A DNA stretch of 64,000 nt from an uncultured Candidatus Saccharibacteria bacterium (lineage in GTDB: Bacteria; Patescibacteriota; Doudnabacteria; UBA920), in contig CAZYMS010000001.1 in the NCBI GenBank assembly GCA_964648985.1, positions 1,215-65,214 of the forward strand, in the 5' to 3' direction. Of this stretch, positions 1-64,000 are shown piece by piece. A model generated the notes under the pieces. The model was not told the origin of the DNA and made no database searches. It was given only the letters and a program-made list of their open reading frames with translations. The translations under genes were made by a program, and so were the position numbers. The number at the start of each line of letters is the position of its first letter. Positions within the stretch are counted from its first letter, which is position 1.

Positions 1-1
1 C

Positions 2-2584
2 AGCTCTTCTGGCCTGTCCGCGCACGAAGCAATGCGGCGTATTGAGTATTTTGGCACAAACGAATTACCAAAACAAAAACCAGAATCGTATGCTCTAATT
101 TTTGCCCGCCAATTTGCGAGCCCCCTTATTTATCTTCTCCTCGGAGCCGCAGCCATTATTGCTGTTATGGGCGAGTATGTAGATGGGACCATTATTGCCA
201 TAGTGCTATTGCTCAACGCTATTATTGGTAGCATACAAGAAGGAAGGGCAGTTAAAACACTGAACAGCCTTACCAAACTTATCACCACCAAAGCAACCGT
301 ACTTAGAGAAGGACAGGAAATAATAGTCCTTGATAAGGAACTAGTGCCGGGAGACATAATTATACTGCGAGAAGGAGAAAAAGTACCGGCTGACTGCAGA
401 ATACTTGAGCAATCTTCGCTTAAAGTAAACGAATCCGCCATAACTGGCGAATCGGTTTCTGTAGAAAAAAATACTGAGGTTATTGCCGCAAAGGGAACAA
501 CACTACCCCTACCCGACCAACATAATATGCTTTTTTGCGGCACATTAGTCACCTCCGGAAACGCTAAAGCAGTAGTAGTAACAACAGGGGCACACACGGT
601 AATGGGCAGGATATCGGGCAGCATACAACACATTCAGCGTGAGATACCCCTTCAGCGACAAATTCGCCACTTGGCCAATATACTTATAGTAATGGTGCTG
701 TTCTGCAGTATAGTTTTGTTTCTGGTAGGGCTTGTCCGAGGCATGGAAGTGCGAGAGATATTTGGCACTGTTGTATCCTTAGCTGTGTCCATTATCCCAG
801 AAGGATTACCAATCGCCGTTACACTCATACTCGCTAGTGGTGTATGGCGCATGAGCAAACGTAATGCTCTCGTAAAAAAACTGCAGGCCATAGAGGCATT
901 GGGCCAAGTTGATGTTATAGCCGTAGACAAAACTGGCACACTTACTCAAAACGAAATGACAGTTGTAGGAGTGTTTATAGACAAAGACTCTTACAGCTTT
1001 AGCGGAAGTGGATACGAAGAGCCTGGAGAAGTATTCCTAAATGGTAGTCCCGTAACTCCAAGCGAACACCCCGCACTACTGATGGCGGGAAGAGTGTTTG
1101 CTCTATGCGGCGCGGCGCGCATTTCAAAGGAAGCAGATACCGGAGCCGTAGTAATTGCAGGCGACCCCACAGATGCAGCGCTCGTTATTGCTGCTAAAAA
1201 GTTAGGATTCATACGGGACGAACTCATTGCAGAACACCCACTTATAGAAGAGTTACCCTTTGATTACCGGAGGAAGTTTCATGCTACTGTCCACCAAATA
1301 GGAAAACAATATTTTCTTTCTGCGGTCGGTGCCACTGAAAGCATACTTGCGTTGTGCGATACCCCTAACAAAAAATCTATATTACTTAAAGCGAGTAGTC
1401 AGAGCAAGAAAGGATTGCGCGTTTTAGCTTATGCCTACGCCAATAAGGCGAAACCAACTGCGACTAATGACCTTCCCAAGCTTACATTTGGCGGACTTAT
1501 ATGCATGGTCGACCCTCTTCAGGTGGAAGTGCCAAACGCAGTGGCAGCATTACAGGGAGCCGGCATACGAATAGCCATGCTCACGGGTGATAATGCAGTA
1601 ACAGCAAAAGCAATTGCCGAAGCAGCGGGTATATATACCGAAGGAAGCAAGGTATTAACGAGTAGCGAACTCTATAAGCTTTCAAAAAGCGAACTCGCTT
1701 CACACTTGCATAACACATCTGTATTTGCCCGGGTAACCCCAGAGGACAAGCTACACCTCATAGAGAGCTATAGCAGAGCTCGTCTCACCGCCGCCATGAC
1801 TGGAGATGGTGTAAATGACGCCCCCGCGCTCATTGCGGCAGATATTGGTATGGCCATGGGCAGAAAAGGGACTGAAGTAGCAAAAGAAGCCGCAGACATA
1901 GTGCTGCTGGACGACAATTTTACCACAATTGTTGCCGCAGTTGAGGAAGGTCGTAGCATTTATCTCACCATAAAAAAGGTTCTTCTGTATCTTTTCTCTA
2001 CTTCGATTGGAGAATTATTGGCCGTAAGCGTATCAGTATTCCTGGGCCTCCCCCTACCAGTCATAGCCGTACAGATTATTTGGCTTAATTTTGTAACAGA
2101 TGGCTTCCTCACTGTTGCGCTAGGCATGGAATCTAAAGAGTCTGACCTACTGAGCAAACCATTTAAGAAACCAGGAAGATTTTTACTTGCGCGCCACGAT
2201 CTTGCGCGCATGATATTTATGGGTACGGTAATGGCGGTAGCAACGCTCTATGTATTTATTACAAGCCCCGCAGACTTATTGTATAGACAAACCCTTGCAC
2301 TTACCTTACTCGCCGTAATTCAATGGCTTAATGCTTGGAACTGTCGGAGTGAAAAAAGTATATTTGCAAGCAAGCCATGGAAGAACCCCTGGCTCATACT
2401 TGCTACCACCACGGTTGCAGGCCTACAACTTCTTGCAGTATATTGGGAACCGTTCCAAAGAATACTTAAAACTACTGCACTTACAACCCATGACTGGGGC
2501 ACCGTGCTTTTGTTCAGCCTGTCCATAATTGTAGCCGACGAACTCTACAAGCTCATTCGCTGGCTATTTAAGAAACGATCCTAA
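2..2584 (+). CDS. P-type cation-transporting ATPase (P2/Ca2+-Mg2+-type), 5'-partial (continues upstream of window)
   Basis: DKTGTLT phosphorylation motif, TGDN and GDGVNDAPAL hinge motifs, and 8-10 predicted TM helices. The reading frame upstream of the ORF-track Met is open to base 2 and encodes GLSAHEA, matching the usual GLS..EA..RL..YG.NEL N-terminus, so the true start is off-window. Confidence 0.9.
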   Translation, partial: SSSGLSAHEAMRRIEYFGTNELPKQKPESYALIFARQFASPLIYLLLGAAAIIAVMGEYVDGTIIAIVLLLNAIIGSIQEGRAVKTLNSLTKLITTKATVLREGQEIIVLDKELVPGDIIILREGEKVPADCRILEQSSLKVNESAITGESVSVEKNTEVIAAKGTTLPLPDQHNMLFCGTLVTSGNAKAVVVTTGAHTVMGRISGSIQHIQREIPLQRQIRHLANILIVMVLFCSIVLFLVGLVRGMEVREIFGTVVSLAVSIIPEGLPIAVTLILASGVWRMSKRNALVKKLQAIEALGQVDVIAVDKTGTLTQNEMTVVGVFIDKDSYSFSGSGYEEPGEVFLNGSPVTPSEHPALLMAGRVFALCGAARISKEADTGAVVIAGDPTDAALVIAAKKLGFIRDELIAEHPLIEELPFDYRRKFHATVHQIGKQYFLSAVGATESILALCDTPNKKSILLKASSQSKKGLRVLAYAYANKAKPTATNDLPKLTFGGLICMVDPLQVEVPNAVAALQGAGIRIAMLTGDNAVTAKAIAEAAGIYTEGSKVLTSSELYKLSKSELASHLHNTSVFARVTPEDKLHLIESYSRARLTAAMTGDGVNDAPALIAADIGMAMGRKGTEVAKEAADIVLLDDNFTTIVAAVEEGRSIYLTIKKVLLYLFSTSIGELLAVSVSVFLGLPLPVIAVQIIWLNFVTDGFLTVALGMESKESDLLSKPFKKPGRFLLARHDLARMIFMGTVMAVATLYVFITSPADLLYRQTLALTLLAVIQWLNAWNCRSEKSIFASKPWKNPWLILATTTVAGLQLLAVYWEPFQRILKTTALTTHDWGTVLLFSLSIIVADELYKLIRWLFKKRS

Positions 2585-2674
2585 CGATCGTTTTTTTGTT
2601 CTTGTCCTTATTCGCGCGAATAGTGCCTCAAGGGTTTTGAATTCGCTACAAAGGTAATCCTTGCAGGGGTACGT

Positions 2675-4519
2675 TTGACAAAGAAGAGAGAAATAAGTAG
2701 AATCCTTTTTATGCGCTACACACTACAAAAGGACGCGCTGCTGGAAGCTGCGCGGAGCCACCTGGCGGAAGTCAGGGAAATTTTACAAAACAAGCTTGCG
2801 AAAGCTAAAGAAAATATTGGTGTATATAAGGAAAAGGTTAAAAAACTAAGTCCACCAGACCTTTACACCGCCCAGAGTCTTTTGAAAAAGAATGAACAGC
2901 TGGTAGAAGTGGCCAACGCACTCTATCCCTCACCATATTTTATAAAATGCACAGTTCAGTTCGACAGCCAAGAGAGTAGTCGGATTTTTTATTTCTCAAA
3001 ATTTGCCTTAGCAGAAGAAAATATTTATTCGTGGACCAGCCCTGCTGCAGTCCTTCGGTTTCAAGAACCCGGAACATTTGCCTACGCCTCGCCCGACGGA
3101 ACACAAAAAGGAACACTCCAAGAAAAAGAACAATACCTTATTACTGAGGGACACATTGTGTTCATGGCTGCTGAGAGCACCGAATACGCACGGCAACTTA
3201 TATATCAGGAACACTTCTCTAAACGCAAAACAGACTTTTTGTTACCAGAAATAGTGGAACAGATGGAAGCAGCGCAAGATAAAGCTATCCGCACAGCCCC
3301 ATCACGAAGCTTACTCATTGCCGGGCCCGCTGGATCTGGCAAAACCACTTTGGCACTACACCGCGTGGCCTACCTCCTCCAATCCCCAGACACTGCAGAG
3401 CGATTCACTGCGGAACGTACTTTAGTACTGGTAAATGACCACGGCACCCAGAAATACTTTGCAATGCTCTTACCTGAGCTCGGTATTACTAACGTGGCCA
3501 TAACAACTTTTGCCGACTTTGTATTAGAGAATATTGGACTACATGCATATACATACCAACCAATTGTAGGAGCTACGGAATACGAGCGCAACACATATGC
3601 GCACGAAAAAAATAGTGCTCTACAGGGTAGAGATGCAGTTACATACACCACAAACCCGTGGTCTGTACTCAAAACTACCTATGCAAATATTTTTAATGGT
3701 GAATATAGCTACTTACTTCGCGAGCAAGAATCTAGAAAAGTGCTCGACCGGTTCGATGTAACGCTTTTATTTCGGGCCTATTTGAATACTTTCGGCGGAC
3801 TCACTAACTACGAGACTGAGTACACACAGCTCAAAGGCGGAAAGGTCAGGCGCACAAAAAAGGCAGTATCAAAACAATATTCTCTCGTAATTTTAGATGA
3901 AGTACAAAACTATCTACCCGAGCAACTCCGGCTCATAGCGCAGTGTATTTCATCTGATGGGTCCTGCGTATATGTAGGCGATTTAGCACAACAAACCAAA
4001 CTGTTTACAATTCGGAACTGGGACCAAGTAGGGCAAGATTTTTCGGAAGAAAATACGGTCAGACTTCAAAAAGTATACCGTTCCACTAAACAAATATTGG
4101 AATACATACAAAACCAAGGATTCTCTGTGTCAATTCCTGAGCAAAGCCGTGAAGGAAAAGCCGTGGAGACCTATCAGTATTCTTCGCGTGCCGATATGGA
4201 CGCATTCATAGAAACTATCATAAACAGAAATGCAAATGTAACAATAGGTATATTAACTCTAGATCAAGAAACTGCACATGCGCACAGGGACAAGTACGCA
4301 AAGGCTGGCAATGTAAAAACGCTGAGCATTTCCGAAGCCCAAGGAGTAGAATTTGATGTCGTTATACTTTGCGATTTGAATAAGCTTGCTCAACAGCATG
4401 GTAAATACCCAGAAAACTTAGCATTACAAATTGCTGAAGTTAGTCGCGACTTACTCTATGTTGCCCTCACTCGGGCCATGAATGAACTATATATAGTAAA
4501 TGCAGCTCCGAATATATAA
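2675..4519 (+). CDS. SF1 UvrD-like helicase of the HelD (helicase IV) type
   Basis: N-terminal PYF...FYF...W.SP motif block typical of HelD. Walker A LIAGPAGSGKTT, Walker B VILDEV, and a C-terminal UvrD-like motif VALTRAMNELYIV. Confidence 0.6.
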   Translation: MTKKREISRILFMRYTLQKDALLEAARSHLAEVREILQNKLAKAKENIGVYKEKVKKLSPPDLYTAQSLLKKNEQLVEVANALYPSPYFIKCTVQFDSQESSRIFYFSKFALAEENIYSWTSPAAVLRFQEPGTFAYASPDGTQKGTLQEKEQYLITEGHIVFMAAESTEYARQLIYQEHFSKRKTDFLLPEIVEQMEAAQDKAIRTAPSRSLLIAGPAGSGKTTLALHRVAYLLQSPDTAERFTAERTLVLVNDHGTQKYFAMLLPELGITNVAITTFADFVLENIGLHAYTYQPIVGATEYERNTYAHEKNSALQGRDAVTYTTNPWSVLKTTYANIFNGEYSYLLREQESRKVLDRFDVTLLFRAYLNTFGGLTNYETEYTQLKGGKVRRTKKAVSKQYSLVILDEVQNYLPEQLRLIAQCISSDGSCVYVGDLAQQTKLFTIRNWDQVGQDFSEENTVRLQKVYRSTKQILEYIQNQGFSVSIPEQSREGKAVETYQYSSRADMDAFIETIINRNANVTIGILTLDQETAHAHRDKYAKAGNVKTLSISEAQGVEFDVVILCDLNKLAQQHGKYPENLALQIAEVSRDLLYVALTRAMNELYIVNAAPNI

Positions 4520-4715
4520 CGTCTGATTTCTTATTAAGGTAAGTATTAATTATATTTTTCATGAAACCCTCAGTCATTCCCGCGAACGCGGGGTTTGGGT
4601 CGGCTTACCAGCTGACACGTACTAAATGCGCCGTGAGAACGGCACTGGATTCCCGCATACACGGGAATGACAATACTTTTGGAAGGAACCTATTAGATAT
4701 TAGGAATTAGGCAAT

Positions 4716-4745
4716 AAAAAAGCCGCCTTTGTAGGCGGCTTTTTT
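4716..4745. terminator. Bidirectional intrinsic terminator (A6-GCCGCCT-TTGT-AGGCGGC-T6)
   Basis: Perfect 7-bp GC-rich stem flanked by an A-run and a T-run, immediately 3' of the rpoC stop and downstream of the helicase gene. Confidence 0.7.
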
Positions 4746-4752
4746 GAAACTA

Positions 4753-7700
4753 CTATTCCATATCATCGGATGACGAATCGGACATAGGAGCAGGAGCTGA
4801 GGCAATACTTTCAGCCATCTCCATACCCGAAAAACTATCCATAGTCGGCTGGAACATTTCATCCGCTTCAGGAAGGGCTTTGTCTTTATTAAAGCCAGTA
4901 CCAGCAGGAATGAGCTTACCAATGATTACATTTTCTTTCAGGCCACGGAGGTAATCTGTTTGCGCAGTCACCGCTGCGGAAATAAGTACGCGCGTAGTTT
5001 CCTGGAACGAAGCCGCAGCAAGCCACGAGTCAGTATTCAAAGAGGTCTTGGTAATACCCATGAGAAGCTGCTCGAATTTAGCCGGACGCAGACCTTGTTC
5101 GCGAATTTGCGCATTTATTTCACGAAGCCTAGAGGAGTCAACTGTTTCGCCCACTAAGAGGCTGGTGTCTCCTGAGTCAGTAATGCGAACCTTGGAGAAC
5201 ATTTGGCGAACAATAATCTCGATGTGCTTTTCGTTAATAGATGCACCTTGAGAAGAATATACTTCTTGAGCACCCTTAACTATATAGTCTTGAGCGGCTT
5301 CAGTTCCACGGAGCTGCAATACCTGTTCTGGATTCAAGCTACCTTCCGTAAGCGCCTGACCTTTTACCACCAGGTCGCCGTCTTGCACCTTCAGTCTAAA
5401 CGCGGCAGGGAGTACATATTCTTTGAGCTGATCGCTTTCGTGTACCACGACAATTTTACCAGCTTCTACACGAGCAATACCAGTGTTGGTCGCTTTAACA
5501 GCGCCGCCACTCGCGTCCATATATAGCACCTCGCCATCACTCACCTTTTCACCATCACGTATGCTGGTGTGGACACCGTCCGGCAGTGCAAACGTATCTT
5601 TTGCTACATCGGCAGACTGAATACGAACCAAGTACTCTTTACTGCTCGTTTTTGTTATATACACCTGACCATCTATTTCAGCCATGGTTGCCTGGGCCTT
5701 TGGGTTGCGAGCTTCAAACAATTCTTCTACACGAGGCAAACCTTGGGTAATATCTTCAGCAGAGAAGGCACCACCACTGTGGAAGGTACGCATAGTCAGC
5801 TGGGTAGCAGGTTCACCGATACTTTGCGCAGCTACAATTCCTACTGCACTTCCAAGCTCAACCATACGGTTAAACCCTAAGTCAAAACCGTAGCAAAGGC
5901 GACAAATGCCACGAGTAAGACGGCACTTCAGCACTGAGCGGCACTTTACTTCAAGAATATCTGTGTACTCTTCAGCAATTTTCTTTGCCATGAGCTCGTC
6001 TATTGGTTCGTTGCGCTTAAGCACAACTGCACCACCAGACAACACGTCCTCAGCTACAATCAAGCCGAAGAGACGCTTATCATATGAGCGATTTGTTGGT
6101 ACGGATTCTGTGCGAGCAATAACAGAAAACTCGTCTGTACCACAATCTTCAGCGTTAATAACAATATCCTGCGCAACGTCAACAAGACGGCGAGTAAGAT
6201 ACCCTGCATCAGCAGTTTTAAGCGCAGTATCAGACATACCTTTTCGGCTACCGTGAGTAGAGATAAAGTACTCCAAAACCTGGAGACCCTCTTTAAACCC
6301 ACCACGAACTGGAAGCTCAATAACAGCGCCAGATGGGTTTACCACAAGACCTTTCATACCTGCCATCTGAGTTAGCTGGGAAACAGAACCGCGACCACCA
6401 GACGAGAAAATATAATCTACTGAACTGTGTTCGCGTACAGTTTTAGCAACTTCTTTACCCACTGCTTCAGAAACACCAGCCCAAATTTCAATAACACGGC
6501 CAGAACGCTCTTCATCGGTTAACAATCCTTCTCGGAATTGCTCGTACGCAGCTTCTACTTCTTTATCTGCAGCTTCGAGGAACGCTGACTTGGTTTCAGG
6601 AACACGCAAATCATCCATACCCCAGGATACGCCGGAGCGCTTCATGTAGGTAAAACCAGTACGTTTAATAGCGTCAATAAGCTCGGCAGTACGGTCAGCA
6701 CCAAGCAAACGGTATGCCTCGCGAACTAGTGCCTGAAGTTTTTTCTTGTCAAAAGTTTCATTACGATAACCAAGCTCTGCCGGTACAACTTTGTTGAATA
6801 TAAGACGACCAACAGAAGTTTCAAGCATGGTGCCATCCTCGAGCTGCACCTTTACCGGAGCTTGAATGTGCACGAAGCTATTGTTATAGGCAAGAACTGC
6901 TTCTTGTACAGAACTGAAAATTTTACCTTCACCCTTTGCACCAGGTCTTATCTTAGTAATGTAGTAGCACCCTACAACAACATCTTTATCGGGAGTCATA
7001 ACTGGGTCGCCTGAAGCAGGCTTCAGCAAATTGTGGGCACTTACCATAATTTCGCGAGCCTCACGCTGTGCAGGCTCGGTCAATGGCACATGCACAGCCA
7101 TTTGGTCACCATCAAAGTCAGCGTTAAATGCGGCACACACCATAGGGTGAAGCTGAATTGCTTTACCTTCAATAAGTACAGGTTGGAATGCCTGGAAACC
7201 AAGGCGGTGCAAGGTAGGAGCGCGGTTCAAAAGCACAAAGTGGTCTTTTGTGACCTCTTCCAAAATGTCATACACCTCAGTGCGACCCTGTTCTATGAGA
7301 CGGTTTGCACTACGTACGTTATGTGCATACTCACGAGCAATAAGCTTTGCAATAACAAATGGCTTAAAGAGTTCAAGGGCCATTTTCTTTGGCAAACCAC
7401 ATTGATGAAGTTTGAGTTCTGGACCCACCACAATAACCGAACGGCCAGAATAGTCTACACGCTTACCAAGCAAGTTCTGACGGAAGCGACCCTGTTTACC
7501 TTTGAGCATGTCTGCGAGCGAGCGAAGTTTTCGCTTCTGACCGGTTGAGGCAGTCACCTCTTTACCATGACGCACAGAGTTATCGATAAGAGCATCTACT
7601 GCTTCCTGCAGCATACGCTTTTCATTGCGCGTAATAACTTCTGGAGATTTTATCTCTATGAGTTTTTTAAGACGATTATTTCGGTTAATAACGCGGCGGT

Positions 7701-8724
7701 ATAAATCGTTCAAATCTGAAGCAGCAAAACGCCCCCCATCGAGCTGTACCATAGGGCGAAGGTCTGGAGGAATAACAGGAAGGTTGCCAATAAGCATCCA
7801 CTCCGGTCTGAGACCGGCGGCAATAAATGATTTTGCAACTTTAAGCCGACGAAGTGCCTTCTTCGCTGCTTGTCCTTCTAGGTTTTTTAAAGAAGCCTCA
7901 AGATCGCTTGCGAGGGTTTCAAGGTTTACTTCTTCAAGCAATCCCTTAAGACTTTCTGCACCAATACCAGCAGTAAATACTGGGCCATACTTCAATGACA
8001 AGTCGCGGTATTGCAATTCGGAAATAACCTGCATGCGGCGAATGCTTTTCAGCTCAGAGCGAGCCTGGTCACGAACCGACTCAAGGCTGGAAACCTCTTT
8101 TTGCCAGACATCTTTGAGGCGAGTAACTTCTGCGTCAATCTTAGCAGCGAGGACATCTACGTCTGTACCTTTACCATCCGCCTTCATTTGAGCACGGCCT
8201 TTTTCTATAAGCTGTTGATAGCGAGTTTCAATCTCTTTCTTTTTAGCCTTAAACTCATGCTCTATCTGCTCCATCATGCCAGTACGAGCTTCGTCATCTA
8301 CAGACGTAATAATATAGGCAGCAAAATAGACAACCTTTTCAAGTTCTTGCACACCAAGGTCAAGCATAAGACCAATGCGGCTTGGTACACCGCGAAGGAA
8401 CCAGATATGCGCCACTGGTACGGCCAATTTTATGTGGCCCATACGCTCGCGACGAACAGATGCCTTCGTAACTTCTACACCACACTTATCACAGACAATC
8501 CCCTTGTAGCGAATGCGTTTGTATTTACCGCAATAGCACTCCCAGTCTTTAATAGGACCGAAAATCTTTTCATCGAACAACCCTTCCTTTTCAGGACGTT
8601 GGGTGCGGTAATTAATTGTTTCCGGTTTTGTAACCTCGCCATGGGACCATGACAAGATAGTTTCCGGAGAGGCAAGCTTAATGCGAACCCCCTTGAATTC
8701 TTCAGTTGCTGTTTGGGTAAACAT
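4753..8724 (-). CDS. rpoC: DNA-directed RNA polymerase subunit beta'
   Basis: [14 protein letters not shown] catalytic motif, zinc-finger [23 protein letters not shown], and full-length collinearity with beta'. Confidence 0.97.
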
Positions 8725-8737
8725 AGATTTAGTAAAA

Positions 8738-8767
8738 AGTTCTTAAAGTTTCTAAAGTTCTTAAAGC
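8738..8767. repeat. 9-mer direct repeat x3 (AGTTCTTAA / AGTTTCTAA) in the rpoB-rpoC spacer
   Basis: Read directly from the sequence: aagttcttaaagtttctaaagttcttaaag. Confidence 0.5.
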
Positions 8768-8803
8768 GTCACGAATGACTTGTTACTTTATGAACCTTAC
8801 GAA

Positions 8804-11800
8804 CTAGCGCTCCCGCGCCCCGTTATCACTGAAATCAAGCGGGGGCTCGACTATACCTGCTTGCTGACCTTCGGCCAGTTCACCGTCTATAGAAAGCTGA
8901 TCTTGATGCGTACCCAAGAGTTCCACATCGAGGCCTAAACTTTGTAGTTCTTTTACAAGTACACGGAAGCTTTCCGGTACATTCGGCTTCTTAATAGGCT
9001 CACCTTTTACAATAGATTCGTATGTTTTGCTACGACCCATAACGTCATCGGACTTTATAGTAAGCATTTCTTGAAGCGTATGTGCAGCGCCGTACCCTTC
9101 AAGCGCCCACACTTCCATTTCACCAAAACGCTGACCACCGAACTGTGCCTTACCACCAAGCGGCTGCTGGGTAATAAGCGAGTATGGCCCAATGCTTCTG
9201 GCATGCATCTTGTCATCTACCAAGTGGTGCAGTTTCATCATATATGCCACACCAACAGTGGTACGCTCATCAAATGGCTCTCCAGTTTTACCATCGTAGA
9301 GCTGTATTTTACCATCCTCAGGAAGACCTGCTTTGGCAAGTTCCTGTTTTATTTCTACTTCAGTGACACCATCGAGCACTGGGGTTGCAACCTTATAGCC
9401 AAGTTCACGGGCAGCCATACCGAGGTGGGTTTCCAAAATTTGACCGAGGTTCATACGACTCACCACACCAAGCGGGTTGAGGATTATATCTACCGGGCGA
9501 CCATCGGGCAAGAATGGCATATCTTCTACTGGTACAATCTTTGAAATAACACCTTTGTTTCCGTGACGGCCAGCCATCTTGTCACCAACCTGAATCTTGC
9601 GGATAACAGCGACTGATACCTGTATGGATCGAATAACGCCGGATGGAAGCTTGTCGCCTGCATCACGAGACCATTCGCGAATATTTACTACCTTTCCGTA
9701 TTCACCGTGAGGCAAGTTGAGAGAAGTATCTTTAACATCGCGAGACTTTTCACCAAAAATGACGCGAAGAAGTTTTTCTTCTGGAGTTAGGTCTGTTTCA
9801 CCTTTTGGTGTAATTTTACCAACCAGAATATCGCCAGCCTTAACCTGAGCACCAATGCGAATAACACCGTTCTCGTCTAAATCTTTGAGCTTTTCTTCAC
9901 CAACATTCGGGATATCGCGAGTAACTACTTCAGCACCTAGTTTGGTATCGCGAACATCTATCTTAAAATCTTCAATGTGAATAGAAGAATACCTGTCCTG
10001 CTGCACTAAGCGGCTGGAAAGGATGATGGCATCTTCAAAGTTGTAGCCATCCCAAGACAGGAAGGATACCAATACATTTTGTCCGAGTGCTAATTCTCCT
10101 TCTTCAGTAGAGGCACCATCTGCGAGAATATCACCGACATCAACTCTCTGACCGCGGGAAACACGAGGGATCTGGTTAATACAGGTACCGCTGTTTGTGC
10201 GAAGGAATTTGAGGAGCGGATATTCTTTCTTCTTTCCAGCATCGCTTGTTACTACTACCTTATCGCCCACCACCTGGGTCACCTCACCCGCTTCTTCAGC
10301 AACCACGACCGCACCACTATCACGAGCAGCCTTACGTTCCATTCCCGTACCAATAATGGCAGCCTGCGGCACCAAACAGCTTACCGCTTGACGTTGCATG
10401 TTGGACCCCATAAGCGCGCGGTTAGCATCGTCGTGTTCCAAAAATGGAATAAGTGATGTAGTAACGGAAATAATTTGCTTAGGAGAAAGGTCAACACAGT
10501 CTACATCTTCCGCTTCGCCAATGGTGGGCACGCTGCGCACACGCACCGGCACGCGACCCGGAACAAAATATCCTTCCGCATCTACCTCAACATTTGCTTG
10601 ACCAATGGTGAGCCGTTCTTCTTCGAACGCGTCGAGATATTCAATGGCGTCGGTTAAGCGACCACGGATTTGGATTTGTTCAAGATCCGGCACCTTCTGT
10701 AGTTCTTTTGCAAGCTTTTCAGTAATTTTTTCACCTGCGGCAACAATGGTTGTTTTGTCATGGACAATATCAAAACGAGAAAACTCTCCTATTGCCTCTT
10801 CGCCATTATTGCTCACGGTTTTGTGCACCATTCGATATGGAGTTTCTATAAACCCAAACTCGTTTACACGAGCATAGGTTGCAAGGTGAGATACAAGTCC
10901 AATGTTGGGTCCTTCTGGAGTCGTAATAGGACACAGACGACCATAATGGGAACGATGTACATCACGTACTTCAAAACCTGCGCGCTCACGAGACAAACCA
11001 CCAGGCCCCATAGCAGAGAGGCGACGCTTATGTTCGAGCTCAGCCAAAGGATTGGTCTGGTCCATAAACTGGGAAAGCTGAGAAGAAGAGAAAAACTCTT
11101 GCGTTGCCGCCACTACTGGACGAACATGAATGAGCTGTGCCGGAGTAACAGTTTCAAGGTCAGCCAGCGACATGCGGTCGCGAGCAATACGAGCCATACG
11201 AGCAAGACCTACACGATAGCGCGTCTGAATAAGTTCACCAACTGCGCGAACACGGCGATTAGAGAGATGGTCAATATCGTCAGCCTGGTCTTGGGTATTA
11301 TTTAAACGAATAACTTCGCGGACAGTAGACACCATATCCTCTTTCGTCAGAATAGGACTAGCATTGTCCTGAGGGAAACCCATGCGCTGATTAAACTTAT
11401 AGCGGCCAACTTCGGAAAGATCGTATCGCTCGAAGTTAAAGAACATTGCAGAAATGAGACTACGAGCATTATCTACGGTCGCCAGATCACCAGGTCGAAC
11501 ACGCTTGTACACTTCGCGGAACCCTTCGTCTGCGTTACTGCTTGCATCTTTTTCTAGAGACGCCTGAATGTACTTTGTCTCAGGATCGGTATCTATATCT
11601 TTAAAGGCTTCGAGAATCTCCTCGTTGCTGGACAAACCAAATACACGTAACAGGGCAGTTACTGGAATACGGCGCTTTCGGTCTATTTTTACACCAATAA
11701 CATTTGATGCGTCTGTATCGAGCTCAAGCCATGCACCACGATTAGGAATAACCTTAGCGCCATAGAGGTTCTTACCGCGGAAGTTTTCGCTGCTAAAAAA

Positions 11801-12262
11801 TACTCCGGGAGACTTTATGAGCTGACTTACCACAACACGCTCTACACCATTTATGATGAATGTACCGCGAGGAGTCATAATAGGAAAATCACCAAAGTAC
11901 ACGTCTTGTGTCTTGGTTTTTCCAGTGAGCTTATTTACGAGCTTGGCAGAAACGTAGAGAGGTGCCTCAAATGTGGCGTTGCGCTCTCTGGCCAACACTT
12001 CATCGAACTTGGGTTTATCGAAATAATAATCACCAAACGACAATTCCAGATTTTTTCCGGTGAAATCACGAATGGGATTAATTTCGTTTAAGAGCTCTTT
12101 TAAGCCCTTTTCAAAAAACCAGCGATATGAATTCAGCTGAACCTCGATTAAATTCGGAAGGTTAAGCATTTCATGGGTACGTCCAAAAAAGTTGCGCTTT
12201 TGTTGGACTTCAGTACCGCCAGCCTGTGCTACCTGCACTGCTATCTTCGGCTTGCTTGGCAT
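8804..12262 (-). CDS. rpoB: DNA-directed RNA polymerase subunit beta
   Basis: Full-length beta-subunit homology, including the [18 protein letters not shown] and NADFDGD-partner regions. Lies immediately upstream of rpoC. Confidence 0.97.
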
Positions 12263-12779
12263 GACCTATTTACTTCTCGTGCCCCATTTTTTGCGACAAT
12301 GGGACACCACATCCCGCTAATGATTGGGATGTGTGCTAATGATCTTGTTTTGTTTGGCAAAAGGGGGTGAATCTTCCCAAGATCGTGAGTAAGGAGGTGC
12401 CGAATTATGTACTCTGTAAAATTTAGGATTTTTAAGTTTAAAAATGGACGAAATACATTTTTAAACGCAAAAATAGGCCTTTCCCGCTTGTTTAAGAGCA
12501 GAAAAGACTTCTGGGAATCCCTACCTAATAGAGTACATACGCATATATGTCACTATAATTTGTCAAGTCGCTTTTGTCAAGTCTTTTTGCGACTTTATCC
12601 ACCCCTATCCACAAGTGAGCGAGCGAGCCATTCTAGACTTTTTATCTTGGCAAATGAGTTGCATGAAATATCTATTTATTAGGTTATTAGGTCAATACGA
12701 CAATAAGTCCATCTCGCTCACGTTTATGAGCAATTAGGAGTTAGTCATTTCTTTCGGTATATTCTGATATACTTTCCTT

Positions 12780-13343
12780 ATGATTGCGTACTTAGAAGGC
12801 ACACTTATACACTCTTCGCTTACCTATATAATAGTGAGCGTTAATGGTATTGGATATAAGGTGTTTGCTGTGCCAGAATTGCTAGGAAAACCAGTTGGCC
12901 AGCCAATACAACTATTCACGTACCATAAGAGTACAGATGACGGCCAGTCCCTATTCGGCTTTCCCAATGCCCATACCCTCGATTTTTTTGAGCTTTTGTT
13001 AACAGTTTCTGGCATTGGACCGAAAAGCGCCCTTTCCATCCTCTCTTCCGGAGAGATACACATGCTAAAAGAGGCCATAGCCAAGCAGGATGTTACTTTT
13101 TTTAGCCAAATGGGTGGTATAGGAAAAAAAACAGCTGAACGTATTATTGTTGAACTAAAAGATAAAATTGGTCAGCTCCCCGGGGTAGAAGGCGCCCCTA
13201 CAGGAAGTAGTGATGTTTTTGACGCATTAATAGGCCTTGGATACGGTACAAGCGAAGTACGACACGTGGTAAGTGAGGTAGACAGATCCGCTTCTACTGA
13301 ACAACAGTTAAAACAAGCTTTAAAGCTTTTAAGTAAAACTTAA
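12780..13343 (+). CDS. ruvA: Holliday junction branch-migration complex subunit RuvA
   Basis: MIAYLEGTL... N-terminus, helix-hairpin-helix region GIGPKSALSIL and a C-terminal domain. Typical length. Confidence 0.85.
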   Translation: MIAYLEGTLIHSSLTYIIVSVNGIGYKVFAVPELLGKPVGQPIQLFTYHKSTDDGQSLFGFPNAHTLDFFELLLTVSGIGPKSALSILSSGEIHMLKEAIAKQDVTFFSQMGGIGKKTAERIIVELKDKIGQLPGVEGAPTGSSDVFDALIGLGYGTSEVRHVVSEVDRSASTEQQLKQALKLLSKT

Positions 13344-13487
13344 AAGCAAGTGCCTAATTCCTCCATCGTCGCTAAAGCTATGGCGGACAAGTAATATCTA
13401 ATTTCTAATAGAAGACCAGGGCTTTAGGAGATTTGTATTATATTTAGACATTAGGAATTAGAAATTAGGTATTTCTTTTGGTAATCG

Positions 13488-14552
13488 ATGCACATTCAAG
13501 AAATTACTGATACAGATAAAGATATATACAATGCCTTTGTTGCAAGCAACAACGGCTCTTTTTTGCAAAGCTATGAATGGGGCGAATGGCAGAAAAAAAA
13601 TGGCAGGAATGCAAGGAGATACACGTGCACAGACGAAACAGGCGCAGTACAACTTGCAGCGCAATTTCTAGTATACCCCCTACCCCTTGGACAGTTTTAT
13701 TTGTATTGCCCATATGGGCCAGTGGCAAATTCCCAATTTCCATCCGCCAGCTGGCGGACCAATTTCCAAACGGCGATACAAGAATTAATAGGGCAAATCA
13801 AAAGAGACCATCCAAAAGCATTATTTACCAAACTGGAACCAATAACGGCTTTCAACCTACAACCTACAACCTACAACCTACAACCTAGTTCCCGAATTCA
13901 ACCCGGTTCCACTTTGCTACTAGACCTCACAAAAACTGAGGAGCAATTGCAAATGGAAATGCACCAGAAGACCAGGTACAACATTAAGGTAGCCAATAAA
14001 CATGGGGTAGTTATTAAAACAGGCACAGATACAACAGGTCCTGAAGCAGAAGAAATACTGATGCTCATTACCAAAACCACAGAAAGACAGGCATATAAAG
14101 GCCATTCGCTTTCCTATTACCAAAACTTTTGCAAATTCTTTGCAGAAGCAGTGCAAAGAAAAAATAATATCAGTGAAATTTCCAACTTAGACACTCCCAG
14201 TATGCAGGTACGATGGTATGGCGCTTTTTACCAGGAACATCTTTTGTCGGGTGGTATATTTATTGATTTCGGCAACACTCGAACATATTTATACGGTGGC
14301 TCAAATGATGCAAAAAAAAACATAATGGCCCCCTACGCTTTGCACTGGCACGCCATACGCGATGCAAAACAAGAAGCAATCACACACTACGATATGGGCG
14401 GCCTTGAAACCAGTTCTGGCACCACCCCTGGCTTTGCCCGCTTTAAACTCGGATTCGGCGGTGGGACAACCCACTACCCAACCCCCACAGATATATCTTG
14501 GCACCCTACCAATTACAAAGTCTACAGGATCGCAAAAAAAATATTGAGATAG
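13488..14552 (+). CDS. FemAB-family peptidoglycan peptidyl-transferase (aminoacyl-tRNA dependent)
   Basis: FLQSYEWGEW N-terminal block and KTRYNIKVANKHGV motif typical of FemABX. Adjacent to a Mur-ligase gene. Confidence 0.65.
   Translation: MHIQEITDTDKDIYNAFVASNNGSFLQSYEWGEWQKKNGRNARRYTCTDETGAVQLAAQFLVYPLPLGQFYLYCPYGPVANSQFPSASWRTNFQTAIQELIGQIKRDHPKALFTKLEPITAFNLQPTTYNLQPSSRIQPGSTLLLDLTKTEEQLQMEMHQKTRYNIKVANKHGVVIKTGTDTTGPEAEEILMLITKTTERQAYKGHSLSYYQNFCKFFAEAVQRKNNISEISNLDTPSMQVRWYGAFYQEHLLSGGIFIDFGNTRTYLYGGSNDAKKNIMAPYALHWHAIRDAKQEAITHYDMGGLETSSGTTPGFARFKLGFGGGTTHYPTPTDISWHPTNYKVYRIAKKILR
13853..13887 (+). repeat. Perfect heptanucleotide tandem repeat (CAACCTA)x5, in frame inside the FemAB-like CDS
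   Basis: Five exact copies read from the sequence. They encode NLQPTTYNLQPS. Confidence 0.9.
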
Positions 14553-14598
14553 TGCTAATTTTATAAGCAACCCCGCGCGACTGGGTAATTTAACAATA

Positions 14599-14632
14599 GA
14601 AAAAGTCGTGGCCAAAGCACCGCGACTTTTTG
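14599..14632. terminator. Bidirectional terminator hairpin between convergent genes
   Basis: A5-GTCGTGG...CCGCGAC-T5, one G:U wobble. Confidence 0.5.
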
Positions 14633-15001
14633 TTATTTCACGTTTTGCAGCACATAGCGAGCCATGGCCTGCAATTCAATGATATGTTCACTCTCTATTC
14701 GAGCAACCCCCTTTACATTAGCAAGGAAGTAATTTAAATACCCCTGCAACACAAGTTTCTGTTCCGACTGGGTTATAGCTTGCTGCTCTAAAGCCATATG
14801 TATCCAACTGCGCATAGCTACATGCTTACCTTTACGACAAAGGTAGCGATGATAACTAGGATCACCTGTATTTGTGATAATTTCTGAAGGTATTAAGGTA
14901 ATGCCTTCTCTTAATACCCAAGCAGCATAGCTGCGCAGCTTTTCGATAATCTCAGTACGAATACCATCCATTATAACCTCCACGGCCTTGAACTTTTGCA
15001 A
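14633..15001 (-). CDS. Hypothetical protein (122 aa)
   Basis: ORF only. Lies immediately 3' of the ClpB-like gene on the same strand, separated by a 12-bp-stem hairpin. Confidence 0.4.
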   Translation of the reverse strand: MQKFKAVEVIMDGIRTEIIEKLRSYAAWVLREGITLIPSEIITNTGDPSYHRYLCRKGKHVAMRSWIHMALEQQAITQSEQKLVLQGYLNYFLANVKGVARIESEHIIELQAMARYVLQNVK

Positions 15002-15063
15002 ATAGATAATAAACCTTGCTTAAACTTTTAGCAAGGTTTATTATACGCGAAATTTATTATACG

Positions 15064-17694
15064 TTATTTCGACACAAATTCTCCGGCTTCATTTACATCT
15101 ATAGTTACATCTCCCCCGCGGTCAAGCTGTTTGGAGAGGAGGAGTTTGGCTATAACGGACTCAACATGGTCCTGAATGTAGCGACGGATGGGACGGCCAC
15201 CAAGGAGCGGATCGAAGGCTTCGGTCGCAACTTTGTTAATGGCTGCTTCGGAAAAACCAAGTTTGATTTTTTTCTCGAGCAGTTGTTTGGTCACTGCACC
15301 AAGCTGGATACGAGTAATTCGCACTACTTCATCTGGCACAAGCGGTTTGAAGAGGATAACCCCATCAAAACGGTTAAGGAATTCTGGGCGGTAGTAATTT
15401 ATAAGAATTTTTTCTAGGAGCTCAGATTTAATTGAGTCTATATCCCTCCCCTCGCGTATGCCTGCTTGTATTTCCGGCGTGCCAGCGTTAGAAGTGGCGA
15501 TGATTATGGTATGCGTGAGGTCGAGTGTTTGCCCTGTCGCGGTAGTAATACGACCGTCTTCAAGTACCGCCAAGAAGAGGTTAAGCACATCAGCACTTGC
15601 CTTTTCAAGCTCGTCTAGTAAAAACAAACAAAATGGGTATGTTTTAAGATGGGTTACAAAGGGAGTAACTACTTGCTGCCCTGGGCTACCCACCAGTTTG
15701 CGCATACCATCGTCGCCCCGATATTCAGACATATCAAGCCGGAGCATATAGCGCTCGTCACCGAAATATACTGCGGCAAGGGTCTTGGCGAGCTCTGTCT
15801 TACCTACACCCGTAGGTCCTACAAACAAGAACGAGGCAAGCGGGCGCTGGCCACTTGAAAGACCGCTACGTGCGCGGCGCATACCTTCCGATACAGCAGT
15901 CACTGCTTCCTTTTGACCTATAACACGCTTGCCAATATCATCTTCCAACCGAAGCAGCTTTTCTGCCTCACCCTCAGTGAACGCACTCGTAGGTACGTGG
16001 GTCTTTTCCGCTACAACTTCTTGTATAACTTGCGGTGTAATAAGTTTTGCCGGACCCTTGGCTGCAGTCTTCACTTTGTTCGCCGCCTCTTGGAGCACTG
16101 AAATAGCTTTTTGTGGCTGACCCACATCTTTAAAGTATTCGTCTGTAAGTCGCACCGCTTCTTGTACTGCCTGGTACTCAAAGAAGGCGCCAGTCTGCCC
16201 TTCCAGCTGACTTGCGCGCATACAACTCGCAAGCATAACACCTTGCTCGTTTAAGTCCTTGAGTTCATATGTCACAAACCGCTCATCAAAATTAGCGCTA
16301 TTACGTAGGGTGGTTTGGTAGTCTTCTGCGGTAGTAGTAGCTATAACCCGGATAGAACTATTCTCCAAGTGATTCACCAACACCTCAAGTACGGACAAGC
16401 CTTCACTACCAGAAGCTTTGGCGAGTTGCTGCACATCATCAAGCGCGAAAATAATATTACCACTGTGCTCAGCTTCATGAAAAATATTGAGCAGGGCTTG
16501 CTCTGGGCTCACCTGACTTCCAAGTATGCCGGCAAGCTCTAAACGAACGAGACGCTTATCCTGCAACGCATATGGTACCTGCTCAGATGCCATCCGATAA
16601 GCCAAATCGGCCAGCACTGTACTACGGCCAGTCCCAACAGCACCTTTAACCAGTACACTCTTACCACTGTTGGCCATCAGGTCCATTATAGTGTCTGTAT
16701 CTGCATCGCGGCCGCGTGTAAGAGGTAGGCGATGGTACTTGGCGGCTATGGTTAAGTCAACGCTAAATTGATCCAGGTATGGCGTAGGTACTGCGGTAAG
16801 ACCCTTGTTTATACCTTTATCGCTTTTGTGTCGGGCAAGTTTACGAAATATTTTATCTTCTTCAAAGAGAAGGTCTATGTTGAAAATCCAAGCTGCTATA
16901 ACCTCCAGCTTGTCATAGGAAAGATCCATGTTAAAGAACAGTTTTTGTACGGGATGTTCGTCGGGAAGCTCAGTTGCAAGCGCGCACAAGAGCATAAGCG
17001 GGTCCACGGAACGGTTGCGCAATTTTAGACTTTCGGACAAAGCCACAAAAGGCACCCGAGCAACATACTCGCTCTCTTTTGTAAGGTCTAAGCTAGGTAG
17101 CATTTGCTTGAGTTGATCCGTAAGCTGGTCTGGGCTTACACCAAAACGATAAAACACAAGTTTAATAGATTCGTGTGCAAGCAAGGCAAGAAAAATATGT
17201 ACTGTGGTAGGTTTTTCACCCGCAATTCCAGGGACGGAGTTCCATATCTGCCTAGCACCCTTAGTGAACAAGTGATACACATCCACAGAACGCCCAGAAC
17301 TAGTCCACTTGCTTACGTTCGCCCATGACAAGACCCGCGTTACTTCATATTCAGCCGCAGCCTTGATCCGCCGCGCCCATAAGTACAATGCCCCCACTGC
17401 GCCGATCCAAACAAAAATGTTGAACCAGTGAGGTTGAACAAAAAACAATAAAGTAAACTCCTCTGTACCTACCGTCACTGCACCAAACACAAACGCAACA
17501 GCCCCCATACCGCATACTATATAGAGAACCATGTCTACCAGGCCATTTGCTGCTTCAGCTGCCTTTTCTCCCGCTATACGTATTGAGGAAAAGCTACCAG
17601 AAAACGAAAAGGCTGCGTTGCCATTGTGCGCCTCAAGCGGCCAACCACCGCTTGTCGGAGTATACTCAAAATTTTGTTCTACAGATTCATCCAT
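15064..17694 (-). CDS. Clp/Hsp100-family AAA+ ATPase (ClpB/ClpC-like), N-terminally membrane-anchored, with degenerate D1 motifs
   Basis: D2 Walker A FVGPTGVGKTELAK, Walker B LFLLDELEKA, and a C-terminal GGRPIRRYI block. D1 Walker A reads GAVGTGRST (Lys to Arg) and Walker B reads ALDDVQ (DE to DD). Two hydrophobic helices (LVDMVLYIVCGMGAVAFVFGAV and IFVWIGAVGALYLWA) precede the Clp_N repeats. No IGF/L ClpP-binding loop is seen. Confidence 0.8.
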   Translation of the reverse strand: MDESVEQNFEYTPTSGGWPLEAHNGNAAFSFSGSFSSIRIAGEKAAEAANGLVDMVLYIVCGMGAVAFVFGAVTVGTEEFTLLFFVQPHWFNIFVWIGAVGALYLWARRIKAAAEYEVTRVLSWANVSKWTSSGRSVDVYHLFTKGARQIWNSVPGIAGEKPTTVHIFLALLAHESIKLVFYRFGVSPDQLTDQLKQMLPSLDLTKESEYVARVPFVALSESLKLRNRSVDPLMLLCALATELPDEHPVQKLFFNMDLSYDKLEVIAAWIFNIDLLFEEDKIFRKLARHKSDKGINKGLTAVPTPYLDQFSVDLTIAAKYHRLPLTRGRDADTDTIMDLMANSGKSVLVKGAVGTGRSTVLADLAYRMASEQVPYALQDKRLVRLELAGILGSQVSPEQALLNIFHEAEHSGNIIFALDDVQQLAKASGSEGLSVLEVLVNHLENSSIRVIATTTAEDYQTTLRNSANFDERFVTYELKDLNEQGVMLASCMRASQLEGQTGAFFEYQAVQEAVRLTDEYFKDVGQPQKAISVLQEAANKVKTAAKGPAKLITPQVIQEVVAEKTHVPTSAFTEGEAEKLLRLEDDIGKRVIGQKEAVTAVSEGMRRARSGLSSGQRPLASFLFVGPTGVGKTELAKTLAAVYFGDERYMLRLDMSEYRGDDGMRKLVGSPGQQVVTPFVTHLKTYPFCLFLLDELEKASADVLNLFLAVLEDGRITTATGQTLDLTHTIIIATSNAGTPEIQAGIREGRDIDSIKSELLEKILINYYRPEFLNRFDGVILFKPLVPDEVVRITRIQLGAVTKQLLEKKIKLGFSEAAINKVATEAFDPLLGGRPIRRYIQDHVESVIAKLLLSKQLDRGGDVTIDVNEAGEFVSK

Positions 17695-17705
17695 GGGTGT
17701 AGTGA

Positions 17706-18044
17706 TTACGCGAACAAGCTAAATAGTTGGTAAATAATCATGACAATAGCTAGCGGAAGTGCTAGTACGTGAAATAAAAAAAGGGCAAAAGCAAATACAA
17801 GCCTGGCTGCTGTCCAGAAAAAAATGAAAAAGAGCAAAATAACTCGAAGAAAAATACTAATGATTCTACCTTGCCGGGTAGTATCACCGTATAAAGGCTG
17901 GGTAATATTACGCAAAAAAATAACGAGCCCTGTAGAGCGCAAAATGTAGCGAAACCTTGACTGGCAATGCCGCCACGCAAGCGTAAGTCCTTCGCTATAC
18001 CACCATATGGGAAAGTTAAATATTGAAAGTGGTTGATTGTTCAT
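17706..18044 (-). CDS. Small integral membrane protein (112 aa), upstream and co-oriented with the ClpB-like gene
   Basis: Three to four hydrophobic segments, 12-bp gap to the next gene. Confidence 0.45.
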   Translation of the reverse strand: MNNQPLSIFNFPIWWYSEGLTLAWRHCQSRFRYILRSTGLVIFLRNITQPLYGDTTRQGRIISIFLRVILLFFIFFWTAARLVFAFALFLFHVLALPLAIVMIIYQLFSLFA

Positions 18045-18245
18045 ACTATCATTTTACCACAGATACACAGATTTCACGGACCACATAGATGTTAACGATT
18101 CGCATCTGTGTGATTGGTTTTATCTGTGCATCTGTGGTCTATACAATCTGACTAAAGACTTCCGCCCAAGGCGGGTCCACCCTAAAAACTGCATTTATTC
18201 GCGGAAAGGATTAACGATTAAGGATAGTTCCGCTATACTACCTCC

Positions 18246-19595
18246 ATGATACGTGTGATAAAAAATTTTGCTCGAAAACTTATACCTGCTGGAATATTTA
18301 AGGCTGCCCAGCCGTATTACCATGGTTTACTTGCTACATGTGCCCACTATTATTACGGACAACCCAGCAATAAGCTTATTATAATAAGCGTAACTGGTAC
18401 TAAAGGCAAAACCTCTACCGCGCATATTATCTACCAAACCCTTAACAACTTAGGAGCTCCGTGCGGATTAGTCACCACTGCAGTAATTGATGACGGCTCT
18501 GGACAGCGCATGAACGAATATCGCATGACACAAATGTCCGGCCCAGTTACTCACAATCTTCTTGCGCACATGGTAAAGGCAGGAAAAAAGTATGCGGTTG
18601 TGGAAGTATCCAGTGAAGGACTAGCTCAGCACCGACATCTAGGCGTTAATTTTGATATAGCAGTATTTACCAATCTATCGCCCGACCACGTAGATGCCCA
18701 CGGAAGTTTTCAAGCGTATAAAGAAGCCAAAGGAATACTGTTTAAGACACTCGGTAAGTTACAAGTTACAAGTTACAAGTTACAAGTAAATCCGGTTATA
18801 GCAAAGACAATTGTTTCGAATGTAGATAGTGAGCACGGGTTATATTACCTCAATTTTAAGGCGGATAAGCATATCACGTACGGCATAGAAAATTCCTCAG
18901 CGAATCTAGTGGCGAAGGACATCCAAACTTCAACAAATGGCAGTGTATTCAACTTGTCACTTGTCACTTGTCACTTGTCACTACCCGGCAAATTTAATAT
19001 CTATAATGCGCTTGCTTCAGTGGCAGTAGCTGAGTCGCTCGGGTTCAATAAAGAGGTAATAGCAAAAGCGTTAGAGAAGCTACAGCCAATTCCGGGGCGC
19101 ATGGAAGTTTTACAGGTAGAACCCTTTACCGTACTTGTAGATTACGCTCATGAAAAAGCATCTATGACCGCACTCTATGAGACAGTAAAAAGCTGGCCAC
19201 ACAAACGCATTATTCAAGTATTTGGCGCAACAGGTGGCGTGCGGGATAAATCCAGACGAACCGACCTGGGAACCCTTGCGGGTAAGTTTACAGATATAGC
19301 TATAATTACAGATGAAGACCCATTCGACGAGGACCCACAAACTATAATTGATGATATTGCAGACACAGCAGTAGCAGAAGGTAGGGTTATTGGAAAAGAT
19401 TTATTTAGGAACTCAGATCGCCGCGGCGCCATAGCCCAAGCCCTTTCTCTTGCCAAGCCCGGGGACCTAGTACTCATAACAGGTAAAGGAGCGGAACAAA
19501 AAATCGCCCGTGCCAATGGCCAGTACGAAGAATGGGATGATCGGATAGTTACACAAGAACTACTCTCGGAACTGTCGCGAACCCCTAACCCGTGA
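18246..19595 (+). CDS. Mur ligase family protein (MurE/MurT-like) lacking the canonical N-terminal domain
   Basis: P-loop VTGTKGKTSTAHI, DYAHEKASM, C-terminal ITGKGAEQ. Central and C-terminal Mur ligase domains are recognisable. Confidence 0.7.
   Translation: MIRVIKNFARKLIPAGIFKAAQPYYHGLLATCAHYYYGQPSNKLIIISVTGTKGKTSTAHIIYQTLNNLGAPCGLVTTAVIDDGSGQRMNEYRMTQMSGPVTHNLLAHMVKAGKKYAVVEVSSEGLAQHRHLGVNFDIAVFTNLSPDHVDAHGSFQAYKEAKGILFKTLGKLQVTSYKLQVNPVIAKTIVSNVDSEHGLYYLNFKADKHITYGIENSSANLVAKDIQTSTNGSVFNLSLVTCHLSLPGKFNIYNALASVAVAESLGFNKEVIAKALEKLQPIPGRMEVLQVEPFTVLVDYAHEKASMTALYETVKSWPHKRIIQVFGATGGVRDKSRRTDLGTLAGKFTDIAIITDEDPFDEDPQTIIDDIADTAVAEGRVIGKDLFRNSDRRGAIAQALSLAKPGDLVLITGKGAEQKIARANGQYEEWDDRIVTQELLSELSRTPNP
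18758..18787 (+). repeat. Perfect heptanucleotide repeat (GTTACAA)x4, in frame in the Mur-ligase CDS
   Basis: Four exact copies. They encode LQVTSYKLQV. Confidence 0.9.
18952..18982 (+). repeat. Perfect heptanucleotide repeat (ACTTGTC)x4, in frame in the Mur-ligase CDS; a near reverse-complement of the upstream (GTTACAA)n array
   Basis: Four exact copies. The reverse complement of GTTACAAGT is ACTTGTAAC, versus ACTTGTCAC here. Encodes SLVTCHLS. Confidence 0.9.
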
Positions 19596-19608
19596 GTGGC
19601 ATTCTTTC

Positions 19609-19632
19609 ATAATTCTTAATTCTTAATTCATG
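19609..19632 (+). repeat. Heptamer direct repeat (TAATTCT)x3 spanning the start codon of the TsaB-like ORF
   Basis: Read directly: ataattcttaattcttaattcatg. Confidence 0.7.
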
Positions 19633-19956
19633 ATTCTCCATCTTAATACCACGAAACTTGAACGGATCGAATTCAAGCTACTAGATGGTAAAAAAACCAT
19701 AGCCGAGGATACTGTAGCACTTGAATATCACGAAAACGGTGACATACTTAAACACCTTGAAGCATTTTTGCGAAAACAAAAAGTAAAGAGTTTGGCATCG
19801 GGCTCTAAAAACCTACAACCTACAACCTACAACCTAATTACTGGTATTCGCGTTTCTGCCGGCACCGGTTCTTACACCGGCATCCGTGTAGGGACTTCTA
19901 TTGCGCAGGCACTAAGCCTTGCCTGGAATGTGCCTTTAAAAATTAAGAGCACCTAA
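19630..19956 (+). CDS. TsaB/YeaZ-like protein, N-terminal domain only (108 aa)
   Basis: ITGIRVSAGTGSYTGIRVGTSIAQALSLAWNVPL matches the TsaB GPGSFTGLRIG...A.ALA...P motif region. The ORF ends about 100 aa short of a typical TsaB. Confidence 0.5.
   Translation: MILHLNTTKLERIEFKLLDGKKTIAEDTVALEYHENGDILKHLEAFLRKQKVKSLASGSKNLQPTTYNLITGIRVSAGTGSYTGIRVGTSIAQALSLAWNVPLKIKST
19810..19836 (+). repeat. Heptanucleotide repeat (AACCTAC)x3.9, in frame in the TsaB-like CDS; same unit and phase as the array in the FemAB-like gene
   Basis: Encodes NLQPTTYNL, the same peptide as at 13853-13887. Confidence 0.9.
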
Positions 19957-19965
19957 CTACAAAAA

Positions 19966-19996
19966 ACTAAAAGAGCAGGGTTTCCTGCTCTTTTTC
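19966..19996. terminator. Bidirectional terminator (A-run, GAGCAGG-GTTT-CCTGCTC, T5)
   Basis: Perfect 7-bp stem between convergent gene ends. Confidence 0.6.
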
Positions 19997-20008
19997 TGTA
20001 CACTGTAG

Positions 20009-22447
20009 CTAATTAAATAAATTACTAATTACTGCTCCATACAAATCCCACTCCCCCCATACATCATTTGGGCGTAAATCATACGGGGCACCAAACCCGA
20101 CAAAAGAGTTGTTCGATACTTTATTGCCAAGCCTATCCCGCTCAATTCCGGGATTATTAGCAAAACCGGGAAATGTATCAGCGGGAACTACTACTCGAGG
20201 ACTTGTCCAGCTTATGCCGTTTACAGACGTACTTGTCGCTAAGTTTGCACCGTCCGCGTGCTGTTGACCGATTATTAGCATCCGGAACAGATTACTAGAC
20301 TGGTCATATACCACATCTACTGAGTTCAAAAATTCTCCAGGGTATATCACATTCAGACGATGAACCTGCTTGTCCATCCAACTTACGGGGTCATTGGAAA
20401 TTCGCAAGCGCATACGGTCGGCCGAAGCAATATCTTCAGAATCGTCTGTGTACCACATGTACAACTGCCCTCCTTTTACTACCACGGTTTGTTGACCAGC
20501 GCCGTACCCAGCCTGAGAACGTCCAGGTATTGGCTCCAAGGCTACGGCGGGACGGAGAATAGTCTTTGGATTTTTCGCCCCCACGACCCACGCACCCTCC
20601 ACAGTGTAAATAGCGTAGTCACCATTTATAGTGCTGCTCCTAGCAACATTCACAATGGTTTGATTGCCACCATTTTCGTTTATATGCGCATTTGAGTAAT
20701 ACATGTAGTAATACCCGCCAAAATAGACAATATTCGGATCGCACGCAGCAAAGTTGCTTGTTAAGCCTTCTACGTTTGTAGGAGTGGCAGTCACCTTTAC
20801 AACTGGTGTACTCCAATTAACCCCGTCTGTAGAGGAAATGTAGCGAATAGAATCCCACCCATAGCCGCCATTCGGGCCTGGTTGTGAGCAAAAGAATACG
20901 TGGTATATACCATTTTCTTTTACTATAGCGGGTCCATATGCATGACCAAAATTACCCGCAGACGAATCGGCCATTTTAACATAGTTCGGAGTAACTACTG
21001 GAGTCGCACTACTTATATTTACACTCACTTCATTACTCCACGACCAATCAGTCTTGTTTCGTGGCCTGAACCGTGCTTTGTAAATTCCTGGAGAAGTTGA
21101 AGCATCAATGGGAACAATGACTTTGCCAGCATTGTCTAAGGTGTAAGAACCCCAGGCTCCTGTAGTGGTTTGACCACAGAGGACTTGGGAAGCACAAATT
21201 TTAAGTTGGTAGTCCAGCTGCCGCTGGTTTCCAGTGTAGGTGCCAGTACCGACGTTGGCAGACAGGGTATAGCTCTGACCATGGGTTACAGAAGTAGAGT
21301 CAGCATCATTTACTTTGATAGTTAATTGGGCAATAACAGGAGGAGCCTCGGTAGCTACCACGGTAACAACAAACTGATTGCTCCAGGAAGTTGTAGTTTG
21401 TCCTTTGGGACGAATGCGTGCTTTGTAGGTACCAGGAGCAAGCGTGCCAGGAGTTGATATGGTGGCCTTACCATCAGCGCCAAACCTTACCCCAATCCAG
21501 GGGTATACGGCAGGCTGGCTGCACCCGGGAGTACAGACTATAGATTCAACATCGACTTCTCCTTGGAACGGACTGCTGTTCCGAGTTGTAGAAAGTGTGT
21601 AGCTTTGTCCTTGCGTTACCTGCTGGGCAGAAGGAGTAACTGAAACAGCACCGGTCTCTACTGGAGGAGGATTGAGCTTTGGGAGTACCGTAATAATAAT
21701 CTCATTGCTCCAGGTGGCGGCGGTAGCGCCTGCAGGACGAACTTGAGCTTTGTAGGAACCAAGAGGAAGGGTTGCAGGAACAGGGATAGTGGCTGTACCT
21801 GCTTGATCAAACGTTACCCATGGAGCATAGACTGCAGACGGGTTGCAACGATCGGTGGGGCAGAAGGTAGACTTTACGTCTACGCTACCTTTGAAGGGCA
21901 GTTGACCTTGTATGGCTGAAAGGGTGTAGCTTTGGCCAGGAGTGACTTCTCTTGGACCCACTACAGAGAGCGTAAGAGGAGTAGTTTCTACAATACAACC
22001 TTGAGTAGTGTGCATAATTTGGACAGAGGCAAGTACAGATCGTGTCTCTACCGGAACCCTATTCCATGACTTGTTTTTGTACTGCCATTCGAAACTTGTA
22101 GTAATACCCACAAGAGAGTAGGTGGAACCATTGTTTGTACCAGTCACGGCTTTTTGGCCAGAACCTGCCCCCCGACCTATAATGCTGCCACCAGGATAGA
22201 TACCTTGATAGAGCTCGTACTTTGTTGTAGTGGAAATATTCCAAGATAGCGTAGTGGAACCAGTGACAGCACCAGGACAAACAGTAATAGGATTTGGAGC
22301 AGCTGAAAGGACAGAACCATTGGCCGAAGAAGATAAATTCTTGCCTTTTACATAGTACGCAGAAACAACCGCTGTAGTAATACCTACAACGGCAAGTAGA
22401 GAAAGGCCGAGCCAGTGCGCTCGGGCGAGTTTCCAGAGAGGATTCAT
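20009..22447 (-). CDS. Exported multidomain surface protein: signal/anchor, 3-4 Ig-like repeats, C-terminal 5-bladed beta-propeller glycoside-hydrolase-like domain (GH43/GH32-like)
   Basis: N-terminal hydrophobic segment. An approximately 90-aa module repeated with a (T/H)(Q/P)GQSYTLS ... YKA(Q/R)(V/I/F)RP ... WSN(E/Q) signature. C-terminal DPNIVYFGGYYYMYYS-type propeller motifs. Confidence 0.65.
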   Translation of the reverse strand: MNPLWKLARAHWLGLSLLAVVGITTAVVSAYYVKGKNLSSSANGSVLSAAPNPITVCPGAVTGSTTLSWNISTTTKYELYQGIYPGGSIIGRGAGSGQKAVTGTNNGSTYSLVGITTSFEWQYKNKSWNRVPVETRSVLASVQIMHTTQGCIVETTPLTLSVVGPREVTPGQSYTLSAIQGQLPFKGSVDVKSTFCPTDRCNPSAVYAPWVTFDQAGTATIPVPATLPLGSYKAQVRPAGATAATWSNEIIITVLPKLNPPPVETGAVSVTPSAQQVTQGQSYTLSTTRNSSPFQGEVDVESIVCTPGCSQPAVYPWIGVRFGADGKATISTPGTLAPGTYKARIRPKGQTTTSWSNQFVVTVVATEAPPVIAQLTIKVNDADSTSVTHGQSYTLSANVGTGTYTGNQRQLDYQLKICASQVLCGQTTTGAWGSYTLDNAGKVIVPIDASTSPGIYKARFRPRNKTDWSWSNEVSVNISSATPVVTPNYVKMADSSAGNFGHAYGPAIVKENGIYHVFFCSQPGPNGGYGWDSIRYISSTDGVNWSTPVVKVTATPTNVEGLTSNFAACDPNIVYFGGYYYMYYSNAHINENGGNQTIVNVARSSTINGDYAIYTVEGAWVVGAKNPKTILRPAVALEPIPGRSQAGYGAGQQTVVVKGGQLYMWYTDDSEDIASADRMRLRISNDPVSWMDKQVHRLNVIYPGEFLNSVDVVYDQSSNLFRMLIIGQQHADGANLATSTSVNGISWTSPRVVVPADTFPGFANNPGIERDRLGNKVSNNSFVGFGAPYDLRPNDVWGEWDLYGAVISNLFN

Positions 22448-22494
22448 TTGTATTTTTTGTTAGTTTCTAAGTAATTAACAGAACTCTTTTACGT

Positions 22495-22523
22495 ATTATA
22501 GCATGTATTTCATAAAGAATCAA
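22495..22523 (-). promoter_or_regulatory. Candidate sigma70-like promoter (TTGATT-N17-TATAAT) for the surface-protein gene
   Basis: Hexamers and spacing read on the minus strand about 50 bp upstream of the start. Confidence 0.35.
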
Positions 22524-22551
22524 ATAAAAATTCGGGCATAATAGCCCGAAT
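22524..22551 (-). terminator. Intrinsic terminator after the ABC permease gene
   Basis: 8-bp stem ATTCGGGC/GCCCGAAT followed (on the minus strand) by a U-run. Confidence 0.5.
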
Positions 22552-22566
22552 TAAACAGTATATATG

Positions 22567-23307
22567 CTATTCTTTTAACCTAAACCGCCAGACCGTAAGG
22601 GCAAGCATGAGTGCAAACCAAGCAAACAAAATAAGCAAAGGAATGGTAACTATATCTATTCTGAAAGGCTCTAAATATACGGAGCGTAAACCCTGCGCTA
22701 AGTAGGTAATAGGCAGTACTTTTGCCACCCACTGCAGCGCTGTTGGTAACACAGATACTGAGAAGAACATATTACCAAGCACAGTAAGGGGCAAACCTAT
22801 ACCAGCCGTAATAGGAGCTGCTGCCTGGTAACTACTTGCTACAGTGGAAATGAGCAAGCCAAGCATAAGAAATATACTTCCTCCGAGTATCGTAAAAACT
22901 AACATAGACAGTACATTCCAATAAAATGGAGTGTGAAAAACGAACACCCCAATACCTGTAAGGAGAGCTACTTGAATAAGCATAACCACAAGCCTTGAGC
23001 ACACTACCGCAAGAGCAAGCTCCCACTGGCGAAGCGGTGTTACTACAAAACGCTTTATGACCCCCTGGGCACGCATGTCTACCATCCAATATCCCAGACC
23101 GTATATGCCGCCCTGCATTATAACGTAGCTAATAATACCCGGTAGAACAAAGGCGGAATAATTAAAATCAAGCTTAAAGAAATTGCCGATTGGCAATAAC
23201 GACAACGCAACGTAAATAACAACTGGCAAAGCAACAGTCCAAAATAGGCCCCCAGTATCCCGAAATACAATTTTTAAATTAGCTTTGAGGAGTTCTATAA
23301 ATGACAT
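22567..23307 (-). CDS. ABC-2 type transporter permease
   Basis: Six predicted TM helices, downstream of the ABC ATPase. Start chosen at MSFIELLK to avoid overlap; the ORF track extends to 23412. Confidence 0.7.
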   Translation of the reverse strand: MSFIELLKANLKIVFRDTGGLFWTVALPVVIYVALSLLPIGNFFKLDFNYSAFVLPGIISYVIMQGGIYGLGYWMVDMRAQGVIKRFVVTPLRQWELALAVVCSRLVVMLIQVALLTGIGVFVFHTPFYWNVLSMLVFTILGGSIFLMLGLLISTVASSYQAAAPITAGIGLPLTVLGNMFFSVSVLPTALQWVAKVLPITYLAQGLRSVYLEPFRIDIVTIPLLILFAWFALMLALTVWRFRLKE

Positions 23308-23326
23308 AATGTAGTAGTATTCGAGA

Positions 23327-24274
23327 TTATTCTTCGTATTCCTTACCCGTAAGCTGTAGATACACGTCTTCAAGCGATGCAGTCCGAACCGTAAAACCAC
23401 TAAAACTAACATTATATTTTTTTAATGCCTCTACAACACTACCGATAGTGTCCAACGATGCAATCTCTAGTAAGACTTTTGGGTTTTGATTGTAGACCTT
23501 TGTAATTTGCTCTCCAAGGCCCGTCCAAATACCAGCAGGCAATTCCACTGTAGTTAGAAAACTAACTTGGGTGGTATGGGCGAGGTCATTAATAAGACGC
23601 TTTGGTTCGTCAATCTTTAAAATCTGCCCACGATCCATTATAGCCACGCGGTTACACAGAAATTCCGCCTCTTCCATGTAGTGCGTAGTCAGCACAACTG
23701 TGGTGCCGCGACTATTTATTTGTTTAATCAGGCTCCACATGTCGCGCCTGGCACGAGGATCGAGCCCTGTAGTTGGTTCATCGAGAAATATAATTTCTGG
23801 ATCATTGACCAAACTTGTGGCAATAGTAAACCGCTGTTTCTGCCCACCAGACAAATTTTTCACCCTCTCTTTTGCCTTCTCCTGAAGACCAACAAAACCC
23901 AAAAGCTGCATGGGATCCTTTTTAGTTCCATAAATAGAAGCAAATAAGGTAAGTAGTTCTACTAGCGTGAGCGCAGGCAAATACTCGCTGCTCTGGAGCT
24001 GCACCCCTATCCGCCTTTTAATGGCATGGCTGCTGTCTATATTATCCAAACCTAACACCACAACACTGCCCGAGGTTTGTTTTCGTATGCCTTCTATAAT
24101 CTCAAGTGTAGTGGTCTTACCAGCACCGTTTGGTCCCAAAATACCAAATACTTCTCCTGCATGCACCTCAAACGACACACCCCGCAGCGCCTGAAACAAT
24201 TTTTCTCCGGCTTCGTTCACACGAGATAATTCGTATTCTTTTTTAAGAGCCACGACCTGTATCACATCTTCCAT
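23327..24274 (-). CDS. ABC transporter ATP-binding protein
   Basis: Walker A GPNGAGKTTT, signature LSGGQKQR, Walker B IIFLDEPT. Confidence 0.85.
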   Translation of the reverse strand: MEDVIQVVALKKEYELSRVNEAGEKLFQALRGVSFEVHAGEVFGILGPNGAGKTTTLEIIEGIRKQTSGSVVVLGLDNIDSSHAIKRRIGVQLQSSEYLPALTLVELLTLFASIYGTKKDPMQLLGFVGLQEKAKERVKNLSGGQKQRFTIATSLVNDPEIIFLDEPTTGLDPRARRDMWSLIKQINSRGTTVVLTTHYMEEAEFLCNRVAIMDRGQILKIDEPKRLINDLAHTTQVSFLTTVELPAGIWTGLGEQITKVYNQNPKVLLEIASLDTIGSVVEALKKYNVSFSGFTVRTASLEDVYLQLTGKEYEE

Positions 24275-24385
24275 GCATATATGGTATCACGCATTAAAAA
24301 AGAGCAGAAGTACTCAATGTAAAATGCTACAATACAATAAATACAGGGAATTAAATACCTAGCGCACATAACCTTTAGCATTTGT

Positions 24386-25666
24386 ATGCCAACAACACCG
24401 TTTCCAAATGGTTTTTTCTGGGGGACTTCTACAGCCAGCCACCAAATAGAAGGCAACACCACAAACGACTGGTCAGAGTTTGAACAAGAACAGGCCGCTC
24501 GACTAGCCGCAGAGGCACCTCGGGCATTTGCGAAACGCTCCCCCATTTGGGAACAGATTAAGGCGGAGGCTACGGACCCGCAAAACTATATATCTGGCGT
24601 ATGTGATGACAGCTATAACAGATGGCCGGAAGATATAGCGCTTTTAAAATCCTTGGGGGTAAACTCCTACCGCTTCTCTATTGAATGGTCCCGCATAGAA
24701 CCTGAGTTTGGCCGCATAAACACAGAGGCGCTCGCGCATTACCAAGACATAATTAGCACGCTCAAGGCAAACAATATAGAGCCTTTTGTTACCATTCTAC
24801 ACCGAACCGTACCCGTATGGTTTAGGAATCAGGGTGGCTGGGCACAGGCAGAATCTGTTCGCACATTTACACTCTACGGCAAATTACTAGCAGATACCTT
24901 TGGTTCAAGTATTACCTATTGGACTATTTTAAACGAACCAGTACTAAACGTGGGTGGTGGATATGCTGCAGGGAATATCCCACCGAATAGAAAAAATATA
25001 GCTGCAGCGCTCGCTGCATACCGCAACATGATTCGTGCCCACAACGAAACATACGCGGCCATAAAACAGGTTAATAGTAGTGCGCAAATTGGCTGTGCCC
25101 ACGCAGCAGTATATGCAGAAGCAGAAGACGGGCATTGGTACAACAAGTTATTGGTGAATGCAATACATTACTTTGCTAATTGGAAATTTCTAAACGGCAT
25201 TCAAAACTATACGGACTTTATTGGAATACAATACTACACCCGTGGTGTTATAGGCTTCCGCAAAAGTAAGTATCTTATTCCGCTACCAGGAGAAATACGG
25301 CAGCCCGGACCCGCAAGCGATATGGGACAGGAAATCTATCCAGAGGGCCTGTACAAATATGTGAGCATGGTTTGGCAACGATACAAAAAGCCAATTATAA
25401 TAACTGAGAACGGTATAGCTGACAGAAACGATCAATATCGTGCACAGTATATTACGGACCACATAGGACAAGTGCAAAAACTTCTTGCGAGAGGAATTGA
25501 TATGCGAGGCTATTTTTACTGGTCACTTCTCGACAACTTTGAGTGGGACAAAGGTTTCTGGCCACGATTTGGCCTCGCTGAGGTAGACAGAAATACCCAG
25601 AACAGGGCATTTCGACCAAGCGCAAAAGCATACCAAAAAATCCTAAAATCAAAACTACCAGACTAA
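24386..25666 (+). CDS. Glycoside hydrolase family 1 beta-glucosidase
   Basis: Acid/base TILNEP and nucleophile IIITENGIAD motifs. Length and N-terminal FLWGTSTASHQIEG block typical of GH1. Confidence 0.85.
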   Translation: MPTTPFPNGFFWGTSTASHQIEGNTTNDWSEFEQEQAARLAAEAPRAFAKRSPIWEQIKAEATDPQNYISGVCDDSYNRWPEDIALLKSLGVNSYRFSIEWSRIEPEFGRINTEALAHYQDIISTLKANNIEPFVTILHRTVPVWFRNQGGWAQAESVRTFTLYGKLLADTFGSSITYWTILNEPVLNVGGGYAAGNIPPNRKNIAAALAAYRNMIRAHNETYAAIKQVNSSAQIGCAHAAVYAEAEDGHWYNKLLVNAIHYFANWKFLNGIQNYTDFIGIQYYTRGVIGFRKSKYLIPLPGEIRQPGPASDMGQEIYPEGLYKYVSMVWQRYKKPIIITENGIADRNDQYRAQYITDHIGQVQKLLARGIDMRGYFYWSLLDNFEWDKGFWPRFGLAEVDRNTQNRAFRPSAKAYQKILKSKLPD

Positions 25667-25695
25667 CGCCTGGTAGTTTATCTTTACTAGAACCC

Positions 25696-28386
25696 CTAGC
25701 GATAATACTCGGGAGGAATACAGAAGTTACTTGCCCAACCTGCAGAGTACTGCTTTGACAAAGCCTGATCATTGAACACCAAAGTATATATAGCGTATCC
25801 TGGTGCTTTTACCGTATAAGGAAGACCGGCAAATACAAACGTATTCAAGTTCACTGTTGTCTTTAAAGCAATATCGGGAAGCTGCTCGGTTTGGCCAGTC
25901 ATCGTGTTTACATACACACCTGTAACTTTATCCGTGGGCTTAAGTGCATATCCAGCTGGCGCATGCTCAATCTGTCCAACAGCCTGAATCTGGGTATATT
26001 GATTTTGCGTAGGACACAAAGGTATGCCATTTGACGGAATACTTAGGCTAAGCTTTGTTGTTTTAGCACATGGTCCTGGTTCTGGCAGAGTCCGCATTAT
26101 CTTAGTTACCCCACCGTGGATAAATGTGTATGTATTCTGAGTATTTCCAGCACCGAGCTGAATAGAGATAAGGCCGGAACGTATTGCCACTCCTTGGTAG
26201 TTTTCTGCGGTTGAGCTAAGCGTGCTTTCGCCAGCACCGCGGGCAGTATACTGGAATGTATCGGCTCCAGCTCCGCCACTGGCCGAACATATGTACATAA
26301 CTTCGGGTACGACTGGTTCGGCAACAGGGACCTGGTACGCACCGTTCTTGGCCGCGCCCACTAATTTTAGTTCACTAAATGCAAGGGCAGGAACAGTAGT
26401 AGCACCAGGGCTTAATATGGTCGGAGCACTAAAGTACACTCGAACGAAACGACCAAGACCAGATGTCTGCAACCCCACCCACGCACCTGGAGCGGATGCT
26501 GTGGAAGGAAAATGATGTTCACTAAAACCATCATAGTTATTTGAGTTAGCGTAATCATCGTACACACTGATACCATATCGGACATAGGTACCATTCCCTG
26601 TAAGCTGGGGTTTTAGACAAAGCTTGCTAATTTTGAACTGTTCACCTAAGTCCAAAGTTATCCAGTAACTTGAGGTATTATTTGGACCAGACCATACTGT
26701 ATTCTGGTCGCCATCAATCAACTTTTTCGCATTTGCTGTAGTGTCGCCAGCGACATTTGGAATAATGTTTAGTGGGCGTATATAACTATTGGAATCACAA
26801 GACGCATTCGGGTCGAGCGCTACCGGCTGCGGAGGGGTCGGAGCTGAAACAACCTTTACCGAACACTGCGCACTCTTTGCACCTGAATACACCACCACAG
26901 CAGCAGGATATTCATAGGGTGTTAGACCATCGCTGTAGGCAGCAAAGGAAGGGGTGATAAAAGGCGCAGATACATAATTAATTACTGGAAGAGCGTCCAT
27001 AGCAGTCCAACGGTAACTAGACTCTCCGTCACCGCCTAAGGCAGTAAACTTAATAGGTTTACCGGCTTCAACTGTTGGGCTTGCAGAAGCGCAAGATAAC
27101 GAAACTGGGGCAGGGGGGGCAGGATTCACTGCAGGACAAGTTGTAACCCTAAGCACAGATACACCAGTCGGAAGCAATTGACCATTCGCACGGAGCTCTA
27201 ACACGCCGACCTGAGAAAGATTTGTTTCAGCTGCATTGGCCTCAATAAGCTCGTTAAAGTTAAAGCACCAAGAATTAAAGACAGCAAGGGATGGTATGCC
27301 AATAAGTCCATTATCCCCAACCAAGTATACGGTACCGGCCTTGTTCACCAGCTGACCCACCCTCACCGGAGCAACTGGTGCTGGAGGAGCTGTGGCCGTA
27401 ACCACAATAGTACAATTTGCTTGAGTAGTATAATTATCTACTGTAACAGTCTTGTTGCCCGGCGTACTGTAAGTAACTACAAGACTATTTCCACTCCTTA
27501 TAGAAGAACTTGCTCCAATAGCAGACCACGTGTACGTAACGTTCGCTGTGCCAGTAGCGTTAGTGGTAACTGTAGCTGGCTGACCCACACCTACGCTCTG
27601 GGTTCCTGGAGTACAGGAAAGTGTAGCGGGTGCCGGATTCACTGCAGCAACGGTTACCTGACAAGTTGCAGTTTGATTTCCTGAAGCCACTGTCACAGTC
27701 TTACTACCTGCTGATGCGTAGGAAAGCACATAGCTTGCACCGCTGGCAGTAGCAGGAGTTGCTCCGGTTGAAGTCCAAGTATAGCCACCAACACCACCAA
27801 GGGCGGTAAAGGTAACTTGCTTACCGACCTCTGTGGTCTGTGGGTTAGGATTACAAGTGACCCGTGGGACTTCTAAAGGTGCTGGAGCTACAGGCGCACA
27901 GTCGGTCGCAGCATTTAAACTTATGGTAACAGTTGCGGTACCGTCTTTTATTTGTACTGGGGTTTTCACCTGTCTGTTCCCAGATTTTGTTGTCTGTATT
28001 CGAGTTGTAAACGTCTCTATCCTAAACGCATCACCAACTCTCGCAGCCTGAACTGTGTATTTACCAGAACCCGTTCCCTGTGTAAATGGTTCTGTATTAG
28101 CTCCTTTAAAGAGCTTATAGCCTTTATTTCTTCCGATATTCCAATAGAGGGTCGTTTCTGCTGTAGCGCCGTTGCATACAGAAATCGGATTTGGATCCGC
28201 GTAGATCATCTTAGCACTTGCGTCACTCGTATTTGCTGTTGGCTGACCAAAGGCCACCGGCCCCCCAATAGGGGCACCAATAACAACAGATGCGACAAGC
28301 GCAAGACTACCAATTGCAAGAGAGGCTACAACAGGGATACGATGTGAAACCACCCTGCTCACCCATGAGCGTGCATTTTCCGACAT
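25696..28386 (-). CDS. Large exported surface protein with Ig-like repeats and a discoidin (F5/8 type C)-like domain
   Basis: N-terminal TM/signal. N-terminal module paralogous to that of the 20009-22447 protein (PNPI(T/S)VC.GA...TTL.WNI). DGDQNTVW...YWITLDLGEQFKIS discoidin-like block. Confidence 0.6.
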   Translation of the reverse strand: MSENARSWVSRVVSHRIPVVASLAIGSLALVASVVIGAPIGGPVAFGQPTANTSDASAKMIYADPNPISVCNGATAETTLYWNIGRNKGYKLFKGANTEPFTQGTGSGKYTVQAARVGDAFRIETFTTRIQTTKSGNRQVKTPVQIKDGTATVTISLNAATDCAPVAPAPLEVPRVTCNPNPQTTEVGKQVTFTALGGVGGYTWTSTGATPATASGASYVLSYASAGSKTVTVASGNQTATCQVTVAAVNPAPATLSCTPGTQSVGVGQPATVTTNATGTANVTYTWSAIGASSSIRSGNSLVVTYSTPGNKTVTVDNYTTQANCTIVVTATAPPAPVAPVRVGQLVNKAGTVYLVGDNGLIGIPSLAVFNSWCFNFNELIEANAAETNLSQVGVLELRANGQLLPTGVSVLRVTTCPAVNPAPPAPVSLSCASASPTVEAGKPIKFTALGGDGESSYRWTAMDALPVINYVSAPFITPSFAAYSDGLTPYEYPAAVVVYSGAKSAQCSVKVVSAPTPPQPVALDPNASCDSNSYIRPLNIIPNVAGDTTANAKKLIDGDQNTVWSGPNNTSSYWITLDLGEQFKISKLCLKPQLTGNGTYVRYGISVYDDYANSNNYDGFSEHHFPSTASAPGAWVGLQTSGLGRFVRVYFSAPTILSPGATTVPALAFSELKLVGAAKNGAYQVPVAEPVVPEVMYICSASGGAGADTFQYTARGAGESTLSSTAENYQGVAIRSGLISIQLGAGNTQNTYTFIHGGVTKIMRTLPEPGPCAKTTKLSLSIPSNGIPLCPTQNQYTQIQAVGQIEHAPAGYALKPTDKVTGVYVNTMTGQTEQLPDIALKTTVNLNTFVFAGLPYTVKAPGYAIYTLVFNDQALSKQYSAGWASNFCIPPEYYR

Positions 28387-28501
28387 ATTTATTTTTTATT
28401 TAGTTTATTTTTTGTTTCAGTTCCCTATTTTGGGGAATTTGTAACTTTGTAGAACCATTATATCACAATAATCGTCTTACTGCAAGACATACTCATCGCT
28501 T

Positions 28502-28530
28502 TTGACAGAAACATGCTCGATCAATACAAT
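28502..28530 (+). promoter_or_regulatory. Near-consensus sigma70 promoter TTGACA-N17-TACAAT
   Basis: Exact hexamers and 17-nt spacer read from the sequence. Drives an approximately 130-nt leader ending in an intrinsic terminator, upstream of the DUF62-like gene. Confidence 0.45.
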
Positions 28531-28639
28531 ATTATTAATGCACCCACAAACATATTCAGAAATTGCTGCCACTGCGATAGATATGTCCCGCCCTCCACGG
28601 TAAGGCTTTTTGTATGGATGCGACATTTTAGCCCATTGT

Positions 28640-28669
28640 AGCCTTCGCCGTTGCGAAGGCTGTTTTTTT
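28640..28669 (+). terminator. Intrinsic terminator (9-bp stem AGCCTTCGC/GCGAAGGCT, T7) at the end of a transcribed leader
   Basis: Perfect stem, 4-nt loop and T7 run, 37 nt before the start codon at 28707. Confidence 0.6.
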
Positions 28670-28706
28670 CTCTCATTACTTATTTCTAACTACTAATAAC
28701 TATACT

Positions 28707-29519
28707 ATGCTCCCAACATTCTATATTTCTGACTGCTTTGACGATAACGTGCGCGGCCGGTACGCAGCGCGCATAGCCACTACAGTACCACAAGCAGGAC
28801 CAGTGCAATTTATTGGTGCCCAAAACGACTTAGAAGCTGCGGGCAACCTGGTTGATGTGCTCGACGGACTTGAAGGCGCTGAGTCTATTATATTTGTAAA
28901 TGTTGCACCGCGCGGTACAGTCAAAACCATTTGGCCAAACGGTACCCCCTTTGGGTATACAAAGTTCAATAATGCTCACATATTCACTACAGTAGATGGG
29001 TATACGTTGAGCTTACTTAAAAAAATTTCGAAGCAACCAATTACAGTAGCCGTATACGACATCCCCACGGTAGTAAGCTCGCTCACTCCGGATATTGCTT
29101 TACAAAAACACATAGTTAACAGCCAGTTTAGAAGTTTTGACTTCCTTCCACGTATAGCAGGACATGTACTCAACGGCAACACAGTGCCCTCCACGGAATT
29201 CACAGCCATACCGAATGCACCCGCGGCAGTGTGGTGGACCGACAACTTTGGCAATGCAAAACTTACTCTAACAGCAGAAGAAGCACACTGTACCATAGGG
29301 CAAACTGTTCGAGTAAGAATTGGCAATGCAGACCACTCTCTCATCTACTATAATAGATTAAAAGATTTGCCTCATGGCGAGCTTGGTATATACACAGGTA
29401 GCTCCGGGTTTGGGAACTTGCGGTTCCTAGAAATTACCAAACAAAAAGGTGAATCACTCAGCATAGACACCAGCAAGCCTTTAGGAATTATTTCGGGTAA
29501 TCTTATAACATTCATATAA
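28707..29519 (+). CDS. DUF62-like protein (SAM hydroxide adenosyltransferase / halogenase-fold family), divergent
   Basis: The pattern I.SD....D...G......a......v....g resembles the DUF62 N-terminus. C-terminal D.FGN.kltl...G..v.v.ig...f.....Ge.l.Y..S.G.l.l resembles DUF62 C-terminal domain blocks. The canonical N-terminal DITH-type residues are not conserved. Confidence 0.5.
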   Translation: MLPTFYISDCFDDNVRGRYAARIATTVPQAGPVQFIGAQNDLEAAGNLVDVLDGLEGAESIIFVNVAPRGTVKTIWPNGTPFGYTKFNNAHIFTTVDGYTLSLLKKISKQPITVAVYDIPTVVSSLTPDIALQKHIVNSQFRSFDFLPRIAGHVLNGNTVPSTEFTAIPNAPAAVWWTDNFGNAKLTLTAEEAHCTIGQTVRVRIGNADHSLIYYNRLKDLPHGELGIYTGSSGFGNLRFLEITKQKGESLSIDTSKPLGIISGNLITFI

Positions 29520-29571
29520 ATACCACCTACGTCCACTATGCTTGTAGTGGGCGTTTTGGTATGCTACGAAT

Positions 29572-31638
29572 ATGAAATTTGACCTTCAAAGCAAATACAA
29601 ACCTGCTGGTGACCAACCCGGGGCAATTGCCGGTATCCTTAAATCTCTGAAGTCGGGAAACAAACATCAAACCCTTTTAGGTGTCACGGGAAGTGGCAAG
29701 ACTTTCTCCATGGCAAATGTGGTACAAGACCTGCAGCGCCCTACACTGGTCATGTGTCACAACAAAACCCTTGCAGCACAGCTGGCAAGTGAGTTTCAAG
29801 AATTTTTTCCAAATAATGCCGTACATTATTTTGTCTCGTATTACGACTACTATCAGCCAGAAGCGTACATTCCGCGATCTGATACATTTGTAGAAAAAGA
29901 AACCCAGATAAACGAAGAAATAGACAGGCTCCGCAATGCTGCAACACAAAGCCTACTGACCCGAAAAGACGTACTAATAGTTGCGTCTGTTTCATGTATT
30001 TATGGACTTGGCAATCCCGCGAACTACATGGAGCTTTCTATGGAGATTAAACGCGGACAACAGCTCAAGCGAGATAAACTATTACGCAGGCTTACCGATT
30101 TACAATTTCACCGCAATGACTTTGATTTGAAGCGCGGCACCTTTAGGGCACAGGGTGACACCCTGGAAATAGTACTCGCAAGCGAGGACACACTCATTCG
30201 CTTAGAATTTTTTGGTGATGAACTAGAAAAAATTGAACGGCGCGACGTACTCACAGGAGAAACGTTAGAAGTGCTGGATAGCATACACATATTTCCTGCA
30301 AAGCACTTTGTGGCAACTGAAGACGCGATACATACAGCTATAGAAAATATTCGGAACGAACTCCTTGAGCAGCTGGCGGTACTGCGCGGGCAAGGAAAAA
30401 TACTTGAAGCAGCACGTCTTGAGCAACGCACAAACTTTGACTTGGAAATGCTCACCAATACTGGTTTTGTGGCGGGCATAGAGAACTATTCAAGGCATAT
30501 GGATGGTAGGCAAGCTGGCGAGCCGCCTTCTACGTTGATTGATTATTTTCCCGATAACTTTTTACTGTTCATAGACGAGTCACACCAAACTATTCCGCAA
30601 GTTGGCGCCATGTATAATGGCGACCGCGCTCGCAAAACCACACTGGTAGATTACGGTTTTCGATTGCCCAGCGCTATGGACAATCGCCCACTGCAATTCG
30701 CTGAGTTTGAAAAAAAGGTGGATCAAGTTGTATATGTATCTGCCACTCCGGGGCCCTACGAGCTGCGCAAAAGTCTGGAGGAGAACAAGACGATCTCCCG
30801 TCCTGGCTCACAACTCAAGTCTCACGGCTCAAGTCTCGACCTAAAGGGTGTTACAGTGGTAGAGCAGATCATTCGCCCAACAGGACTGGTAGACCCGACC
30901 ATAGAAATAAAACCAATTAAGAACCAAGTAGACGACTTGCTTGAGCAGATTCAGACGCGCGTAAAAAAACATGAGCGCGTATTGGTGACCACCCTCACAA
31001 AGCGCATGGCAGAAGAGTTAACTGAGTATCTCAAAGAGGCAAATGTAAAAGTACAGTATATTCACTCCGAAGTAGATACAATGGAGCGCATAGAAACACT
31101 GCGCGATTTGCGCTTAGGAGTATACGATGTACTAGTTGGTATAAACCTTTTACGTGAGGGATTGGACTTACCGGAAGTTTCCCTGGTGGCAATACTCGAC
31201 GCAGACAAAGAAGGATTTCTTCGAAGTGAAACTGCCTTCATGCAAATAATTGGTCGCGCTGCCCGCCACTTACACGGCCACGTTATTATGTATGCAGACC
31301 GCATGACCGGCTCCATGGATCGCGCCATAAAGGAAACAACCAGACGCCGCGCTCTGCAACAGAAATACAACGAAGATCACGGTATAACACCGAAAGGCAT
31401 ACAAAAAGCCATAGCAGACACACGCATGGCAGGAAGCAAAGTCCCCGAAACACTTCCCGGCAGCAGCATACAAGAAGTAGACCCGGGCAAGCTTAACAAA
31501 GAGGAACTGAAGTACTATTTGGAAGAACTTGAAAACCAAATGGACCTTGCGGCAAAGAATCTTGAGTTCGAACTCGCTGCAACTCTCCGCGATAAAATAA
31601 CTGCAGCAAAAAAGTTATCAAAATTAAAGAAAAAATAA
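29572..31638 (+). CDS. uvrB: Excinuclease ABC subunit B
   Basis: Walker [10 protein letters not shown], beta-hairpin region, [19 protein letters not shown], and a C-terminal UvrC-interaction coiled coil. Full-length collinearity. Confidence 0.95.
30805..30840 (+). repeat. Imperfect 14-nt (2x7) direct repeat x2.5 in frame in uvrB, encoding an approximately 20-aa insertion
   Basis: ggctcacaactcaagt / ctcacggctcaagt / ctcgac. Encodes ...[12 protein letters not shown]..., lying between the conserved YEL and RPTGL blocks, where E. coli and Bacillus UvrB have only about 12 residues. Confidence 0.7.
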
Positions 31639-31665
31639 CATTATACTCTACATCTTTGAATTCAG

Positions 31666-32853
31666 ATGACATTTAACCTGTCTCGCAACATTACCCTCGC
31701 ATATATCCTCATAATTTCCCGTTTCTCTTGGTTTTGGCTCGGTATATGGGCTTTGTACTATCTCAAATTCACTAATTATACTGGCATTGGGCTTATAGAA
31801 ACAGCAATGATTTTAAGCCTTACCATTCTTGAAATACCAACGGGCGCTGTTGCAGATCTTTTAGGTAAAAAGTGGACACTCTTTTCTTCACTCCTCCTTC
31901 AAGCGGCAGGAGGAATCGTCATGGCAGCAGCGATAAATCTTCCGACTTTACTTATTTCTGTTGTTCTACTTTCTGTCGGCGCAGCACTTTTCTCTGGCAC
32001 ACTCGAAGCGCTCGTATACGACTCACTCAAACAAGATAACCGAGAAAACACCTATGCAAAAATCATTACCAATATAAGCTCACTCCAACTTATAGTACCC
32101 GCACTGTGCGGGGCAATAGGCGGTTTTATGTACGCATACAACGCACGCCTTCCCTACTTGGCAAACGGCATTACGTATTTTTTAGGCGCGCTTCTCTGCA
32201 TATTCATCACCGAGCCGAAGATAGATACAGAAAAGTTTTCCTTTACGGTATTTATGAACCAGCAGAGACATGGGTTTAGGGTGTTGTTTCATACACACGT
32301 TAAACGCATTGTCTTTCTTCTACTTACTGTGGGGGCGATTGCACTTATAACAACAGAAGTACTAGATAACATGCTCAGCATTGAGTTTGGATTCAGGGAA
32401 ACCAAGCTCGGAATTCTGTGGTCCCTTATATATGTAGCTTCAGGGCTTATACTGCAGGTTCCTATACAGAAACTACAAGAAAAGAGTGAAATATTTTTGG
32501 TGCTATTTTTTGGAGCAGTTATTGCGCTTTCTCTGCTTGTGTCTCCTTATGCAGGATTATGGATTGGTGGATTCCTCCTCTTAATCCGTTCTGTAGTGGT
32601 AAGTATGCTGGGTAATACTACTTCGGTTACTATAAATAGATTTACCGAATCACGTTATCGTGCCACAACCTTATCTAGCTTTAACATGGTTAAAAGCGCA
32701 CCGTATTTAATCACCGCACTAGGCATGGGAATAATTGCTGATATATATTCAGCGCGCATACTCGGATTCGGTCTAGGAGTGCTATTGGTTATAGTAATTA
32801 TTATTTGGAAACTTACGGATATAAAATACGCCACTCGCACCATGGCTGACTAG
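31666..32853 (+). CDS. MFS-type transporter
   Basis: About 12 predicted TM helices, with a GKKW-type cytoplasmic loop motif after TM2. Confidence 0.65.
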   Translation: MTFNLSRNITLAYILIISRFSWFWLGIWALYYLKFTNYTGIGLIETAMILSLTILEIPTGAVADLLGKKWTLFSSLLLQAAGGIVMAAAINLPTLLISVVLLSVGAALFSGTLEALVYDSLKQDNRENTYAKIITNISSLQLIVPALCGAIGGFMYAYNARLPYLANGITYFLGALLCIFITEPKIDTEKFSFTVFMNQQRHGFRVLFHTHVKRIVFLLLTVGAIALITTEVLDNMLSIEFGFRETKLGILWSLIYVASGLILQVPIQKLQEKSEIFLVLFFGAVIALSLLVSPYAGLWIGGFLLLIRSVVVSMLGNTTSVTINRFTESRYRATTLSSFNMVKSAPYLITALGMGIIADIYSARILGFGLGVLLVIVIIIWKLTDIKYATRTMAD

Positions 32854-32932
32854 GCGCGCAATTTTAAATACACTTGCGTAATTCTTAAAACCTGCGAAAA
32901 TACTACTAAGTAACAAATTCTACGTAATCCCT

Positions 32933-33469
32933 ATGGACGAAAATCCAACAAACCAAAGTGCACAAACTCCTCCTCATGAACCAGGAGCGCATACCATGTA
33001 CACCGAAGAGCACAAACTACCCCCAAAACTTCCCGCCTATAGCGCCCTTCCCCAAGTAGAAGGCCAACTTGAGGAATACCTCGGACGCCGCACGCCTCAA
33101 CTTCCTGAAAAATGGCGCCAGACTATTGCCAAAATTAGTCCATGGATAACTTTGGTAGTGCTTATTCTCACTATTCCCGCCCTCCTTGCCATACTTGGCT
33201 TTGGAGCAGTGATTATCTCCGCAACAGGCGCGATAGTGCATTACGGAGCATGGGGTTGGTTCCTGTGGATACTCACGCTTGCCTCGCTCGCCTTGGAAAT
33301 AGTAGCGCTACCCGGCCTTTTCAAAAAAAGTAAGCAAGGCTGGAGCTTCATATTTTATGCAGCACTTTTAAGTGGTGCTACTAATATATTGGGAATTAAT
33401 ATAGGCAGCCTCGTGGGGACCCTTGTTTCCTTATACATTATCTTCCAAATCAAAAATCAATATAAATAG
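32933..33469 (+). CDS. Hypothetical membrane protein with Pro-rich N-terminal tail
   Basis: ORF plus four hydrophobic helices. A terminator follows. Confidence 0.4.
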   Translation: MDENPTNQSAQTPPHEPGAHTMYTEEHKLPPKLPAYSALPQVEGQLEEYLGRRTPQLPEKWRQTIAKISPWITLVVLILTIPALLAILGFGAVIISATGAIVHYGAWGWFLWILTLASLALEIVALPGLFKKSKQGWSFIFYAALLSGATNILGINIGSLVGTLVSLYIIFQIKNQYK

Positions 33470-33493
33470 CTCACGTCGTTCATGTTACGTACA

Positions 33494-33518
33494 AATCCTC
33501 CTCTGGGGGATTTTTTTA
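33494..33518 (+). terminator. Intrinsic terminator (stem AATCCTCC/GGGGGATT, T7)
   Basis: Hairpin plus U-run after the 178-aa gene. Confidence 0.55.
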
Positions 33519-33628
33519 TGCGAATAAAATCGACGACATGCCCTCTTTCCGTAAAAAATATAATAAAATTCATTACCGCATATATATGAGTGATATACTA
33601 TATGTATAAGAAAGAATTAATCTAAAAT

Positions 33629-34783
33629 ATGGAAACAAAACATCATTCTGAGGATTTGCACCATGGTGCAACGGATTCTCTAGTCGAAAAAATGAGCCAC
33701 CGAGGATCTTTTGCCGTTCTCTTCGTTGCAGCCTTCTTGGTTGTCGGCTTAGCACTGTACGGCCTTTTCGCGGTAATGAGCAAAAAAGATACTGTCGCAA
33801 TTAATCCGCAGCGGTCAGAAGCGGCGCCCCCGACTCGCCTTGGTGCAAAATTAAACATAACCGTAACCCCTACCCAAGTCGCTCCGGGGGGTAGCTATGT
33901 ACTGCGCGCTTCATACACGGATGGCTTAGAACGGTTGCAGCCATATTTGGGCAAACTAAACTATAATCTACGATTCTGCCCAACGGGTGGCACAGTGTGT
34001 TCAACCAGCACTGGACCATGGGGAGATTACACGTTAACACCTGACCCAACCAACGCCAACGTGGGAATGGTGATTGTAAACCTGCCAAGCAATACTGCAC
34101 AAGGTATATATAACGCTTCGTTCACGCCAATCGGCCTCAGAACGCCTTACGGCGGGTGGCTGTGGAGCGATGAAGTTGCTATTACAGTAGGAGCAACCCC
34201 AGCTCCCGTAACCACTGGCAACCTTATACTCAATGGAGATTTTGAACAACCAAACCTCCCCAACAACGTCGAAGGTTGGGATACAATCGCGCATGGTACG
34301 CCAGGTCTTGCGTGGCGCGTAAACTGGACAAACCCAGCACAACACACTCTTATATGCACGGGACCACGCCTCGAGATACAAGCAGGGGTTAACGGCTGGG
34401 CCGCATCAAGTGGTGAACGATACGCTGAACTTGATGCTGACTGTGGTACGGGCGCAGATCGAGGTATAGTAACTGACGCACTCGTGGATATAAGCCAGAC
34501 CATTGCCACTCAAGTGGGGGGCGTGTATAAAGTATCATTTGCTTTTGCCGCACGCCCAAACACAAATCAATCCGATAATATTTTATCCGTATACTTTGGG
34601 GGACAGCGTATTGCTCAAATAAACAACGACGGGGGCAACTTCAATAACCCTGAATGGCATAATTATTCATATTACGTAACCGCAACTTCGTCCCAGACAG
34701 AAGTACGCTTTTCAGGACGCGATTCCAACGGCGATTCTTATGGCATATTCGTTGACGGCATAGACGTACGACGCATACAGTAA
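33629..34783 (+). CDS. Type-II-anchored secreted protein, paralog A: His-rich N-tail, TM anchor, Cys-containing domain, C-terminal jelly-roll (CBM4_9/DUF642-like) domain
   Basis: Shares the pattern NGDFE.P.LPNNVEGWDTI..GTPGL.W...W.NP..HT..C...LEIQAGVNGW...G.R.AELD.DCGTGAD.GI..DALVDISQ...YKVSFAF.ARP...DN.LSVYFGGQRIA with the downstream gene. Confidence 0.6.
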   Translation: METKHHSEDLHHGATDSLVEKMSHRGSFAVLFVAAFLVVGLALYGLFAVMSKKDTVAINPQRSEAAPPTRLGAKLNITVTPTQVAPGGSYVLRASYTDGLERLQPYLGKLNYNLRFCPTGGTVCSTSTGPWGDYTLTPDPTNANVGMVIVNLPSNTAQGIYNASFTPIGLRTPYGGWLWSDEVAITVGATPAPVTTGNLILNGDFEQPNLPNNVEGWDTIAHGTPGLAWRVNWTNPAQHTLICTGPRLEIQAGVNGWAASSGERYAELDADCGTGADRGIVTDALVDISQTIATQVGGVYKVSFAFAARPNTNQSDNILSVYFGGQRIAQINNDGGNFNNPEWHNYSYYVTATSSQTEVRFSGRDSNGDSYGIFVDGIDVRRIQ

Positions 34784-34794
34784 AGAACGTATAT

Positions 34795-34826
34795 AAAAAG
34801 CCTTGCGGAATTCCGCAAGGCTTTTT
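34795..34826. terminator. Intrinsic terminator (A5, GCCTTGCGG-AATT-CCGCAAGGC, T5)
   Basis: Perfect 9-bp stem. Confidence 0.65.
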
Positions 34827-34902
34827 ATATAGAATTCGGCGGGACACCGCAAGATAAAATATATGATATAATTATTGCAATAAAAAGTAAATACATACAT
34901 GC

Positions 34903-36090
34903 ATGAAAGAAAAACATCACCAATCTGAATACAAGCCCCATGAAGCGGATAGGTTGGCAGTAGAATTAGAAAAAGAAGCAACTGCAATTAGACGGTTTGG
35001 GTACAAAGGTTCATTCGCTGTACTCTTTGTAGCAGCTTTTCTGTTTATTGGTTTGGCCCTCTACGGAATACTCTCTCTGAGCAAAGGCAAGACCGATGTT
35101 AAGTCCCAGCAAGCAGACGCAAGCATGCTGACCACCCTAAACGGGAAGCTCGCCCGCCCAGTAGCCTCTACCAAACAACTTGCAGTAAGCATAACCCCAA
35201 GCCAAACAACACCTGGAGGTAGTTACACACTAACTGCAGCGTACATTAATGAGTACGGGCAAAACACCCCATACAATGGGCTACTTAATTACCAACTCAG
35301 ATTCTGCCCTATCAGTGGAGGGACATGCCAAACCAGCAGCGGTGCATGGGGCGACTACACTCTATCCAACGGAAGTGTAATTGTAAACCTGCCGAGCAAT
35401 ACTGCACAAGGTATATATAACGCCTCCTTTATACCACGCACTCTCGCTGGTTTTACCTGGAGCAATGAAGCAAGTGTGACCGTCGCGAGCGCAAGTGTAG
35501 TGAACCCACCAGCAACTACAGGAAACCTGGTAATAAATGGAGACTTCGAAACCCCTGCACTTCCAAACAATGTTGAGGGGTGGGATACCATCCCAAATGG
35601 CACCCCTGGCCTTGGCTGGAAGCTTGCTTGGGTAAACCCATCTCTACATACTATTACCTGTAACAGGCTTGCATTAGAAATCCAGGCAGGCGTAAACGGT
35701 TGGAATTCAGCAAACGGCAGCCGCCATGCCGAGCTAGACTCTGACTGTGGCACAGGAGCAGATAAAGGCATAATCTACGACGCGCTCGTAGACATAAGCC
35801 AGAACTTAACCACTCAAGCAGGAAAGACATATAAGGTATCATTTGCATTTTCAGCACGGCCCGGCACCGATGCGGGCGACAACAAGTTGTCAGTGTACTT
35901 TGGGGGACAAAGAATTGCCAACCTCTCCGCAGATGGGTATAGTTCTACCAATAACACAGAGTGGCAAACATACACTTACTTCGTTACCGCCACAAGTAGC
36001 CAGTCAGAACTTAAATTCTCTGGTAAAGAGTCTCAAGGCGACTCTCTTGGTATATTCATAGATAATGTAAAAGTGGAACGTGTACAGTAA
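34903..36090 (+). CDS. Type-II-anchored secreted protein, paralog B (tandem duplicate of 33629-34783)
   Basis: Collinear protein similarity. A near-identical nucleotide patch, gtaaacctgcc(a/g)agcaatactgcacaaggtatatataacgc, is present in both genes. Confidence 0.6.
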   Translation: MKEKHHQSEYKPHEADRLAVELEKEATAIRRFGYKGSFAVLFVAAFLFIGLALYGILSLSKGKTDVKSQQADASMLTTLNGKLARPVASTKQLAVSITPSQTTPGGSYTLTAAYINEYGQNTPYNGLLNYQLRFCPISGGTCQTSSGAWGDYTLSNGSVIVNLPSNTAQGIYNASFIPRTLAGFTWSNEASVTVASASVVNPPATTGNLVINGDFETPALPNNVEGWDTIPNGTPGLGWKLAWVNPSLHTITCNRLALEIQAGVNGWNSANGSRHAELDSDCGTGADKGIIYDALVDISQNLTTQAGKTYKVSFAFSARPGTDAGDNKLSVYFGGQRIANLSADGYSSTNNTEWQTYTYFVTATSSQSELKFSGKESQGDSLGIFIDNVKVERVQ

Positions 36091-36097
36091 AGCACTT

Positions 36098-36131
36098 AAA
36101 AAACAAGCCCATATGCGGGCTTGTTTTTTTT
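36098..36131. terminator. Intrinsic terminator (A6, ACAAGCCC-ATATGC-GGGCTTGT, T8)
   Basis: Perfect 8-bp stem plus T8. Confidence 0.65.
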
Positions 36132-36221
36132 GAATATTTTCTGTACAATAGATTCACCGTGTCAAAGGTTTAGTGATTTCTCAATATAATAACTACTATT
36201 TATTTAAGAGCTAATTAGTTC

Positions 36222-36491
36222 ATGCCAAATACGAAATCGGCTGCTAAAGCCATGCGTGGTTCTGCCCGCAAGCGGGTATACAACCTCCGCACCAAAGATA
36301 AATTTAAAGCTGCAGTAAAGACAGTTAAAGACGCTGTTAAAACAAGCAACGCTGACGAGGCCCTTAAAGCTCTCACCGCAGCTTACGCAGCTCTCGACAA
36401 AGCAGCAAAGAAAAAAGTGATTCACAAGAATACTGCGAATCGCAAAAAGAGCCGAATGGCTAAGGCGATTAACAAGCTGAAGAAAGCCTAG
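36222..36491 (+). CDS. rpsT: 30S ribosomal protein S20
   Basis: MPNTKSAAKAMR...IHKNTANRKKSRMAKAINKL matches the S20 N-terminal and C-terminal conserved blocks. 89 aa. Confidence 0.85.
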   Translation: MPNTKSAAKAMRGSARKRVYNLRTKDKFKAAVKTVKDAVKTSNADEALKALTAAYAALDKAAKKKVIHKNTANRKKSRMAKAINKLKKA

Positions 36492-36578
36492 GCAACTATA
36501 TCCCATTCAACCCCCTATGTTAGGGGATGAATAAGAAAAGACCCCCATGCGTGGAGGTCTTTTTAATGCGGGGACACC

Positions 36579-36824
36579 TTATTTTATAATCGATCCATCT
36601 TCCAACCCCACCTCATCCCCATCTGTACCACCATCACTAACATCATCTGGGGTACCAGCTATTTTATCGTTCTCATCAACATCATCAGTAGCACTCGGTG
36701 GTGTGCCGAGATTCGTATTCACGCCAACACGCTCAACATCTTTTGCCGGATACACCACAGCAGGATCACCCGTGTCTATCACTGGGTCTTGTATTTCTTC
36801 TTGGTCAATTACATCGTCTGACAT
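36579..36824 (-). CDS. Small acidic hypothetical protein (81 aa, D/E-rich)
   Basis: ORF only. Preferred over the overlapping Ser-rich plus-strand ORF, whose ATG lies inside a terminator hairpin. Confidence 0.3.
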   Translation of the reverse strand: MSDDVIDQEEIQDPVIDTGDPAVVYPAKDVERVGVNTNLGTPPSATDDVDENDKIAGTPDDVSDGGTDGDEVGLEDGSIIK

Positions 36825-36886
36825 ACTAGGTAGTTATTTTAATAATCGAAAGCATACAAAGTTAGGATCAGAAAAACAGTACGGAA

Positions 36887-37375
36887 TTATTCCTGTGAAT
36901 CTGCAGATGGGCCATATATGGACGGCACCTTACCACCCATAGCTCGGAAATATGTGGAAAGTTGTCCGCGGTGGTGAATAAGGTCGAGCACGAAGCTAAA
37001 CACCATCTTACCTTTAGGCGCTTTCCATTCGTTGGCACCAGCCATGTGCATACGGGCTTCTACATCCCATTCGTCGTCCGACATCTTTTCAGCTATAACG
37101 GCGCTTTCTTTAAAATATTCAGCAAATGATTTTGCAAGCTCCACGGGCGATCCCGCTGCCGGTTTTTCTGTAGCAGCAAAATCTATATCGCCAGTTTCTA
37201 AGATTAGTTTGAGTGTGGCAGCCTCACTCACGAGCACCATAGCAAGCTCTAATGCTGTTTTTGACTTTGGGTCGGGCCGGTAATCTACGTTGGTTTCTGG
37301 TATTGCGTATAAGGCCCGTTCAAAGCGAGGAAGCTCATCTTTAATAGTGTATATATAAAATTCTCGTTCAGTCAT
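36887..37375 (-). CDS. DinB/YfiT-family (DinB_2) metal-dependent protein
   Basis: C-terminal IHHRGQLSTYFRAMGGKVPSIYGPS signature. Start chosen at MTEREF. Confidence 0.65.
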   Translation of the reverse strand: MTEREFYIYTIKDELPRFERALYAIPETNVDYRPDPKSKTALELAMVLVSEAATLKLILETGDIDFAATEKPAAGSPVELAKSFAEYFKESAVIAEKMSDDEWDVEARMHMAGANEWKAPKGKMVFSFVLDLIHHRGQLSTYFRAMGGKVPSIYGPSADSQE

Positions 37376-37471
37376 ATTGTTAAGACAGACGTGAGAAGTG
37401 AGGCGTGAGAAATGAGAGCGGTCTCTGTATTTACTCACGTCTCCAGCCTCATATCTCACTACTGTTTTTAA

Positions 37472-38485
37472 TTATTTCTTATTAATAATATTTACAATTA
37501 ATTTTACCATAACCTCTTTTTGGTCTGGCTTGCTTTCAGCGATTAAAAGCGCCAGGGCTGCGAGTGCGTTATCATTTAATTTGCGCTCGCCTCGTTTATT
37601 ATATAACGCGCGGTTTTCTATTAAGTAGAGAAGAAACAACAAGGACCCGATGCGTTTATTCCCATCTACGAATGGGTGGTCCTTTATAGCAAAGTATAAA
37701 AGATGTGCGGCCTTTTCTTCCAAGCTTTCATAGAGAGGCTTGCCACCCCATGTCTGCTCTATGTTACCGAGCAATCCTTGGAATTTACTACCGGACTCAG
37801 CGCCGAAAATATCACTCGCCTCTCCTTTGGCCATGAGCCGTTTCTTGAACTGCACAATGGACTTACTTACCTTTTCGTAATCGAGCTTATAGACTGACCT
37901 CTTAGTAACATTCTCTATCTCTAACTCATCGTGGTCGTACTTGTTCAGCAGTACCCATGTGGCAGTGTAGTCGGTAATTATGTTGAGGAGTTCTTTTTCG
38001 TAGCCATCGAGCCTATGGGTTTCTACGGCCCCTTGTAAAAGTTTTACCGCTCCTTCAAGCTCTTTCAGTTTTGCCTGCGATTGCTCTTTAAGCCGTTCCT
38101 GGTTTACCAAAAAGCCTTTAAGTAGGTAGTCGCGCAAATGTTGGGTAGCCCAAATACGAAACTGAGTGCCGCGCTTAGATTTCACACGATAGCCAACAGA
38201 AATAACCACGTCTAAATTATAGTAAGTGGTTGGCTTATCTAAGCCAATTTGCAAATTATGCGAATTGGCTTTCTTAAGCGAAGTTCTCGCCTCCTCTAAC
38301 TCCCTTTCCTTATAAATATTACTGATATGCCGAGAAACAACACTAATATCTCTTTGAAACAAAACAGACATTTGCCCCTGCGAAAGCCATACTGTTTCAC
38401 CCTCAAAACTGACCTCTACTGCGGGACCTTGATCATCTTTATAAATAGTAATTTCGCTGGTATTTTGTTCCTTTGTTTCTTTCAT
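37472..38485 (-). CDS. RhuM-family / Fic-domain protein
   Basis: N-terminal RhuM-like block (VEVSFEGETVWLSQGQMSVLFQRDISVVSRHISNIY) and Fic motif HPFVDGNKRIG. Confidence 0.75.
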   Translation of the reverse strand: MKETKEQNTSEITIYKDDQGPAVEVSFEGETVWLSQGQMSVLFQRDISVVSRHISNIYKERELEEARTSLKKANSHNLQIGLDKPTTYYNLDVVISVGYRVKSKRGTQFRIWATQHLRDYLLKGFLVNQERLKEQSQAKLKELEGAVKLLQGAVETHRLDGYEKELLNIITDYTATWVLLNKYDHDELEIENVTKRSVYKLDYEKVSKSIVQFKKRLMAKGEASDIFGAESGSKFQGLLGNIEQTWGGKPLYESLEEKAAHLLYFAIKDHPFVDGNKRIGSLLFLLYLIENRALYNKRGERKLNDNALAALALLIAESKPDQKEVMVKLIVNIINKK

Positions 38486-38489
38486 ATTA

Positions 38490-38525
38490 TTACGTAATTC
38501 TTAATTCGAACTTCGTAATTCTAAC
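38490..38525. repeat. Degenerate heptamer array (GTAATTC/TTAATTC/GAACTTC/GTAATTC/TAACTTG) immediately upstream of the Fic gene
   Basis: Read directly. Related to the TAATTCT arrays at 19609 and 53529. Confidence 0.55.
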
Positions 38526-38678
38526 TTGTTTATTATATAGTATACCTTCGTTTACCCACAGACAACGGCACTTATACACAGACTTATCCCCCTGTCGCTC
38601 ACCACGTCGTTATTGAATGATAATGCCCCACGAGCGACAGGACAAGCCGTTACCACCAACCACCAATAACAACGCTAT

Positions 38679-39347
38679 TTACACCAAATCCACGAAGCGT
38701 AAAAACCGCTCCCCCTTTTCTGACGCACAATACAAACCATTAGTACCCACCTCTACTAGCTCGTGGGATAGTAGCGCACTACAGACAGCTTCCCGCTCAA
38801 GCACAACATCTGTAACCAATTCGTCAAAAACCAATGACCCAAGAAACAACTCTTTGGTGCTGCTTCCCAAATTATATAATTTTAAAAGCGCTTGCTTGGT
38901 ACGCTCTACAAGATATAGGTTTAAATACGCAAATTCATATGTTTCTTTGAGTTCTAGTAGTGCACCGAATGCCACGTCCGCATCTTCTAGTTCTTTATTC
39001 TGTTCATCAATTGTTTCCAAGGCACTATTTACCAGCTGTTCTAGTTCTTCTATTTTTTCTACTTCCAGTTTTTGCAACACCTTTTGTACTTTTGCGTATT
39101 CATCAGTTTTAATAACATCTTTTGACTCATCCTGTTTAGACTGCTCGCTACTTACCTCTACATCTCCCTTGCGAAAACTGATAGATATTTTCCGCACTAA
39201 ATCACTTAATGCTTTTCTGCACATTACAATAAAAACAAGCCCAAGAAAGGCTATCACCCCATACCAAGAGGCTATAATCTGGAGGAGCTGGTTTTGTACC
39301 GCGTATTCCATACGCCATATGGTATACGCACGTATACCTATTGTCAA
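38679..39347 (-). CDS. Hypothetical membrane-anchored coiled-coil protein
   Basis: One TM helix followed by an E/K-rich coiled-coil region. Preferred over the overlapping Ser-rich low-complexity plus-strand ORF. Confidence 0.35.
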   Translation of the reverse strand: MTIGIRAYTIWRMEYAVQNQLLQIIASWYGVIAFLGLVFIVMCRKALSDLVRKISISFRKGDVEVSSEQSKQDESKDVIKTDEYAKVQKVLQKLEVEKIEELEQLVNSALETIDEQNKELEDADVAFGALLELKETYEFAYLNLYLVERTKQALLKLYNLGSSTKELFLGSLVFDELVTDVVLEREAVCSALLSHELVEVGTNGLYCASEKGERFLRFVDLV

Positions 39348-39381
39348 ACCTGCTTATCCACCGAGCGTGGGCAGTATGGAT

Positions 39382-39723
39382 TTATATAATTAAAGGCCGA
39401 AAACCAAACCCGAGTTGTAAAACAAGAGAAACGAGAACTCCTAAAATTGATAATATGTAGGTTGAAAAAATCCAGACTGGCTTTGGTTTAAGCTCAGGAA
39501 ACAGCTTGCGAAGATAGTGGTAGTAAAAAGACTGATACTGTTTATTGCCAAGTTCTGCGTGAGTTAATACGCAACCACCAAATATATAATATTGTAACTG
39601 CAGTAAAAAAACACCACCTACAACATACCAATAACTAAATAATATTGGAGTTGCATACGTAAAGACAATAAATACCAAGTGAAACCAAAATATAAATCCA
39701 AAGTCTTTTTGTGTTTTTAACAT
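39382..39723 (-). CDS. Hypothetical small membrane protein (113 aa)
   Basis: Three to four TM helices. ORF only. Confidence 0.35.
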   Translation of the reverse strand: MLKTQKDFGFIFWFHLVFIVFTYATPILFSYWYVVGGVFLLQLQYYIFGGCVLTHAELGNKQYQSFYYHYLRKLFPELKPKPVWIFSTYILSILGVLVSLVLQLGFGFRPLII

Positions 39724-39733
39724 TTCTTAACTT

Positions 39734-42559
39734 TTATTGCTTTTCCATACCACCCCAAGTATCTCCAACTTTTGCTTCACAGACCACTGGCACCGATAGC
39801 TTTATAGCCTCTTCCATGAGGGGTTTTATGAGTTTTATATATTCTTCTACTTTATTTTCTTTTACTTCAAATACTAGTTCATCATGCACCTGAAGGAGCA
39901 TGCGGCAATCAGATGTGGGGTGTGAACCTTGAGACGAGAGTGCTTTGTTGATATTAATCATGGCCACTTTAATAACATCGGCAGCCAATGACTGAATGGG
40001 AAAGTTAATTGCGGCACGTTCAGCAGCCTGACGGATAAAGAATTGACTGGATTTAATTTCAGGAAACTTTCGCATCCGACCAAGTTCGTTTGTTACAAAT
40101 CCATTGTCTCGGACCTCGGTTTTGATTTTCTCTAAATACTCCTTTACTTGCGGATATGTTTGGAAGTATTTATCTATGTACTCTTTTGCATCCCCATGCG
40201 CTATCTCGCTTATACGATAAGAAAGACCAAATGCAGATAATCCGTACAATATACCAAAATTCACTGTTTTGGCATGACGGCGCATATCTTTTGTAACAGC
40301 ATCTGCGGGTACATTAAATATACCCATAGCAGTTGTTGTGTGAATATCTTTTCCAGAGTTAAATACTTCTAACATATTCACATCCTGCGCTAAGTGCGCA
40401 ACTACCCGAAGCTCAATTTGCGAATAATCTAGACTTAACAGCTTATATCCTTTCTGCGCGACAAAAGCTTTACGAATTTCTGCGCCCACACCCTCACCCT
40501 TAATGGGTATGTTCTGTAAATTTGGATCTATGGAGCTCAGCCTGCCAGTCGCAGCTATTGTCTGATTATAGCTCGTATGAATGCGTTTGGTTTTTGCGTT
40601 CACCATCTCTGGTAGAGAAAGCAAATAGGTGTTTTGCAACTTGGTCAACTCTCTGTACTGCATTATTTTTTCTACAATTGGGTGCTGTCCGAGCAATTTT
40701 TCAAGTTCGCCCGCGGCAGTAGAAAGGCCGGTTTTGGTTTTTTTAGCAAACTCAGACTTTAGCCCAAGCTTAGTAAACAAAATCTCTCTGAGCTGTGTTG
40801 GCGAGTTTATATTAAACTCTTCTCCTGCCAATGTATGTATGTCTTTAGTAAGGCTGTAAATGGTTTTTTCTGCTTCGTCGGATAATTTCTTCAAAAATGG
40901 CACATCGAGCAAAATACCCTCTCGTTCCATATGTTCCAGTACTGATACCAAAGGCATTTCAATATCGTTAAAAATAGACTGCAACCCATCAGTTTTAAGC
41001 CTTGGGCTAAATAGTTCATAAAGGCGATACGTAATATCTACATCCTCTGCTGCGTACCAAGACACCTTTTCTACTGGAACCTGGTCCATGGTTATGGCGG
41101 CTTTTCCTTTGCCTATCAGCTCTTCAATGGGCTGCATCTGGTATCCCAATTCATTAAACGCAAGGGCATCTAAACCGTGCTGGCGAATGCCAGCGTTCAG
41201 TAAGTAGGAAGCTATCATGGTATCAAAATATATTCCACCAAGCACTACGCCGGCATTGGTCAACATGTGCTGGTCAAATTTGATGTTGTGGCCAATTTTA
41301 TACATGTCACTTTCCAGTATGCGAATAAAAGCTTTACGCGCAAGTGCAATACCCACAGGAATATAATAAGCCTCCCCAGGAGCGTAACAAATAGACACGC
41401 CCACGAGTTCCGCATCGATAATATTCAGCGAAGTACTCTCTGTATCTAGTGCAAATACTTTTTGCTTTTCTAGCTTTGCAACAAGTCTGTCCAATTTTTC
41501 CTCAGTATCTATAAGCTGATAGTCTTGCTTGCCGATAGATGGTTTTGTTATTCCGGCCTCCGAGCCGGAATCCAGGTTGTCTGATTCAGGATGGGTTCCG
41601 GATAGCCCTCGAGGACTCGTGGCTTCCGGAATGACAGAAGAAGAGGGGGTATACCCCTTCGGCAATTTATCCACTAAGCTCTTAAATTCAAATTTCTTAA
41701 AGACTTCTACTGCTTCACCAAGTTGCTGCCGACCAAAGTTATAGGGCGGGATTTCTATGTCGAGCGGAACATTGGTAACTATCGTGGCAAGCATATACGA
41801 CTGTCTAGCCGATTCTTCCTGTTCTGTTAATAGCTGGAGTGTTCGAGGCTTAATATTTTCCAACCCCTTACCTGCATGTATCGCTTTGTACAGCGCATCT
41901 ATGCTTCCAAATTCTTTTATTAAATCCGTTGCGCCTTTTTCGCCAATTCCTTTTACTCCCTTAATGTTGTCGGAAGGGTCGCCGCGGAGCGCTTTGTAGT
42001 CAATCATCTGCTTTGGCGCAAAACCATATCGCTCCATAACAGCCGCTTCATCGTAAATAGCAGTGTCGGTAATACCTTTGCGGAGTGTATAAATTTTTAC
42101 ACACTTATTCACGAGTTGTATAGCATCCATATCACCCGTAACAACCATTACCTCGCATGCATCTTTATTTTGTTTGCACAACTCAACGGACAAGGTTCCA
42201 AGTAAGTCATCTGCCTCAAACCCAGCCTTTTCAAAAATAGGAATATTAAGCGCGGTCACCACCTGTTTTACAAGAGCGAATTGTGGTATTAGATCATCCG
42301 CAGTCTTAGCCCTTGTACCTTTATAGTCAGCATATTGCTCATGTCGAAATGTTGGACCTGCTAAATCGAACGTGCATATAATATGTGTTGGCTTTAAGTC
42401 CTTAATAGCCCGGAGCAGTATCATGGTAAACCCGTACACCGCACCAATAGGTTCGCCTGTTTTGGTGATGGTTAATCCTGGAACAGCGTGAAAACCCCTA
42501 TGAACTAAGGCATTTCCATCTATCAGCATATATCTATTCTTCACTTCTTTTGTAGGCAT
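39734..42559 (-). CDS. polA: DNA polymerase I
   Basis: 5'-3' exonuclease N-terminus, 3'-5' exo block, polymerase motifs DYSQIELR and QVHDEL. 941 aa. Confidence 0.92.
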   Translation of the reverse strand: MPTKEVKNRYMLIDGNALVHRGFHAVPGLTITKTGEPIGAVYGFTMILLRAIKDLKPTHIICTFDLAGPTFRHEQYADYKGTRAKTADDLIPQFALVKQVVTALNIPIFEKAGFEADDLLGTLSVELCKQNKDACEVMVVTGDMDAIQLVNKCVKIYTLRKGITDTAIYDEAAVMERYGFAPKQMIDYKALRGDPSDNIKGVKGIGEKGATDLIKEFGSIDALYKAIHAGKGLENIKPRTLQLLTEQEESARQSYMLATIVTNVPLDIEIPPYNFGRQQLGEAVEVFKKFEFKSLVDKLPKGYTPSSSVIPEATSPRGLSGTHPESDNLDSGSEAGITKPSIGKQDYQLIDTEEKLDRLVAKLEKQKVFALDTESTSLNIIDAELVGVSICYAPGEAYYIPVGIALARKAFIRILESDMYKIGHNIKFDQHMLTNAGVVLGGIYFDTMIASYLLNAGIRQHGLDALAFNELGYQMQPIEELIGKGKAAITMDQVPVEKVSWYAAEDVDITYRLYELFSPRLKTDGLQSIFNDIEMPLVSVLEHMEREGILLDVPFLKKLSDEAEKTIYSLTKDIHTLAGEEFNINSPTQLREILFTKLGLKSEFAKKTKTGLSTAAGELEKLLGQHPIVEKIMQYRELTKLQNTYLLSLPEMVNAKTKRIHTSYNQTIAATGRLSSIDPNLQNIPIKGEGVGAEIRKAFVAQKGYKLLSLDYSQIELRVVAHLAQDVNMLEVFNSGKDIHTTTAMGIFNVPADAVTKDMRRHAKTVNFGILYGLSAFGLSYRISEIAHGDAKEYIDKYFQTYPQVKEYLEKIKTEVRDNGFVTNELGRMRKFPEIKSSQFFIRQAAERAAINFPIQSLAADVIKVAMININKALSSQGSHPTSDCRMLLQVHDELVFEVKENKVEEYIKLIKPLMEEAIKLSVPVVCEAKVGDTWGGMEKQ
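41547..41635. repeat. Palindrome-rich ~90-bp element in frame inside polA (termini GTTATTCCGG...CCGGAATGAC), related to the intergenic element at 4573-4671
   Basis: Hairpins TTCCGGC-CTCCGA-GCCGGAA and TTCCGGA...TCCGGAA with a central CCTCGAGG. Encodes the Ser/Gly/Pro-rich linker between the 5'-nuclease and 3'-5' exo domains. Confidence 0.5.
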
Positions 42560-42578
42560 AGCTGTATTATACGCTATA

Positions 42579-42607
42579 CAAAAACTCAGGGAAATCCTGA
42601 GTTTTTG
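42579..42607. terminator. Bidirectional terminator (A5, CTCAGG-GAAAT-CCTGAG, T5) between pilB and polA
   Basis: Perfect 6-7 bp stem with flanking A/T runs. Confidence 0.65.
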
Positions 42608-42634
42608 ATCTAGATACTAGACATTCCCTACGGG

Positions 42635-44284
42635 CTAGTCTCCGGCCACCCTAAACACCTCTTCTACGTCAGTCATGCCCTGCAGTGCTTTTACTAGCCC
42701 ATCTTGCGCCATAGTAAGGGTGCCATCGCTAATGGCCTGTTTCTTTAAATCCAGCATTGAAGCACTCTTGAGAATTAGGTCCTTCATAGCATCATTTACA
42801 TGAATAACCTCATAAATACCAACACGACCCTTATACCCAAGCCCGTGGCACTGATCACAGCCGGCGGAATGATAAAACTCCAAAGGGTCTGGCAAGATAG
42901 TTGCAGCTGCTGGTGGAATAGCTTGTAGTATTGATTGTACATGTTGCAGCAATGCAGGCTCAAGAGTACTAGTGGTTTTGCAGTGCTCGCACAATCGCCT
43001 TACCAAACGTTGTGCAATAACCGCATTGATAGCTGGAGCAATAATGAACGGCTGAGCACCCATAGTCATAAGTCTTGGCACCGCACCAAACGAATCGTTG
43101 GTATGCAAGGTAGATAACACAATATGGCCAGTCAAGGCCGCCTGAAGAGCAGTATCAGCAGTTTCTCCATCTCGAATTTCACCCACCATAACTATATCTG
43201 GATCTTGACGCAAAATAGCGCGAAGCGCCTTAGCAAAACTAAAATCCACATTGTGGTCTATAGGCGTCTGTTGTATACCTTCAAGCTTATATTCAACCGG
43301 ATCTTCAATAGTTATTATTTTCACTCCGGGGTCATTAAGCTCGTTTAAAAAAGCATATAAGGTAGTTGTTTTACCGCTTCCCGTAGGACCGGTGGTTATT
43401 ATCATTCCATTCGGTTTCTGAAGCTCTGTTTCAATAATTTGCTTAGACCTACCCACAAGCCCCAGATCATCTACTTTCAGACGCACCGCGCCTACACCGA
43501 GCAAGCGAAGTACAAGGCCTTCTCCATACGCCGAAGGAAGGCTCGAAACACGGACATCAATGGGAGCAGTGTCCCACAAAAATGTCATGCGGCCATCTTG
43601 AGGTAAATTTGCGACATTTAATTTAAGTTTGGAAAGTATTTTGATACGTGATACCAAAGCTGACTGCAAAGACTTATCTATATGCAGCATATCCTGCAGA
43701 ACCCCGTCCACACGCAATCTAACTTTAATAAGATGGTCCTCCGGCTCAATATGTATATCTGAGGCTTGAAGCTGCATGGCGAGCCCAAACAAACTACCCA
43801 CTAATTCAGTAATATTTGTTCCTTTTTGTAGATTTGCATCTTTTAACCGAGTCGTAATCTCAACATAATTCTGAGATGACAATAGCCTCACCTCTTCTAT
43901 AACATGTGCATGAGGAGTGACGACATTTTTATAGAACGTTAGGGCATAGGTAAGTCCAGACTTAGACACGACATACGTTTTTATGGTAAAGCGACTTGAA
44001 AGTTCGGCAATTTTTGCTTGCAACAGTTGGTTGCGTGGATCGACGGCAGCAATGCGCAGTTCATTATGATCGCGGGAAAATGGAACAGCTTCTGCTTCTA
44101 CAGCCTCGGGCTCAGAAAACAAGCTAAGCGTGTTTAAGTCTGCTGGAAATGCGTGCAAATTTACGTATGGAAGTCCAAATAACCGTGCCTTTTCTTCTGT
44201 ATTCGCCTCTTCCATTTGCCTATTCATCCGACTGAGTGAATCTGATAGTGTTGTTTTGTTTGATTGTAAGAAGTTTTTAGACAT
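42635..44284 (-). CDS. pilB: Type IV pilus assembly / type II secretion ATPase (PilB/GspE family)
   Basis: Walker A ITTGPTGSGKTTTLYA, Asp/His boxes, C-terminal tetra-Cys zinc motif CEHC...CDQC. Confidence 0.85.
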   Translation of the reverse strand: MSKNFLQSNKTTLSDSLSRMNRQMEEANTEEKARLFGLPYVNLHAFPADLNTLSLFSEPEAVEAEAVPFSRDHNELRIAAVDPRNQLLQAKIAELSSRFTIKTYVVSKSGLTYALTFYKNVVTPHAHVIEEVRLLSSQNYVEITTRLKDANLQKGTNITELVGSLFGLAMQLQASDIHIEPEDHLIKVRLRVDGVLQDMLHIDKSLQSALVSRIKILSKLKLNVANLPQDGRMTFLWDTAPIDVRVSSLPSAYGEGLVLRLLGVGAVRLKVDDLGLVGRSKQIIETELQKPNGMIITTGPTGSGKTTTLYAFLNELNDPGVKIITIEDPVEYKLEGIQQTPIDHNVDFSFAKALRAILRQDPDIVMVGEIRDGETADTALQAALTGHIVLSTLHTNDSFGAVPRLMTMGAQPFIIAPAINAVIAQRLVRRLCEHCKTTSTLEPALLQHVQSILQAIPPAAATILPDPLEFYHSAGCDQCHGLGYKGRVGIYEVIHVNDAMKDLILKSASMLDLKKQAISDGTLTMAQDGLVKALQGMTDVEEVFRVAGD

Positions 44285-44361
44285 TTTTGTTTATTTCAAA
44301 TGGTGTCTTGTTTGAAGGTATTTATTGATCTAAATTATCCTTTGCAGATTTGATGACGAGA

Positions 44362-44400
44362 ATAAAAAACACCCTTTGGTTTATTATACACGAAAGGGTA
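44362..44400 (-). terminator. Terminator hairpin after the DHH-family gene
   Basis: ACCCTTT...AAAGGGT stem with a U-run on the minus strand. Confidence 0.45.
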
Positions 44401-44422
44401 CGGGAAGATGTACTACCCATAA

Positions 44423-45595
44423 TTAGACCTGCGTAGGTATAGCCTGATTCAGCGCATCTACTAACTGCTGCTCAATTTTTTCAACAGTAATTGGTGTTTC
44501 TATAATGACAACTTCAAGCCCTGTATCAAGTTTCACATGCTCTACCCCGCTACCACCTAGCACTGCGACCAAGTCATCGACATTAAGCTGAGCATTTTGT
44601 ACCAGAGCAACCTTACTTCCCATAGCGAATGGAACAGCCAGTGCTATAGTAATCATATTATTAACATTTTCATAAAGTTCGGCGAGGACATCTTTAGCTG
44701 TCTCGGGTTTCTCATTAGTTTTTTCAAAGTCCGCTGTAAGCAAAACTGAATATGCGGCAGACCTCCCCTCGAGAACCTTCAAACGAGCTAAACTCCTACC
44801 CCACAACTTAAGAAAACCAAGTCTTTCTGTTTTAAATAGATGTTTAACTACAAGCGGATACTCAGCCCCTGCTGCAATTAAATCTGCAACTACCGCGAAA
44901 GTATCTGGTGTTGTACGAGTACTGCGAAGGCTATCCGTATTTGCAAGAATACCGGCTAAAAGTGCTGTCGCCGCTAACGGCAGGAAAGATTGCTCGTTTT
45001 TTATGGACGATAGCATATGATAAGTCAGCTCGGATACAGAACTAGAAGTCACACTTACTAGGTTCAAAGTGCCGTGGTTTTCATTATGAGGATTTACATC
45101 CATGTTAATCCTGGGCAATGCATAGAATAAATCGGCATGCTCTGAAAAAGTCCTTCCTAACTGTTCAGGACTTTCTACTCCACACAATATAAGAATTTCA
45201 AAGGGTAATTCACTAGGTGCAACGCTCACATCGCTCGGCAGAAACTGGCCTTCTTTAGAACGAAGGTAGATGTTCACTTTACCTGGTAGCGTATCGTAAC
45301 TAAGTTCAGCCAACTGGGCTTTGGTCGTATCTAGGGATATAACAATTTGAGAATATGCAACCTCCAGAGCGTGAACTTGAGTGCTCAGCTCCAAGAACGA
45401 AAGCTTGTGTGGAACTACGCCATCACTAATAACTTCAACTGTTTTACCCAGCGAACGCAGAGCGGCTTGCATGCCTAGCGCAGCCGCCGCTGCGTCAATA
45501 GTGGGAACAGCAGGCAATATAATGCCAATTTTGGTGTATTTCTCTAAAAATGATGTAATAGTTTGTAATGTAGTTTCATCCATATACTTCAACAT
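44423..45595 (-). CDS. DHH/DHHA1-family protein (NrnA-like) with non-canonical catalytic motifs
   Basis: Overall NrnA-like architecture. The DHH-motif position reads LPAVPTIDAAAAALG and the DHHA1 GGGH position reads GGSGVEH. Confidence 0.45.
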   Translation of the reverse strand: MLKYMDETTLQTITSFLEKYTKIGIILPAVPTIDAAAAALGMQAALRSLGKTVEVISDGVVPHKLSFLELSTQVHALEVAYSQIVISLDTTKAQLAELSYDTLPGKVNIYLRSKEGQFLPSDVSVAPSELPFEILILCGVESPEQLGRTFSEHADLFYALPRINMDVNPHNENHGTLNLVSVTSSSVSELTYHMLSSIKNEQSFLPLAATALLAGILANTDSLRSTRTTPDTFAVVADLIAAGAEYPLVVKHLFKTERLGFLKLWGRSLARLKVLEGRSAAYSVLLTADFEKTNEKPETAKDVLAELYENVNNMITIALAVPFAMGSKVALVQNAQLNVDDLVAVLGGSGVEHVKLDTGLEVVIIETPITVEKIEQQLVDALNQAIPTQV

Positions 45596-45765
45596 AGCCT
45601 AACTCAGAAACCGTCTTGCTTAGGGGTAAAAAGCTATACTCTTTCGAGTCCATGAAAGCTCTACACTATACCTCATTTTACTTATGAGGTCAATAAAGTG
45701 TACTATAATATAGAGTAAGTTATAAATCTTTAGCCATTCCAAGCTCCAAGGTTAGGTATGGTATG

Positions 45766-45800
45766 GCTATATAATATAAACTATATCGCTATTATATAGC
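45766..45800. promoter_or_regulatory. 11-bp perfect inverted repeat GCTATATAATA-N13-TATTATATAGC ending 2 nt before the tsaE start codon
   Basis: Read directly. An operator-like palindrome overlapping the presumed -10 and RBS region. Confidence 0.35.
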
Positions 45801-45802
45801 TC

Positions 45803-46201
45803 ATGCACAAGACTTTTAGCACAACCGTTAAGAATACGGAAGCCCTAGCAAAAACAATTGCAAAGACCGTTACCGGTGGTGAGGTATTTGCCCTTATTGG
45901 ACCACTCGGCGCCGGCAAGACAACATTTACTAAACATTTAGCAAAGGCTCTGGGATATGCAGGTAGGGTGAGCAGCCCAACATTTGTACTCTTACAAACA
46001 TATCCGTGTAAAAACCCAAAAAATAATGGGACTCTATTTATCCACCACCTAGATTTGTATCGAATAGAAGATGCTTCAGAGGCTATTCAAAGCGGAATCA
46101 CGGAGCAATGGGGGGCAGCCAACAGCGTTACAATAGTTGAATGGGCAGACAAAGCTCCAAGTCTTATACCGAAAAACGCAATTACCATACATTTTAAATA
46201 A
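45803..46201 (+). CDS. tsaE: tRNA threonylcarbamoyladenosine biosynthesis ATPase TsaE
   Basis: P-loop GPLGAGKTTFTK and SPTFVLLQTY block typical of YjeE/TsaE. Confidence 0.8.
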   Translation: MHKTFSTTVKNTEALAKTIAKTVTGGEVFALIGPLGAGKTTFTKHLAKALGYAGRVSSPTFVLLQTYPCKNPKNNGTLFIHHLDLYRIEDASEAIQSGITEQWGAANSVTIVEWADKAPSLIPKNAITIHFK

Positions 46202-46203
46202 TC

Positions 46204-47451
46204 ATGACCTTTTCTTTTTCTTCCAAAGTTACATATACAATTCTCGCCTTAGCAGCAGGGACCGCGTTTATATATAGCGGCAATATTTCTTACGCGCGTG
46301 CAGTGCCGGTCAAAGAAATAATAAAAATTGCCAACGATTCAACTGAATCCCAAATCGCATTGGACGAAAAAACAATTGACGAGCTTACTATACCATCTCC
46401 CCTATCTATGGTGAGTATTGCAAAAACACCACTATTCCTAGAGAGGCAATCGCTTAAGCCGCAGGCGCGAGATACAATACAAACAAAAATTGAGCCACAT
46501 AATATTTATAATTGGACAGTTATTCACGCAAAAGACACAGCCACTGAAGCTGAAGATGCAAAGATGGTTATTGAAAATAATCGCGTAGTAGCTTTTTCTC
46601 CTGGAAAAGATGGGCTAACACCAGACATGCGCAAAACAAGCATAGCGCTTTTGAACACTTTGGCAGCTAAAAATCCTGCGGTTAGCGTTATCGGAATTAG
46701 GCACAAACCTCAAAACGCACTCGCAGATACCAACACGCTGGGAATTAATCAGTTGCTCAGTGGCGGTATTTCAGATTTCTCCAACAGCTCGAAGAATAGA
46801 CTTGCAAATATAGAAGCTGGAATACAACAAGTAAAAGGCGTAATTGTGAAGCCCGGCGAAACATTCAGCTTTGGAGAGTATTTAGGTGATGTAACTGCAG
46901 CCAAAGGTTTTAAACCAGAAATTGTTATTAAAGCAGAAGGACTTGTACCCGAACTTGGAGGGGGTATTTGTCAAGTTTCCTCAACCCTATTTCGAGCAGT
47001 CATGCAGTCGGGCATGCGGATTACACAGCGTCGTAACCACGCGTTCTCAGTGAGCCACTACTTTCCTCCAGGAACCGATGCCACAATTTACACCCCAGCT
47101 ACAGATTTAAAATTTATAAACGACACCCCTGCCCATGTGCTCATTTGGCCATATTATATAGATAAAACCCACTTAGCCTTTGACTTATATGGGACAAGAG
47201 ATAATAGAAGCGTGGTAGTGGACGAACCAATCCAGTGGGATAGAAAGTCTGACGGCTCCATGAAAGCCTCGTGGACACGGCACGTAACAAACAACGGCGT
47301 GACCCGTGATGATGTACTTAAATCTACCTACTTACCACCGGCGTTATTTAAAAAAGAAGAGAAGTTTGTTATTGCTGCGCCAGCCACCCCGCAACCCGAG
47401 GACACTATAACACCCCCTGTGAATACGCCCCCGCCTAGCTCAGCTAACTAA
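46204..47451 (+). CDS. VanW-domain protein with N-terminal TM segment
   Basis: GGGICQVSSTLFRAVMQSG...RRNHAFSVSHYFPPGTDATIY VanW signature. Confidence 0.75.
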   Translation: MTFSFSSKVTYTILALAAGTAFIYSGNISYARAVPVKEIIKIANDSTESQIALDEKTIDELTIPSPLSMVSIAKTPLFLERQSLKPQARDTIQTKIEPHNIYNWTVIHAKDTATEAEDAKMVIENNRVVAFSPGKDGLTPDMRKTSIALLNTLAAKNPAVSVIGIRHKPQNALADTNTLGINQLLSGGISDFSNSSKNRLANIEAGIQQVKGVIVKPGETFSFGEYLGDVTAAKGFKPEIVIKAEGLVPELGGGICQVSSTLFRAVMQSGMRITQRRNHAFSVSHYFPPGTDATIYTPATDLKFINDTPAHVLIWPYYIDKTHLAFDLYGTRDNRSVVVDEPIQWDRKSDGSMKASWTRHVTNNGVTRDDVLKSTYLPPALFKKEEKFVIAAPATPQPEDTITPPVNTPPPSSAN

Positions 47452-47463
47452 ACACGTTTAAAA

Positions 47464-47490
47464 GAAATCCCCGCTGCCAGACGGGGATTT
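47464..47490 (+). terminator. Terminator-like hairpin (AAATCCCCG-CTGCCAGA-CGGGGATTT, U4)
   Basis: 9-bp stem after vanW. Confidence 0.45.
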
Positions 47491-47535
47491 TAAATGCTTT
47501 GCAGCTATTGGATAATCATTTACAATACTATTATT

Positions 47536-48564
47536 ATGATAGAATCATCGAACGAAAATTCTGAAAAAGTTATTGCAGGCACTGTAGAGCCAGATGAAAC
47601 CGCACTTGAACAAACCCTACGACCACATGTACTTACCGAATACATTGGACAAACTCAAATTAAAAACAATCTTGGAGTGGCAATTGCTGCAGCAAAACAA
47701 CGAAATGAACCGGTAGAGCATGTCTTGTTGTACGGTCCGCCTGGCCTGGGAAAAACTACGCTAGCAAGCATTATCGCAAAAGAGACAGGAAGAGAACTAC
47801 GCATAACTTCCGGTGCCAGCCTGCAACGAGCTGGAGACCTTGCAGCAATCCTCACAAACTTGGAACAAGGCGACATTCTATTTATTGACGAGATTCATCG
47901 TCTTCACATTACTGCGGAAGAAATTCTCTACCCTGCCATTGAAGATCGCGTGTTAGACATAGTTGTCGGTAAAGGACCGGGGGCGCGGAGTATTCGCATG
48001 CAGCTACCAGCATTTACCCTGGTTGGAGCGACCACGCGAGTAGGCCTTATCTCTGGACCGCTCCGCGACCGATTCGGACACGTATACCACCTTGAGTATT
48101 ACACTGACGAAGATTTGCAACATATTATTGAACGGTCCGCACGGATATTGGAAATACGGTTGTTACAAGAGGCTTCTACAGAAATTGCGAAACGAAGTCG
48201 AGGAACACCACGAATAGCAAACCGCCTCCTTAAAAGGGTACGAGATTTTGCACAGCTTAAAGGCCGTGATACCATAACTGGAGACGATACTATGGAAAGC
48301 CTAGAACAGCTGGGCATTGACCCTCTTGGCTTAGATAATGGCGACCGCTTAATTATGGAAGCTCTTATTAACAAGTTTAATGGCGGTCCAGTCGGACTAC
48401 AAACCCTTGCCATAGCAACTGGCGAAGCAGAAGATACTATAACGGACATATACGAGCCTTACCTTATTCGTGAAGGACTTATACTTAGGACCCCTAAAGG
48501 ACGCCAAGCAACAAAACGCGCATACGAACATATGGGGAAAGTACCCCCAAATACTCTTGTGTAA
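47536..48564 (+). CDS. ruvB: Holliday junction branch-migration ATPase RuvB
   Basis: LLYGPPGLGKTTLA Walker A, DEIHRL Walker B, sensor and winged-helix blocks. Start moved to MIESS, downstream of the hairpin. Confidence 0.9.
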   Translation: MIESSNENSEKVIAGTVEPDETALEQTLRPHVLTEYIGQTQIKNNLGVAIAAAKQRNEPVEHVLLYGPPGLGKTTLASIIAKETGRELRITSGASLQRAGDLAAILTNLEQGDILFIDEIHRLHITAEEILYPAIEDRVLDIVVGKGPGARSIRMQLPAFTLVGATTRVGLISGPLRDRFGHVYHLEYYTDEDLQHIIERSARILEIRLLQEASTEIAKRSRGTPRIANRLLKRVRDFAQLKGRDTITGDDTMESLEQLGIDPLGLDNGDRLIMEALINKFNGGPVGLQTLAIATGEAEDTITDIYEPYLIREGLILRTPKGRQATKRAYEHMGKVPPNTLV

Positions 48565-48572
48565 AAAAATAC

Positions 48573-48785
48573 ATGCCATCATTACTACCTGACAACATAT
48601 CGGGAATACTTATTGCAGTGTACCTGCTTTTGGTCGCTTTTTTAGGTATTTTCAGCCTAATTACCATAGGCATTTTTTTTAAAAACGCGGAAAAGCGTTC
48701 CGTGGCCACCAGCATTAGTACTGTATACGCCATTTTATTTTTACTCGTTGTTATTTTTTCAGTACATACACTGGCTAACTTATAA
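48573..48785 (+). CDS. Small two-TM membrane protein (70 aa)
   Basis: ORF with two hydrophobic helices. Weak support. Confidence 0.25.
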   Translation: MPSLLPDNISGILIAVYLLLVAFLGIFSLITIGIFFKNAEKRSVATSISTVYAILFLLVVIFSVHTLANL

Positions 48786-48790
48786 ATCTC

Positions 48791-49369
48791 ATGCACAAAC
48801 TTTTTGAGTCACAACTCGATGACGAAAAAATATATTTAGTTATACGAGAACATCCAATCTTGCTATGGTTTCGGATAGCTCTCATAGTGTTCTTGTTTAT
48901 TATTGGCATTGCCGCTCAAATTTTGGTACCTCGCATTATCCCCGATTTCTTCAGCGAACTTGCGCTGGGTGTAATTTCTTTACTGTTTTACGTATATTAT
49001 TTAGGGCTTCTTTTGGGATCTTTGTTGGTCTTTGTCTTTTACTACCTTTCTCTCCAGATTGTTACTGATCATCGCATGGTAGATGTGGACCAAAGCGGCC
49101 TATTTCGAAGAAAGGTAACGGAAATACAAATTGAAAATGTAGAAGAAGTAACGAGCAGCGCTCACGGACTACTTGCAACCATATTCAATTTTGGTAATGT
49201 ACTTGTTCAAACAAGTAGCGCACAAAATGAATTTCAGTTTGAAAACGTCGCCCGCCCAGAACAGGTAAAAAAGCTTATTTTAGATATATACGAGCAACAT
49301 CGAAAGATGGCGGTAAAAATTACCGAGACCCCATCACCGAACCCCCTACCAATGCCACTTAATCCGTAA
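48791..49369 (+). CDS. Membrane protein with bacterial PH (YdbS/YdbT-like) domain
   Basis: Two N-terminal TM helices followed by a region resembling bPH_2. Confidence 0.4.
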   Translation: MHKLFESQLDDEKIYLVIREHPILLWFRIALIVFLFIIGIAAQILVPRIIPDFFSELALGVISLLFYVYYLGLLLGSLLVFVFYYLSLQIVTDHRMVDVDQSGLFRRKVTEIQIENVEEVTSSAHGLLATIFNFGNVLVQTSSAQNEFQFENVARPEQVKKLILDIYEQHRKMAVKITETPSPNPLPMPLNP

Positions 49370-49500
49370 GTGGTATACTATCAAAGACTAGAAGCATACA
49401 AAGACTCCCAGAAATATATAAGCTATTGCGCTGCCCCATAATGACATATGGGCCAATACTCTTATAGTTTTCAGAGTCTTTATTAATCTCTGTAATAATT

Positions 49501-50550
49501 ATGATTCCTGTAATCCTCTGTGGTGGCGTTGGCACTAAAATGTGGCCAGAAAGCCGCCAAGATTCTCCCAAACAGTTCCTACCACTTTTTAATGGTAAAT
49601 CGCTTTTTCAGCTTAATTGGGAAGCACTGCGTTTAAAATTTGCACCAAAAGATATATATATTCAAACAAACGAACTACAGGCACAACTGGCCAGAGAGCA
49701 AGTAAGCGAAATAGTTGAAGAAAATATATTTCTTGAGCCAGAAATGCGGAACCAGGGACCTGCAAGCGGCCTTGCTGCGGCTATGCTATACAAACAGTTT
49801 CCCGATGAGCCGTTTATGATCGTTCAGGCAGATGTATTGCGCCTGCCTAGTAGTAAATTTATTGAAATGATAGAGGTGTGCGACAGACTCGCCAAAGAAA
49901 CTGGAAAATACATTACAGGGGGCATCGCGCCTACGTACGCTGTTATGGGAGTGGACTACTTAGTACCTGGTAAACGTGTATCGGAAGATGGTGAGGTAGG
50001 CGTATACAGCGTAAACAAATTTCTCTGGCGCGCCACAAAAGAAGAAACTAGCAAGTACATTCACGAAGGAGCACTTATCCATGCGAACCACACCTGTATG
50101 ACACCTCGGGCTTTTCTTGAAATGCTTAAAAAATACCGCGCTGACTGGTATGAACCACTCATGCACATGGTTCAAGGAAAAAATATAATCACCGAGTACA
50201 CTAAAATGCCTGCAGGACCCATAGAAGAAGTAACTCAAAAAGTTCACGCAGCGGGCGAGTCTCTAGTAGTACAACTCCCCTTTGATTGGATTGACTTTGG
50301 CACCTGGGAATCGCTCATGAACTTTGCCGCACCGCAAAAAACTACTGATGCCGCCCATATAGAAGAAATAGATTCTTCAAACAACTTCGTACGAGTACAA
50401 AACGGTAAGCAAGTTGCTCTGGTTGGTGTACAAGATTTAATAGTGGTAGATACCGAAGACGCTCTTCTAATTTGTCATAAAAACAAGTCTGGTAAAGTTG
50501 GAGAAATAGTTAATAGCCTAAAAAAACAAGGCAAAGAAAAGCTACTCTAG
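49501..50550 (+). CDS. Mannose-1-phosphate guanylyltransferase (nucleotidyltransferase domain only)
   Basis: N-terminal VILCGGVGTKMWPESRQDSPKQFLPL sugar-nucleotidyltransferase signature. Confidence 0.7.
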   Translation: MIPVILCGGVGTKMWPESRQDSPKQFLPLFNGKSLFQLNWEALRLKFAPKDIYIQTNELQAQLAREQVSEIVEENIFLEPEMRNQGPASGLAAAMLYKQFPDEPFMIVQADVLRLPSSKFIEMIEVCDRLAKETGKYITGGIAPTYAVMGVDYLVPGKRVSEDGEVGVYSVNKFLWRATKEETSKYIHEGALIHANHTCMTPRAFLEMLKKYRADWYEPLMHMVQGKNIITEYTKMPAGPIEEVTQKVHAAGESLVVQLPFDWIDFGTWESLMNFAAPQKTTDAAHIEEIDSSNNFVRVQNGKQVALVGVQDLIVVDTEDALLICHKNKSGKVGEIVNSLKKQGKEKLL

Positions 50551-50564
50551 TAGTAAATGAAGAT

Positions 50565-50600
50565 AATAAATACACCCCTCGTATGAGGGGTGTATTTATT
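50565..50600. terminator. 16-bp perfect palindromic hairpin (AATAAATACACCCCTC-GTAT-GAGGGGTGTATTTATT) between convergent genes
   Basis: Read directly. Overlaps the stop region of the YbaK-like gene. Confidence 0.6.
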
Positions 50601-51105
50601 TAGATACAGAAAAATTGAAAACTAAATCTGGTGTAACGATTTTAAAATAATCTTCAGATGAGAGACTTATGCTTGTATCTAATTTCGCGGCATTGAACGC
50701 AATACGGGGAAAATTTTTAAGCGACTCAGAAACGTATAATTTTTGCACTTTATCAAAAATTTGATTACCAAAGGGCGGCATACAACCTGGCACCACACCT
50801 GCAATATCGACAAGCTCTTCTTTGGTAGAAAAACGAAACTGTTTTAATTCAGGTAGTCCACTCTTTAATTTTACCTTATCTATAACATGCGTACCGGGCA
50901 AAACAAACACCACAAATTCACTTCCACTTTTAAAATCCACCTTGCACAGCAAAGCTTTCGCGCCCACAGCATCGGGCATACCAGCCTCTTTGCGAACACG
51001 CGCAGACTCTTCGCTCGTGCGACATTCGGGATGAGAATATACGAAGTATTCTATGCCGGCAACGATAAACAATTGCTGTATTTTTTGAAATGCAATTTCA
51101 TTCAT
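50596..51105 (-). CDS. YbaK/ProX-type aminoacyl-tRNA deacylase domain protein
   Basis: Size and central/C-terminal blocks resemble the YbaK family. Only moderate similarity by eye. Confidence 0.45.
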   Translation of the reverse strand: MNEIAFQKIQQLFIVAGIEYFVYSHPECRTSEESARVRKEAGMPDAVGAKALLCKVDFKSGSEFVVFVLPGTHVIDKVKLKSGLPELKQFRFSTKEELVDIAGVVPGCMPPFGNQIFDKVQKLYVSESLKNFPRIAFNAAKLDTSISLSSEDYFKIVTPDLVFNFSVSK

Positions 51106-51145
51106 ATAGTAGCGTGATATATAGGCCTTATACGGCTATATATCC

Positions 51146-52237
51146 CTATGCCTTATATTCTTCTTCCTGTGCGCTCGGGGTTAAAGTAACGTGCTGCGCT
51201 GCCATTTCAAGTGGGTGGGTGGTAGTAATAAAAGTTTGGAACTTTCCTTGCAGAAACTTAAGCAAGAAGGTACGACGCTGCTCGTCGAGTTCAGACAACA
51301 CATCATCAAGGAGCAGCACAGGCTTGTCTTCTCCTTTACTTAGATACTCAAGCTCAAGAACTTTAAGAGAAAGAATCTGACTACGAAGCTCACCGCGCGA
51401 AGAAAACGGGGAAAGAAATAAGCCATCGCTCTTTAAATTAAAATCATCACGGTGCGGTCCAACAAGGCTCGTAGAAAGCATAATTTCTCGTTGCGTTTGG
51501 TCCGCGAGTAGCTTACGGAGCGCAGCCTCAACCTCTTCCATGGTAGACCCTGGAAGAGTTGCGTATTCTACTTCAACTGGACGGTGGAAACCTGAGATGT
51601 TGCTGTAGATATCGGCAAAGTGTTGATTCAGGAAACTGATAAAACGTTTCCTATGCATAATTATAGGGACACCCAATTTTACTATTTGCTCATTCCAAGC
51701 AATCAGATCGTCGTGAGAGGCTGCCCCACCTCGAATCTGCTGCAATACTCTATTTTTCTGACTTAGTACTTTTTTATAATTTGCAATATCTTCCAAATAC
51801 TGTACGTCTTTCTGTGAAAGGACCATGTTCAAATACCGGCGTCTGCTTTCCGGACTTGCTGTAAACAGGGCAACATCCTCAGGCTCAAAGATAACTACAT
51901 TCAAAAACCCTTGCACTTCTCGGCGGCGCTTTACGACTCCATCCAATTTAAAGTTAGCGTAAATTTTATCCCGCTGTTCTAAAAATATTTCAATAGTATG
52001 GTCCTGCCCTCTGCGCTCCACCACTACACGCACTTCAGCGGTAGTAGTATTCTTCATGAAAATAAACTCTGAATCATCACGAAATGACTTAAATAGGGAC
52101 GCGAAATAAACGGACTCGAGCAAATTAGTCTTACCAACTGCATTTGGCCCCGACAATACTACTAAATCACTCGTAATATCGAGCTGTAATTCTGGGTAAT
52201 TTCGAAAATTCTTGATGGATATCTGTTTAACTCTCAT
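51146..52237 (-). CDS. recF: DNA replication and repair protein RecF
   Basis: Walker A LSGPNAVGKTNLLE, the ABC-like signature region and a Walker B LLLDDVLSELD. Start at MRVKQISIKNF. Confidence 0.85.
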   Translation of the reverse strand: MRVKQISIKNFRNYPELQLDITSDLVVLSGPNAVGKTNLLESVYFASLFKSFRDDSEFIFMKNTTTAEVRVVVERRGQDHTIEIFLEQRDKIYANFKLDGVVKRRREVQGFLNVVIFEPEDVALFTASPESRRRYLNMVLSQKDVQYLEDIANYKKVLSQKNRVLQQIRGGAASHDDLIAWNEQIVKLGVPIIMHRKRFISFLNQHFADIYSNISGFHRPVEVEYATLPGSTMEEVEAALRKLLADQTQREIMLSTSLVGPHRDDFNLKSDGLFLSPFSSRGELRSQILSLKVLELEYLSKGEDKPVLLLDDVLSELDEQRRTFLLKFLQGKFQTFITTTHPLEMAAQHVTLTPSAQEEEYKA

Positions 52238-52345
52238 ATTGTAAATATATAGCATGTCCGAAACAACGAATATACCCGAACCCACGAATATCAACGAATT
52301 GAATTCGTAGTTATTCGTGGATTCGCCCATTCGTAGATTCGGATA

Positions 52346-53452
52346 TTATGTTTTAATGGGCATTACAAGATATATATAATTTTTATCCTCTGGGCTTTGC
52401 AATATTACGGGCGTGGTTGGATTGTTTAGCTTAATATGCACGCTCTGAGAAGTCAAAAACTGAAGCATATCGAGAAGATACTTATGATTAAACAAAATAG
52501 TATCTTCTCCCCCAGTTACTTCAGCTGCAACCTCTACAGTACCCTCTCCTGCATCTTGAGAACGGGCCGAAAGCGTCAACCCACCCCCCGGGCTATACAC
52601 AACGGATATACCGCTTGCACTCTTAGCAAACACAGAAACAGCCTTAAGTGCTGAAATTAATTCAGTACGAGAAGCTGTGATTGAAACTGTGAATTCTTTG
52701 GGGATAATTGCTTCATACTCTGGGTAGCGGGCATCCACCAAACGGGTTGTAATTATAGTTTCATTAACTGAAAAAACTGCTTGATTATCACCAATATTAA
52801 CCTTAAACTCACCGTTTGAATTATGCAAAAGACGGAGCACCTCGCTCGCAGCCCTGGCGGGGATAATAATACTGAAATTGGGGAAAACTTCAGCACCAAC
52901 CTTAAGCACCACCTTACTTTCAGCAAGCCTGTACCTGTCAGTGCCTGCAAGTACAATTTCGTTCTGACCTGAGCGGGTCATAAATACTCCACACAGCTCA
53001 ATTTGCGTTTCATTTGTCGACACCGCAAATAGAACGCCCTCTAACGCATGGAAAAAGTCCTGAGAAGGTAGGGAAATGGCATTCTCGCTTACTGTATCGT
53101 TAATGACTGGAAAATCTTCCGCAGGGACCGTTTTAAGCACTGTACGGTACTTCCCTACTGAGAGTCTTAGACCTTCTGTAACTGTTTCCAATGTAACGGG
53201 CTCTCCTGGAAGATTATTTACCACTTCAACCAAAAGTCGTGCTGGCAGGCATACAACACCATCTTCTTCAACTTTGCAGCGAACAAACTGAGATATCCCT
53301 ATTTCTAGATTTGTAGCACTTATTTTTAACAGACCATTCTGTGTTTGAAGCAGTACATTTCCTAGTACGGCCAAAGTACTACTAGCAGCCACTGCCCTAC
53401 TACAGACGGCAAGTGCATTTTTTAGATTTTCTTGCACCACAACAATTCTCAT
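52346..53452 (-). CDS. dnaN: DNA polymerase III beta sliding clamp
   Basis: Three-domain beta-clamp collinearity (N-terminal ...LAVLGNVLLQ...). Position between dnaA and recF. Confidence 0.85.
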   Translation of the reverse strand: MRIVVVQENLKNALAVCSRAVAASSTLAVLGNVLLQTQNGLLKISATNLEIGISQFVRCKVEEDGVVCLPARLLVEVVNNLPGEPVTLETVTEGLRLSVGKYRTVLKTVPAEDFPVINDTVSENAISLPSQDFFHALEGVLFAVSTNETQIELCGVFMTRSGQNEIVLAGTDRYRLAESKVVLKVGAEVFPNFSIIIPARAASEVLRLLHNSNGEFKVNIGDNQAVFSVNETIITTRLVDARYPEYEAIIPKEFTVSITASRTELISALKAVSVFAKSASGISVVYSPGGGLTLSARSQDAGEGTVEVAAEVTGGEDTILFNHKYLLDMLQFLTSQSVHIKLNNPTTPVILQSPEDKNYIYLVMPIKT

Positions 53453-53503
53453 AGATTATTATTAAATAAATATATAAATAAATTAGTAATAGTAATAAGG
53501 GCG

Positions 53504-53697
53504 GTGGATATGTGGACAAACCGGAATAGAATCAAGAATTATGAATTAAGAATTAAGCGAAAACATATTTTTTATCGACAATGAGTTCGAACAACTTGTG
53601 TATAGTCCGTGTGAGTAAATGGGGAAAAGTGCGGACTTTGTCTTTGGGGCATGAGTTATCAACCACCTATTAGGGGTTTGTACTGTGCTTTTCCACA
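53504..53697. promoter_or_regulatory. Cluster of DnaA-box-like 9-mers in the dnaA-dnaN intergenic region
   Basis: tgtggacaa and gtggatat (overlapping, 53504-53519), ttatcgaca (53572-53580), ttttccaca (53689-53697). Each is one mismatch or fewer from TTATCCACA. Confidence 0.45.
53529..53560. repeat. Degenerate heptamer array (GAATAGA/ATCAAGA/ATTATGA/ATTAAGA/ATTAAGC) upstream of dnaN
   Basis: Read directly. The reverse complement matches the TTAATTCTTAATTCAT motif at 19609. Confidence 0.55.
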
Positions 53698-53731
53698 AGA
53701 TATTTCTTATGCTTGATTCATGATTCTAGTC

Positions 53732-55093
53732 TTATGTCGTATAAAGTTTATCCAAGATAAGGTCTACTTCTTGTTTGAATGATTCTTTTTCCGTAAGCAT
53801 GTTTTGGATTTTTTCTACTGCATGCATTACGGTCGTATGATCTCTCCCCCCAAAGAACTCTCCTATACTGGGAAATGAGCTGGAAAGCTCTTGTCTGGCA
53901 AGAAACATAGCTATTTGTCGCGGTTTTACGAATTCTTGTCTGCGAGACTGTTTTATGAGGTCTTCACCGGTTACGTTATAGAATTCAGCCACTAAGGAAA
54001 CTATCTTTTTTACCGTAACGCCTTTTTTCTTATTATTCATCATGCCCTGAAGCATGCTTTGAGCTTGTTCAAGACTTACAATGCGGTTTTCCATGTCTTG
54101 AAATACCAACAGCCTGTTAAGTGCTCCTTCAAGCTCACGTACATTGCTTTGGATATTTTCGGCAATATAATAGACTATTTCTTCCGGTAGGTTGGTTCCA
54201 CGTTTTAAAAGTTTGGTTCGGAGAATTGCCATGCGGGTTTCTAGGTCCGGAGCTTGGATATCTGCGACCATCCCCCACTCAAAACGGCTTACGAGCCTTG
54301 CCTCAATTGCTGGTATTTCCTTTGGCAGGCGGTCTGCAGTAATTATTATCTGCTTACCTTTATCCCTGAGTTCATTAAAGGTATGAAAGAATTCTTCTTG
54401 CGTTCCCTCTTTTCCCGCAATAAACTGGATATCGTCTATAAGAAGCATGTCTACGGTGCGGTAATGCTGCTTAAAATCATCCATTTTTTTGGTGGAGATT
54501 GCATTTATGTAGTCGTTGGTGAATTTTTCACTCGTCAAATATAAGACTTTTGCCCGTGGATTTTCTGAAATAAGCTTGTTGGCAACTGCATGCATAAGGT
54601 GAGTTTTGCCAAGACCTACTCCCCCGTAGATGAATAATGGGTTGTATTGGGTCCCTGGGTTCTTGGCAACTGCAAGGCTTGCGGCGTGCGCAAGTTCGTT
54701 GTTTTTGCCTATGATGAATGTGTCAAAAACGTACTTAGGGTTAATGTTCGATTGAGCAGTATTTGTAACTTGGGTCGGATATGCTGGAGCTGTTTGGAGG
54801 GGGTCGCTTGGTTGCAGATTTTGAGTAGGTGTGGGTGAGGTTTTCACAATTGTTCCTACTTGGTACTTGATAGTTTTTATTTCCGGAGCAATACCTTTTA
54901 GTGCTTTAAGCATTTCAGTATTGTATTTGCTCGCTATCCAGTCGCGATGGTATGTGGAAGGGACTGCAACAGTAATATTATCGTCAGTTTTTTCAATAAT
55001 ATGGGTATTTTTAAGCCAAGTATTAAAATTTGCTTTAGATAGTGATACTTCTAGATGGCCCAAAATTGCTTGCCAGATCTGTTGGTTGTTCAT
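53732..55093 (-). CDS. dnaA: Chromosomal replication initiator protein DnaA
   Basis: AAA+ Walker A GGVGLGKTHLMHAV, sensor blocks, C-terminal DNA-binding domain ...FGGRDHTTVMHA. Confidence 0.95.
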   Translation of the reverse strand: MNNQQIWQAILGHLEVSLSKANFNTWLKNTHIIEKTDDNITVAVPSTYHRDWIASKYNTEMLKALKGIAPEIKTIKYQVGTIVKTSPTPTQNLQPSDPLQTAPAYPTQVTNTAQSNINPKYVFDTFIIGKNNELAHAASLAVAKNPGTQYNPLFIYGGVGLGKTHLMHAVANKLISENPRAKVLYLTSEKFTNDYINAISTKKMDDFKQHYRTVDMLLIDDIQFIAGKEGTQEEFFHTFNELRDKGKQIIITADRLPKEIPAIEARLVSRFEWGMVADIQAPDLETRMAILRTKLLKRGTNLPEEIVYYIAENIQSNVRELEGALNRLLVFQDMENRIVSLEQAQSMLQGMMNNKKKGVTVKKIVSLVAEFYNVTGEDLIKQSRRQEFVKPRQIAMFLARQELSSSFPSIGEFFGGRDHTTVMHAVEKIQNMLTEKESFKQEVDLILDKLYTT

Positions 55094-55443
55094 AAAAAAG
55101 AGTACATACGTAATTAAGGGTAATGAATTAAGTAAAAATACCTTTATTTATTACGTAATACTTACTTGCTTGATTCTGATTTACTTATCTTATCAAGGTA
55201 GTTATCAACATGCTAGCAGGCAATAATACTGCTTATATAAGCGGATTAGGTGTTTAACTGTTGATTGCCTGTGGATTACTTGTGATTTTTGTGGATATTG
55301 ATAGTGAATAATGGGTTAATGAGTTTAACCTGTTTGGTTATTTATAGGTATTTATATATAGATATAGTATGTTGATAGCAATGAGTATTATCAAATCCTA
55401 TAAAGCAATCTAATACATAATGAATTAACGATATATAGTCTAT
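55094..55443. promoter_or_regulatory. Candidate oriC segment upstream of dnaA: DnaA boxes plus AT-rich unwinding region
   Basis: ttatcaaca (55202-55210), tgtggatta (55270-55278) and tgtggatat (55290-55298), each one mismatch from the consensus, followed by a very AT-rich stretch at about 55300-55440. Confidence 0.45.
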
Positions 55444-55469
55444 AAAAACCCCTTATTTAAGGGGTTTTT
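55444..55469. terminator. Bidirectional terminator (A5, CCCCTTA-TT-TAAGGGG, T5) after the giant gene
   Basis: Hairpin flanked by A and T runs, 8 bp 3' of the giant ORF stop. Confidence 0.6.
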
Positions 55470-55476
55470 ATATCAA

Positions 55477-58400
55477 CTATTCAGTTACTATCTCGGGTTC
55501 CGGGTCAACTGCGGGGGTAGGTTCGGGGGCCGGTGTTTCACTTTCTGCGCCATCACCACCTTCCTCAGTGGTGGGGGATGGAGGGTCTGTTTGGTGTGTA
55601 TTTTCTGGTGGGGTATTGTTTTGTACTACTGGTGCCTGCTGAACGATTTGTGTTACTTGCTGGAAAGTGGACAAAAGCATGACCCGAATAGAGCCTGTAT
55701 TGTCGGGGGTGCTATCTAGAGAAATTCCAAATACTTGACCCTGGGCTTCCGATGGAAGCTTTGCAGCTTTTCCAGCAAAGGTTGATGCAGTAAGCTTGTC
55801 GCCTAGAGATACGCTCCCATTCACAAATACCTTTTTGTAGGTTCCTGTTATGACGATGCTTACATATTCACCTGGTTTAATAGTTGTTGGGTCGTCTGTA
55901 ATAGGGGAGTCAGGGCTTATATTAAAGTCTGAAAGGTTGCGGTCTGCTACGCCAACAATAATTGTGTTTGCACCTGCTACTGCTTTTGCAATGGTGAGAG
56001 TGGGTTGGTCACCCAGTATTGGTTCCTCTGTTGCGCCAGTAAGCATAAGTAAGTCCCCTTGGTGTATGGTTTCGTTGCTGGTATTCTTTGCCACTATTGC
56101 GGTAGAACCTAATATTCTACCAAGCACAGCAACGTCTTTCTTTACAACCAAGGTGCCCGTGAGTATGGCAGTGCCTTTGGTGTTTATGGTAAAGAGGGAA
56201 GTATCTGCATTGGTTATTTCCAGTACTATGCCACTTGCGAGGTTTGCATTAATATGAACGGTACCATCGTTTGCCACGAGGAAGTTGTCCATGCCGTCCT
56301 TTTGTAGCTGTAAGAGATTACCACTATCCTTTTGATTTATTATGAACGAAGTATCGTGGCCTTCAATTGTTCCGCCGCCAACTTCATTTATTACCTGTCC
56401 ATCTTGTTCTCCAACAGTAAAGGTAAATGATGGTTTGGAGACATTGCCTTTAGGGTCTTGAATAAGAGAGGTGTTGTTTAATTCTTTGGTTGCATTTACC
56501 AAAGCAGCAAGGATTGGGCGGTCCGATAGAGATAGATAACCTTGTGGGTCAGTATCTACTGCCTCAGGGATTGCTGTTTGGATATTCTGAGCGCTGAATC
56601 CAGCATTAAGGAAAGTTTGGTCTAGGCCTGATAGAGCGTTCCAGCGATAGAGGATCGGATCTATTGCCATTATTGACGAAAGGCCGCGGTCAAATGCTCC
56701 TTGTACATCTTTTAGTCGAATATCAGAAGAGCTGGTAAGGTTCCCCGATGCATCTGAGCTCACAGTACCAGTGCCGAAAGCGTGGATACGGAAACCACCT
56801 GCTCCGGAAATGGTTACACGTTGGTTTACGCCATTTGTGAAGAACGCTATGGGGGCGTTGGCTCCATTGTAGAAGTTAAGCGAATTGGCGCCTCCAAAAG
56901 TCGTTTCAGTTGAGCTACTGTAAATCATCTGTCCGCCATATGCATTTGAATCATTTCCCAAGGCGATACGTGCGCTCGCGGAAGATCCGGAATTGTTATT
57001 ATAGACTCTGAGAATGCTATAGGTATTTTGACTCTTTTGAATATCTACCGTGCTTAGCGAATCAGGGGCGGCCGTTCCTATTCCAACTCGACCATCGTTT
57101 TGGATTATCAGTCCCGGGCTGTTTGATGAGTCAATTACGCTTAGTAATGCCGGTAACTTATCTGGGGTGGTGTCATTAGCGTTGTTAGAGAAAGCAGTGT
57201 CAACCGTCAGTGAGGTATCGGACGCAATAGCAGTAACCGTCCTGGTTTCTCCGGTAACTGTGATGCGGTCGCCCACGGCCAATTCAGTAAGAAACGCAGT
57301 GCCGCTGCCAGTAACTGTAGTTGATGCAGCTGGGTCGATATCTCCGGTTAGCTCAGATGTGGCATTTGCTTTAATATTTGCGGATCCGATGAGCCGCAAG
57401 CCTGGTTGACTAGTCACGTTGGAGATTGTTGCAAAATTGGTGCTTACGTCGCTAAATCTATATCTTGCTCCTGTTGTTACTCCACCTGTGCTGAAATCGA
57501 ATCCGCTTACGTTGCTTGTGGCGATTGAACCGTAGGTGTCGTATGCTTCATTGAATGTTTTAATATGATACGGAGCATATCCCACATCGCTTAATGAGCG
57601 TATATACATACCAGTGGTGTAACCGCTTGCTGCAGCATCCCATCCGTCAAAGTTGAAAGTGAATGCGTTTGATGTTGCGCTTTCACCACCCCCGACTGAT
57701 TCGCGGCTGTTGACTACTAGGCCCATGCTAGCGTTCGTGTTGCCCCTTGAGCCGTTACGCACGTATATACCTGCGGTCGACTGTTTTTCCAGTTGTGCTC
57801 CCCAAGCATAGTAGGCAGTAGTACCGTTGTTGATTATGAATGTTACTGTGCCGGTTGAAGAACCGTTAAAGGCTTGGGTAACGGTAAAGCGTTGCCAGCT
57901 AGTAGTAACTGTCACCGTGTTGGCGGTACCGGTTTGGTTCCCGGAGTCTAGTCGTAAGTTTACCGTGCCGGAGCCGGATGACTTTTTGAGCCACACAGAA
58001 CCTGTCCAGGTGGTGCTGGTAGAAGAAGTAGAGAGCCAGTCTGCTTGTTTTACGTTATCGGTAGAGCTTCCACCTGCGCCAATTGTGTCCGCAGTTGTGT
58101 AGCCGTCCGGTCCTGTGGTGCTGTTGGCGGTTATGCTGACACCTGTTTTGGTCCACGCGGCATTGTCTAATTCTTCCGTGTATTTTATACGATTTTCGCT
58201 TCTGCCAAATCCACCCTGTGGCGAGTACATATATCCAGAGTCCAAAAGCAGGTCTGATCCATCCCCTAAGTTTAATCTTTCAGATGGGGTTGTTTTTGCG
58301 ACACCTATATTACCGCCGGCAAATATTGCTGCGTAGTTCGTATCTCCGGAAGTTGGTTCTTCCACGTAGAGTCCAATCTTGGTGGTTGTGCCTGTGCTGT

Positions 58401-61400
58401 GGGTGTTTGAGTTGGCTATGTAAGCACCATAAGAGTTAAGTGTGCCTCCTGTAGTGAGCCTTCCGTTGGCTTGCGCGAATATACCATAAGAATTTACTGT
58501 TGCGCCGGTAGTGGAATCACTCGAAGTTGGTAAGAAATATCCGCCGTATATATTGGTTGTTCCACCGTTGCTGGCACCCGTGCTGCTGCTAGGGGCAGAG
58601 TAAATACCGTATATGTCCCTAGTATTTGCGGATATGGCACCTGTTGCGTTGGCTGAGAAATATCCGCCATAGAGGGCATATGAATTGCTGGTAGAGTCAG
58701 ATGTGACGTTGGAATACAATCCATAACCAGTTTTGCCTCCGTTTCCTGTCATAGTTAGATTGCTTTGCAAGTTGTAATTTGTTTTATTCGTAGCCGTGCT
58801 GTCGGTTCCGTCAATTTTTATGCCGTATCCGGTGCTAGTACTGCCGGAATAGTCTGGTGCAAAGTAGGCGAGTACGCCGGCAGTACTACCACTTCCTACA
58901 TCCGAAACGACTTTCATAAAACCAGAAGATGTCCCTGTGATAACCCCGGTGGACGTCGGACCAGTAAGTGAAAGGGCGGACCCGGTTGTTAGAGAAGTCA
59001 TGGATATTGCCTGACCAATGCCCACCGTTGAAGAGTTTGCCGCTAAGTTGATAAACGTGGCCGCACCTGTGGTGGAAGTAGAGCTAAGGTTAATAAGGCT
59101 GCCGGTGAATCCGGTGGTGGTTCCGGTCTGGGCAATGTCAATGTATTTAGCCGAGGTTTGGCTTGCGCCGTTGGCTGCGATAGACATCATGGTGCCGGAT
59201 GTAAGGCTGTTGCTGTTGAAGGCAAGGAGTCCGGTCCCCGTGTAAGCGCCACCATTTGCGCTAATGTTCAGTGCGGTACCGGTAGATGCTGTGCCCATCA
59301 CTAATCCCATAAGTTGGCCACCTGCCATAGATCCACCACCAGTGACCTGAATACCGGTACCGCTGGTAATGCCGGTGGTTGATATATTTAAGGCTGTGCC
59401 TGTAAAGCTGGCTGTATTATTTGTAAGGTTTACTAAGGTGCCCGCAGTAGAAGCGGACGAGGTGACATTGAGCAACCCTCCGGTAGAGGTGTATGCTCCG
59501 CTGTGGCTGATTTGTACTAAACCATTTGCGATAGCCGAAGTTCCCGAAGCAGACACTTTCAAAGCGGCGCCGCTTGTAATACCTGAGCCAGCAGCTATGT
59601 TTGTAATTGTACCGGTTGTTATGCCGGTGCCAGACACGCTTTGTACAACACCGCCTGTGGTTGCGTTGCCTGTGACGTTGAGTAGGCCGCCGCTGCCAGT
59701 GTATGCCCCACTTGCCGTGAGTTGTACTATACCGTTTGTTACTGCGCCAGTGGTGGCGGAAGTAACTTTTAAGGCTGAGCCGGATGTAAGGCCGGTAGCA
59801 GAAGAGGTGATAGAGAGGTTGTCTGTTGTGGTGGTAGCACCCCAGTCTAATGTTTGGGTAGTAGTGCCCATGTTTATGGCGCCATTGCCGCTGGGGTCGC
59901 CAATAGCGTCAAATGCCGTTGCCGCACCCGCGCAGCCTGTACAAGAAGTAACCGTTAAGGCGCCACCACTGGTAAGTTTTGCGACACTTGTATTTGCGAC
60001 TTGGAAGTCGAAAAAGTTACCCGTAAAGCTTGCAGGATTGGCCCCGATGTATGTTCCGTTGGTCGAGCCGCTGGAAAGAGCTGTGTTTGAAAGATTGAAT
60101 AATGCATGCGTTGCAGAGGCGTTTATAGCCGTACTAATAGAAAGGGGGTCTACCGGGGTGCCCGTGCCAATGCCAAGCCCTGTCGAGTTCCAAATTCCCG
60201 TGGTTGAGTTGTTAACGCTGAAGGTAATGTTGCCACCGCTTGATCCAGAAACACCAGCTCTTAATAGAAGGTTGCTTGCGCCGCTGTCTCCATTGTTTCC
60301 AACTGAGACAGTTGCCGCTGGTTGGTACCAATAGCCAGAAGTGGCACTAAAATTGGTAATGCCTTGACCGATTGTAGAAATACCACCGGCCTCATTTAGG
60401 CTAAATGCAGTTGTTCCATTAAGTTTTACATCTATTATTCTTCCGTTAAACCCGCTTGGTGCGTTTATACCAAGACCTGTGCCGCTTGTGGACCACCCGG
60501 TAGACGTCGCTCCGCTTGCTTCGACTAAGAGTTGGGGTTTGGTGGTGGTTGAGTCACCACCAGTGAACCACGAGCCACTTAATTTGGCTCCTGGGTTGGA
60601 TGCTGCACCGTTCGATCCAATGTGTAAGAAAGCGGTAGGGGAGGTGGTCCCTATTCCAACATTGCCACCAGTAAATACTGCTCCATAATTGTTGGTTGCG
60701 CCGGTTGGAGCATCAATATATAGCCCATATCCGTTGGTTACGGCGCCTGAACCAGTAGTAAGGTCTGCCGTGCCAATTCTGAGCCCTACCGCATTGGTAA
60801 TGGCTACGCCAGTAGAACCGGCTGCTATGGGAGCAGAAGAAATAGTTACGCTGTTTGCGTTAGTAATCGCGACTTGTGTTGCGTCATTGTCTTGTATGGT
60901 AGGCGCGTTAAATAAGAAGCTGTCCATTGCAGTAGTAACAGCAGTAGAGCCAGTAAGCGTAATAGTAGGGGAGGTAAAGGTCCCCGTCGTATACTCTGCG
61001 CTTGTCGCGCTTGCGACGGTTTGGGCTGGGGCGACGACATGTAAAGCGGAGCTGGGGTTAGTGATGCCAATGCCGATTTCTCCCGCAAAATAGCTGTCAG
61101 AAGTTGAGGAGCTGTATATGCTGTAATTTCCAGTAGCGGGTACACTAGAACCTAAAACCAGGTTAATGTAGTCTGAGGCACTCGTAGAAGCATACGCGTG
61201 CAAACCTACATTGAGCACCCCGCCACCTGCTACAGTAGCCTGGAATTGACCTGCTATATTTGTATACGCATTGTTTGCTATTGCGTACAGACCTATGTTC
61301 GTATTGTCAGTCCCGCTAGTGCTGTTGGCAAAGTACCCAGTATAGGTAGTTTGGTTGTTAGCACTCGTGCCAGCAGAAGAAACATTTAATGCCTTTTGAG

Positions 61401-64000
61401 TGTTAGACGCAGCGCCAGTACCTGTAACTGCGATAGTAGCCAGAGATCCCGAGGTTAGCGAAGAGCTGGCCAAGGAAAGGGCGGTACCCGTAGTCAGAGA
61501 GTTTGCTACATAAGATAATCCTGTTGTAGTGGTGCCCGTAAAGTTTTGGGTCCAGGTATTAGCTCCTTGGTTAAGAACAAGAGCCGCATCCAGGTCCATG
61601 GTATCTTCAAAGTCTGTGTAGTCTAGGGTGTCGTCATCTACTTCACCTCCAGAAATTGTAGTACCCAGTACTGTCTGTAAATCGCCGCTTGAGAGTTGCA
61701 ATCCGGTGCCTACAAACTCATCTATTGCGTCACTGCCAATAGTAATGGTTTGAGCTGCAGCTATGGTGATGCCTGCATCAAAGGTTGTGGCGTTGGTTAT
61801 ATTTCCGCCAGACACAGTAAGGTCTCCTGCAAACGTACCGTTGCCGGATGAATCTATAGTGAGTTTATCGCTTGTTCCAAGCGCTGAACCAGAAATCTTA
61901 AATTTGTCGCTATCGGAATTGTCGATTCCTATAGTAAACGTGTTTGTGCCATCTGCGAGTTCAAAGCCGATTTGCGGATCGCCCGTGCTTGTGTTTCCGA
62001 TACTTATTTGAATAGGGCTGGAAGAGGAGCCTAATACTTCTAGTTTTTGATCCGGTGTAACATCGCCAATACCGACATTGCCATTCGTATCAATGCTTAA
62101 GAACGGATTGGTCCCGGGTGTGGTGCCGTCGCCAATTTGAAAGGTGTCATCATCATCGCCCCCTGCGTCATCTTGTACTCCCATCCAAAAATCAGTATCA
62201 GTAGCGGTGGTTGCGTTGAGTACCAGGCTCGGATCTGCTTTTGTGATGGTTTGGTTTGCGCTAAATACATTGGCCTGGTTTAAGTAGGCGACATTGTTCA
62301 ATGTTCCCGCTGTGTTAATGTTCGTCCCACTAAGCAAATAGTTGGCTGCGTCAAATGAGGTGTAGCCACTATCATCACCGAGCCTTGCTTGCAGTGTCGC
62401 GCTGCTCCGTTTAAGGGCAGGGAAGGAGGTTGTTGCTCCACCAAAAATAAGTAAGTTAAATGCGTTTGTGGCGCTATTTTGCAATAATAAATTAGAGTCA
62501 GCAGGAGAGCTTATAACACTGCGACCGTTAAATCCAATATACCTACTTGCTGCGGCGTATATGTCGTTTCCGCCGAATATAGTACTGGCGGTTGTTACCG
62601 TACCATCACTTTGTACAGAGAGTTTGCTAACGCCGCCGGTCTGCAAATCTAACAAATATTTGCCTGCGCTCCCGGTCGCTGTTTCAGTGGCGTTTACTAG
62701 AAGGGCGGTATATCCCCCAGCTCCGCTTTGGTTAATGACTGGTGCTATGCGTGCAAAAGTTTGAGCTGCCGTGCCAGTCAGTTCGCCAGTCGCTCCGGCA
62801 CTATTTACATCGAATGCCACAGGTGTAGAGGTGTTGTTAGAATCTGCTGCTTGTTGTACATGGAGTTGGGAAGTCGGCGCATTTATACCAACGCCAACAT
62901 TGCCTCCAAAGTAATTATTTCCCGCAGCGGCGTATAAGGCGTAGTTTGCTGCCCCATTGGTGGCAGATAGGTCTAACGCTATGTTTATACCACTTCCACT
63001 TTTGCTATTGCTAACAGATGCGCCATAGGTAAGATTCCCGTTTGAATTTCCAGAGTTTGAGACATTTAGTACTTGTTGCGTAGATCCTGAAGTGTTATCG
63101 GAAGTCGAACTAAATGTAATTACTGCCCCTGAAGTTACAGTACTGCTTGTCGCGTATAGGCCCGAGCCGCTTCCGCTCCCACTTGTAACTGAGCTAGAAA
63201 TAATAACCGATCCAGTGCCATTGGGGGCGATAAGCAGTGCTTCGTTTGTGCCGGTAGTAATATCTGTGGTAACGCCATTGAATTTCAGTCCGCCAGAAGA
63301 ATCTATTTGGAATAAATCTCCAGAGCCCACTGTTAGTAAGGCTGCTGGTGTGGTGTCGCCAATACCGATGTTTGTGCCATTTGTGAATAATACTGTTTGA
63401 TCATCTATGGTTGTGCCTGTTGATGGGTAATATCCAAAATAACCAGCAACACCACTGGCCACGGTTCCGGCGCCACATGCACCCCAGGAAGGAGCTGCGC
63501 TCGTATTGCCTGTTAAACATTGTCCTGTAGTACCTGCTGCGGTTACCTGAACAGCGCTCGTGCCATTGCCGTAGAGTACGCCATTTGTAGTGAATGTATT
63601 CGCACCCGTACCACCTTGTGCAACAGTCACCAGGGCATTATCCGTTAAGATGGTTGCTGAAGCGTTTGGTAAGGTAAATGTTTTGGTAGAAGTGGTAGGG
63701 CCAGTGAATGCAGTAAAGCCATTACCCGTACCACCATTGGCAGCTCCGAGAATGCCTGATACTTCAGCGGTAGCTAAATCTACTGCGGTCGAAGTAGAAC
63801 CACTACCCGTAAATAAGGAGGCGGTTAAAGTATCTGATACATATGCATCAGTCAGGGCAGTGCCGTTCCAAGTGCCTGTGGTAATTACTCCAGTGTTGGC
63901 GGTAACAACTAAACCATTGTAGGAAGCAGCTCCTGTGACAGCACCAGTCAGGGTAAGGGTGGTAAACGACCCACCAGCAGTACAAGCAAACGCACCAGTA
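55477..64000 (-). CDS. Giant (>2,840 aa) Thr/Gly/Ser/Ala/Asn-rich fibre-like surface protein with internal S74 intramolecular-chaperone domain and Pro-rich C-terminus; 5'-partial (continues past window end)
   Basis: The minus-strand frame stays open, with no stop, from 63630 to base 64000. I translated it by hand: ...TILTDNALV(GTG-start)TVAQGG. A CBM/LamG-like jelly-roll segment is present. An S74 block SSSDIRLKDVQGAF...ILYRWN...FSAQNIQTAIPEAV lies at about 56510-56740. The C-terminus is PAPEPTPAVDPEPE. Confidence 0.8.
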   Translation of the reverse strand, partial: TGAFACTAGGSFTTLTLTGAVTGAASYNGLVVTANTGVITTGTWNGTALTDAYVSDTLTASLFTGSGSTSTAVDLATAEVSGILGAANGGTGNGFTAFTGPTTSTKTFTLPNASATILTDNALVTVAQGGTGANTFTTNGVLYGNGTSAVQVTAAGTTGQCLTGNTSAAPSWGACGAGTVASGVAGYFGYYPSTGTTIDDQTVLFTNGTNIGIGDTTPAALLTVGSGDLFQIDSSGGLKFNGVTTDITTGTNEALLIAPNGTGSVIISSSVTSGSGSGSGLYATSSTVTSGAVITFSSTSDNTSGSTQQVLNVSNSGNSNGNLTYGASVSNSKSGSGINIALDLSATNGAANYALYAAAGNNYFGGNVGVGINAPTSQLHVQQAADSNNTSTPVAFDVNSAGATGELTGTAAQTFARIAPVINQSGAGGYTALLVNATETATGSAGKYLLDLQTGGVSKLSVQSDGTVTTASTIFGGNDIYAAASRYIGFNGRSVISSPADSNLLLQNSATNAFNLLIFGGATTSFPALKRSSATLQARLGDDSGYTSFDAANYLLSGTNINTAGTLNNVAYLNQANVFSANQTITKADPSLVLNATTATDTDFWMGVQDDAGGDDDDTFQIGDGTTPGTNPFLSIDTNGNVGIGDVTPDQKLEVLGSSSSPIQISIGNTSTGDPQIGFELADGTNTFTIGIDNSDSDKFKISGSALGTSDKLTIDSSGNGTFAGDLTVSGGNITNATTFDAGITIAAAQTITIGSDAIDEFVGTGLQLSSGDLQTVLGTTISGGEVDDDTLDYTDFEDTMDLDAALVLNQGANTWTQNFTGTTTTGLSYVANSLTTGTALSLASSSLTSGSLATIAVTGTGAASNTQKALNVSSAGTSANNQTTYTGYFANSTSGTDNTNIGLYAIANNAYTNIAGQFQATVAGGGVLNVGLHAYASTSASDYINLVLGSSVPATGNYSIYSSSTSDSYFAGEIGIGITNPSSALHVVAPAQTVASATSAEYTTGTFTSPTITLTGSTAVTTAMDSFLFNAPTIQDNDATQVAITNANSVTISSAPIAAGSTGVAITNAVGLRIGTADLTTGSGAVTNGYGLYIDAPTGATNNYGAVFTGGNVGIGTTSPTAFLHIGSNGAASNPGAKLSGSWFTGGDSTTTKPQLLVEASGATSTGWSTSGTGLGINAPSGFNGRIIDVKLNGTTAFSLNEAGGISTIGQGITNFSATSGYWYQPAATVSVGNNGDSGASNLLLRAGVSGSSGGNITFSVNNSTTGIWNSTGLGIGTGTPVDPLSISTAINASATHALFNLSNTALSSGSTNGTYIGANPASFTGNFFDFQVANTSVAKLTSGGALTVTSCTGCAGAATAFDAIGDPSGNGAINMGTTTQTLDWGATTTTDNLSITSSATGLTSGSALKVTSATTGAVTNGIVQLTASGAYTGSGGLLNVTGNATTGGVVQSVSGTGITTGTITNIAAGSGITSGAALKVSASGTSAIANGLVQISHSGAYTSTGGLLNVTSSASTAGTLVNLTNNTASFTGTALNISTTGITSGTGIQVTGGGSMAGGQLMGLVMGTASTGTALNISANGGAYTGTGLLAFNSNSLTSGTMMSIAANGASQTSAKYIDIAQTGTTTGFTGSLINLSSTSTTGAATFINLAANSSTVGIGQAISMTSLTTGSALSLTGPTSTGVITGTSSGFMKVVSDVGSGSTAGVLAYFAPDYSGSTSTGYGIKIDGTDSTATNKTNYNLQSNLTMTGNGGKTGYGLYSNVTSDSTSNSYALYGGYFSANATGAISANTRDIYGIYSAPSSSTGASNGGTTNIYGGYFLPTSSDSTTGATVNSYGIFAQANGRLTTGGTLNSYGAYIANSNTHSTGTTTKIGLYVEEPTSGDTNYAAIFAGGNIGVAKTTPSERLNLGDGSDLLLDSGYMYSPQGGFGRSENRIKYTEELDNAAWTKTGVSITANSTTGPDGYTTADTIGAGGSSTDNVKQADWLSTSSTSTTWTGSVWLKKSSGSGTVNLRLDSGNQTGTANTVTVTTSWQRFTVTQAFNGSSTGTVTFIINNGTTAYYAWGAQLEKQSTAGIYVRNGSRGNTNASMGLVVNSRESVGGGESATSNAFTFNFDGWDAAASGYTTGMYIRSLSDVGYAPYHIKTFNEAYDTYGSIATSNVSGFDFSTGGVTTGARYRFSDVSTNFATISNVTSQPGLRLIGSANIKANATSELTGDIDPAASTTVTGSGTAFLTELAVGDRITVTGETRTVTAIASDTSLTVDTAFSNNANDTTPDKLPALLSVIDSSNSPGLIIQNDGRVGIGTAAPDSLSTVDIQKSQNTYSILRVYNNNSGSSASARIALGNDSNAYGGQMIYSSSTETTFGGANSLNFYNGANAPIAFFTNGVNQRVTISGAGGFRIHAFGTGTVSSDASGNLTSSSDIRLKDVQGAFDRGLSSIMAIDPILYRWNALSGLDQTFLNAGFSAQNIQTAIPEAVDTDPQGYLSLSDRPILAALVNATKELNNTSLIQDPKGNVSKPSFTFTVGEQDGQVINEVGGGTIEGHDTSFIINQKDSGNLLQLQKDGMDNFLVANDGTVHINANLASGIVLEITNADTSLFTINTKGTAILTGTLVVKKDVAVLGRILGSTAIVAKNTSNETIHQGDLLMLTGATEEPILGDQPTLTIAKAVAGANTIIVGVADRNLSDFNISPDSPITDDPTTIKPGEYVSIVITGTYKKVFVNGSVSLGDKLTASTFAGKAAKLPSEAQGQVFGISLDSTPDNTGSIRVMLLSTFQQVTQIVQQAPVVQNNTPPENTHQTDPPSPTTEEGGDGAESETPAPEPTPAVDPEPEIVTE

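Follow-up and report, generated by a model that had tools for sequence, protein, structure and literature searches.

Heptamer arrays in and between the genes of the window

How a tandem array built from a unit of seven nucleotides comes to lie in frame within two different genes is the question raised by this locus. In the window (the whole 64,000-nucleotide stretch of DNA analysed here) AACCTAC, or its rotation CAACCTA, is repeated head to tail in a FemAB-family gene and again in a short TsaB-like gene (Table 1), which the first-pass annotation had explained by the recent in-frame insertion of a genome-wide repeat family. Both arrays are as that annotation described them, being in frame and matching their unit at 100%. 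MurE is located between these two genes and has two perfect in-frame arrays of its own, both overlooked in the first-pass annotation, which likewise made no mention of the intergenic heptamer arrays. The array upstream of the FemAB start belongs to a recurrent (ATTAGnn)3 motif; one Logan contig (L173) stops within an intergenic ATTAGnn array, an uninformative break.

Table 1. Genes and heptamer arrays of the window, with positions counted from its first nucleotide
Feature	Position	Strand or context	Evidence and detail
ATTAGGA/ATTAGAA/ATTAGGT heptamer array upstream of FemAB start	13444..13473	intergenic	
FemAB-family peptidoglycan bridge-forming transferase gene, 354 aa	13488..14552	+	Pfam PF02388 E=1e-43; PDB FmhB/FemX alignments
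(CAACCTA)x5.0 array, in frame in FemAB-family gene	13853..13887	+	100% match
MurE (UDP-MurNAc-tripeptide synthetase) gene	18246..19595	+	TIGR01085 335.7 bits, over cutoff; PDB 2wtz E=2e-57
(AAGTTAC)x4.6 perfect in-frame array, MurE site 1	18756..18787	+	KLQVTSYKLQV, aa 171-181
(ACTTGTC)x4.4 perfect in-frame array, MurE site 2	18952..18982	+	NLSLVTCHLSL, aa 236-246
TTCTTAA/TAATTCT heptamer array adjoining TsaB-like start codon	19606..19637	intergenic	2.9 perfect / 4.6 imperfect copies
Short TsaB-like gene, 108 aa, N-terminal half of TsaB only	19630..19956	+	TIGR03725, PF00814, YeaZ structures
(AACCTAC)x3.9 array, in frame in TsaB-like gene	19810..19836	+	100% match
Imperfect (AGAATTA)x4.3 heptamer array	53528..53557	intergenic	

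The TsaB-like reading frame matches TIGR03725 with E=1.7e-10, under the curated cutoff of that model, and matches the Pfam TsaD family (PF00814) over its cutoff. Its homologs are 93-112 aa long, with ORFs taken from related loci being 89-120 aa. Exact-protein look-ups with MurE and with the ORF at 17706-18041 gave no match, and in a scan of metagenome contigs every relative recovered had 48% identity or less, so that the scan yielded no strain-level data.

Period-7 arrays across CPR loci

Counting perfect arrays with 2.7 or more copies, the window contains five of period 7, where order-3 Markov sequences would give 0.02; no perfect array of period 5, 6 or 8-12 was detected in it. TRF counts of period-7 arrays were 23 for the window and its close relatives (181 kb), 107 for the other CPR loci (1.42 Mb) and 2 for the non-CPR loci (0.36 Mb). 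In the CPR loci period 7 stands about 4-fold or more above periods 5, 6 and 8-12 (107 arrays against at most 26), and it alone has a heavy tail in perfect-array lengths, with no array longer than 35 nt, or about 5 copies. All of these loci were drawn from around MurE, such that any genome-wide statement is an extrapolation. The bacterium of the window is a Doudnabacteria-like member of the CPR/Patescibacteria, its relatives being Patescibacteria/Doudnabacteria MAGs.

The arrays are mostly coding, with 106 of the 130 (~82%) recovered from ~1.6 Mb of related CPR loci lying in ORFs of at least 120 aa. Per unit length they are only ~2-fold rarer in coding DNA (7.4 per 100 kb) than in non-coding DNA (13.4 per 100 kb). 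Further hosts, identified by eye from sequence motifs, are genes for a 5'-3' exonuclease, TsaD, ValRS, HolA and UvrB. An assembly artefact was considered and ruled out, orthologous arrays being present in many independent MAGs and assemblies.

Units are highly diverse across sites and genomes. AACCTAC forms arrays at only two loci in the window, those in FemAB and TsaB, with no array of three or more copies elsewhere in the window or in the first 164 related loci scanned, while in further loci (~2 Mb of related DNA in all) it was met only at the orthologous FemAB (L165/L166, L167) and TsaB (L174) sites. The genome-wide repeat family of the first-pass annotation is therefore upheld as a lineage-wide heptanucleotide phenomenon but not as a single dispersed family, since the unit varies by site and by genome. 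At the protein level, 11-aa windows that a heptamer array could encode numbered 20 in 120 MurE and 27 in 120 FemAB homologs, with none in shuffled sequences, and were concentrated at two sites per protein. Searching the literature for heptamer arrays or other simple-sequence repeats in Patescibacteria/CPR brought up nothing relevant.

Arrays at orthologous sites

Heptamer-periodic DNA is present at the same sites in related Patescibacteria, mostly with the same segment length. The arrays occupy fixed hot sites, at which each genome has its own unit, uniform across its copies, a pattern of concerted evolution. At MurE site 2 the copies within a genome are 85% identical compared with 45% for same-position copies between genomes, the corresponding values at site 1 being 79% and 68%. 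The site 2 units of close relatives differ (ACTTGTC, ACTTGCC, CAATTTT, with AACTTAC in L003), and both MurE segments are constant in length in most of 70 homologs down to ~45% identity. Site 1 is a ~12 aa insertion relative to distant MurE (M. tuberculosis), and this insertion is old.

In FemAB the array encodes residues 122-134, (F)NLQPTTYNLQP(S). The unit is identical to AACCTAC or differs by 1 nt at the orthologous site of L165, L167, L007 and L003, and the array is perfect with AACCTAC kept in two orthologs of only 43% identity (L165, L167), which speaks against the recent expansion that had been proposed. Nucleotide identity among FemAB orthologs is 89% in the array columns compared with 51% in the remainder of the gene and 34% at third codon positions; in the ortholog comparison the site accepts many other peptides. 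The TsaB-like array encodes (K)NLQPTTYNL(I) and is unchanged in sequence and copy number in an 88%-identical relative (L174), with relatives at 65-73% identity having ACAACTG/ACAACTT-type arrays at the site, KKLTTDNRQLTAI. The AACCTAC common to FemAB and TsaB reflects one ACAACnn unit family, plus convergence or ectopic conversion. Nor did the idea of in-frame insertion fare better, PDB alignments giving no added length at the FemAB or TsaB array site and close orthologs having segments of the same or similar length in FemAB and at both MurE sites. It had also been reasoned that distant orthologs sharing the peptide without the nucleotide repeat would point to conserved sequence rather than repeat insertion; distant FemAB orthologs do share the peptide, but the nucleotide repeat is kept there too.

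Any frame of a 7-nt array gives the same cyclic 7-aa peptide because gcd(3,7)=1. For this reason the NLQPTTY peptide is a by-product of the heptamer unit, and the observation that the two arrays lie in the same phase is uninformative. A homogenised array also has no purely synonymous sites, since each position of the unit falls in turn on the first, second and third base of a codon, and this property may help to explain the persistence of the FemAB unit in divergent orthologs. Where a unit would contain an in-frame stop it persists with exactly the substitution that removes that stop, as in the TsaB arrays of L001 and L161, in L010, in L031 and in the DLRFKIEDLRF peptides. AF2 models of MurE and FemAB (pLDDT 92 and 93) place the arrays within ordered loop, hairpin and strand elements, with the FemAB array predicted to form a loop and strand E130-133 (pLDDT 87-95), MurE site 1 a loop and helix 176-181 (~97) and MurE site 2 a beta-hairpin of strands E233-237 and E240-244 (~94).

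Copy number is unchanged among L161/162/163, between L165 and L166, and between L174 and the window, these being the few near-identical genomes available. No frameshifted (OFF) allele was found at ~130 arrays in more than 100 genomes. In the test for such alleles 7 or 14 nt were removed or added at each array outside long ORFs, which produced only trivial fusions with the start of the adjacent gene. In each of five samples a Logan (k=31) contig begins exactly 30 nt inside MurE site 2.

Origin of the arrays

A homogenising process acting at the DNA level is needed to explain the perfect copies, and to this extent the active mechanism invoked in the first-pass annotation is borne out. The arrays are heptanucleotide SSRs, probably homogenised through misalignment of adjacent units or short-tract conversion from one to the next and filtered by selection for frame, length and freedom from stops, a reading held with moderate confidence. 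During replication or repair the nascent strand would be transiently misaligned by one 7-nt unit, leading to slipped-strand or short-tract conversion between neighbours, such that the sequence of one unit would be copied onto adjacent units and onto the array edges, often with no net change in length. Purifying selection would then eliminate frame shifts, stops and peptides unacceptable to the fold, limiting the survival of arrays to structurally permissive sites. We infer this mechanism rather than having observed it, as neither slippage intermediates nor copy-number variants were seen. Several observations sit awkwardly with it. Simple slippage predicts length steps of 7 nt (21 nt if in frame), and ortholog alignments lack them; unbiased conversion should not slow substitution in the unit, so that the 7/7 conservation of AACCTAC in FemAB is only partly explained; and neither the 7-nt period nor the sharp stop at ~5 copies is accounted for. 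Purely local slippage, furthermore, does not predict that units are shared within a genome, where 3 of 81 pairs have identical units compared with 20 of 3489 pairs between genomes (permutation p ~0.01).

This within-genome excess is in keeping with ectopic or trans-templated copying between the arrays of one genome, whether arrays a few kb apart pass on their units by non-allelic conversion or template switching or all draw on a common template. As the main process this is doubtful though deserving of some weight. By such copying the TsaB array of the window would have been overwritten with the FemAB unit, in a process that could add to local homogenisation. Apart from the AACCTAC common to the two window genes, AACTTAC is found both in FemAB and at MurE site 2 of L003, the site 2 units of other close relatives being different, and units are common to two ValRS arrays of L131 and to ValRS and FemAB of L140. 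The FemAB unit is ancestral, judged by distant orthologs, and the window TsaB unit derived. Against this, the flanks of the FemAB and TsaB arrays have no identity beyond the arrays, donor and recipient would share just ~5 of 7 nt per unit across ~30 nt, the similarity within genomes is perhaps partly compositional, and convergence is plausible in that the ACAACTG and ACAACTT of TsaB relatives are one or two changes from ACAACCT. Identical units and perfect copies in FemAB and TsaB would also follow from the view first proposed, that STRR-like or mobile repeats of a dispersed family had recently been inserted in frame, and MurE site 1 is indeed an insertion relative to distant MurE. That view is hardly credible, however, given equal-length segments with degenerate or different units in close orthologs at the FemAB and MurE sites, a FemAB array that is present in orthologs of 43% identity, arrays with neither terminal repeats nor target duplications, and the confinement of AACCTAC outside the window to orthologous FemAB and TsaB sites.

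Three functional readings were also weighed. The slow change of the FemAB array relative to its gene might be ascribed to a functional nucleic-acid element, either heptad-spaced sites for a protein of the SSB/cold-shock type or long-range RNA pairing. CspB binds heptamer repeats with one protein per heptamer (PMC4679880), MurE sites 1 and 2 are near reverse complements (RNAduplex -31.3 kcal/mol vs -4.5 +/- 2.6 for shuffles), and TsaD of L021 has two exactly complementary arrays. Such an element is nevertheless improbable, as the diversity of units across sites and genomes fits no single sequence-specific reader, duplex energies are as strong across genomes as within them, and no Rfam family was matched in the region 12.2-20.1 kb. 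The inverted-pair hypothesis prompted by the MurE sites and by L021 TsaD was rejected, inverted complementarity within a locus not being enriched (7 of 125 pairs vs a 3.6% background, p=0.16) and covariation being absent. That the arrays are phase-variable contingency loci, in which slippage by one unit toggles FemAB, MurE and TsaB to give heterogeneity in cell wall and tRNA modification, is distinctly improbable, even with non-triplet units within ORFs and cell-envelope genes making up two of the three hosts. The five Logan contig starts in MurE site 2 have the form expected where the assembly graph branches at the in-array k-mer, and a longer allele would cause such branching, but these breaks are expected equally from co-occurring relatives that share the array (strains of P0248/P0249, or P0008). 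The arrays are short at five copies or fewer, no frameshifted allele was seen, copy number is the same in independent samples (L161/162/163; L165/166) and at 12% nucleotide divergence (L174), and the arrays reside in housekeeping genes that are essential and single-copy (ValRS, HolA, TsaD, MurE) rather than in surface or restriction-modification genes. Selection on the protein for a 7-residue repeat, such as two like hairpin strands, with the DNA periodicity secondary, could draw on MurE site 2, where the hairpin strands are 7 residues apart and an internal 7-aa periodicity extends to ~45% identity. This is very unlikely to be the cause since it would yield at most a 21-nt periodicity, and all cases examined at the DNA level are 7-nt periodic; a 7-nt period links adjacent residues through overlapping frames, for which there is no structural rationale, peptides at one site vary widely among orthologs, and intergenic DNA has the same periodicity. 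Homogenisation between neighbouring units, under selection on the product, remains the preferred account.

Implications

A mutational homogenising force can set the amino-acid sequence of loops and hairpins. That tandem heptamers are in excess in prokaryotes has been recognised since 2007, with work on them confined almost wholly to intergenic DNA; here period 7 is found in frame, in essential ordered parts of housekeeping enzymes and across a radiation of uncultured bacteria. The coding context eases analysis, providing alignable orthologous sites, explicit constraints on length, frame and stops, and concerted evolution that can be measured. In practical terms, assemblies made with k=31 can break at these arrays, and both alignments and dN/dS estimates of CPR genes may be confounded by them. 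If both the within-genome sharing of units and their deep conservation are confirmed, they would indicate a mechanism not yet described. Speculatively, CPR bacteria might possess an active, possibly templated heptamer homogenisation that rewrites coding stretches of ~20-35 nt without altering their length, spreads a unit between loci of one genome and holds some units (AACCTAC in FemAB) nearly unchanged down to 43% gene identity, whether as a DNA-level molecular drive acting on ordered structural elements of essential enzymes or as an embedded nucleic-acid signal.

Comparison with known repeats

Heptamers are described as the most abundant class of long SSRs, with polymerase slippage proposed as their source, in two reports (PMC4679880, PMC4692102, both citing Mrazek et al. 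2007). An LSSR is a tandem repeat with a 1-11 nt unit that is longer than genome composition predicts, and the arrays described here fall within this class, with perfect arrays of 27-35 nt beyond chance and period 7 over-represented relative to neighbouring periods. They resemble the heptanucleotide LSSRs (Mrazek, Guo & Shah 2007, as summarised in PMC4679880 and PMC4692102; SPADE survey 10.1101/309039) in having head-to-tail 7-nt units of many sequences, an excess of the period and no established function. Those LSSRs are reported to lie chiefly between genes, coding sequence being poor in non-triplet units, whereas here most arrays lie in long ORFs, at conserved orthologous sites, with constant length, five copies or fewer and no copy-number variation seen.

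The cyanobacterial STRR units are CCCCAGT (STRR1), TTGGTCA (STRR2) and CAACAGT (STRR3). The likeness to STRRs drawn in the first-pass annotation holds in kind but not in unit, host taxon or intergenic dispersal, the units here being CAACCTA, AAGTTAC, ACTTGTC and others, the relatives Patescibacteria/Doudnabacteria, the AACCTAC loci only two in 64 kb and the arrays mostly coding. STRRs and the GGGGAYT repeats of Nostoc and GGGAATC repeats of Xanthomonas (PMC4692102) are likewise tandem heptamers with ~4 units preferred, with the Xanthomonas repeats being conserved in position between related genomes while varying in sequence. These systems consist of one or a few G-rich families per genome, intergenic and under-represented in coding sequence, with up to 26 units and G-quadruplex potential, unlike the A/C/T-rich, diverse and coding arrays of the CPR host. 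The TAACTGA repeats of Beggiatoaceae, cyanobacteria and Bacteroidetes (2-6 copies) are also tandem heptamers (PMC4679880), and AACTGAC, found in relatives only (L001 TsaB, L031 HolA), is one base from the rotated form AACTGAT. TAACTGA arrays, however, lie between genes, most often directly before a start codon, and have stops in all forward frames (PMC4679880), while the arrays here have different units and are translated.

The SSR contingency loci of Haemophilus and Neisseria, including the 7-bp hmw repeats (PMC2651432, PMC8262952), share with these arrays a non-triplet unit so placed, within or upstream of an ORF, that gaining or losing one unit would alter expression. At contingency loci the copies are numerous and vary both between and within strains, and the genes concerned are surface or restriction-modification genes, whereas here copy number is invariant where testable, ON/OFF alleles were not found and the hosts are housekeeping genes with no surface, antigenic or restriction-modification genes among them. 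In the tandem repeats of Borgs perfect nucleotide repeats within ORFs likewise dictate the peptide (PMC9879509), the arrays described here differing in their 7-nt units, age, fixed position and ordered structure. Set against these systems, the arrays are an unusual coding-sequence variant of the known bacterial class of heptamer repeats.

Heptamer Arrays and Their Host Genes

The first-pass annotation had described one heptamer array in a FemAB-like gene and one in a TsaB-like gene, and both were confirmed, as was their in-frame translation to the peptide NLQPTTYNL(QP). It had overlooked two perfect in-frame arrays in MurE (sites 1 and 2) together with the intergenic arrays. When the window was scanned for perfect tandem repeats with periods of 4-12, five arrays had period 7, where order-3 Markov sequences predict 0.02, and periods 5, 6 and 8-12 were absent. 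The shared phase of the FemAB and TsaB arrays is uninformative and no extra coincidence, because 3 and 7 are coprime, such that every frame passes through all seven codons and any frame of a 7-nt array yields an identical cyclic 7-aa peptide. The TsaB-like protein (about 90-120 aa) corresponds to the N-terminal half of TsaB only, and since all relatives conserve this length, the gene is truly a short form and no pseudogene.

Coordinates of heptamer arrays, genes and motifs (window positions unless a relative's locus is named)
Feature	Position	Strand	Description
FemAB-family ORF	13488-14552	+	Pfam FemAB E=1e-43, matches flank array on both sides
FemAB array	13853-13887		CAACCTA x5 exactly, in frame, 100% match
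MurE gene	18246-19595		between FemAB and TsaB-like genes; hosts two perfect arrays
MurE site 1	18756-18787		(AAGTTAC)x4.6, perfect, in frame; KLQVTSYKLQV
MurE site 2	18952-18982		(ACTTGTC)x4.4, perfect, in frame; NLSLVTCHLSL
TsaB-like ORF	19630-19956	+	108 aa; matches N-terminal part of TsaB/TsaD-family models
TsaB array	19810-19836		AACCTAC (same unit as CAACCTA, rotated) x3.9, in frame, 100% match
Intergenic heptamer arrays	13444-13473, 19606-19637, 53528-53557		
ATTAGnn motif, window	4692-4717, 12726-12760, 13391-13409(-), 13443-13485, 28679-28697(-)		
ATTAGnn motif, relatives	L001 9950-9973, L003 9956-9977, L106 6967-6997, L118 9309-9332, L161 ~8365-8400, L174 ~80-116		
ClpB/ClpC-like AAA+ protein	15064-17694	-	876 aa, long N-terminal extension; no Clp_N match in first ~160 aa (profile search)
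ORF	55477-63630	-	2717 aa

Age of the FemAB and TsaB Arrays

Syntenic loci (RuvA-FemAB-...-MurE-TsaB) were obtained by a genome-contig search with MurE from Patescibacteria MAGs labelled Doudnabacteria or 'Saccharibacteria', with MurE 60 to 79% identical to the window in L001-L007 and L078. Further and closer relatives came from protein searches and subsequent exact-protein look-ups: L161-L163 (MurE 83% identical), L164, L165-L167, L168-L172 (identical to the window) and L174 (TsaB gene 88% identical in nucleotides).

The proposal that the arrays are recent in-frame insertions proved wrong, as orthologous sites mostly keep both length and heptamer periodicity and the FemAB array occurs in 43%-identical orthologs. 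The exact peptide LQPTTYNLQP was found in two such orthologs in a FemAB homolog search, and their DNA (L165/L166 and L167) carries the AACCTAC unit of the window in 4.6 and 3.7 perfect copies. Between the window and L165, nucleotide identity is 89% in the array columns vs 51% in the rest of the gene and 34% at third codon positions, with AACCTAC conserved 7/7 across FemAB genes otherwise saturated with change. On these comparisons the FemAB array is old. At the same site L007 (41% amino acid identity) has ACAACCT/ACCACCT and L003 has ACAACTT x3, the array is degenerate at the same or nearly the same length in L004 and L161, and it is lost in L001. Other FemAB orthologs have very different 7-periodic peptides there (e.g., FEIRNSKFEIR, QSSIFNLQSSI), and a second hot site near residue 85 behaves alike (e.g., NCKLQIANCKL, DLRFKIEDLRF). 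In PDB alignments the FemAB site is no longer than in S. aureus FmhB or Weissella FemX, and the TsaB site no longer than in YeaZ.

In the L165/L166 genome MurE is 78% identical to the window and the syntenic FemAB only 43%, with FemAB of L001 and L161 at about 70%, such that there seem to be two divergent FemAB types at one locus, both with an AACCTAC array at the same site.

The TsaB peptide NLQPTTYNL is confined to the window and relatives at least 90% identical (P0248, P0249, L174). Distant FemAB orthologs do share the peptide, which the first-pass annotation had named as a refuting observation, but they keep its DNA repeat as well. In TsaB relatives at 65-73% identity the array site reads KKLTTDNRQLTAI or KKPTTDNLQLTTI, encoded by ACAACTG/ACAACTT arrays in which one copy bears a change removing an in-frame TGA. 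The window's TsaB unit is thus derived, and it shares its ACAACnn family with the FemAB unit. The TsaB array of L174 has kept its sequence and copy number, though the gene has diverged by 12% at the nucleotide level.

Concerted Evolution and Structure

Compared with M. tuberculosis MurE, site 1 has about 12 aa inserted (PDB alignment) and is the sole site of those compared with extra length. Apart from L005, which has a large insertion, close orthologs have both MurE segments at the same length, and the DNA of these segments shows heptamer periodicity with units specific to the lineage. At site 1 the unit is AAGTTAC (window, L161), AAGAGAC (L002), AAATTAC (L004) or AAGTGAC (L005), being degenerate in L001 and L003 and absent in L007 and L078, while at site 2 it is ACTTGTC (window), ACTTGCC (L161, L002), CAATTTT (L001, L164) or ACTTACA (L003). 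Copies are more alike within a genome than same-position copies are between genomes (85 vs 45% at site 2, 79 vs 68% at site 1), a case of concerted evolution at constant length. Across 70 MurE homologs both segments are constant in length in most, down to about 45% identity, with lineage-specific 7-aa repeats within site 2 (QFSIFNFQFSI, ELRIANYELRI, FMIHDSKFMIH). A protein-level test for 11-aa stretches encodable by a 7-nt unit (at least 10/11 residues matching) identified 20 in 120 MurE and 27 in 120 FemAB homologs, clustering at two positions per protein, and none in shuffled sequences.

AlphaFold2 models from deep alignments (pLDDT 92 for MurE, 93 for FemAB) place MurE site 1 in a loop and short helix (residues 176-181, pLDDT about 97), site 2 in a beta-hairpin (E233-237, E240-244; about 94) and the FemAB array in a loop and strand (E130-133; 87-95). 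This confident placement means that the arrays encode ordered elements rather than disordered linkers.

In-frame G+C-rich insertions of about 28 aa fall exactly on heptamer hot sites, as at L005 MurE site 2 (DNLRPVIPTDGFAEWRDLSTRGIARDDD, L005 ~4264-4347) with a second L005 site near the MurE C-terminus, and the FemAB homolog P0131 has about 15 aa inserted mid-array, between LQPTT and YNLQP. MurE sites 1 and 2 are nearly reverse-complementary (AAGTTAC vs GTCACTT, one mismatch per unit), with a predicted RNA duplex of -31.3 kcal/mol vs -4.5 +/- 2.6 for shuffles, and in the TsaD gene of L021 two arrays separated by 604 nt are exactly complementary. Such complementarity is not general, with no overall enrichment among array pairs of the same locus in the CPR loci.

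Heptamer Repeats Across CPR Bacteria

The suggestion of a genome-wide phenomenon was right, and period-7 abundance extends across the lineage. TRF analysis of 161 sequences, with minima of 2.7 copies and 85% match for an array, identified 23 period-7 arrays in the window and close relatives (181 kb), 107 in other CPR loci (1.42 Mb) and two in non-CPR loci (0.36 Mb), with all other periods much rarer. Of the 130 CPR arrays, 106 lie inside ORFs of 120 aa or more. Density per 100 kb is 7.4 in coding vs 13.4 in non-coding DNA. The hosts belong to a few housekeeping families (5'-3' exonuclease, FemAB, MurE, TsaD, ValRS, HolA, UvrB), FemAB and MurE being confirmed by profile searches and the others recognised by eye from sequence motifs. 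Copy number is 3-5, and perfect arrays in the non-redundant CPR set (1.32 Mb) concentrate at 30-35 nt with none longer than 35 nt. Stop-containing units persist in ORFs with exactly the substitution that abolishes the in-frame stop.

An intergenic motif recurs 10-40 nt before the start codons of RuvA, FemAB, MurE and TsaB and comprises two to four copies of the heptamer ATTAGnn, with ATTTCTTT following in several cases. It has eight matches in the window vs 0.23 expected and resembles a promoter or leader element that is specific to the lineage and made of heptamer repeats. In L174 (1-116) TsaB is preceded, in place of MurE, by a spacer homologous to the window's RuvA-FemAB spacer (13350-13485) and including AAAGCTATGGCGGACAAGTAATATC, single-copy in the window, suggesting either that the region was rearranged locally or that the intergenic cassette is portable.

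Stability and Heterogeneity

The L161 species is represented by three assemblies of 100% identity, only 2 SNPs in 21 kb separate L165 from L166, whose arrays match exactly, and among about 130 arrays there was no frameshifted allele repairable by +/-7 or +/-14 nt. Heterogeneity is hinted at solely by the five Logan (k=31) contigs L168-L172, from five sequencing runs/samples, which all begin at 18953, exactly 30 nt (k-1) inside MurE site 2, as expected from a graph branch at an in-array 31-mer. Logan contains the TsaB of the window's species (27-nt array) but neither its full-length MurE nor FemAB. Arrays of at least 31 nt appear to break k=31 assemblies, implying some heterogeneity at or beyond the array, explicable by a longer allele or equally by a co-occurring relative sharing the array.

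Origin of the Arrays and Known Systems

In many prokaryotes no class of long SSR is more abundant than the heptanucleotide one, and polymerase slippage as its cause is speculation only (PMC4679880; PMC4692102; 10.1101/309039). The best-supported explanation is that the arrays are heptanucleotide SSRs, homogenised and filtered by selection. Transient one-unit misalignment or short-tract conversion among adjacent units would uphold homogeneity, a step suggested by the concerted-evolution pattern, while selection would purge frameshifts, stops and unacceptable peptides. In a homogenised array every position of the unit falls at codon positions 1, 2 and 3 in turn and none is purely synonymous, which may be part of why some units change slowly. 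A live alternative or addition to homogenised SSRs under selection is ectopic conversion or a templated process. Arrays of a single genome tend to have units in common, as do FemAB and TsaB in the window, FemAB and MurE site 2 in L003, two ValRS arrays in L131, and ValRS and FemAB in L140. Identical units make up 3 of 81 array pairs within a genome vs 20 of 3489 between genomes (permutation p ~0.01).

A literature search found no published account of in-frame heptamer arrays at conserved housekeeping-gene sites of CPR bacteria. The window's arrays differ from cyanobacterial STRRs in units, host and dispersal, and belong neither with TAACTGA repeats nor with contingency loci, while the definition of heptanucleotide LSSRs describes them.

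What the first reader, a model, noticed from the sequence alone, without database searches (positions are those of the whole stretch)
14633..18044. Membrane-anchored Hsp100/Clp-type ATPase with an apparently dead D1, in a three-gene same-strand cluster with two small unknown proteins
Clp/Hsp100 proteins are normally soluble. Here two hydrophobic helices precede the Clp_N repeats. The D1 ring has Walker A Lys replaced by Arg (GAVGTGRST) and Walker B DE replaced by DD, while D2 is canonical. There is no ClpP-docking IGF/L loop, so it resembles ClpB more than ClpC. It is preceded by a 112-aa multi-TM protein 12 bp upstream and followed, after a 12-bp-stem hairpin, by a 122-aa unknown protein. Possible roles are a membrane-associated disaggregase, extraction machine, or secretion/pilus-related unfoldase.
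Basis: partly seen in the sequence, partly recalled or inferred. Interest (0 to 1): 0.6.

Follow-up and report, generated by a model that had tools for sequence, protein, structure and literature searches.

The report
Membrane-anchored Clp ATPase with small partner
This is a membrane-tethered relative of the Clp/Hsp100 protein-unfolding machines, always encoded next to a small membrane protein and usually among cell-division and cell-wall genes of ultrasmall Patescibacteria; it lacks the parts that normally grip and thread proteins, so it probably works differently.

Summary
Comparison with 82 related loci changes the picture.

- **Family architecture.** The 876-aa protein belongs to a Patescibacteria-wide Clp/Hsp100 subfamily. 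The order of parts is an N-terminal zinc knuckle (degenerate here), two TM helices, a Clp_N domain, D1, then D2.
- **D1.** It is catalytically dead in every member. The catalytic Glu, the Arg fingers and the pore-loop Tyr are all lost.
- **D2.** All its ATPase motifs are kept, but the Tyr pore loop is removed by a 4-residue deletion.
- **Missing features.** There is no M-domain and no ClpP-docking loop, so it is not ClpB, ClpC or ClpA.
- **The upstream gene.** The 112-aa gene is an obligate partner, present directly upstream in 82 of 82 loci. It has no Pfam family and about 2,000 database relatives.
- **The downstream gene.** The 122-aa gene is not conserved (0 of 82). A 15-bp hairpin separates it from the Clp gene.
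- **Genomic context.** In many other lineages the pair sits in the dcw operon as mraZ-rsmH-ftsL-small-Clp-mraY. In this window it sits between a Mur ligase and FemAB.

My best reading is a D2-driven membrane remodeller or switch that does not degrade proteins and probably does not thread them. It would act with its small partner on the division or cell-wall machinery. I found no description of it in the literature. I rate it a new variant of a known kind.

The parts
17706..18044 (-). Small partner gene (112 aa). Its basic cytoplasmic N-terminal part carries the invariant residues P12, W14, W15, G19, P50, S63 and R67. A long C-terminal hydrophobic helix forms the membrane anchor.
   Evidence: ORF. 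No Pfam, NCBIfam or PHROG match. Found directly upstream of the Clp-like gene in 82 of 82 loci. Family alignments A5 and A6. AlphaFold2 pLDDT 89, helices 10-38, 40-45 and 57-111. 1,951 relatives and 631 clusters at 50% identity, nearly all 105-170 aa and none with a functional name or Pfam domain.
15064..17694 (-). Membrane-anchored Clp/Hsp100-type ATPase gene (876 aa).
17605..17667 (-). N-terminal three-strand beta element (residues 10-30). It sits where 45 of 84 relatives carry a CxxCxGxG...CxxCxG zinc knuckle. The Cys residues are lost in this lineage.
   Evidence: AlphaFold2 strands 10-13, 20-24 and 27-30. Zinc-knuckle census and sequences. Sub-threshold DnaJ_CXXCXGXG, Anti-TRAP and BSD2_CRD matches.
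17470..17541 (-). Transmembrane helix 1 (about residues 52-75).
   Evidence: KD mean 2.32. Lies within AlphaFold2 helix 37-79. Conserved in the family.
17374..17433 (-). Transmembrane helix 2 (about residues 88-107), carrying the family motif FWxGxxxxLYLW. It is followed by the basic stretch RRIK.
   Evidence: WW octanol sum -12.9 kcal/mol and flanking charges. AlphaFold2 helix 91-118. A3 consensus.
16831..17325 (-). Clp_N-type helical N-domain (residues 124-288).
   Evidence: Pfam Clp_N match at residues 163-199, 23.7 bits against a cutoff of 20.7. Clp_N is precomputed for many relatives. AlphaFold2 shows an all-helical domain.
16060..16782 (-). D1 AAA+ module (residues 305-545), catalytically degenerate. 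Walker A is GAVGTGRS (16621-16644). Walker B is ALDD (16435-16452). It has no KYRG pore loop, no RR finger and no M-domain insertion.
15067..16032 (-). D2 AAA+ module plus the D2-small domain (residues 555-876). Walker A is GPTGVGKT (15796-15819). Walker B is LLDELE (15604-15627). Sensor 1 is TSN, the Arg finger is LNRF and sensor 2 is GGRPIRR. The pore-1 loop is shortened and has no Tyr (15658-15690). There is no ClpP loop.
15006..15044 (-). Perfect 15-bp hairpin with a 9-nt loop just after the Clp stop codon. It is a likely transcript end or stabiliser and marks the boundary of the module.
   Evidence: Sequence. Fold of -18.2 kcal/mol, z-score -4.8. The consensus terminator scan did not list it, because the stem is A+T-rich and there is no T-run.
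14633..15001 (-). Downstream 122-aa ORF. It is NOT part of the module. It is a variable-spot gene with its own GGAGG-ATG at 14971 and a promoter-like site at 15034-15006.
   Evidence: No tblastn match in any of the 82 related loci scanned. L003, L001 and the P0031 locus carry different genes there. No Pfam or PHROG match. Promoter-like site.

Best explanation
The locus encodes a two-gene membrane module specific to Patescibacteria (CPR).

**Anatomy (shown)**
- The large protein is a class-I Clp/Hsp100 ATPase anchored by an N-terminal two-helix hairpin.
- With that topology, its Clp_N domains and the D1 face of the presumed hexamer would sit directly under the cytoplasmic membrane.
- D1 keeps the glycine frame of the P-loop but has lost the catalytic Glu, the Arg fingers and the pore loop.
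- D2 keeps every ATPase motif.
- The pore-1 loop of D2 is shortened and has no aromatic residue.
- There is no M-domain and no ClpP-docking loop.
- A small membrane-anchored protein of about 112-130 aa is always encoded just upstream, and the two genes often overlap.

**Mechanism (inferred)**
- D1 is a non-hydrolysing structural ring, and D2 is the only motor.
- The machine neither degrades proteins nor cooperates with DnaK in the ClpB manner.
- It is unlikely to thread polypeptides processively.
- I propose it is an ATP-driven clamp or switch, comparable in logic to Torsin with its membrane cofactors.
- In this model it assembles, disassembles or locally remodels a membrane complex that includes the small partner.
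- Its target would lie in the division or peptidoglycan-precursor machinery, the FtsL/MraY neighbourhood.
- The exact substrate is unknown.
For: **Architecture**
- Motif census over 82 family members:
  - The D1 catalytic Glu is kept in 0 of 82.
  - The D1 Walker A residue is Lys in 52, Arg in 29 and Thr in 1.
  - In D2, Walker A, Walker B (DE), the Arg finger and sensor 2 are kept in 82 of 82, and sensor-1 Asn in 82 of 82.
  - The D2 pore loop carries a 4-residue deletion, and Tyr is absent in 74 of 82.
- The region that would hold a ClpP loop is uniformly 36 residues, and none of the 82 members carries the ClpC-type VGLGF insertion.
- No M-domain is present.

**Obligate partner**
- The small gene is directly upstream in 82 of 82 loci, mostly with a gap of -14 to +20 nt.
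- Reverse look-ups from two distant small proteins each find a Clp-like gene of 895 or 923 aa overlapping the small gene's end.
- The invariant residues of the small protein lie in its cytoplasmic part.

**Cell-envelope link**
- The order mraZ-rsmH-ftsL-small-Clp-mraY-DUF192 recurs. Of 82 loci, MraY is present in 42, RsmH in 39, MraZ in 36 and FtsL in 30. Many of the other contigs are truncated.
- Among the MraY-linked members compared, the Clp proteins share a median identity of only 45% and a minimum of 36.5%.
- Clp-to-mraY gaps are 7-26 nt.
- The Doudnabacteria-type clade, which includes the window, has a Mur ligase upstream and FemAB downstream.

**Analogy.** Torsins are Clp/Hsp100 relatives that lack aromatic pore loops and depend on membrane cofactors (PMC5425593).
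Against: - There are no experimental data of any kind.
- Gene neighbourhood is only circumstantial evidence of function. In some lineages the pair lies outside cell-wall genes, for example next to tRNA synthetases in L083.
- Non-aromatic pore loops do not prove that threading is absent. The strict conservation of the D2 Arg finger and sensor 2 suggests a normally cycling hexamer, and such a hexamer could still pull on substrates.
- Unlike Torsin, this protein has its own Arg finger, so the small partner is not needed to complete the active site.
- Hexamer formation and physical contact with the small protein are inferred, not shown.
- The transmembrane topology rests on hydropathy, flanking charges and AlphaFold2. 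No dedicated predictor was used.
Confidence: 0.45

Rival explanations
1. It is a membrane-protein extractase or unfoldase, working like FtsH without its protease domain or like Msp1. The hexamer pulls membrane proteins such as FtsL, MraY or misassembled proteins out of the bilayer through its central pore. It would use non-canonical pore loops, and the small protein would act as adaptor or regulator.
For: - The entry face (Clp_N and D1) points at the membrane, given the N-terminal TM hairpin.
- D2 keeps a complete set of hydrolysis and inter-subunit motifs in 82 of 82 members.
- The overall fold matches substrate-threading ClpC, ClpB and ClpC1 hexamer subunits.
- The dcw context provides plausible membrane substrates.
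Against: - Neither ring has a pore-loop aromatic residue.
- The D2 loop is shortened by 4 residues and is polar or glycine-rich (GQQVV, GQQGTG, NEKASG).
- In established Clp/Hsp100 biochemistry, the D2 pore-loop Tyr is required for translocation.
- No protease or chaperone gene was seen as a conserved neighbour in the 82 loci.
Confidence: 0.3
2. It is a general membrane-proximal chaperone or quality-control factor of reduced-genome bacteria, with no specific role in division. On this view the dcw placement is a historical accident of operon structure.
For: - Some loci lie outside cell-wall gene clusters.
- Patescibacteria have few chaperones (background knowledge).
- In canonical Clp proteins, Clp_N domains bind substrates or adaptors (background knowledge).
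Against: - Synteny with ftsL and mraY is retained at a median Clp identity of 45% across several named lineages, including Magasanikbacteria and Uhrbacteria. Kuenenbacteria keeps mraY downstream.
- An independent cell-wall context, Mur ligase plus FemAB, occurs in the Doudnabacteria-type clade.
- There is no M-domain for DnaK coupling.
Confidence: 0.15
3. It is a ClpC/ClpA-type unfoldase that delivers substrates to ClpP, forming a membrane-bound Clp protease.
For: - Public sources label relatives as ClpA or ClpC.
- The best PDB sequence hits are ClpC.
Against: - No IGF/L-type loop is present in 82 of 82 members. The segment is 36 residues, against 42 in a ClpC-like reference that carries VGLGF.
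- It scores far below the curated ClpA cutoff, 340 against 993.
- The pore loops are absent.
Confidence: 0.03
4. It is a ClpB-type disaggregase that happens to be tethered to the membrane.
For: - The top NCBIfam hit by score is ClpB, and the match is confined to D2.
- There is no ClpP loop.
Against: - There is no M-domain.
- D1 is dead, and both pore-loop Tyr residues are missing.
- The ClpB model score is 392 against a cutoff of 1232.
Confidence: 0.04

Closest known systems
Class-I Clp/Hsp100 ATPases (ClpA, ClpC, ClpB)
   Same: - Clp_N domain followed by two tandem AAA+ modules and a D2-small domain.
- D2 is 40-43% identical to ClpB and ClpC over its core.
- The fold matches ClpC, ClpB and ClpC1 subunits.
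- The D1-to-D2 spacing is like ClpA, with no middle domain.
   Different: - Integral membrane anchor.
- N-terminal zinc knuckle in about half of the members.
- D1 is catalytically dead.
- Both pore-loop tyrosines are missing.
- No M-domain, so not ClpB or ClpC. No ClpP loop, so not ClpA or ClpC.
- An obligate small membrane partner gene.
- Scores below every curated NCBIfam cutoff.
Torsin ATPases with LAP1/LULL1 (eukaryotic ER and nuclear envelope)
   Same: - Belongs to the Clp/Hsp100 clade.
- Membrane-associated.
- Lacks aromatic pore loops.
- Works with a membrane-anchored cofactor (PMC5425593).
- A weak Pfam Torsin match to the D2 of a relative.
   Different: - Torsins have a single AAA+ module, lie in the ER lumen and lack an Arg finger, which the cofactor supplies.
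- Here there are two rings, the location is cytoplasmic, D2 has its own Arg finger, and the partner is a small helical protein rather than a degenerate AAA+ fold.
- The resemblance is one of working logic, not family membership.
FtsH, Msp1/ATAD1 (membrane-anchored AAA+ machines)
   Same: - N-terminal TM anchor that places the ring's entry face at the membrane surface.
- FtsH likewise has two N-terminal TM helices.
   Different: - FtsH and Msp1 have a single AAA ring from the classical clade with aromatic pore loops, and FtsH also has a protease domain.
- None of these features is present here.
ClpE and ClpX N-terminal zinc-binding domains; DnaJ cysteine-rich CxxCxGxG domain
   Same: Many relatives begin with the pattern CxxCxGxG, about 6 residues, then CxxCxG, placed ahead of the ATPase. 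There are weak DnaJ_CXXCXGXG, Anti-TRAP and BSD2 matches.
   Different: - All matches are below the Pfam thresholds.
- There is only one zinc centre.
- It is followed by a TM hairpin.
- The Cys residues are lost in the window's lineage.
Plasmodium PTEX (HSP101 on the EXP2 pore); chloroplast Hsp93 at the TIC complex
   Same: An Hsp100 ATPase operates at a membrane together with membrane partner proteins (background knowledge).
   Different: Those Hsp100 proteins are soluble, have two active rings with Tyr pore loops, and thread cargo. Their membrane attachment comes through partner proteins, not through their own TM helices.

Membership tests
Clp/Hsp100 class I (double-ring AAA+) | Two tandem AAA+ modules, with a C-terminal D2-small domain | tested here: met
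   AAA_2 at 1.2e-36 and ClpB_D2-small at 5e-19. D1 is seen by AAA_16, AAA_22 and AAA_lid_9. AlphaFold2 and Foldseek match ClpC and ClpB.
Clp/Hsp100 class I (double-ring AAA+) | Clp_N N-terminal domain | tested here: met
   Pfam Clp_N at 23.7 bits against a cutoff of 20.7, one repeat only. Helical domain at residues 124-288 in the model. Clp_N is recorded for many relatives.
Clp/Hsp100 class I (double-ring AAA+) | Aromatic (Tyr) pore-1 loops in the rings | tested here: not met
   The D1 KYRG loop is absent. The D2 GYVG loop is removed by a 4-residue deletion, and Tyr is absent in 74 of 82 members.
ClpB / Hsp104 | Coiled-coil M-domain inserted in the D1 small subdomain | tested here: not met
   The alignment shows a gap of 100 columns or more opposite the ClpB and ClpV M-domains. 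Walker A spacing is 275 residues against about 400.
ClpB / Hsp104 | Score above the curated equivalog cutoff (TIGR03346) | tested here: not met
   391.8 bits against a cutoff of 1232.1.
ClpA / ClpC (ClpP partners) | IGF/L-type ClpP-docking loop in D2 | tested here: not met
   The segment between sensor 1 and the Arg finger is 36 residues, and none of the 82 members carries the ClpC-type VGLGF insertion. The ClpC-like reference has VGLGF in a 42-residue segment.
ClpA / ClpC (ClpP partners) | Score above the curated ClpA cutoff (TIGR02639); for ClpC, a short M-domain with a UVR motif | tested here: not met
   340.1 bits against a cutoff of 993. No M-domain or UVR match.
ClpV / TssH (type VI secretion) | Curated cutoff (TIGR03345) and T6SS gene neighbourhood | tested here: not met
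   290.5 bits against a cutoff of 885. The conserved neighbours are dcw or cell-wall genes, not T6SS genes.
Torsin-like | Lacks aromatic pore loops | tested here: met
   This property of Torsin is taken from PMC5425593.
Torsin-like | Lacks its own Arg finger, which a cofactor supplies; single AAA+ module | tested here: not met
   The D2 Arg finger LNRF is conserved in 82 of 82 members, and there are two AAA+ modules.
FtsH-type membrane AAA protease | M41 protease domain after the AAA module | tested here: not met
   No peptidase domain in the Pfam scan.
Proposed new subfamily (Patescibacteria membrane Clp plus small partner) | TM hairpin before Clp_N; dead D1; active D2 with a shortened, Tyr-less pore loop; small partner gene directly upstream | tested here: met
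   The window protein shows all four features.
Proposed new subfamily (Patescibacteria membrane Clp plus small partner) | Physical complex between the two proteins; hexamer at the membrane | not testable with these tools
This needs co-purification or cryo-EM.

The most novel reading that the evidence does not exclude
The small protein and the membrane Clp together form a previously unrecognised divisome or peptidoglycan-synthesis component specific to Patescibacteria. It occupies the slot between ftsL and mraY, where ftsI, murE and murF normally sit in the dcw operon. It would work as a non-threading Hsp100 switch, similar in logic to Torsin, that uses D2 ATP hydrolysis to control assembly or activity of the septal or lipid-I machinery in these ultrasmall cells.
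Probability: 0.3. Interest if true: 0.8.

Novelty: new variant of a known kind. Interest (0 to 1): 0.62.

Why it matters
**For AAA+ mechanism.** Clp/Hsp100 machines are textbook soluble, pore-loop-driven unfoldases. This natural subfamily is different in three ways:
- It is integral to the membrane.
- One ring is permanently dead.
- The other ring has had its gripping tyrosine removed, yet every ATPase motif is under strict conservation.

It would therefore be a bacterial counterpart to the Torsin problem: what does a Clp-type ring do when it cannot thread?

**For Patescibacteria biology.** These bacteria make up a large share of bacterial diversity, and almost nothing is known about how they divide. 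This gene pair gives a concrete, testable candidate. It is widespread, sits in the dcw operon and is lineage-specific.

**For annotation.** The small partner family has about 2,000 database members, none with a functional name or Pfam domain. Linking it to the Clp-like ATPase gives those members a first functional context.

Tried and rejected
- **Fold search of the small partner against the PDB.** Only chance helical matches appeared, all with E above 1.
- **Family scans.** Pfam, NCBIfam and PHROGs gave nothing for the 112-aa and 122-aa proteins.
- **Fusion clue.** P0322 (414 aa) looked like a fusion of the small protein to another domain. Its C-terminal part is simply the Clp N-terminus. I read it as a read-through or frameshifted call on a short contig, so it adds nothing beyond adjacency.
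- **Compensating pore residue.** I considered that a hydrophobic residue (F678, or L/I in relatives) replaces the lost Tyr in the D2 pore loop. The alignment shows that it corresponds to the canonical Leu of GGQLTE, so I dropped the idea.
- **Displaced ftsI.** I looked for ftsI in the larger gaps between ftsL and the pair. The inserts encode TGT, a PAS-GGDEF protein or unknown proteins, not a PBP.
- **Correlated loss.** I considered that loss of the Clp zinc knuckle goes with loss of the small protein's N-terminal helix. This holds only for the Doudnabacteria-type clade and depends on uncertain start calls, so I do not claim it.
- **Literature.** Searches on Patescibacteria with ClpB or ClpC, membrane-anchored Hsp100, dcw with CPR, and Parcubacteria with ftsL and mraY found no description of this family. 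The Saccharibacteria genetics paper does not mention Clp, AAA or dcw.
- **Organism labels.** Titles such as "uncultured Gammaproteobacteria", "Vicinamibacterales" or "Udaeobacter" on some loci are treated as unreliable MAG labels. The local gene content and the 70-85% identical MraZ match the Patescibacteria loci.

Full report
**1. What is in the window**

Three ORFs lie on the minus strand: 17706-18044 (112 aa), 15064-17694 (876 aa) and 14633-15001 (122 aa). The surroundings include rpoB, ruvA, a FemAB-family gene, a Mur ligase and a TsaB-like gene. The closest database relatives are labelled Candidatus Doudnabacteria, so the source is a Patescibacteria (CPR) genome.

**2. The large protein**

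- **Domains.** Pfam finds AAA_2 (1.2e-36), ClpB_D2-small (5e-19) and one Clp_N repeat (23.7 bits against a cutoff of 20.7). Over D1 it finds only weak generic AAA matches.
- **Curated models.** All curated NCBIfam Clp models match far below their cutoffs: ClpB 392 against 1232, ClpA 340 against 993, ClpV 291 against 885, ClpG/ClpK about 320 against 1900.
- **PDB sequence search.** ClpC and ClpB match only over D2. ClpA aligns as a single stretch from residue 306 to 868. The D1-D2 junction is therefore ClpA-like, with no middle domain.
- **Structure model.** An AlphaFold2 model built from 59 family sequences has mean pLDDT 87. It shows:
  - a small three-strand sheet at residues 10-30;
  - two long helices at 37-79 and 91-118;
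  - a helical Clp_N domain at 124-288;
  - D1 at 305-545;
  - D2 plus D2-small at 555-876.
- **Fold search.** Foldseek returns ClpC, ClpC1 and ClpB subunits.

**3. Membrane anchor**

- Residues 55-73 have a Kyte-Doolittle mean of 2.32.
- Residues 80-107 are aromatic-rich, with a Wimley-White octanol sum of -12.9 kcal/mol.
- The loop between them has a net charge of -2 and no Lys or Arg. The stretch after the second segment has four Lys/Arg. This fits an N-in, C-in hairpin, as required for a cytoplasmic ATPase.
- Hydrophobic segments occur at this N-terminal position in every full-length relative from P0001 to P0066 and in P0093. They are absent from the canonical ClpB, ClpC and ClpV hits.
- TM2 carries a family motif, FWxGxxxxLYLW.
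The segments are not Clp_N helices, and the orthologues do not start downstream of them.

**4. Motif states across the family**

I aligned 82 family members taken from related loci, plus canonical references.

| Feature | Window protein | Family (82 members) |
|---|---|---|
| D1 catalytic Glu | Asp (ALDD) | Never kept; Asn or Asp instead |
| D1 Walker B Asp | Asp | Variable: N, E, D, H, K or P |
| D1 Walker A Lys | Arg (GAVGTGRS) | Lys 52, Arg 29, Thr 1 |
| D1 KYRG pore loop | Absent | Absent |
| D1 RR Arg fingers | Lost | Lost |
| D2 Walker A | GPTGVGKT | 81 of 82 (GSTGVGKT in the other) |
| D2 Walker B DE | Kept | 82 of 82 |
| D2 sensor 1 | TSN | TSN in 80, TTN in 2 |
| D2 Arg finger | LNRF | Arg kept in 82 of 82 |
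| D2 sensor 2 | GGRPIRR | Kept in 82 of 82 (GARPxRR-type) |
| D2 pore-1 loop | GSPGQQVV | 4-residue deletion; no Tyr in 74 of 82 |
| ClpP-loop region | 36 residues | Uniformly 36 residues; none of the 82 carries the ClpC-type VGLGF insertion |

Further points:
- The canonical D2 pore-1 loop is GAPPGYVGYEEGG. In the family it becomes GSPGQQVV, GQPGQQGTG, GAPNEKASG and similar polar or glycine-rich sequences.
- The single aromatic residue in the window's clade (F678) aligns with the canonical Leu of GGQLTE. It is not a replacement pore residue.
- The ClpP-loop region is 32 residues in ClpB and 42 in a ClpC-like reference that carries VGLGF.

**5. N-terminal zinc knuckle**

- 45 of 84 relatives begin with the pattern CxxCxGxG, about 6 residues, CxxCxG, then a beta-hairpin of the FLYWG type ahead of TM1.
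- Pfam gives only sub-threshold matches, to DnaJ_CXXCXGXG, Anti-TRAP and the BSD2 cysteine-rich domain.
- The window's clade has lost the cysteines but keeps the beta element (FSFSG).

**6. The upstream small gene is an obligate partner**

- tblastn finds a homologue immediately upstream and on the same strand in 82 of 82 loci. The gap to the Clp start is mostly -14 to +20 nt.
- This holds down to 30% identity between small proteins.
- Starting instead from two distant small proteins, the next gene is again a Clp-like ATPase, of 895 aa in one case and 923 aa in the other.
- The family has 1,951 relatives in the 90%-clustered database and 631 clusters at 50% identity. Nearly all are 105-170 aa. 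None carries a functional name or a Pfam domain, and most of the organism names shown are Patescibacteria lineages.
- The invariant residues are P12, W14, W15, G19, P50, S63 and R67. They lie in the basic N-terminal 60 residues and the juxtamembrane helix, which is net +5.
- The AlphaFold2 model (pLDDT 89) is a helical hairpin whose second helix (residues 57-111) continues into the hydrophobic C-terminal anchor.
- No PDB fold match was found.

**7. The downstream 122-aa gene is not part of the module**

- It has no counterpart in any of the 82 related loci scanned, including L003, whose Clp is about 91-93% identical. L003, L001 and the P0031 locus carry unrelated genes at that position.
- A perfect 15-bp hairpin follows the Clp stop codon (15006-15044; -18.2 kcal/mol; z-score -4.8).
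- The ORF has its own GGAGG-ATG at 14971 and a promoter-like site upstream.

**8. Genomic context**

- **Non-Doudnabacteria lineages.** In lineages labelled Magasanikbacteria, Uhrbacteria, Falkowbacteria, Parcubacteria and others, the pair sits inside the start of the dcw operon, in the order mraZ-rsmH-ftsL(DivIC-like)-small-Clp-mraY-DUF192. In the Kuenenbacteria locus, mraY again lies downstream.
- **Counts.** Of 82 loci, MraY is present in 42, RsmH in 39, MraZ in 36 and FtsL in 30. Many of the remaining contigs are truncated.
- **Spacing.** The gaps from Clp to mraY are 7-26 nt.
- **Divergence.** Among the MraY-linked members compared, the Clp proteins share a median identity of 45% and a minimum of 36.5%. 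The synteny therefore does not simply reflect close relatedness.
- **The usual occupants.** This is the position where ftsI, murE and murF usually lie (background knowledge). Larger gaps in some loci hold TGT, a PAS-GGDEF protein or unknown genes, not a PBP.
- **Doudnabacteria-type clade.** In this clade (the window, L001 and L003-L021) the pair is flanked by a divergent Mur ligase with a TsaB-like gene on one side and by FemAB with RuvA on the other.
- **Exceptions.** A minority of loci lie elsewhere, for example L083.

**9. Interpretation**

*Shown:*
- a membrane-anchored class-I Hsp100;
- a family-wide dead D1;
- a fully equipped D2 ATPase without an aromatic pore loop;
- no M-domain and no ClpP loop;
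- an obligate small membrane partner;
- a conserved cell-division and cell-wall neighbourhood.

*Inferred:*
- D1 is a structural ring that may still bind nucleotide.
- D2 is the sole motor.
- The protein forms a hexamer under the membrane with its N-domain face towards the bilayer.
- It forms a physical complex with the small protein.

In Clp/Hsp100 proteins the D2 Tyr is required for translocation (established biochemistry). The only known Clp-clade proteins without aromatic pore loops, the Torsins, work as cofactor-dependent membrane switches (PMC5425593). I therefore favour a non-degradative, probably non-processive remodeller or switch acting on the division or peptidoglycan-precursor machinery.

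The main rival is an extractase that still threads substrates with atypical loops. ClpP-coupled proteolysis and ClpB-type disaggregation are each contradicted by features I tested.

**10. Novelty**

- The proteins are in public databases, labelled "ClpA/ClpC", "AAA family ATPase" or "hypothetical protein".
- Seven full-text searches and two targeted paper look-ups found no description of a membrane-anchored Clp/Hsp100 subfamily, of its partner, or of its dcw placement.
- The library does not cover most subscription journals, so a prior report cannot be excluded.
- I class it as a new variant of a known kind.

Noticed in passing
window 13853-13887, 18756-18787, 18952-18982, 19810-19836; L003 2859-2887, 3786-3817, 9941-9960: Perfect heptanucleotide tandem repeats of 4-5 copies lie inside the cell-wall genes that flank the Clp pair.
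- In the window: CAACCTA x5 in FemAB; AAGTTAC x4.6 and ACTTGTC x4.4 in the Mur ligase; AACCTAC x3.9 in the TsaB-like ORF.
- They are not insertions. At the two Mur-ligase sites aligned, the orthologues have the same protein length.
- Each genome has its own 7-aa-periodic peptide at those sites (window KLQVTSYKLQVN, L003 KLKVTSEKLKVN, L001 KLQITNYKLQIN).
- Period 7 accounts for 13 of the 36 TRF rows in the window.
- Being repeated at fixed sites seems conserved while the repeat unit differs between genomes.
- I have no explanation. Slippage-driven phase variation and short-tract gene conversion are possibilities.
   Followed up: partly
relatives P0057, P0060, P0061, P0063 and 45 of 84 loci (e.g. 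L040 4713-4830): An N-terminal DnaJ-like CxxCxGxG...CxxCxG zinc knuckle precedes the TM hairpin in about half of the family. It is lost in the window's clade.
   Followed up: yes
hits P0096 and P0097 (about 940 aa) and P0093 (715 aa, Roizmanbacteria): These are other unusual Clp-type architectures among distant hits.
- P0096 and P0097 carry a PCRF (peptide-chain release factor, PF03462) domain in the same protein as the Clp ATPase.
- P0093 is a shorter Clp-like protein from Roizmanbacteria that bears a TM segment and lacks a recognisable D1 Walker A.
   Followed up: no
window 55477-63630 (-): A very large ORF of 2,717 aa with a GTG start lies in a region where GC skew changes sign at about 54 kb. 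It was not analysed.
   Followed up: no
window 20009-22447 (-): An 812-aa protein has an N-terminal TM or signal segment and repeated beta-sandwich-like segments. It gives only sub-threshold GH43 and BNR matches. It is probably a surface or secreted glycan-binding or glycan-hydrolysing protein.
   Followed up: no
L041, L055, L078 and many 'TPA_asm: uncultured Gammaproteobacteria / Saccharibacteria' loci: The organism names on these MAG records disagree with their gene content, which is a Patescibacteria-type dcw start with MraZ 70-85% identical to that of L002. The labels look like placeholders or binning errors.
   Followed up: partly
window 14600-14631: A 12-bp hairpin followed by a T-run lies between the convergent FemAB gene and the 122-aa gene. 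It is a likely bidirectional terminator.
   Followed up: no

Follow-up and report, generated by a model that had tools for sequence, protein, structure and literature searches.

Heptanucleotide arrays at fixed positions within murE of Doudnabacteria-like Patescibacteria: probable self-homogenising in-frame microsatellites

Heptameric simple repeats are an over-represented class of repeat in bacteria, for which polymerase slippage has been proposed (PMC4679880, PMC4692102), and a general excess of them in bacteria was reported by Mrazek et al. in 2007, as summarised in the same two papers. The heptamers of Xanthomonas and Nostoc and those of the Beggiatoaceae lie mostly between genes and differ in copy number (PMC4692102, PMC4679880). 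In marine Beggiatoaceae and some cyanobacteria, TAACTGA direct repeats occur in 2-6 copies, in many cases immediately before a start codon; one heptamer is favoured per genome, all but 25 of 170 such sets are intergenic, and the ORF-internal cases mostly involve hypothetical proteins (PMC4679880). The GGGAATC and GGGGAYT repeats of Xanthomonas and Nostoc show a preference for approximately four units and include inverted pairs able to form stem-loops (PMC4692102). The heptanucleotide repeats of hmw1A are an example of a phase-variable contingency locus, of the class known from Haemophilus and Neisseria (PMC8262952).

Here we analysed two heptamer arrays within a gene for a MurE-type Mur ligase in a stretch of 64,000 nucleotides (hereafter, the window), the closest proteins and loci to which were from Candidatus Doudnabacteria-like Patescibacteria (CPR). 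The CPR arrays belong to the known heptamer class and are atypical of it in their coding location, constant length and fixed slots. Like the STRR of heterocystous cyanobacteria (Calothrix/Nostoc) and the heptamers of Mrazek et al., so far as the summaries describe these, they consist of tandem 7-nt units in few copies, favour period 7 over its neighbours and have unit families that differ by genome. Whereas those repeats, by the same summaries, are mainly intergenic and copy-variable, 27 of the 32 arrays in the loci of the Doudnabacteria-like clade were located within ORFs of housekeeping genes, with position and length fixed. Relative to the TAACTGA repeats, the CPR arrays have many units, lie mostly inside conserved enzymes and show positional homology across orthologs. 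Window arrays at 19606-19637 and 13444-13473 share the start-codon-upstream position of the Beggiatoaceae TAACTGA repeats, and TAACTGA in reverse orientation encodes a 7-aa repeat, LSVISYQ, which is predicted to form antiparallel beta structure and resembles the LSLVTCH of the second murE array (PMC4679880). The window arrays are also like the GGGAATC and GGGGAYT repeats in being heptameric, in having approximately four units and in including an inverted pair, but differ in being A/T-rich and coding, with no G-quadruplex capacity. As in phase-variable contingency loci, the murE arrays are non-triplet tandem repeats tied to a gene; unlike those loci, they showed no copy-number variation or on/off alleles among orthologs, and their targets are housekeeping genes. 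No description of Patescibacteria as hosts of heptamer arrays was found in the literature searched, coverage of which was incomplete, and to judge from that literature fixed-slot in-frame heptamer arrays in CPR housekeeping genes are a so far undescribed habit.

The murE gene and its two arrays

The host gene (18246-19595, forward strand, stop codon TGA) encodes a protein of 449 aa with Mur_ligase_M and Mur_ligase_C domains (Pfam E-values of 7e-42 and 3e-26) that passed the TIGR01085 murE profile (335.7 bits, cut-off 257.3) and matched MurE structures in the PDB with E-values down to 2e-57. The N-terminal UDP-MurNAc-binding domain 1 is missing: the matches begin at profile position 64-94 and at residue 123 of 2WTZ, and an AlphaFold2 model of the protein (pLDDT 89.8) has two N-terminal helices in place of this domain. 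The murE gene is an essential cell-wall gene.

An initial annotation of the window had reported two perfect heptamer arrays in this gene, and both were confirmed by inspection of the sequence and with Tandem Repeats Finder. The site 1 array, (AAGTTAC)x4.6, is located at 18756-18787 (32 nt) and the site 2 array, (ACTTGTC)x4.4, at 18952-18982 (31 nt), both on the forward strand, with 164 nt between them; AAGTTAC is a rotation of GTTACAA. With a 7-nt unit repeated head to tail in at least three copies of high identity, both are heptanucleotide microsatellites. Each is in frame, and the peptides encoded, K171-LQVTSYKLQV-181 at site 1 and N236-LSLVTCHLSL-246 at site 2, agree with the LQVTSYKLQV-type and SLVTCHLS-type peptides that had been described. 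In the AlphaFold2 model, site 1 forms a loop and a short helix (residues 176-181) and site 2 a beta-hairpin (strands 233-237 and 240-244), both with high pLDDT. Relative to the MurE of M. tuberculosis (2WTZ), site 1 is within a 12-residue segment that is absent from canonical MurE and common to distant Patescibacteria, and site 2 corresponds to, or replaces, the canonical MurE hairpin.

The site 1 and site 2 arrays are not due to chance, as 0.00 array patterns of 21 nt were expected from 100 dinucleotide-preserving shuffles and the arrays are confined to period 7. In the period spectrum of the window, all six arrays had period 7, with periods 4-6 and 8-12 empty, and no period-7 array was present in 50 shuffles of the window; perfect runs with at least three copies numbered four at period 7, but also four at period 4. 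The loci of the Doudnabacteria-like clade (227 kb) contained 32 period-7 arrays and none at periods 5, 6, 8, 9 or 10. Across CPR loci there were 53 perfect period-7 arrays of at least 19 nt in 862 kb, compared to 6, 3, 1, 0 and 0 arrays at periods 5, 6, 8, 9 and 10, and the non-CPR loci had one in 290 kb. An excess of period 7 over neighbouring periods was, in this way, present in the window, in the clade loci and in the CPR loci. Mis-assembly, which had been raised as a possible explanation, was ruled out because the arrays (~32 nt) are shorter than the sequencing reads and were found at identical positions in independently made SPAdes, MEGAHIT and Logan assemblies.

Array slots and units among orthologs

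Comparison of 14 orthologous murE genes (L001-L007, L078 and L081-L086) placed all 16 strongly 7-periodic segments in them at CDS nt 503-547 or 690-742 (site 1 is CDS nt 511-542 and site 2 is CDS nt 707-737), and no segment exceeded the threshold at lags of 5, 6, 8, 9 or 10. The array length at both slots was the same in 13 of the 14 genes, the exception being L005, with a 28-aa insertion; the DNA boundaries of the arrays were equal in the 14 orthologs, and copy-number variation between related genomes was not seen. In an alignment of 33 MurE proteins there was no gap or length difference anywhere at site 1, and insertions at site 2 occurred in only three proteins, each in-frame, with the length otherwise constant. 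The suggestion that the arrays represent peptide insertions was not borne out, as the window protein and its closest relatives are ungapped at both sites, and Thr175 and Lys178, within site 1, are invariant in the alignment. The constancy of array length follows from the gene being essential and from seven not being a multiple of three.

The units occupying these slots differed. At site 1, AAGTTAC was found in the window and L081, AAGAGAC in L002 and L085, AAATTAC in L004, GAATTAC in L083, L084 and L086, and AAGTGAC in L005; imperfect 7-periodic versions were present in L001, L003 and L006, and there was no periodicity in L007 and L078, the most distant pair of the set. At site 2, ACTTGTC was found in the window and L083, ACTTGCC or a mixed unit in L081 and L002, TTTTCAA in L001 and L085, TTGCGAA/TTACGAA in L086, AACTTAC in L003, a TATCAGG-like unit in L087 and AGTTTCG in L208. 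The initial annotation had allowed that the residues might be ancestral and the repeats coincidental; the positions are indeed ancestral, whereas the repeats recur as a property of the DNA and are no coincidence. A DNA-level process with a 7-base step evidently maintains each slot as a near-perfect tandem array, to judge from these sequences, as the same 7-mer is read in all three codon phases, which neither protein-level selection nor a 21-nt duplication can give.

The units of one array evidently change together (concerted change). The L083 and L002 genes were identical over CDS nt 655-755 (101 nt) save for T>C at 719 and 726, positions separated by exactly one unit; the window differs from L081 by T>C at CDS nt 719, 726 and 733, and site 2 of L086 has (TTGCGAA)x2 followed by (TTACGAA)x2. 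In addition, arrays were often more conserved than their flanks in pairs of orthologs. At site 2, the window and L083 had 0/31 differences in the array and 40/120 in the flanks; for L001 and L085 the numbers were 2/36 and 41/120, and for site 1 of the window and L081, 0/28 and 27/120. The flank differences were mostly at third codon positions. From one unit to the next, a given position of the heptamer falls in turn on each of the three codon positions, so that a homogenised substitution can never be silent, and arrays are consequently often more conserved than neighbouring synonymous sites, with no extra function needed.

According to the alignments, homologous recombination also carries array alleles from one lineage to another. 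The alleles of sites 1 and 2 were reassorted in combination among the orthologs, and L083 and L086 were 95-100% identical on either side of site 2 and 28-50% identical across it, in a low-identity tract that runs past the array ends. In two pairs, the high-identity tract coincided almost exactly with the array, which could reflect nucleotide-level selection or array-specific transfer.

Arrays were not restricted to murE. In the window, a (CAACCTA)x5 array (13853-13887, forward strand) is in frame in a FemAB-family gene (13488-14552) and encodes NLQPTTYNLQP, and an (AACCTAC)x3.9 array (19810-19836, forward strand), with the same unit as the FemAB array, is in frame in a short TsaB-like gene (19630-19956). 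An imperfect (TAATTCT)n array (19606-19637, forward strand) occupies intergenic sequence and extends over the start codon of the TsaB-like gene; a further array, at 53528-53557, has the reverse-complementary unit. The FemAB and TsaB slots carry arrays in orthologs too, with units that differ: (C/A)ACCTAC x5 in L007 and TTCGAAA x4 in L085/L086 at the FemAB slot, and, at the TsaB slot, an AACTGAC-type array in the nearest relatives versus AACCTAC in the window. GAATTAC was found in L086 at the FemAB site and at both murE sites. L007 and L078 share 88% identity in murE; between them, the FemAB slot was remodelled in place with a 6-nt length change and ordinarily diverged flanks. The FemAB unit (A/C)ACCTAC was kept across very deep divergence, suggestive of a stronger constraint than would be expected under neutrality. 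In UvrB, L006 and L007 have arrays at a single homologous slot, and in-frame arrays were found in other CPR loci in TsaD, RsmA, a 5'-3' exonuclease and HolA (DNA polymerase III delta).

A metagenome scan for (AAGTKAC)x3 recovered over 120 contigs that differ widely in G+C, mostly with short ORFs or a non-coding-looking context, and the AAGTKAC unit is therefore not lineage-specific. There was no orthologous murE among these contigs. In two CPR genomes, a hairpin element of ~30 nt (CCACCT..CAAGGCTTYGGTGGGCAAGC) was found in frame in mid-array, in two different genes. Elhai et al. (2008) reportedly described very small dispersed repeats (SDR, 21-27 nt) in Nostoc; the CPR element resembles these SDR and differs in sequence and phylum.

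The inverted relation and the origin of the arrays

We consider it probable that the murE arrays are in-frame heptanucleotide microsatellites that homogenise themselves, pass a filter set by protein structure and are exchanged by recombination, at fixed slots in the Doudnabacteria-like clade. The underlying process would be slipped-strand or out-of-register repair synthesis, or template switching. Selection would then sieve the heptamers, which would be required to be stop-free in all three frames; at site 2 the filter would be a repeat of hydrophobic-x-hydrophobic plus a 4-residue turn that fits a beta-hairpin, and at site 1 the two invariant residues, Thr and Lys, would have to be retained. 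The reading frame imposes the one mismatch per unit between the two murE arrays. A difficulty for homogenisation may be that the exchange of units appears to need a route without a frameshifted intermediate. Moreover, plain local slippage does not predict that units are shared within genomes more than between them, which counts against homogenisation in place.

The near-inverted relation of the arrays, with one mismatch per unit, was reported at the outset and holds: the reverse complement of the site 2 array is (AAGTGAC)n. When site 1 was recoded as the perfect complement, AAG TGA came into frame (K*QVTSDK*), and the corresponding recoding of site 2 brought in TTG TAA (NL*LVTCNL*). The mismatch is thus forced, since a perfect complement would put TGA or TAA in frame, and the complementarity of the two sites is the maximum that both reading frames permit. 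In the minimum-free-energy fold, 27 of 31 positions pair between the sites, as four 6-bp blocks. The RNA fold has an energy of -57.4 kcal/mol (z -2.07), the DNA fold a z of -2.39 and the duplex of the two sites an energy of -29.9 kcal/mol.

These values, and complementarity at the ceiling set by two reading frames, would suit a selected stem (mRNA structure or cruciform) regulating murE expression or stability, as would the partial site 1-site 2 pairing also predicted in L081, L002, L001 and L003. We nevertheless regard such a stem as improbable, and a conserved function as hairpin, cruciform or inverton as unlikely, because the pairing is missing in half of the orthologs, with no site 1-site 2 pairs in 6 of 12 (L083, L084, L086, L004, L006 and L007). 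It is weak in the natural recombinant L085 (duplex -5.1 kcal/mol), and recombinant allele combinations break it; covariation between the two sites was weak, with a p of only 0.028 in the own-versus-cross pairing test, from non-independent data. The putative stem lies within a translated region, no Rfam family matched the murE array region, and no inverted partner of the FemAB or TsaB array was found. Of the cruciform or stem-loop proposed initially, the possible stem stands and the conserved structure does not. Two imperfect inverted repeats of ~31 nt around 164 nt would also be the layout of a small mobile element with terminal inverted repeats, or of an intragenic invertible segment, but we find either scarcely credible. 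The 164 nt are ordinary conserved MurE sequence that aligns to 2WTZ, among the solved MurE structures, and to all orthologs, which led us to reject a miniature inverted-repeat element, and inversion of 18756-18982 gives stop codons in all three frames, on which ground an intragenic inverton was rejected. The same two observations dispose of the suggestion that the pair is the footprint of a rearrangement. Furthermore, there are orthologs with direct or unrelated arrays at both sites, such as L086, which has one unit at both sites in direct orientation. Such repeats could also serve as contingency loci, in which murE (and femX and tsaB) would be switched off or on by the frameshift that follows when a 7-nt unit is added or lost; non-triplet simple repeats in coding regions are a classical phase-variation device, and two of the three array-bearing genes act on the cell wall. 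This explanation is very improbable for housekeeping targets with only 4-5 units per array, given that all 33 orthologous proteins are in frame, with three length differences at site 2, which are in-frame insertions, and none at site 1. In addition, the arrays are identical in two samples of the closest relative (L081 and L082), and P0084, the sole truncated homolog examined, is interrupted by a scaffold gap (a run of N) and not by a frameshift.

The most likely explanation of the near-inverted relation is that it arose incidentally, because the arrays of a single genome share units irrespective of orientation (through common origin or copying between arrays), and not as a selected hairpin. 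How far copying contributes is a separate matter. Conceivably, although we think it doubtful, the arrays constitute a dispersed, genome-specific repeat family that is actively copied between loci in either orientation and overwrites tolerant housekeeping slots, via ectopic or template-switch conversion or a dedicated templated enzyme, in which case the inverted murE pair would be one such event. Identical units at unrelated sites are consistent with this (FemAB and TsaB in the window, the three sites in L086, and the reverse-complementary arrays at 19606 and 53528), and the window TsaB array having the FemAB unit, though its nearest relatives have AACTGAC, is our main reason to keep a copying mechanism open. 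Units differed by at most one mismatch in 28% of within-locus array pairs versus 11% of pairs between loci, a unit-sharing difference with a permutation p of ~0.001 in a test that did not control for base composition and in which a few genomes supplied most of the exact pairs. The site 2 unit of the window is also the exact reverse complement of the L005 site 1 unit, array-limited identity occurs between diverged lineages, and a non-coding metagenome contig, L149, has a perfect inverted pair of (AAGTTAC)n arrays ~85 nt apart. Against copying, sequence beyond the arrays is not shared, and the L083/L086 tracts exceed the array, so that ordinary allele exchange explains some replacements. The broader form of this idea, that Patescibacteria have a lineage-wide process that writes and rewrites perfect 7-nt arrays into fixed, structurally tolerant housekeeping slots and copies them between arrays in either orientation, through templated conversion (ectopic or template-switch) or with a dedicated enzyme, is likewise one to which we give limited credence.

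Meaning for murE and for CPR proteins

Essential coding sequence is not where non-triplet microsatellites would be expected to survive purging, and here perfect arrays persist at homologous positions across a deep clade. As self-homogenising microsatellites, which we favour, the murE arrays would offer a natural system for the study of tandem-unit homogenisation without length change. They would also be a case of repeat dynamics at the DNA level dictating protein sequence, in the form of a hairpin with 7-aa periodicity whose repeat is read in each of the three frames. On the practical side, the arrays are genuine and are not to be 'corrected' in metagenome-assembled genomes, and they distort alignments, dN/dS estimates and recombination tests in their host genes.

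Templated copying between loci, if true, would be considerably more novel than homogenised microsatellites. The inverted murE pair would then be one copying event, limited only by the avoidance of stop codons, and the arrays would amount to an intragenic dispersed repeat of a new kind, one that generates CPR-specific protein segments. More generally, heptamer arrays are a possible source of the lineage-specific protein segments that are typical of CPR bacteria.

Heptamer arrays and hairpins outside genes

On the unrelated metagenome contig L149, two inverted heptamer arrays, (AAGTTAC)x4 at 946-973 and (ACTTGTA)x3 at 1060-1080, lie about 85 nt apart and are perfectly complementary. The surrounding DNA is apparently non-coding, and this pair is the unconstrained counterpart of the array pair within murE in the window. 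The intergenic region upstream of murE in the window has two copies of CACAGAT and three of its complement, ATCTGTG (18058-18072, 18104-18136 and 18162-18175), as well as a small hairpin, CCGCCCAAGGCGGG. A hairpin motif near-identical to the latter follows a heptamer array at about 2578 in L001, a locus with an orthologous murE.

Intergenic A/T-rich heptamer arrays, with the units TAATTCT/AGAATTA and ATTAGAA/ATTAGGA, overlapped or directly preceded start codons (TsaB-like, FemAB and murE genes) in the window (13444-13473, 19606-19637 and 53528-53557) and in three of the murE loci, L001 (7950-7969), L085 (5904-5931) and L086 (5951-5980). In their placement near start codons these arrays resemble the TAACTGA repeats of marine Beggiatoaceae (PMC4679880), and a role in the promoter or 5'-UTR is possible.

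In-frame insertions and arrays in coding sequence

A hairpin element of ~30 nt (CCACCTnnGnCAAGGCTTYGGTGGGCAAGC, translated as ..HL.QGFGGQA..) interrupts heptamer arrays near their centre as an in-frame insertion in two genomes and two different genes, at murE site 2 in L208 (1708-1737) and in the FemAB slot, the homologous array position of the FemAB-family gene, in L006 (2024-2053). Related copies occur in L005 (535, minus strand) and in a further locus, L122 (9604). It has the appearance of a very small dispersed element, one that either targets heptamer arrays or arises in them.

The murE site 2 slot of L005 is itself interrupted by a G+C-rich, 28-aa in-frame insertion (about 4280-4345), which is bounded by terminal inverted repeats, GTCATC...GATGAC, and whose hairpin fold is modest (z -1.77). 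At the protein level, the MurE proteins of L083 and L084 have another lineage-specific in-frame insertion, the 14-aa SSSSPSIGEVRRGT, at residues of about 375-390 in the C-terminal domain. In UvrB, two distant clade members carry different heptamer arrays in the same variable linker, immediately preceding the conserved EQIIRPTG motif (L006, 15006-15042; L007, 13457-13489).

Domain composition of the TsaB-like and MurE-type proteins

The TsaB-like product of the window (19630-19956) is only 108 aa and matches only the N-terminal part of the 212-position TsaB profile. Because the TsaB-like proteins of relatives are also short (94-112 aa), this form is conserved. The MurE-type ligase (window 18246-19595) lacks the canonical N-terminal UDP-MurNAc-binding domain and opens instead with two helices, an arrangement common to all close Patescibacteria MurE orthologs. 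Comparisons of murE between lineages (L083 with L086, L002 with L085, and L002 with L083) revealed a mosaic in which long stretches that are 95-100% identical are interspersed with stretches of 30-70% identity. This mosaicism indicates that diverged CPR populations frequently undergo homologous recombination with one another.

Follow-up and report, generated by a model that had tools for sequence, protein, structure and literature searches.

Organization of the locus

The leader considered here lies within a 64-kb stretch of DNA (the whole stretch that was analysed, called the window below), immediately 5' of a gene for a divergent DUF62-fold protein. The relevant features are as follows.

28502..28530, + strand: sigma-70-type promoter (-35 TTGACA 28502-28507, 17-nt spacer, -10 TACAAT 28525-28530)
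28538..28603, + strand: leaderless leader-peptide ORF of 21 codons, MHPQTYSEIAATAIDMSRPPR followed by a stop; its ATG is 7 nt past the -10 box
28583..28585, + strand: sole internal Met codon of this ORF, equivalent to the second M of an M-x-M motif in relatives
28588..28590, + strand: segment 1 (CCG), which pairs with CGG 28598-28600 to give hairpin 1
28597..28607, + strand: segment 2 (ACGGUAAGGCU), the antiterminator strand, paired with the terminator 5' arm in the minimum-energy fold
28640..28648, + strand: segment 3 (AGCCUUCGC), the terminator 5' arm, which can pair with segment 2 or segment 4
28653..28669, + strand: segment 4 (GCGAAGGCU, 28653-28661), then G and the U7 tract 28663-28669; the terminator 3' arm and tail
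28670..28706, + strand: 37-nt spacer from terminator to gene, with no G, no Shine-Dalgarno sequence and no promoter-like site
28707..29519, + strand: gene predicted to be regulated, encoding a 270-aa divergent DUF62-fold protein (SAM hydrolase / halogenase fold)
29529..29554, + strand: hairpin followed by a weak T tail, lying past the DUF62-like gene and before uvrB (29572-31638)

An earlier note on this DNA had read 28502-28530 as a near-consensus promoter, 28640-28669 as a strong terminator just before the gene and a segment near 28600 as an antiterminator, and all three assignments hold. The promoter scores 11/12. The window has 4 instances of its looser form, TTGACA-N17-TANNNT, where 0.73 would be expected (0 of 100 shuffles reach 4), and two of the three further copies stand 7 nt 5' of the ATG of a long gene (2711, 39311), the same geometry between -10 box and ATG as in the leader ORFs. 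Genes here generally do without a Shine-Dalgarno sequence: only 4 of 40 long ORFs have one. The 5' neighbour gene (25696-28386) is on the minus strand, so that the promoter and leader occupy a divergent intergenic region and the terminator has no 5' gene to terminate. A search for a hidden promoter of the DUF62-like gene found none in the 37-nt spacer, nor elsewhere than 28502-28530 in the window; with no promoter-like site in the spacer, the gene therefore appears to depend on read-through.

The terminator stem (AGCCUUCGC/GCGAAGGCU, 28640-28661) has 9-11 bp closed by a CGUU loop, and its dG is about -16 kcal/mol. The competing pairing of segments 2 and 3 comprises 6+4 bp: AAGGCU with AGCCUU (28640-28645) and ACGG with CCGU (28648-28651). 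The stop codon of the leader ORF, UAA (28601-28603), falls inside segment 2. Some elements are modest in this copy. Hairpin 1 has 3 bp, as against 4-7 bp in relatives, and the antiterminator alone is no better than that of shuffled sequences (z -0.28). In the sister locus L004 the leader ORF reads M-D-M, and the first of these ATG codons is replaced in the window by ATA (28577-28579); of the 10 nucleotide differences from L004, 8 are synonymous third positions. The window copy may be a weakened member of its family, because it has only one internal Met codon, a hairpin 1 of 3 bp and this modest antiterminator.

The downstream protein

According to its AlphaFold (AF2) model (pLDDT 90.9, pTM 0.90), the 270-aa protein has the two-domain DUF62 / SAM hydrolase fold. 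The top 33 Foldseek matches in the PDB are all DUF62, SAM hydrolase, chlorinase or fluorinase structures, aligned over both domains and about 290 columns (E 5e-13 to 2e-8, TM 0.60-0.67, identity 12-18%). A profile built from the family matches the (R)-SAM hydrolase MJ1651 at E 5e-5, with a Thermotoga maritima protein (2zbu) within 5e-5 to 5e-4. At the level of domain models, Pfam SAM_HAT_C (PF20257) is found at E 3.4e-5 and 24.5 bits, just below the 25.5 cut-off, and most relatives have a precomputed PF20257 match; the N-domain model PF01887 gives no match in the 270-aa protein even at E <= 1. The DUF62 assignment of the earlier note is thus right at the level of fold, and its description of the N-terminal part as non-canonical is right at the level of sequence.

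An Asp-Arg-His catalytic triad has been proposed for the Pyrococcus DUF62 enzyme. The 30 family members compared here have invariant Asp and Arg and no invariant His; their invariant set includes Y6, D9, C10, D12, N14, R18, N65, R69, W76, R142, S143, D179 and N183. The resemblance to the characterized proteins of this fold, namely the DUF62 / (R)-SAM hydrolases PH0463 and MJ1651, SalL and FlA, lies in the two-domain architecture and in the C-terminal D-x-FGN block, which the family of the 270-aa protein retains, whereas the low identity, the N-domain without a Pfam match, the separate invariant set and the lack of an invariant His set the family apart. By its fold, the enzyme should cleave S-adenosylmethionine (SAM) to adenosine and L-methionine. 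For known DUF62 / SAM hydrolase members a part in repair of the inactive SAM epimer has been discussed (bioRxiv 10.1101/2025.08.29.672840), whereas the leader described here points to a role in methionine supply.

Methionine codons in the leaders of orthologous loci

The earlier note had made conservation of the leader upstream of orthologues a touchstone of its reading, and the promoter-leader-terminator unit is indeed kept 5' of orthologues at 55-88% protein identity, with TTGAC(A/G)-N17-TAnnnT 5' of the leaders. Orthologous loci, 14 of them close and more than 30 distant, have a leaderless short ORF at the matching position, and in 22 of 41 leaders its ATG is 6-7 nt from the -10 box. The terminator is about 40-80 nt 5' of the gene in most leader-bearing loci. 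About 40% of orthologous loci are without such a leader, for example where the gene directly follows clpP.

At the distant loci the leader ORFs carry a run of Met codons (e.g., MNLQARAQMMMEMMTLENEGAFSHT), with a median of 5 internal Met and up to 8, so that these peptides are 19.5% Met as compared with 1.24% in the enzyme. Runs such as MMMEMM end 1-3 nt 5' of segment 1, and the Met codons have no fixed number (3-8) or spacing. Of 77 distinct upstream regions, 35 contain a short ORF in which a stretch of 7 codons includes at least 3 ATG, and in 30 of the 77 it includes at least 4. Controls gave far fewer: among shuffled sequences 9 of 3850 had at least 3 and none had at least 4, the reverse complement gave 0 of 77, and other windows of the same loci gave 15 of 1764. 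The Met-codon leader element is widespread in ultra-small CPR/Patescibacteria.

The clade of the window differs in detail. The leader ORFs of the 14 close relatives end in M-x-M-R..., the clade keeps a fixed C-terminal motif M-Y-M-R-x-L-P-L-R-R-F with two Met only, and the ATG-NNN-ATG block is nearly invariant in the alignment. In these leaders Arg (14.8%) is more enriched than Met (9.1%), which is probably a by-product of the G+C-rich (CGN-rich) stems. Sensing of Arg codons in this clade was considered and rejected, as most of them are in segment 2, where a stall would favour termination.

Outside the Met run, leader residues differ by 18 synonymous and 174 non-synonymous codon changes. The leaders have kept their codons and reading frame rather than the sequence of a functional peptide.

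Covariation and folding of the pairing segments

Covariation across homologous leaders, which the earlier note had named as one way to check its reading, bears out both the antiterminator and the terminator. It was scored on MAFFT alignments of the distant clade (A2) and the window clade (A3), with 500 shuffles. In A2 the 2:3 antiterminator is 85% paired with 26 double-change cells (slid controls, 45-64%), and hairpin 1 plus the terminator is 83% paired with 39 double changes. In A3 the corresponding values are 72% with 18 double-change cells and again 83%; each of these four results was reached in 0 of 500 shuffles. Helix 1 of A3 is 76.5% paired, with double changes in 5 of 7 pairs, and the terminator helix is 87-92% paired with compensatory changes. 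Segments 1 to 4 alter in concert, from CCUU/AAGG through CCCC/GGGG to CCUCC/GGAGG. The four segments past the Met codons thus show covariation of 1 with 2, of 2 with 3 (antiterminator) and of 3 with 4 (terminator), a geometry of the trp and his type.

Folding was also used to model the effect of a ribosome. When the ribosome occupies the last Met codon and the RNA stops short of segment 4, 2:3 pairing forms in about 33 of 40 leaders, with a dG of -10 to -23 kcal/mol and a median z of -2.7. With the ribosome at the stop codon, which is in or just past segment 2 in the leaders examined, the terminator alone remains. Free leader RNA folds into the terminator in about two-thirds of the distant leaders, and the notion that the default is ON when no ribosome initiates is correspondingly unsupported.

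A model for attenuation by methionine codons

Judged from sequence, the locus is quite probably a transcription attenuator of the ribosome-mediated, leader-peptide kind, with methionine codons as its key. Four computational findings stand behind this reading: a leaderless ORF that is conserved, its enrichment in Met codons, the covariation of segments 1 to 4, and the fold of the protein. From these we infer that the leader ORF is translated, that stalling responds to Met-tRNA, that termination is the output and that the enzyme cleaves SAM. The parts that such an attenuator calls for can each be pointed to: a translatable short leader ORF, here at 28538-28603; a cluster of Met codons placed to mask segment 1, clear in the family and weak in the window copy with its one Met; an intrinsic terminator between the leader ORF and the gene; and a mutually exclusive antiterminator, covarying in both clades, one strand of which can be covered by the ribosome.

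In the proposed mechanism, the first transcribed nucleotide would be the A of the ATG at 28538 or one beside it, so that the mRNA would be leaderless, and a ribosome would translate the 21-codon ORF while RNA polymerase proceeds. When Met-tRNA is plentiful, the ribosome would reach the stop codon and cover segment 2, leaving segments 3 and 4 to pair, and transcription would end at the U tract (28663-28669). When Met-tRNA is scarce, the ribosome would stall at the Met codon or codons just 5' of segment 1, hiding segment 1 and leaving segment 2 free to pair with segment 3 before segment 4 is made; no terminator would then form, and polymerase would read through into the DUF62-like gene. An enzyme predicted to release methionine from SAM would in this way be induced when methionine is short, and a reaction that yields methionine and adenosine fits induction on Met starvation.

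The model carries a complication of its own, in that methionine is needed to initiate the very ORF that would sense it. Met starvation should also lower fMet-tRNA and hence initiation at the leader ORF. Very severe starvation might therefore switch the system off, since fMet-tRNA would fall and the free RNA adopts the terminator fold in most distant leaders.

Alternative explanations

The evidence from the ORF, terminator and antiterminator would apply equally if the ribosome were stalled by its own product, a Met-rich (or M-x-M-R...) peptide that senses Met, SAM or adenosine in the exit tunnel and works the same RNA switch downstream. Nascent-peptide arrest of this kind is how TnaC senses tryptophan and SpeFL ornithine, and the fixed motif of the window clade, with its two Met only, could be read in this way. 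However, the free variation in Met number and spacing suggests counting of codons rather than a shaped arrest peptide, the residues before the Met run are unconserved, and segments 1 and 2 encode the distant-clade motif past the run, the conservation of which is already accounted for by RNA pairing. Such arrest is accordingly improbable.

Tandem triplets beside an antiterminator also recall the (G/U)AG repeats bound by TRAP (PMC3064811), and the AUG repeats could in principle bind a TRAP-like RNA-binding protein that chooses between antiterminator and terminator, the ORF being incidental. Yet an ATG at the predicted transcription start invariably shares its frame with the repeats, and this frame runs on without interruption to a stop that in every case lies between segments 2 and 3. 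The one or two AUG of the window clade are too few for a repeat-binding protein, and the locus has no linked gene for a candidate protein. We regard protein-mediated attenuation as decidedly unlikely.

With its own promoter and terminator, the unit might instead be a free-standing gene for a small RNA or protein (e.g., a precursor peptide for the neighbouring enzyme) that does not regulate the DUF62-like gene, and at four loci (L094, L097, L019 and L049) 100-200 nt of inserted sequence lie between the leader unit and the gene. The ratio of synonymous to non-synonymous changes speaks against a small functional protein or precursor peptide, however, as there is no purifying selection outside the Met run, and a covarying 2:3 pairing would be purposeless in a plain terminator. 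The DUF62-like gene has no other promoter in the window, and about 450 kb of related loci contain the element nowhere but before a gene of the DUF62-like family or before a two-gene operon ending in one. The operon arrangement is that of L020/L022, the only Met-run leaders found elsewhere in the window and all loci, where a gene for a small Cys-rich membrane protein precedes the DUF62-like gene. There is very little likelihood, then, of an independent small gene.

The earlier note had offered a riboswitch or an attenuator; the attenuator is upheld by the terminator, the antiterminator and their conservation at orthologues, and the ligand-sensing RNA is not. A metabolite riboswitch, with an aptamer for SAM, SAH, adenosine or fluoride in the ~100 nt 5' of the terminator, would suit both the promoter-leader-terminator architecture and the SAM-related gene downstream, but it is highly improbable: no Rfam family is found at the gathering threshold in the whole window or 20 related loci, the supposed ~130-nt structured leader has an ordinary fold energy relative to shuffles (z -0.91), its 5' 60-70 nt (the 5' two-thirds) vary in sequence and length, and the sole conserved unpaired element is the AUG codon run in its open frame. 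Permissive Rfam scans of the leader returned only terminator-driven, sub-threshold sRNA models, and ARAGORN reported no tRNA or tmRNA. The lack of an Rfam family, the variable 5' two-thirds and the conserved leaderless Met-codon ORF before the first pairing segment make the translating ribosome, and hence Met-tRNA supply, the most likely sensor, rather than an aptamer.

Relation to known regulatory systems

Leader-peptide attenuation is textbook material for Trp, His, Phe, Thr, Leu and Ile/Val, and has recently been extended to Cys; methionine genes are known to be under the control of SAM riboswitches, T-boxes or proteins. To our knowledge no Met leader peptide is known, and literature searches brought up no previous account of attenuation by one. 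The leaders described here share with trpL, hisL, pheL, thrL, leuL and the ilv leaders (RF00513, RF00514, RF01859, RF00506, RF00512) a short ORF with a cluster of the sensed codon, the 1:2, 2:3 and 3:4 segments with ribosome position selecting the fold, and, as proposed, a regulated gene that raises the supply of the sensed amino acid. They differ in that the sensed codon would be Met, the ORF is leaderless whereas the classical ones are Shine-Dalgarno-led, the hosts are CPR/Patescibacteria, and the target is a single salvage-type enzyme (predicted to cleave SAM) rather than a biosynthetic operon. The Rfam leader models do not match these leaders (Phe_leader reaches 16.9 bits against a threshold of 55).

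A closer parallel in some respects is the mycobacterial 'Cys ribulon', in which a ribosome stalled on a leaderless polycysteine short ORF relieves repression by opening a structure that hides a downstream ribosome-binding site (Canestrari et al., bioRxiv 10.1101/834739). Both systems have a leaderless short ORF at the transcription start, a codon run for one amino acid and downstream genes of that amino acid's metabolism, but the Cys ribulon is a matter of Cys and Actinobacteria and its output is translational, whereas the leaders here involve Met and CPR and would act through an intrinsic terminator and its U tract. Premature termination in the leaders of Met and SAM metabolism genes is likewise how SAM riboswitches (S-box and others) and Met-specific T-boxes work. 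In those cases the RNA directly senses SAM or uncharged tRNA-Met, whereas the sensor proposed here is translation of Met codons, and Rfam detects no aptamer or T-box signature in the leaders.

On balance, and by a narrow preference, we take the leaderless Met-run ORFs across CPR/Patescibacteria to be the first Met-specific leader-peptide attenuator family, one that would induce a divergent DUF62 enzyme at low Met-tRNA. Such bacteria are difficult to grow in the laboratory, and their gene control is almost entirely unexplored. If the proposal is right, a Met-codon attenuator would fill a gap among the amino-acid leader attenuators, and the leaders would be direct sequence-level evidence that CPR/Patescibacteria regulate genes through coupled transcription-translation and leaderless translation. 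These reduced symbionts would be using SAM, their own or scavenged, as a methionine reserve, and supplying methionine would become a physiological role for the long-debated DUF62 family. A large CPR protein family that lacks annotation would also acquire a testable physiological label, as induced by Met limitation and likely, by prediction, to release Met from SAM. A leaderless short ORF with a codon run, followed by a terminator, could serve as a simple search key for regulons in uncultured bacteria.

Some further features of these loci deserve mention. The hairpin at 29529-29554 may mark the 3' end of the regulated unit, and most distant loci have no same-strand gene within 250 nt 3' of the DUF62-like gene. 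The CCUCC loop of hairpin 1 and the CCUCC/GGAGG of the terminator had suggested a small RNA acting through a C-rich loop, an idea dropped because Shine-Dalgarno sequences are rare in the genome and the distant clade has CCUU/AAGG instead. At five loci only (L013, L029, L036, L038 and L052), the terminator also holds GGAGG just before the ATG.

Architecture of the leader

The DUF62-like gene lies downstream of a leader within an intergenic region flanked by two diverging genes:

25696-28386 (minus): surface protein, 896 aa, F5/8 type C and PKD domains
28387-28706: intergenic region
28502-28530: promoter, TTGACA-N17-TACAAT (11/12 match)
28597-28607: antiterminator strand, ACGGUAAGGCU
28640-28669: terminator, AGCCUUCGC-CGUU-GCGAAGGCU-G-U7
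28707-29519 (plus): DUF62-like gene, 270 aa; uvrB is next

The promoter, terminator and antiterminator that an earlier note had proposed were all confirmed: the terminator ends 37 nt upstream of the DUF62-like gene, and ACGGUAAGGCU is paired with its 5' arm in the minimum-energy fold. Because the upstream gene is oriented away, this terminator can end only transcripts from the promoter at 28502-28530. The pattern TTGACA-N17-TANNNT occurs four times in the 64 kb (0.73 expected), and two of the other copies are followed, after 7 nt, by the start codon of a long gene. In the window, the stretch separating the terminator from the DUF62-like gene contains no promoter-like site.

A known riboswitch class, one reading of this architecture, was not borne out: Rfam gave no match at gathering score for the window or for 20 related loci, and permissive scans returned only sub-threshold, terminator-driven sRNA models. 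The window leader is no more stably folded than its shuffled versions (z -0.91). Across the whole window (1-64000) there is no tRNA, tmRNA or Rfam family at gathering score.

Conservation of a short reading frame

The 270-aa protein has more than 500 relatives, and the family's taxonomic spread, read from the few source names alone, is all CPR/Patescibacteria (Saccharibacteria, Doudnabacteria, Kerfeldbacteria, Peregrinibacteria, Wildermuthbacteria and Paceibacterota). Loci were compared in two sets: 14 close and distinct, at 47-88% identity, and 80 more distant, at 39-49%. They bore out the expected leader conservation, and all close loci that are neither cut nor rearranged have the same layout: promoter, variable stretch, conserved ATG-NNN-ATG-CG... 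hairpin block, terminator and G-poor spacer. The conserved content of the leader is an ORF: its start codon lies 6-15 nt past the -10 box, and its stop codon falls within, or shortly past, the strand able to pair with the terminator. The predicted peptides are MHPQTYSEIAATAIDMSRPPR in the window, MHPQTYSEIAATAMDMRRPPR in the close locus L004 and MQTNYSRPTTRVHMYMRSLPLRRF in another, L002; the remaining close loci are of the same type. The window and L004 leaders differ at ten nucleotides, eight of which are synonymous third positions.

About 40% of orthologous loci have no leader. In one clade (L009-L012, L014) the DUF62-like gene begins 1-11 nt after clpP and lacks a separate leader. Loci L091 and L092 encode the same protein (P0010), and in L092 (about 1700-1760) the end of a glycosyltransferase gene takes the place of the leader's 5' half; the breakpoint falls within the leader ORF and so reflects either rearrangement or chimeric assembly. 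Insertions of 100-200 nt separate terminator from gene in L094 (2335-2500), L097 (about 1270-1470), L019 (2260-2485) and L049 (2330-2485); they carry long palindromes (GGAGG/CCTCC-rich or AGAGGTCT...) and resemble small mobile repeats.

The leader ORFs would be translated without a 5' leader. In 22 of 41 leaders the ATG follows the -10 box by 6-7 nt; a -10-like box at this distance also precedes several long genes of the window (for example at 2675-2713, 39311-39347, 12780, 18246 and 42559). Since Shine-Dalgarno sequences are also rare there (4/40 long ORFs), leaderless mRNAs are apparently the usual form in this genome.

Methionine codons and a proposed four-segment switch

At the same position, the leaderless ORF of the distant loci carries a Met-codon run (MNLQARAQMMMEMMTLENEGAFSHT in L055, MLNQQAKMMMSMMMGMMPQSFSLENFV in L057, MNIFSVQMLAMMMRASKRRGIS in L013). 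Short ORFs with at least three ATG codons per 7-codon window occur in 35 of 77 distinct upstream regions, and with at least four in 30; the corresponding counts are 9 and 0 in 3850 shuffled controls. At least three were found in none of 77 reverse complements and in 15 of 1764 other windows of the same loci, two of these 15 being leaders of this kind before a two-gene operon whose last gene is the DUF62-like one. The Met content is 19.5% in the leader peptides versus 1.24% in the enzyme. Outside the run the peptide shows no protein-level conservation (18 synonymous versus 174 non-synonymous codon differences); judging from these comparisons, the frame and the Met codons matter, not the peptide.

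In most distant loci the DUF62-like gene stands alone. In L020 (1696-2432) and L022 (1701-2429), a Met-run leader (MQHQAQNMMAMMMK...) with its terminator lies upstream of a gene for a small Cys-rich membrane protein of ~150 aa; this gene overlaps the DUF62-like gene start and would be controlled along with it as a second gene.

Immediately 3' of the Met run in distant loci lie four segments, in L050 CCUU (1), CGAAGGCAC-UUUUUCUC (2), GAGAAAAUG-GCCUUCG (3) and AGGGCCAUUUUC followed by a U tract (4). Pairing 1:2 forms hairpin 1, 2:3 the antiterminator and 3:4 the terminator.

Covariation in MAFFT alignments fitted to no structure (cells paired; double-change cells; shuffles reaching the observed value)
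20 distant leaders, 2:3: 85% (slid controls 45-64%); 26; 0/500
20 distant leaders, 1:2 + 3:4: 83%; 39; 0/500
14 close leaders, 2:3: 72%; 18; 0/500
14 close leaders, 1:2 + 3:4: 83%; 20; 0/500

The segments covary between lineages (CCUU/AAGG, CCCC/GGGG, CCUCC/GGAGG, and CCUGC/GCAGG in L098), and such concerted change is what a four-segment attenuator would predict. With a modelled ribosome on the last Met codon and segment 4 untranscribed, segment 2 holds segment 3 in ~33/40 leaders (dG -10 to -23 kcal/mol, median z -2.7); with the ribosome at the stop codon, the terminator alone remains. Stalling at Met codons would thus allow read-through. At the family level this mechanism is well supported, on a basis that is all computational.

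The window's own copy has the promoter, leaderless ORF, stop codon within segment 2, antiterminator (6+4 bp) and terminator. With a single internal Met codon (ATA stands at the position of an L004 ATG), a hairpin 1 of 3 bp and an antiterminator that alone is no better than shuffles (z -0.28), it is probably a member of the attenuator family, but a weakened one.

In L013 (145-175), L029 (2458-2490), L036 (2397-2428), L038 (322-350) and L052 (2444-2490), GGAGG lies in the terminator 3' arm, 8-12 nt before the ATG. The hairpin would therefore also mask the ribosome-binding site, and dual transcriptional and translational control is possible at these five loci.

The putatively regulated protein and related attenuators

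Assignment of the protein to DUF62 stood in part by Pfam, which detected the C-terminal domain alone, just below threshold; the fold itself was upheld by an AlphaFold model (pLDDT 90.9) that matches, across both domains, only DUF62, SAM hydrolase, chlorinase and fluorinase structures. The family profile matches the (R)-SAM hydrolase MJ1651 and a Thermotoga maritima protein (2zbu) via the D-x-FGN region. The family has its own set of invariant residues and no invariant His, so details of its chemistry may be different. The DUF62 enzymes known so far convert SAM to adenosine and L-methionine, and removal of the inactive SAM epimer has been discussed as their role (bioRxiv 10.1101/2025.08.29.672840). 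A methionine-releasing enzyme would fit exactly behind a methionine-starvation switch, with the caveat that methionine limitation affects initiation as well.

Neither a methionine leader-peptide attenuator nor any leader-peptide attenuator in CPR bacteria is known to have been described, and a literature search found neither. The methionine-codon version appears to be new; leader-peptide attenuation itself is already known, and trp/his attenuation follows the same logic. Closest to the leaderless codon-run ORF are polycysteine attenuators of mycobacteria (bioRxiv 10.1101/834739). These work at the level of translation, whereas the Met-codon leader is predicted to act on termination.

Sequences upstream of the leader

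In most relatives compared (L001, L002, L087, L088, L090, L096) the leader comes directly after a GH1 glycosidase gene of the same strand. The window and L004 have a gene for a surface protein of ~900 aa (PKD/F5-8 type C) between the two, so an insertion or rearrangement has taken place close to the attenuator promoter, on its upstream side. The surface-protein gene has an inverted repeat, GTTCCC-TATTTT-GGGGAA(T), in its 5' region (window 28414-28452; L004 3708-3745). This repeat gives weak CRISPR-repeat-like Rfam matches (E 3-8) and may function as an element of the gene's 5' UTR; L098 and L099 contain T-rich hairpin sequence similar to it.
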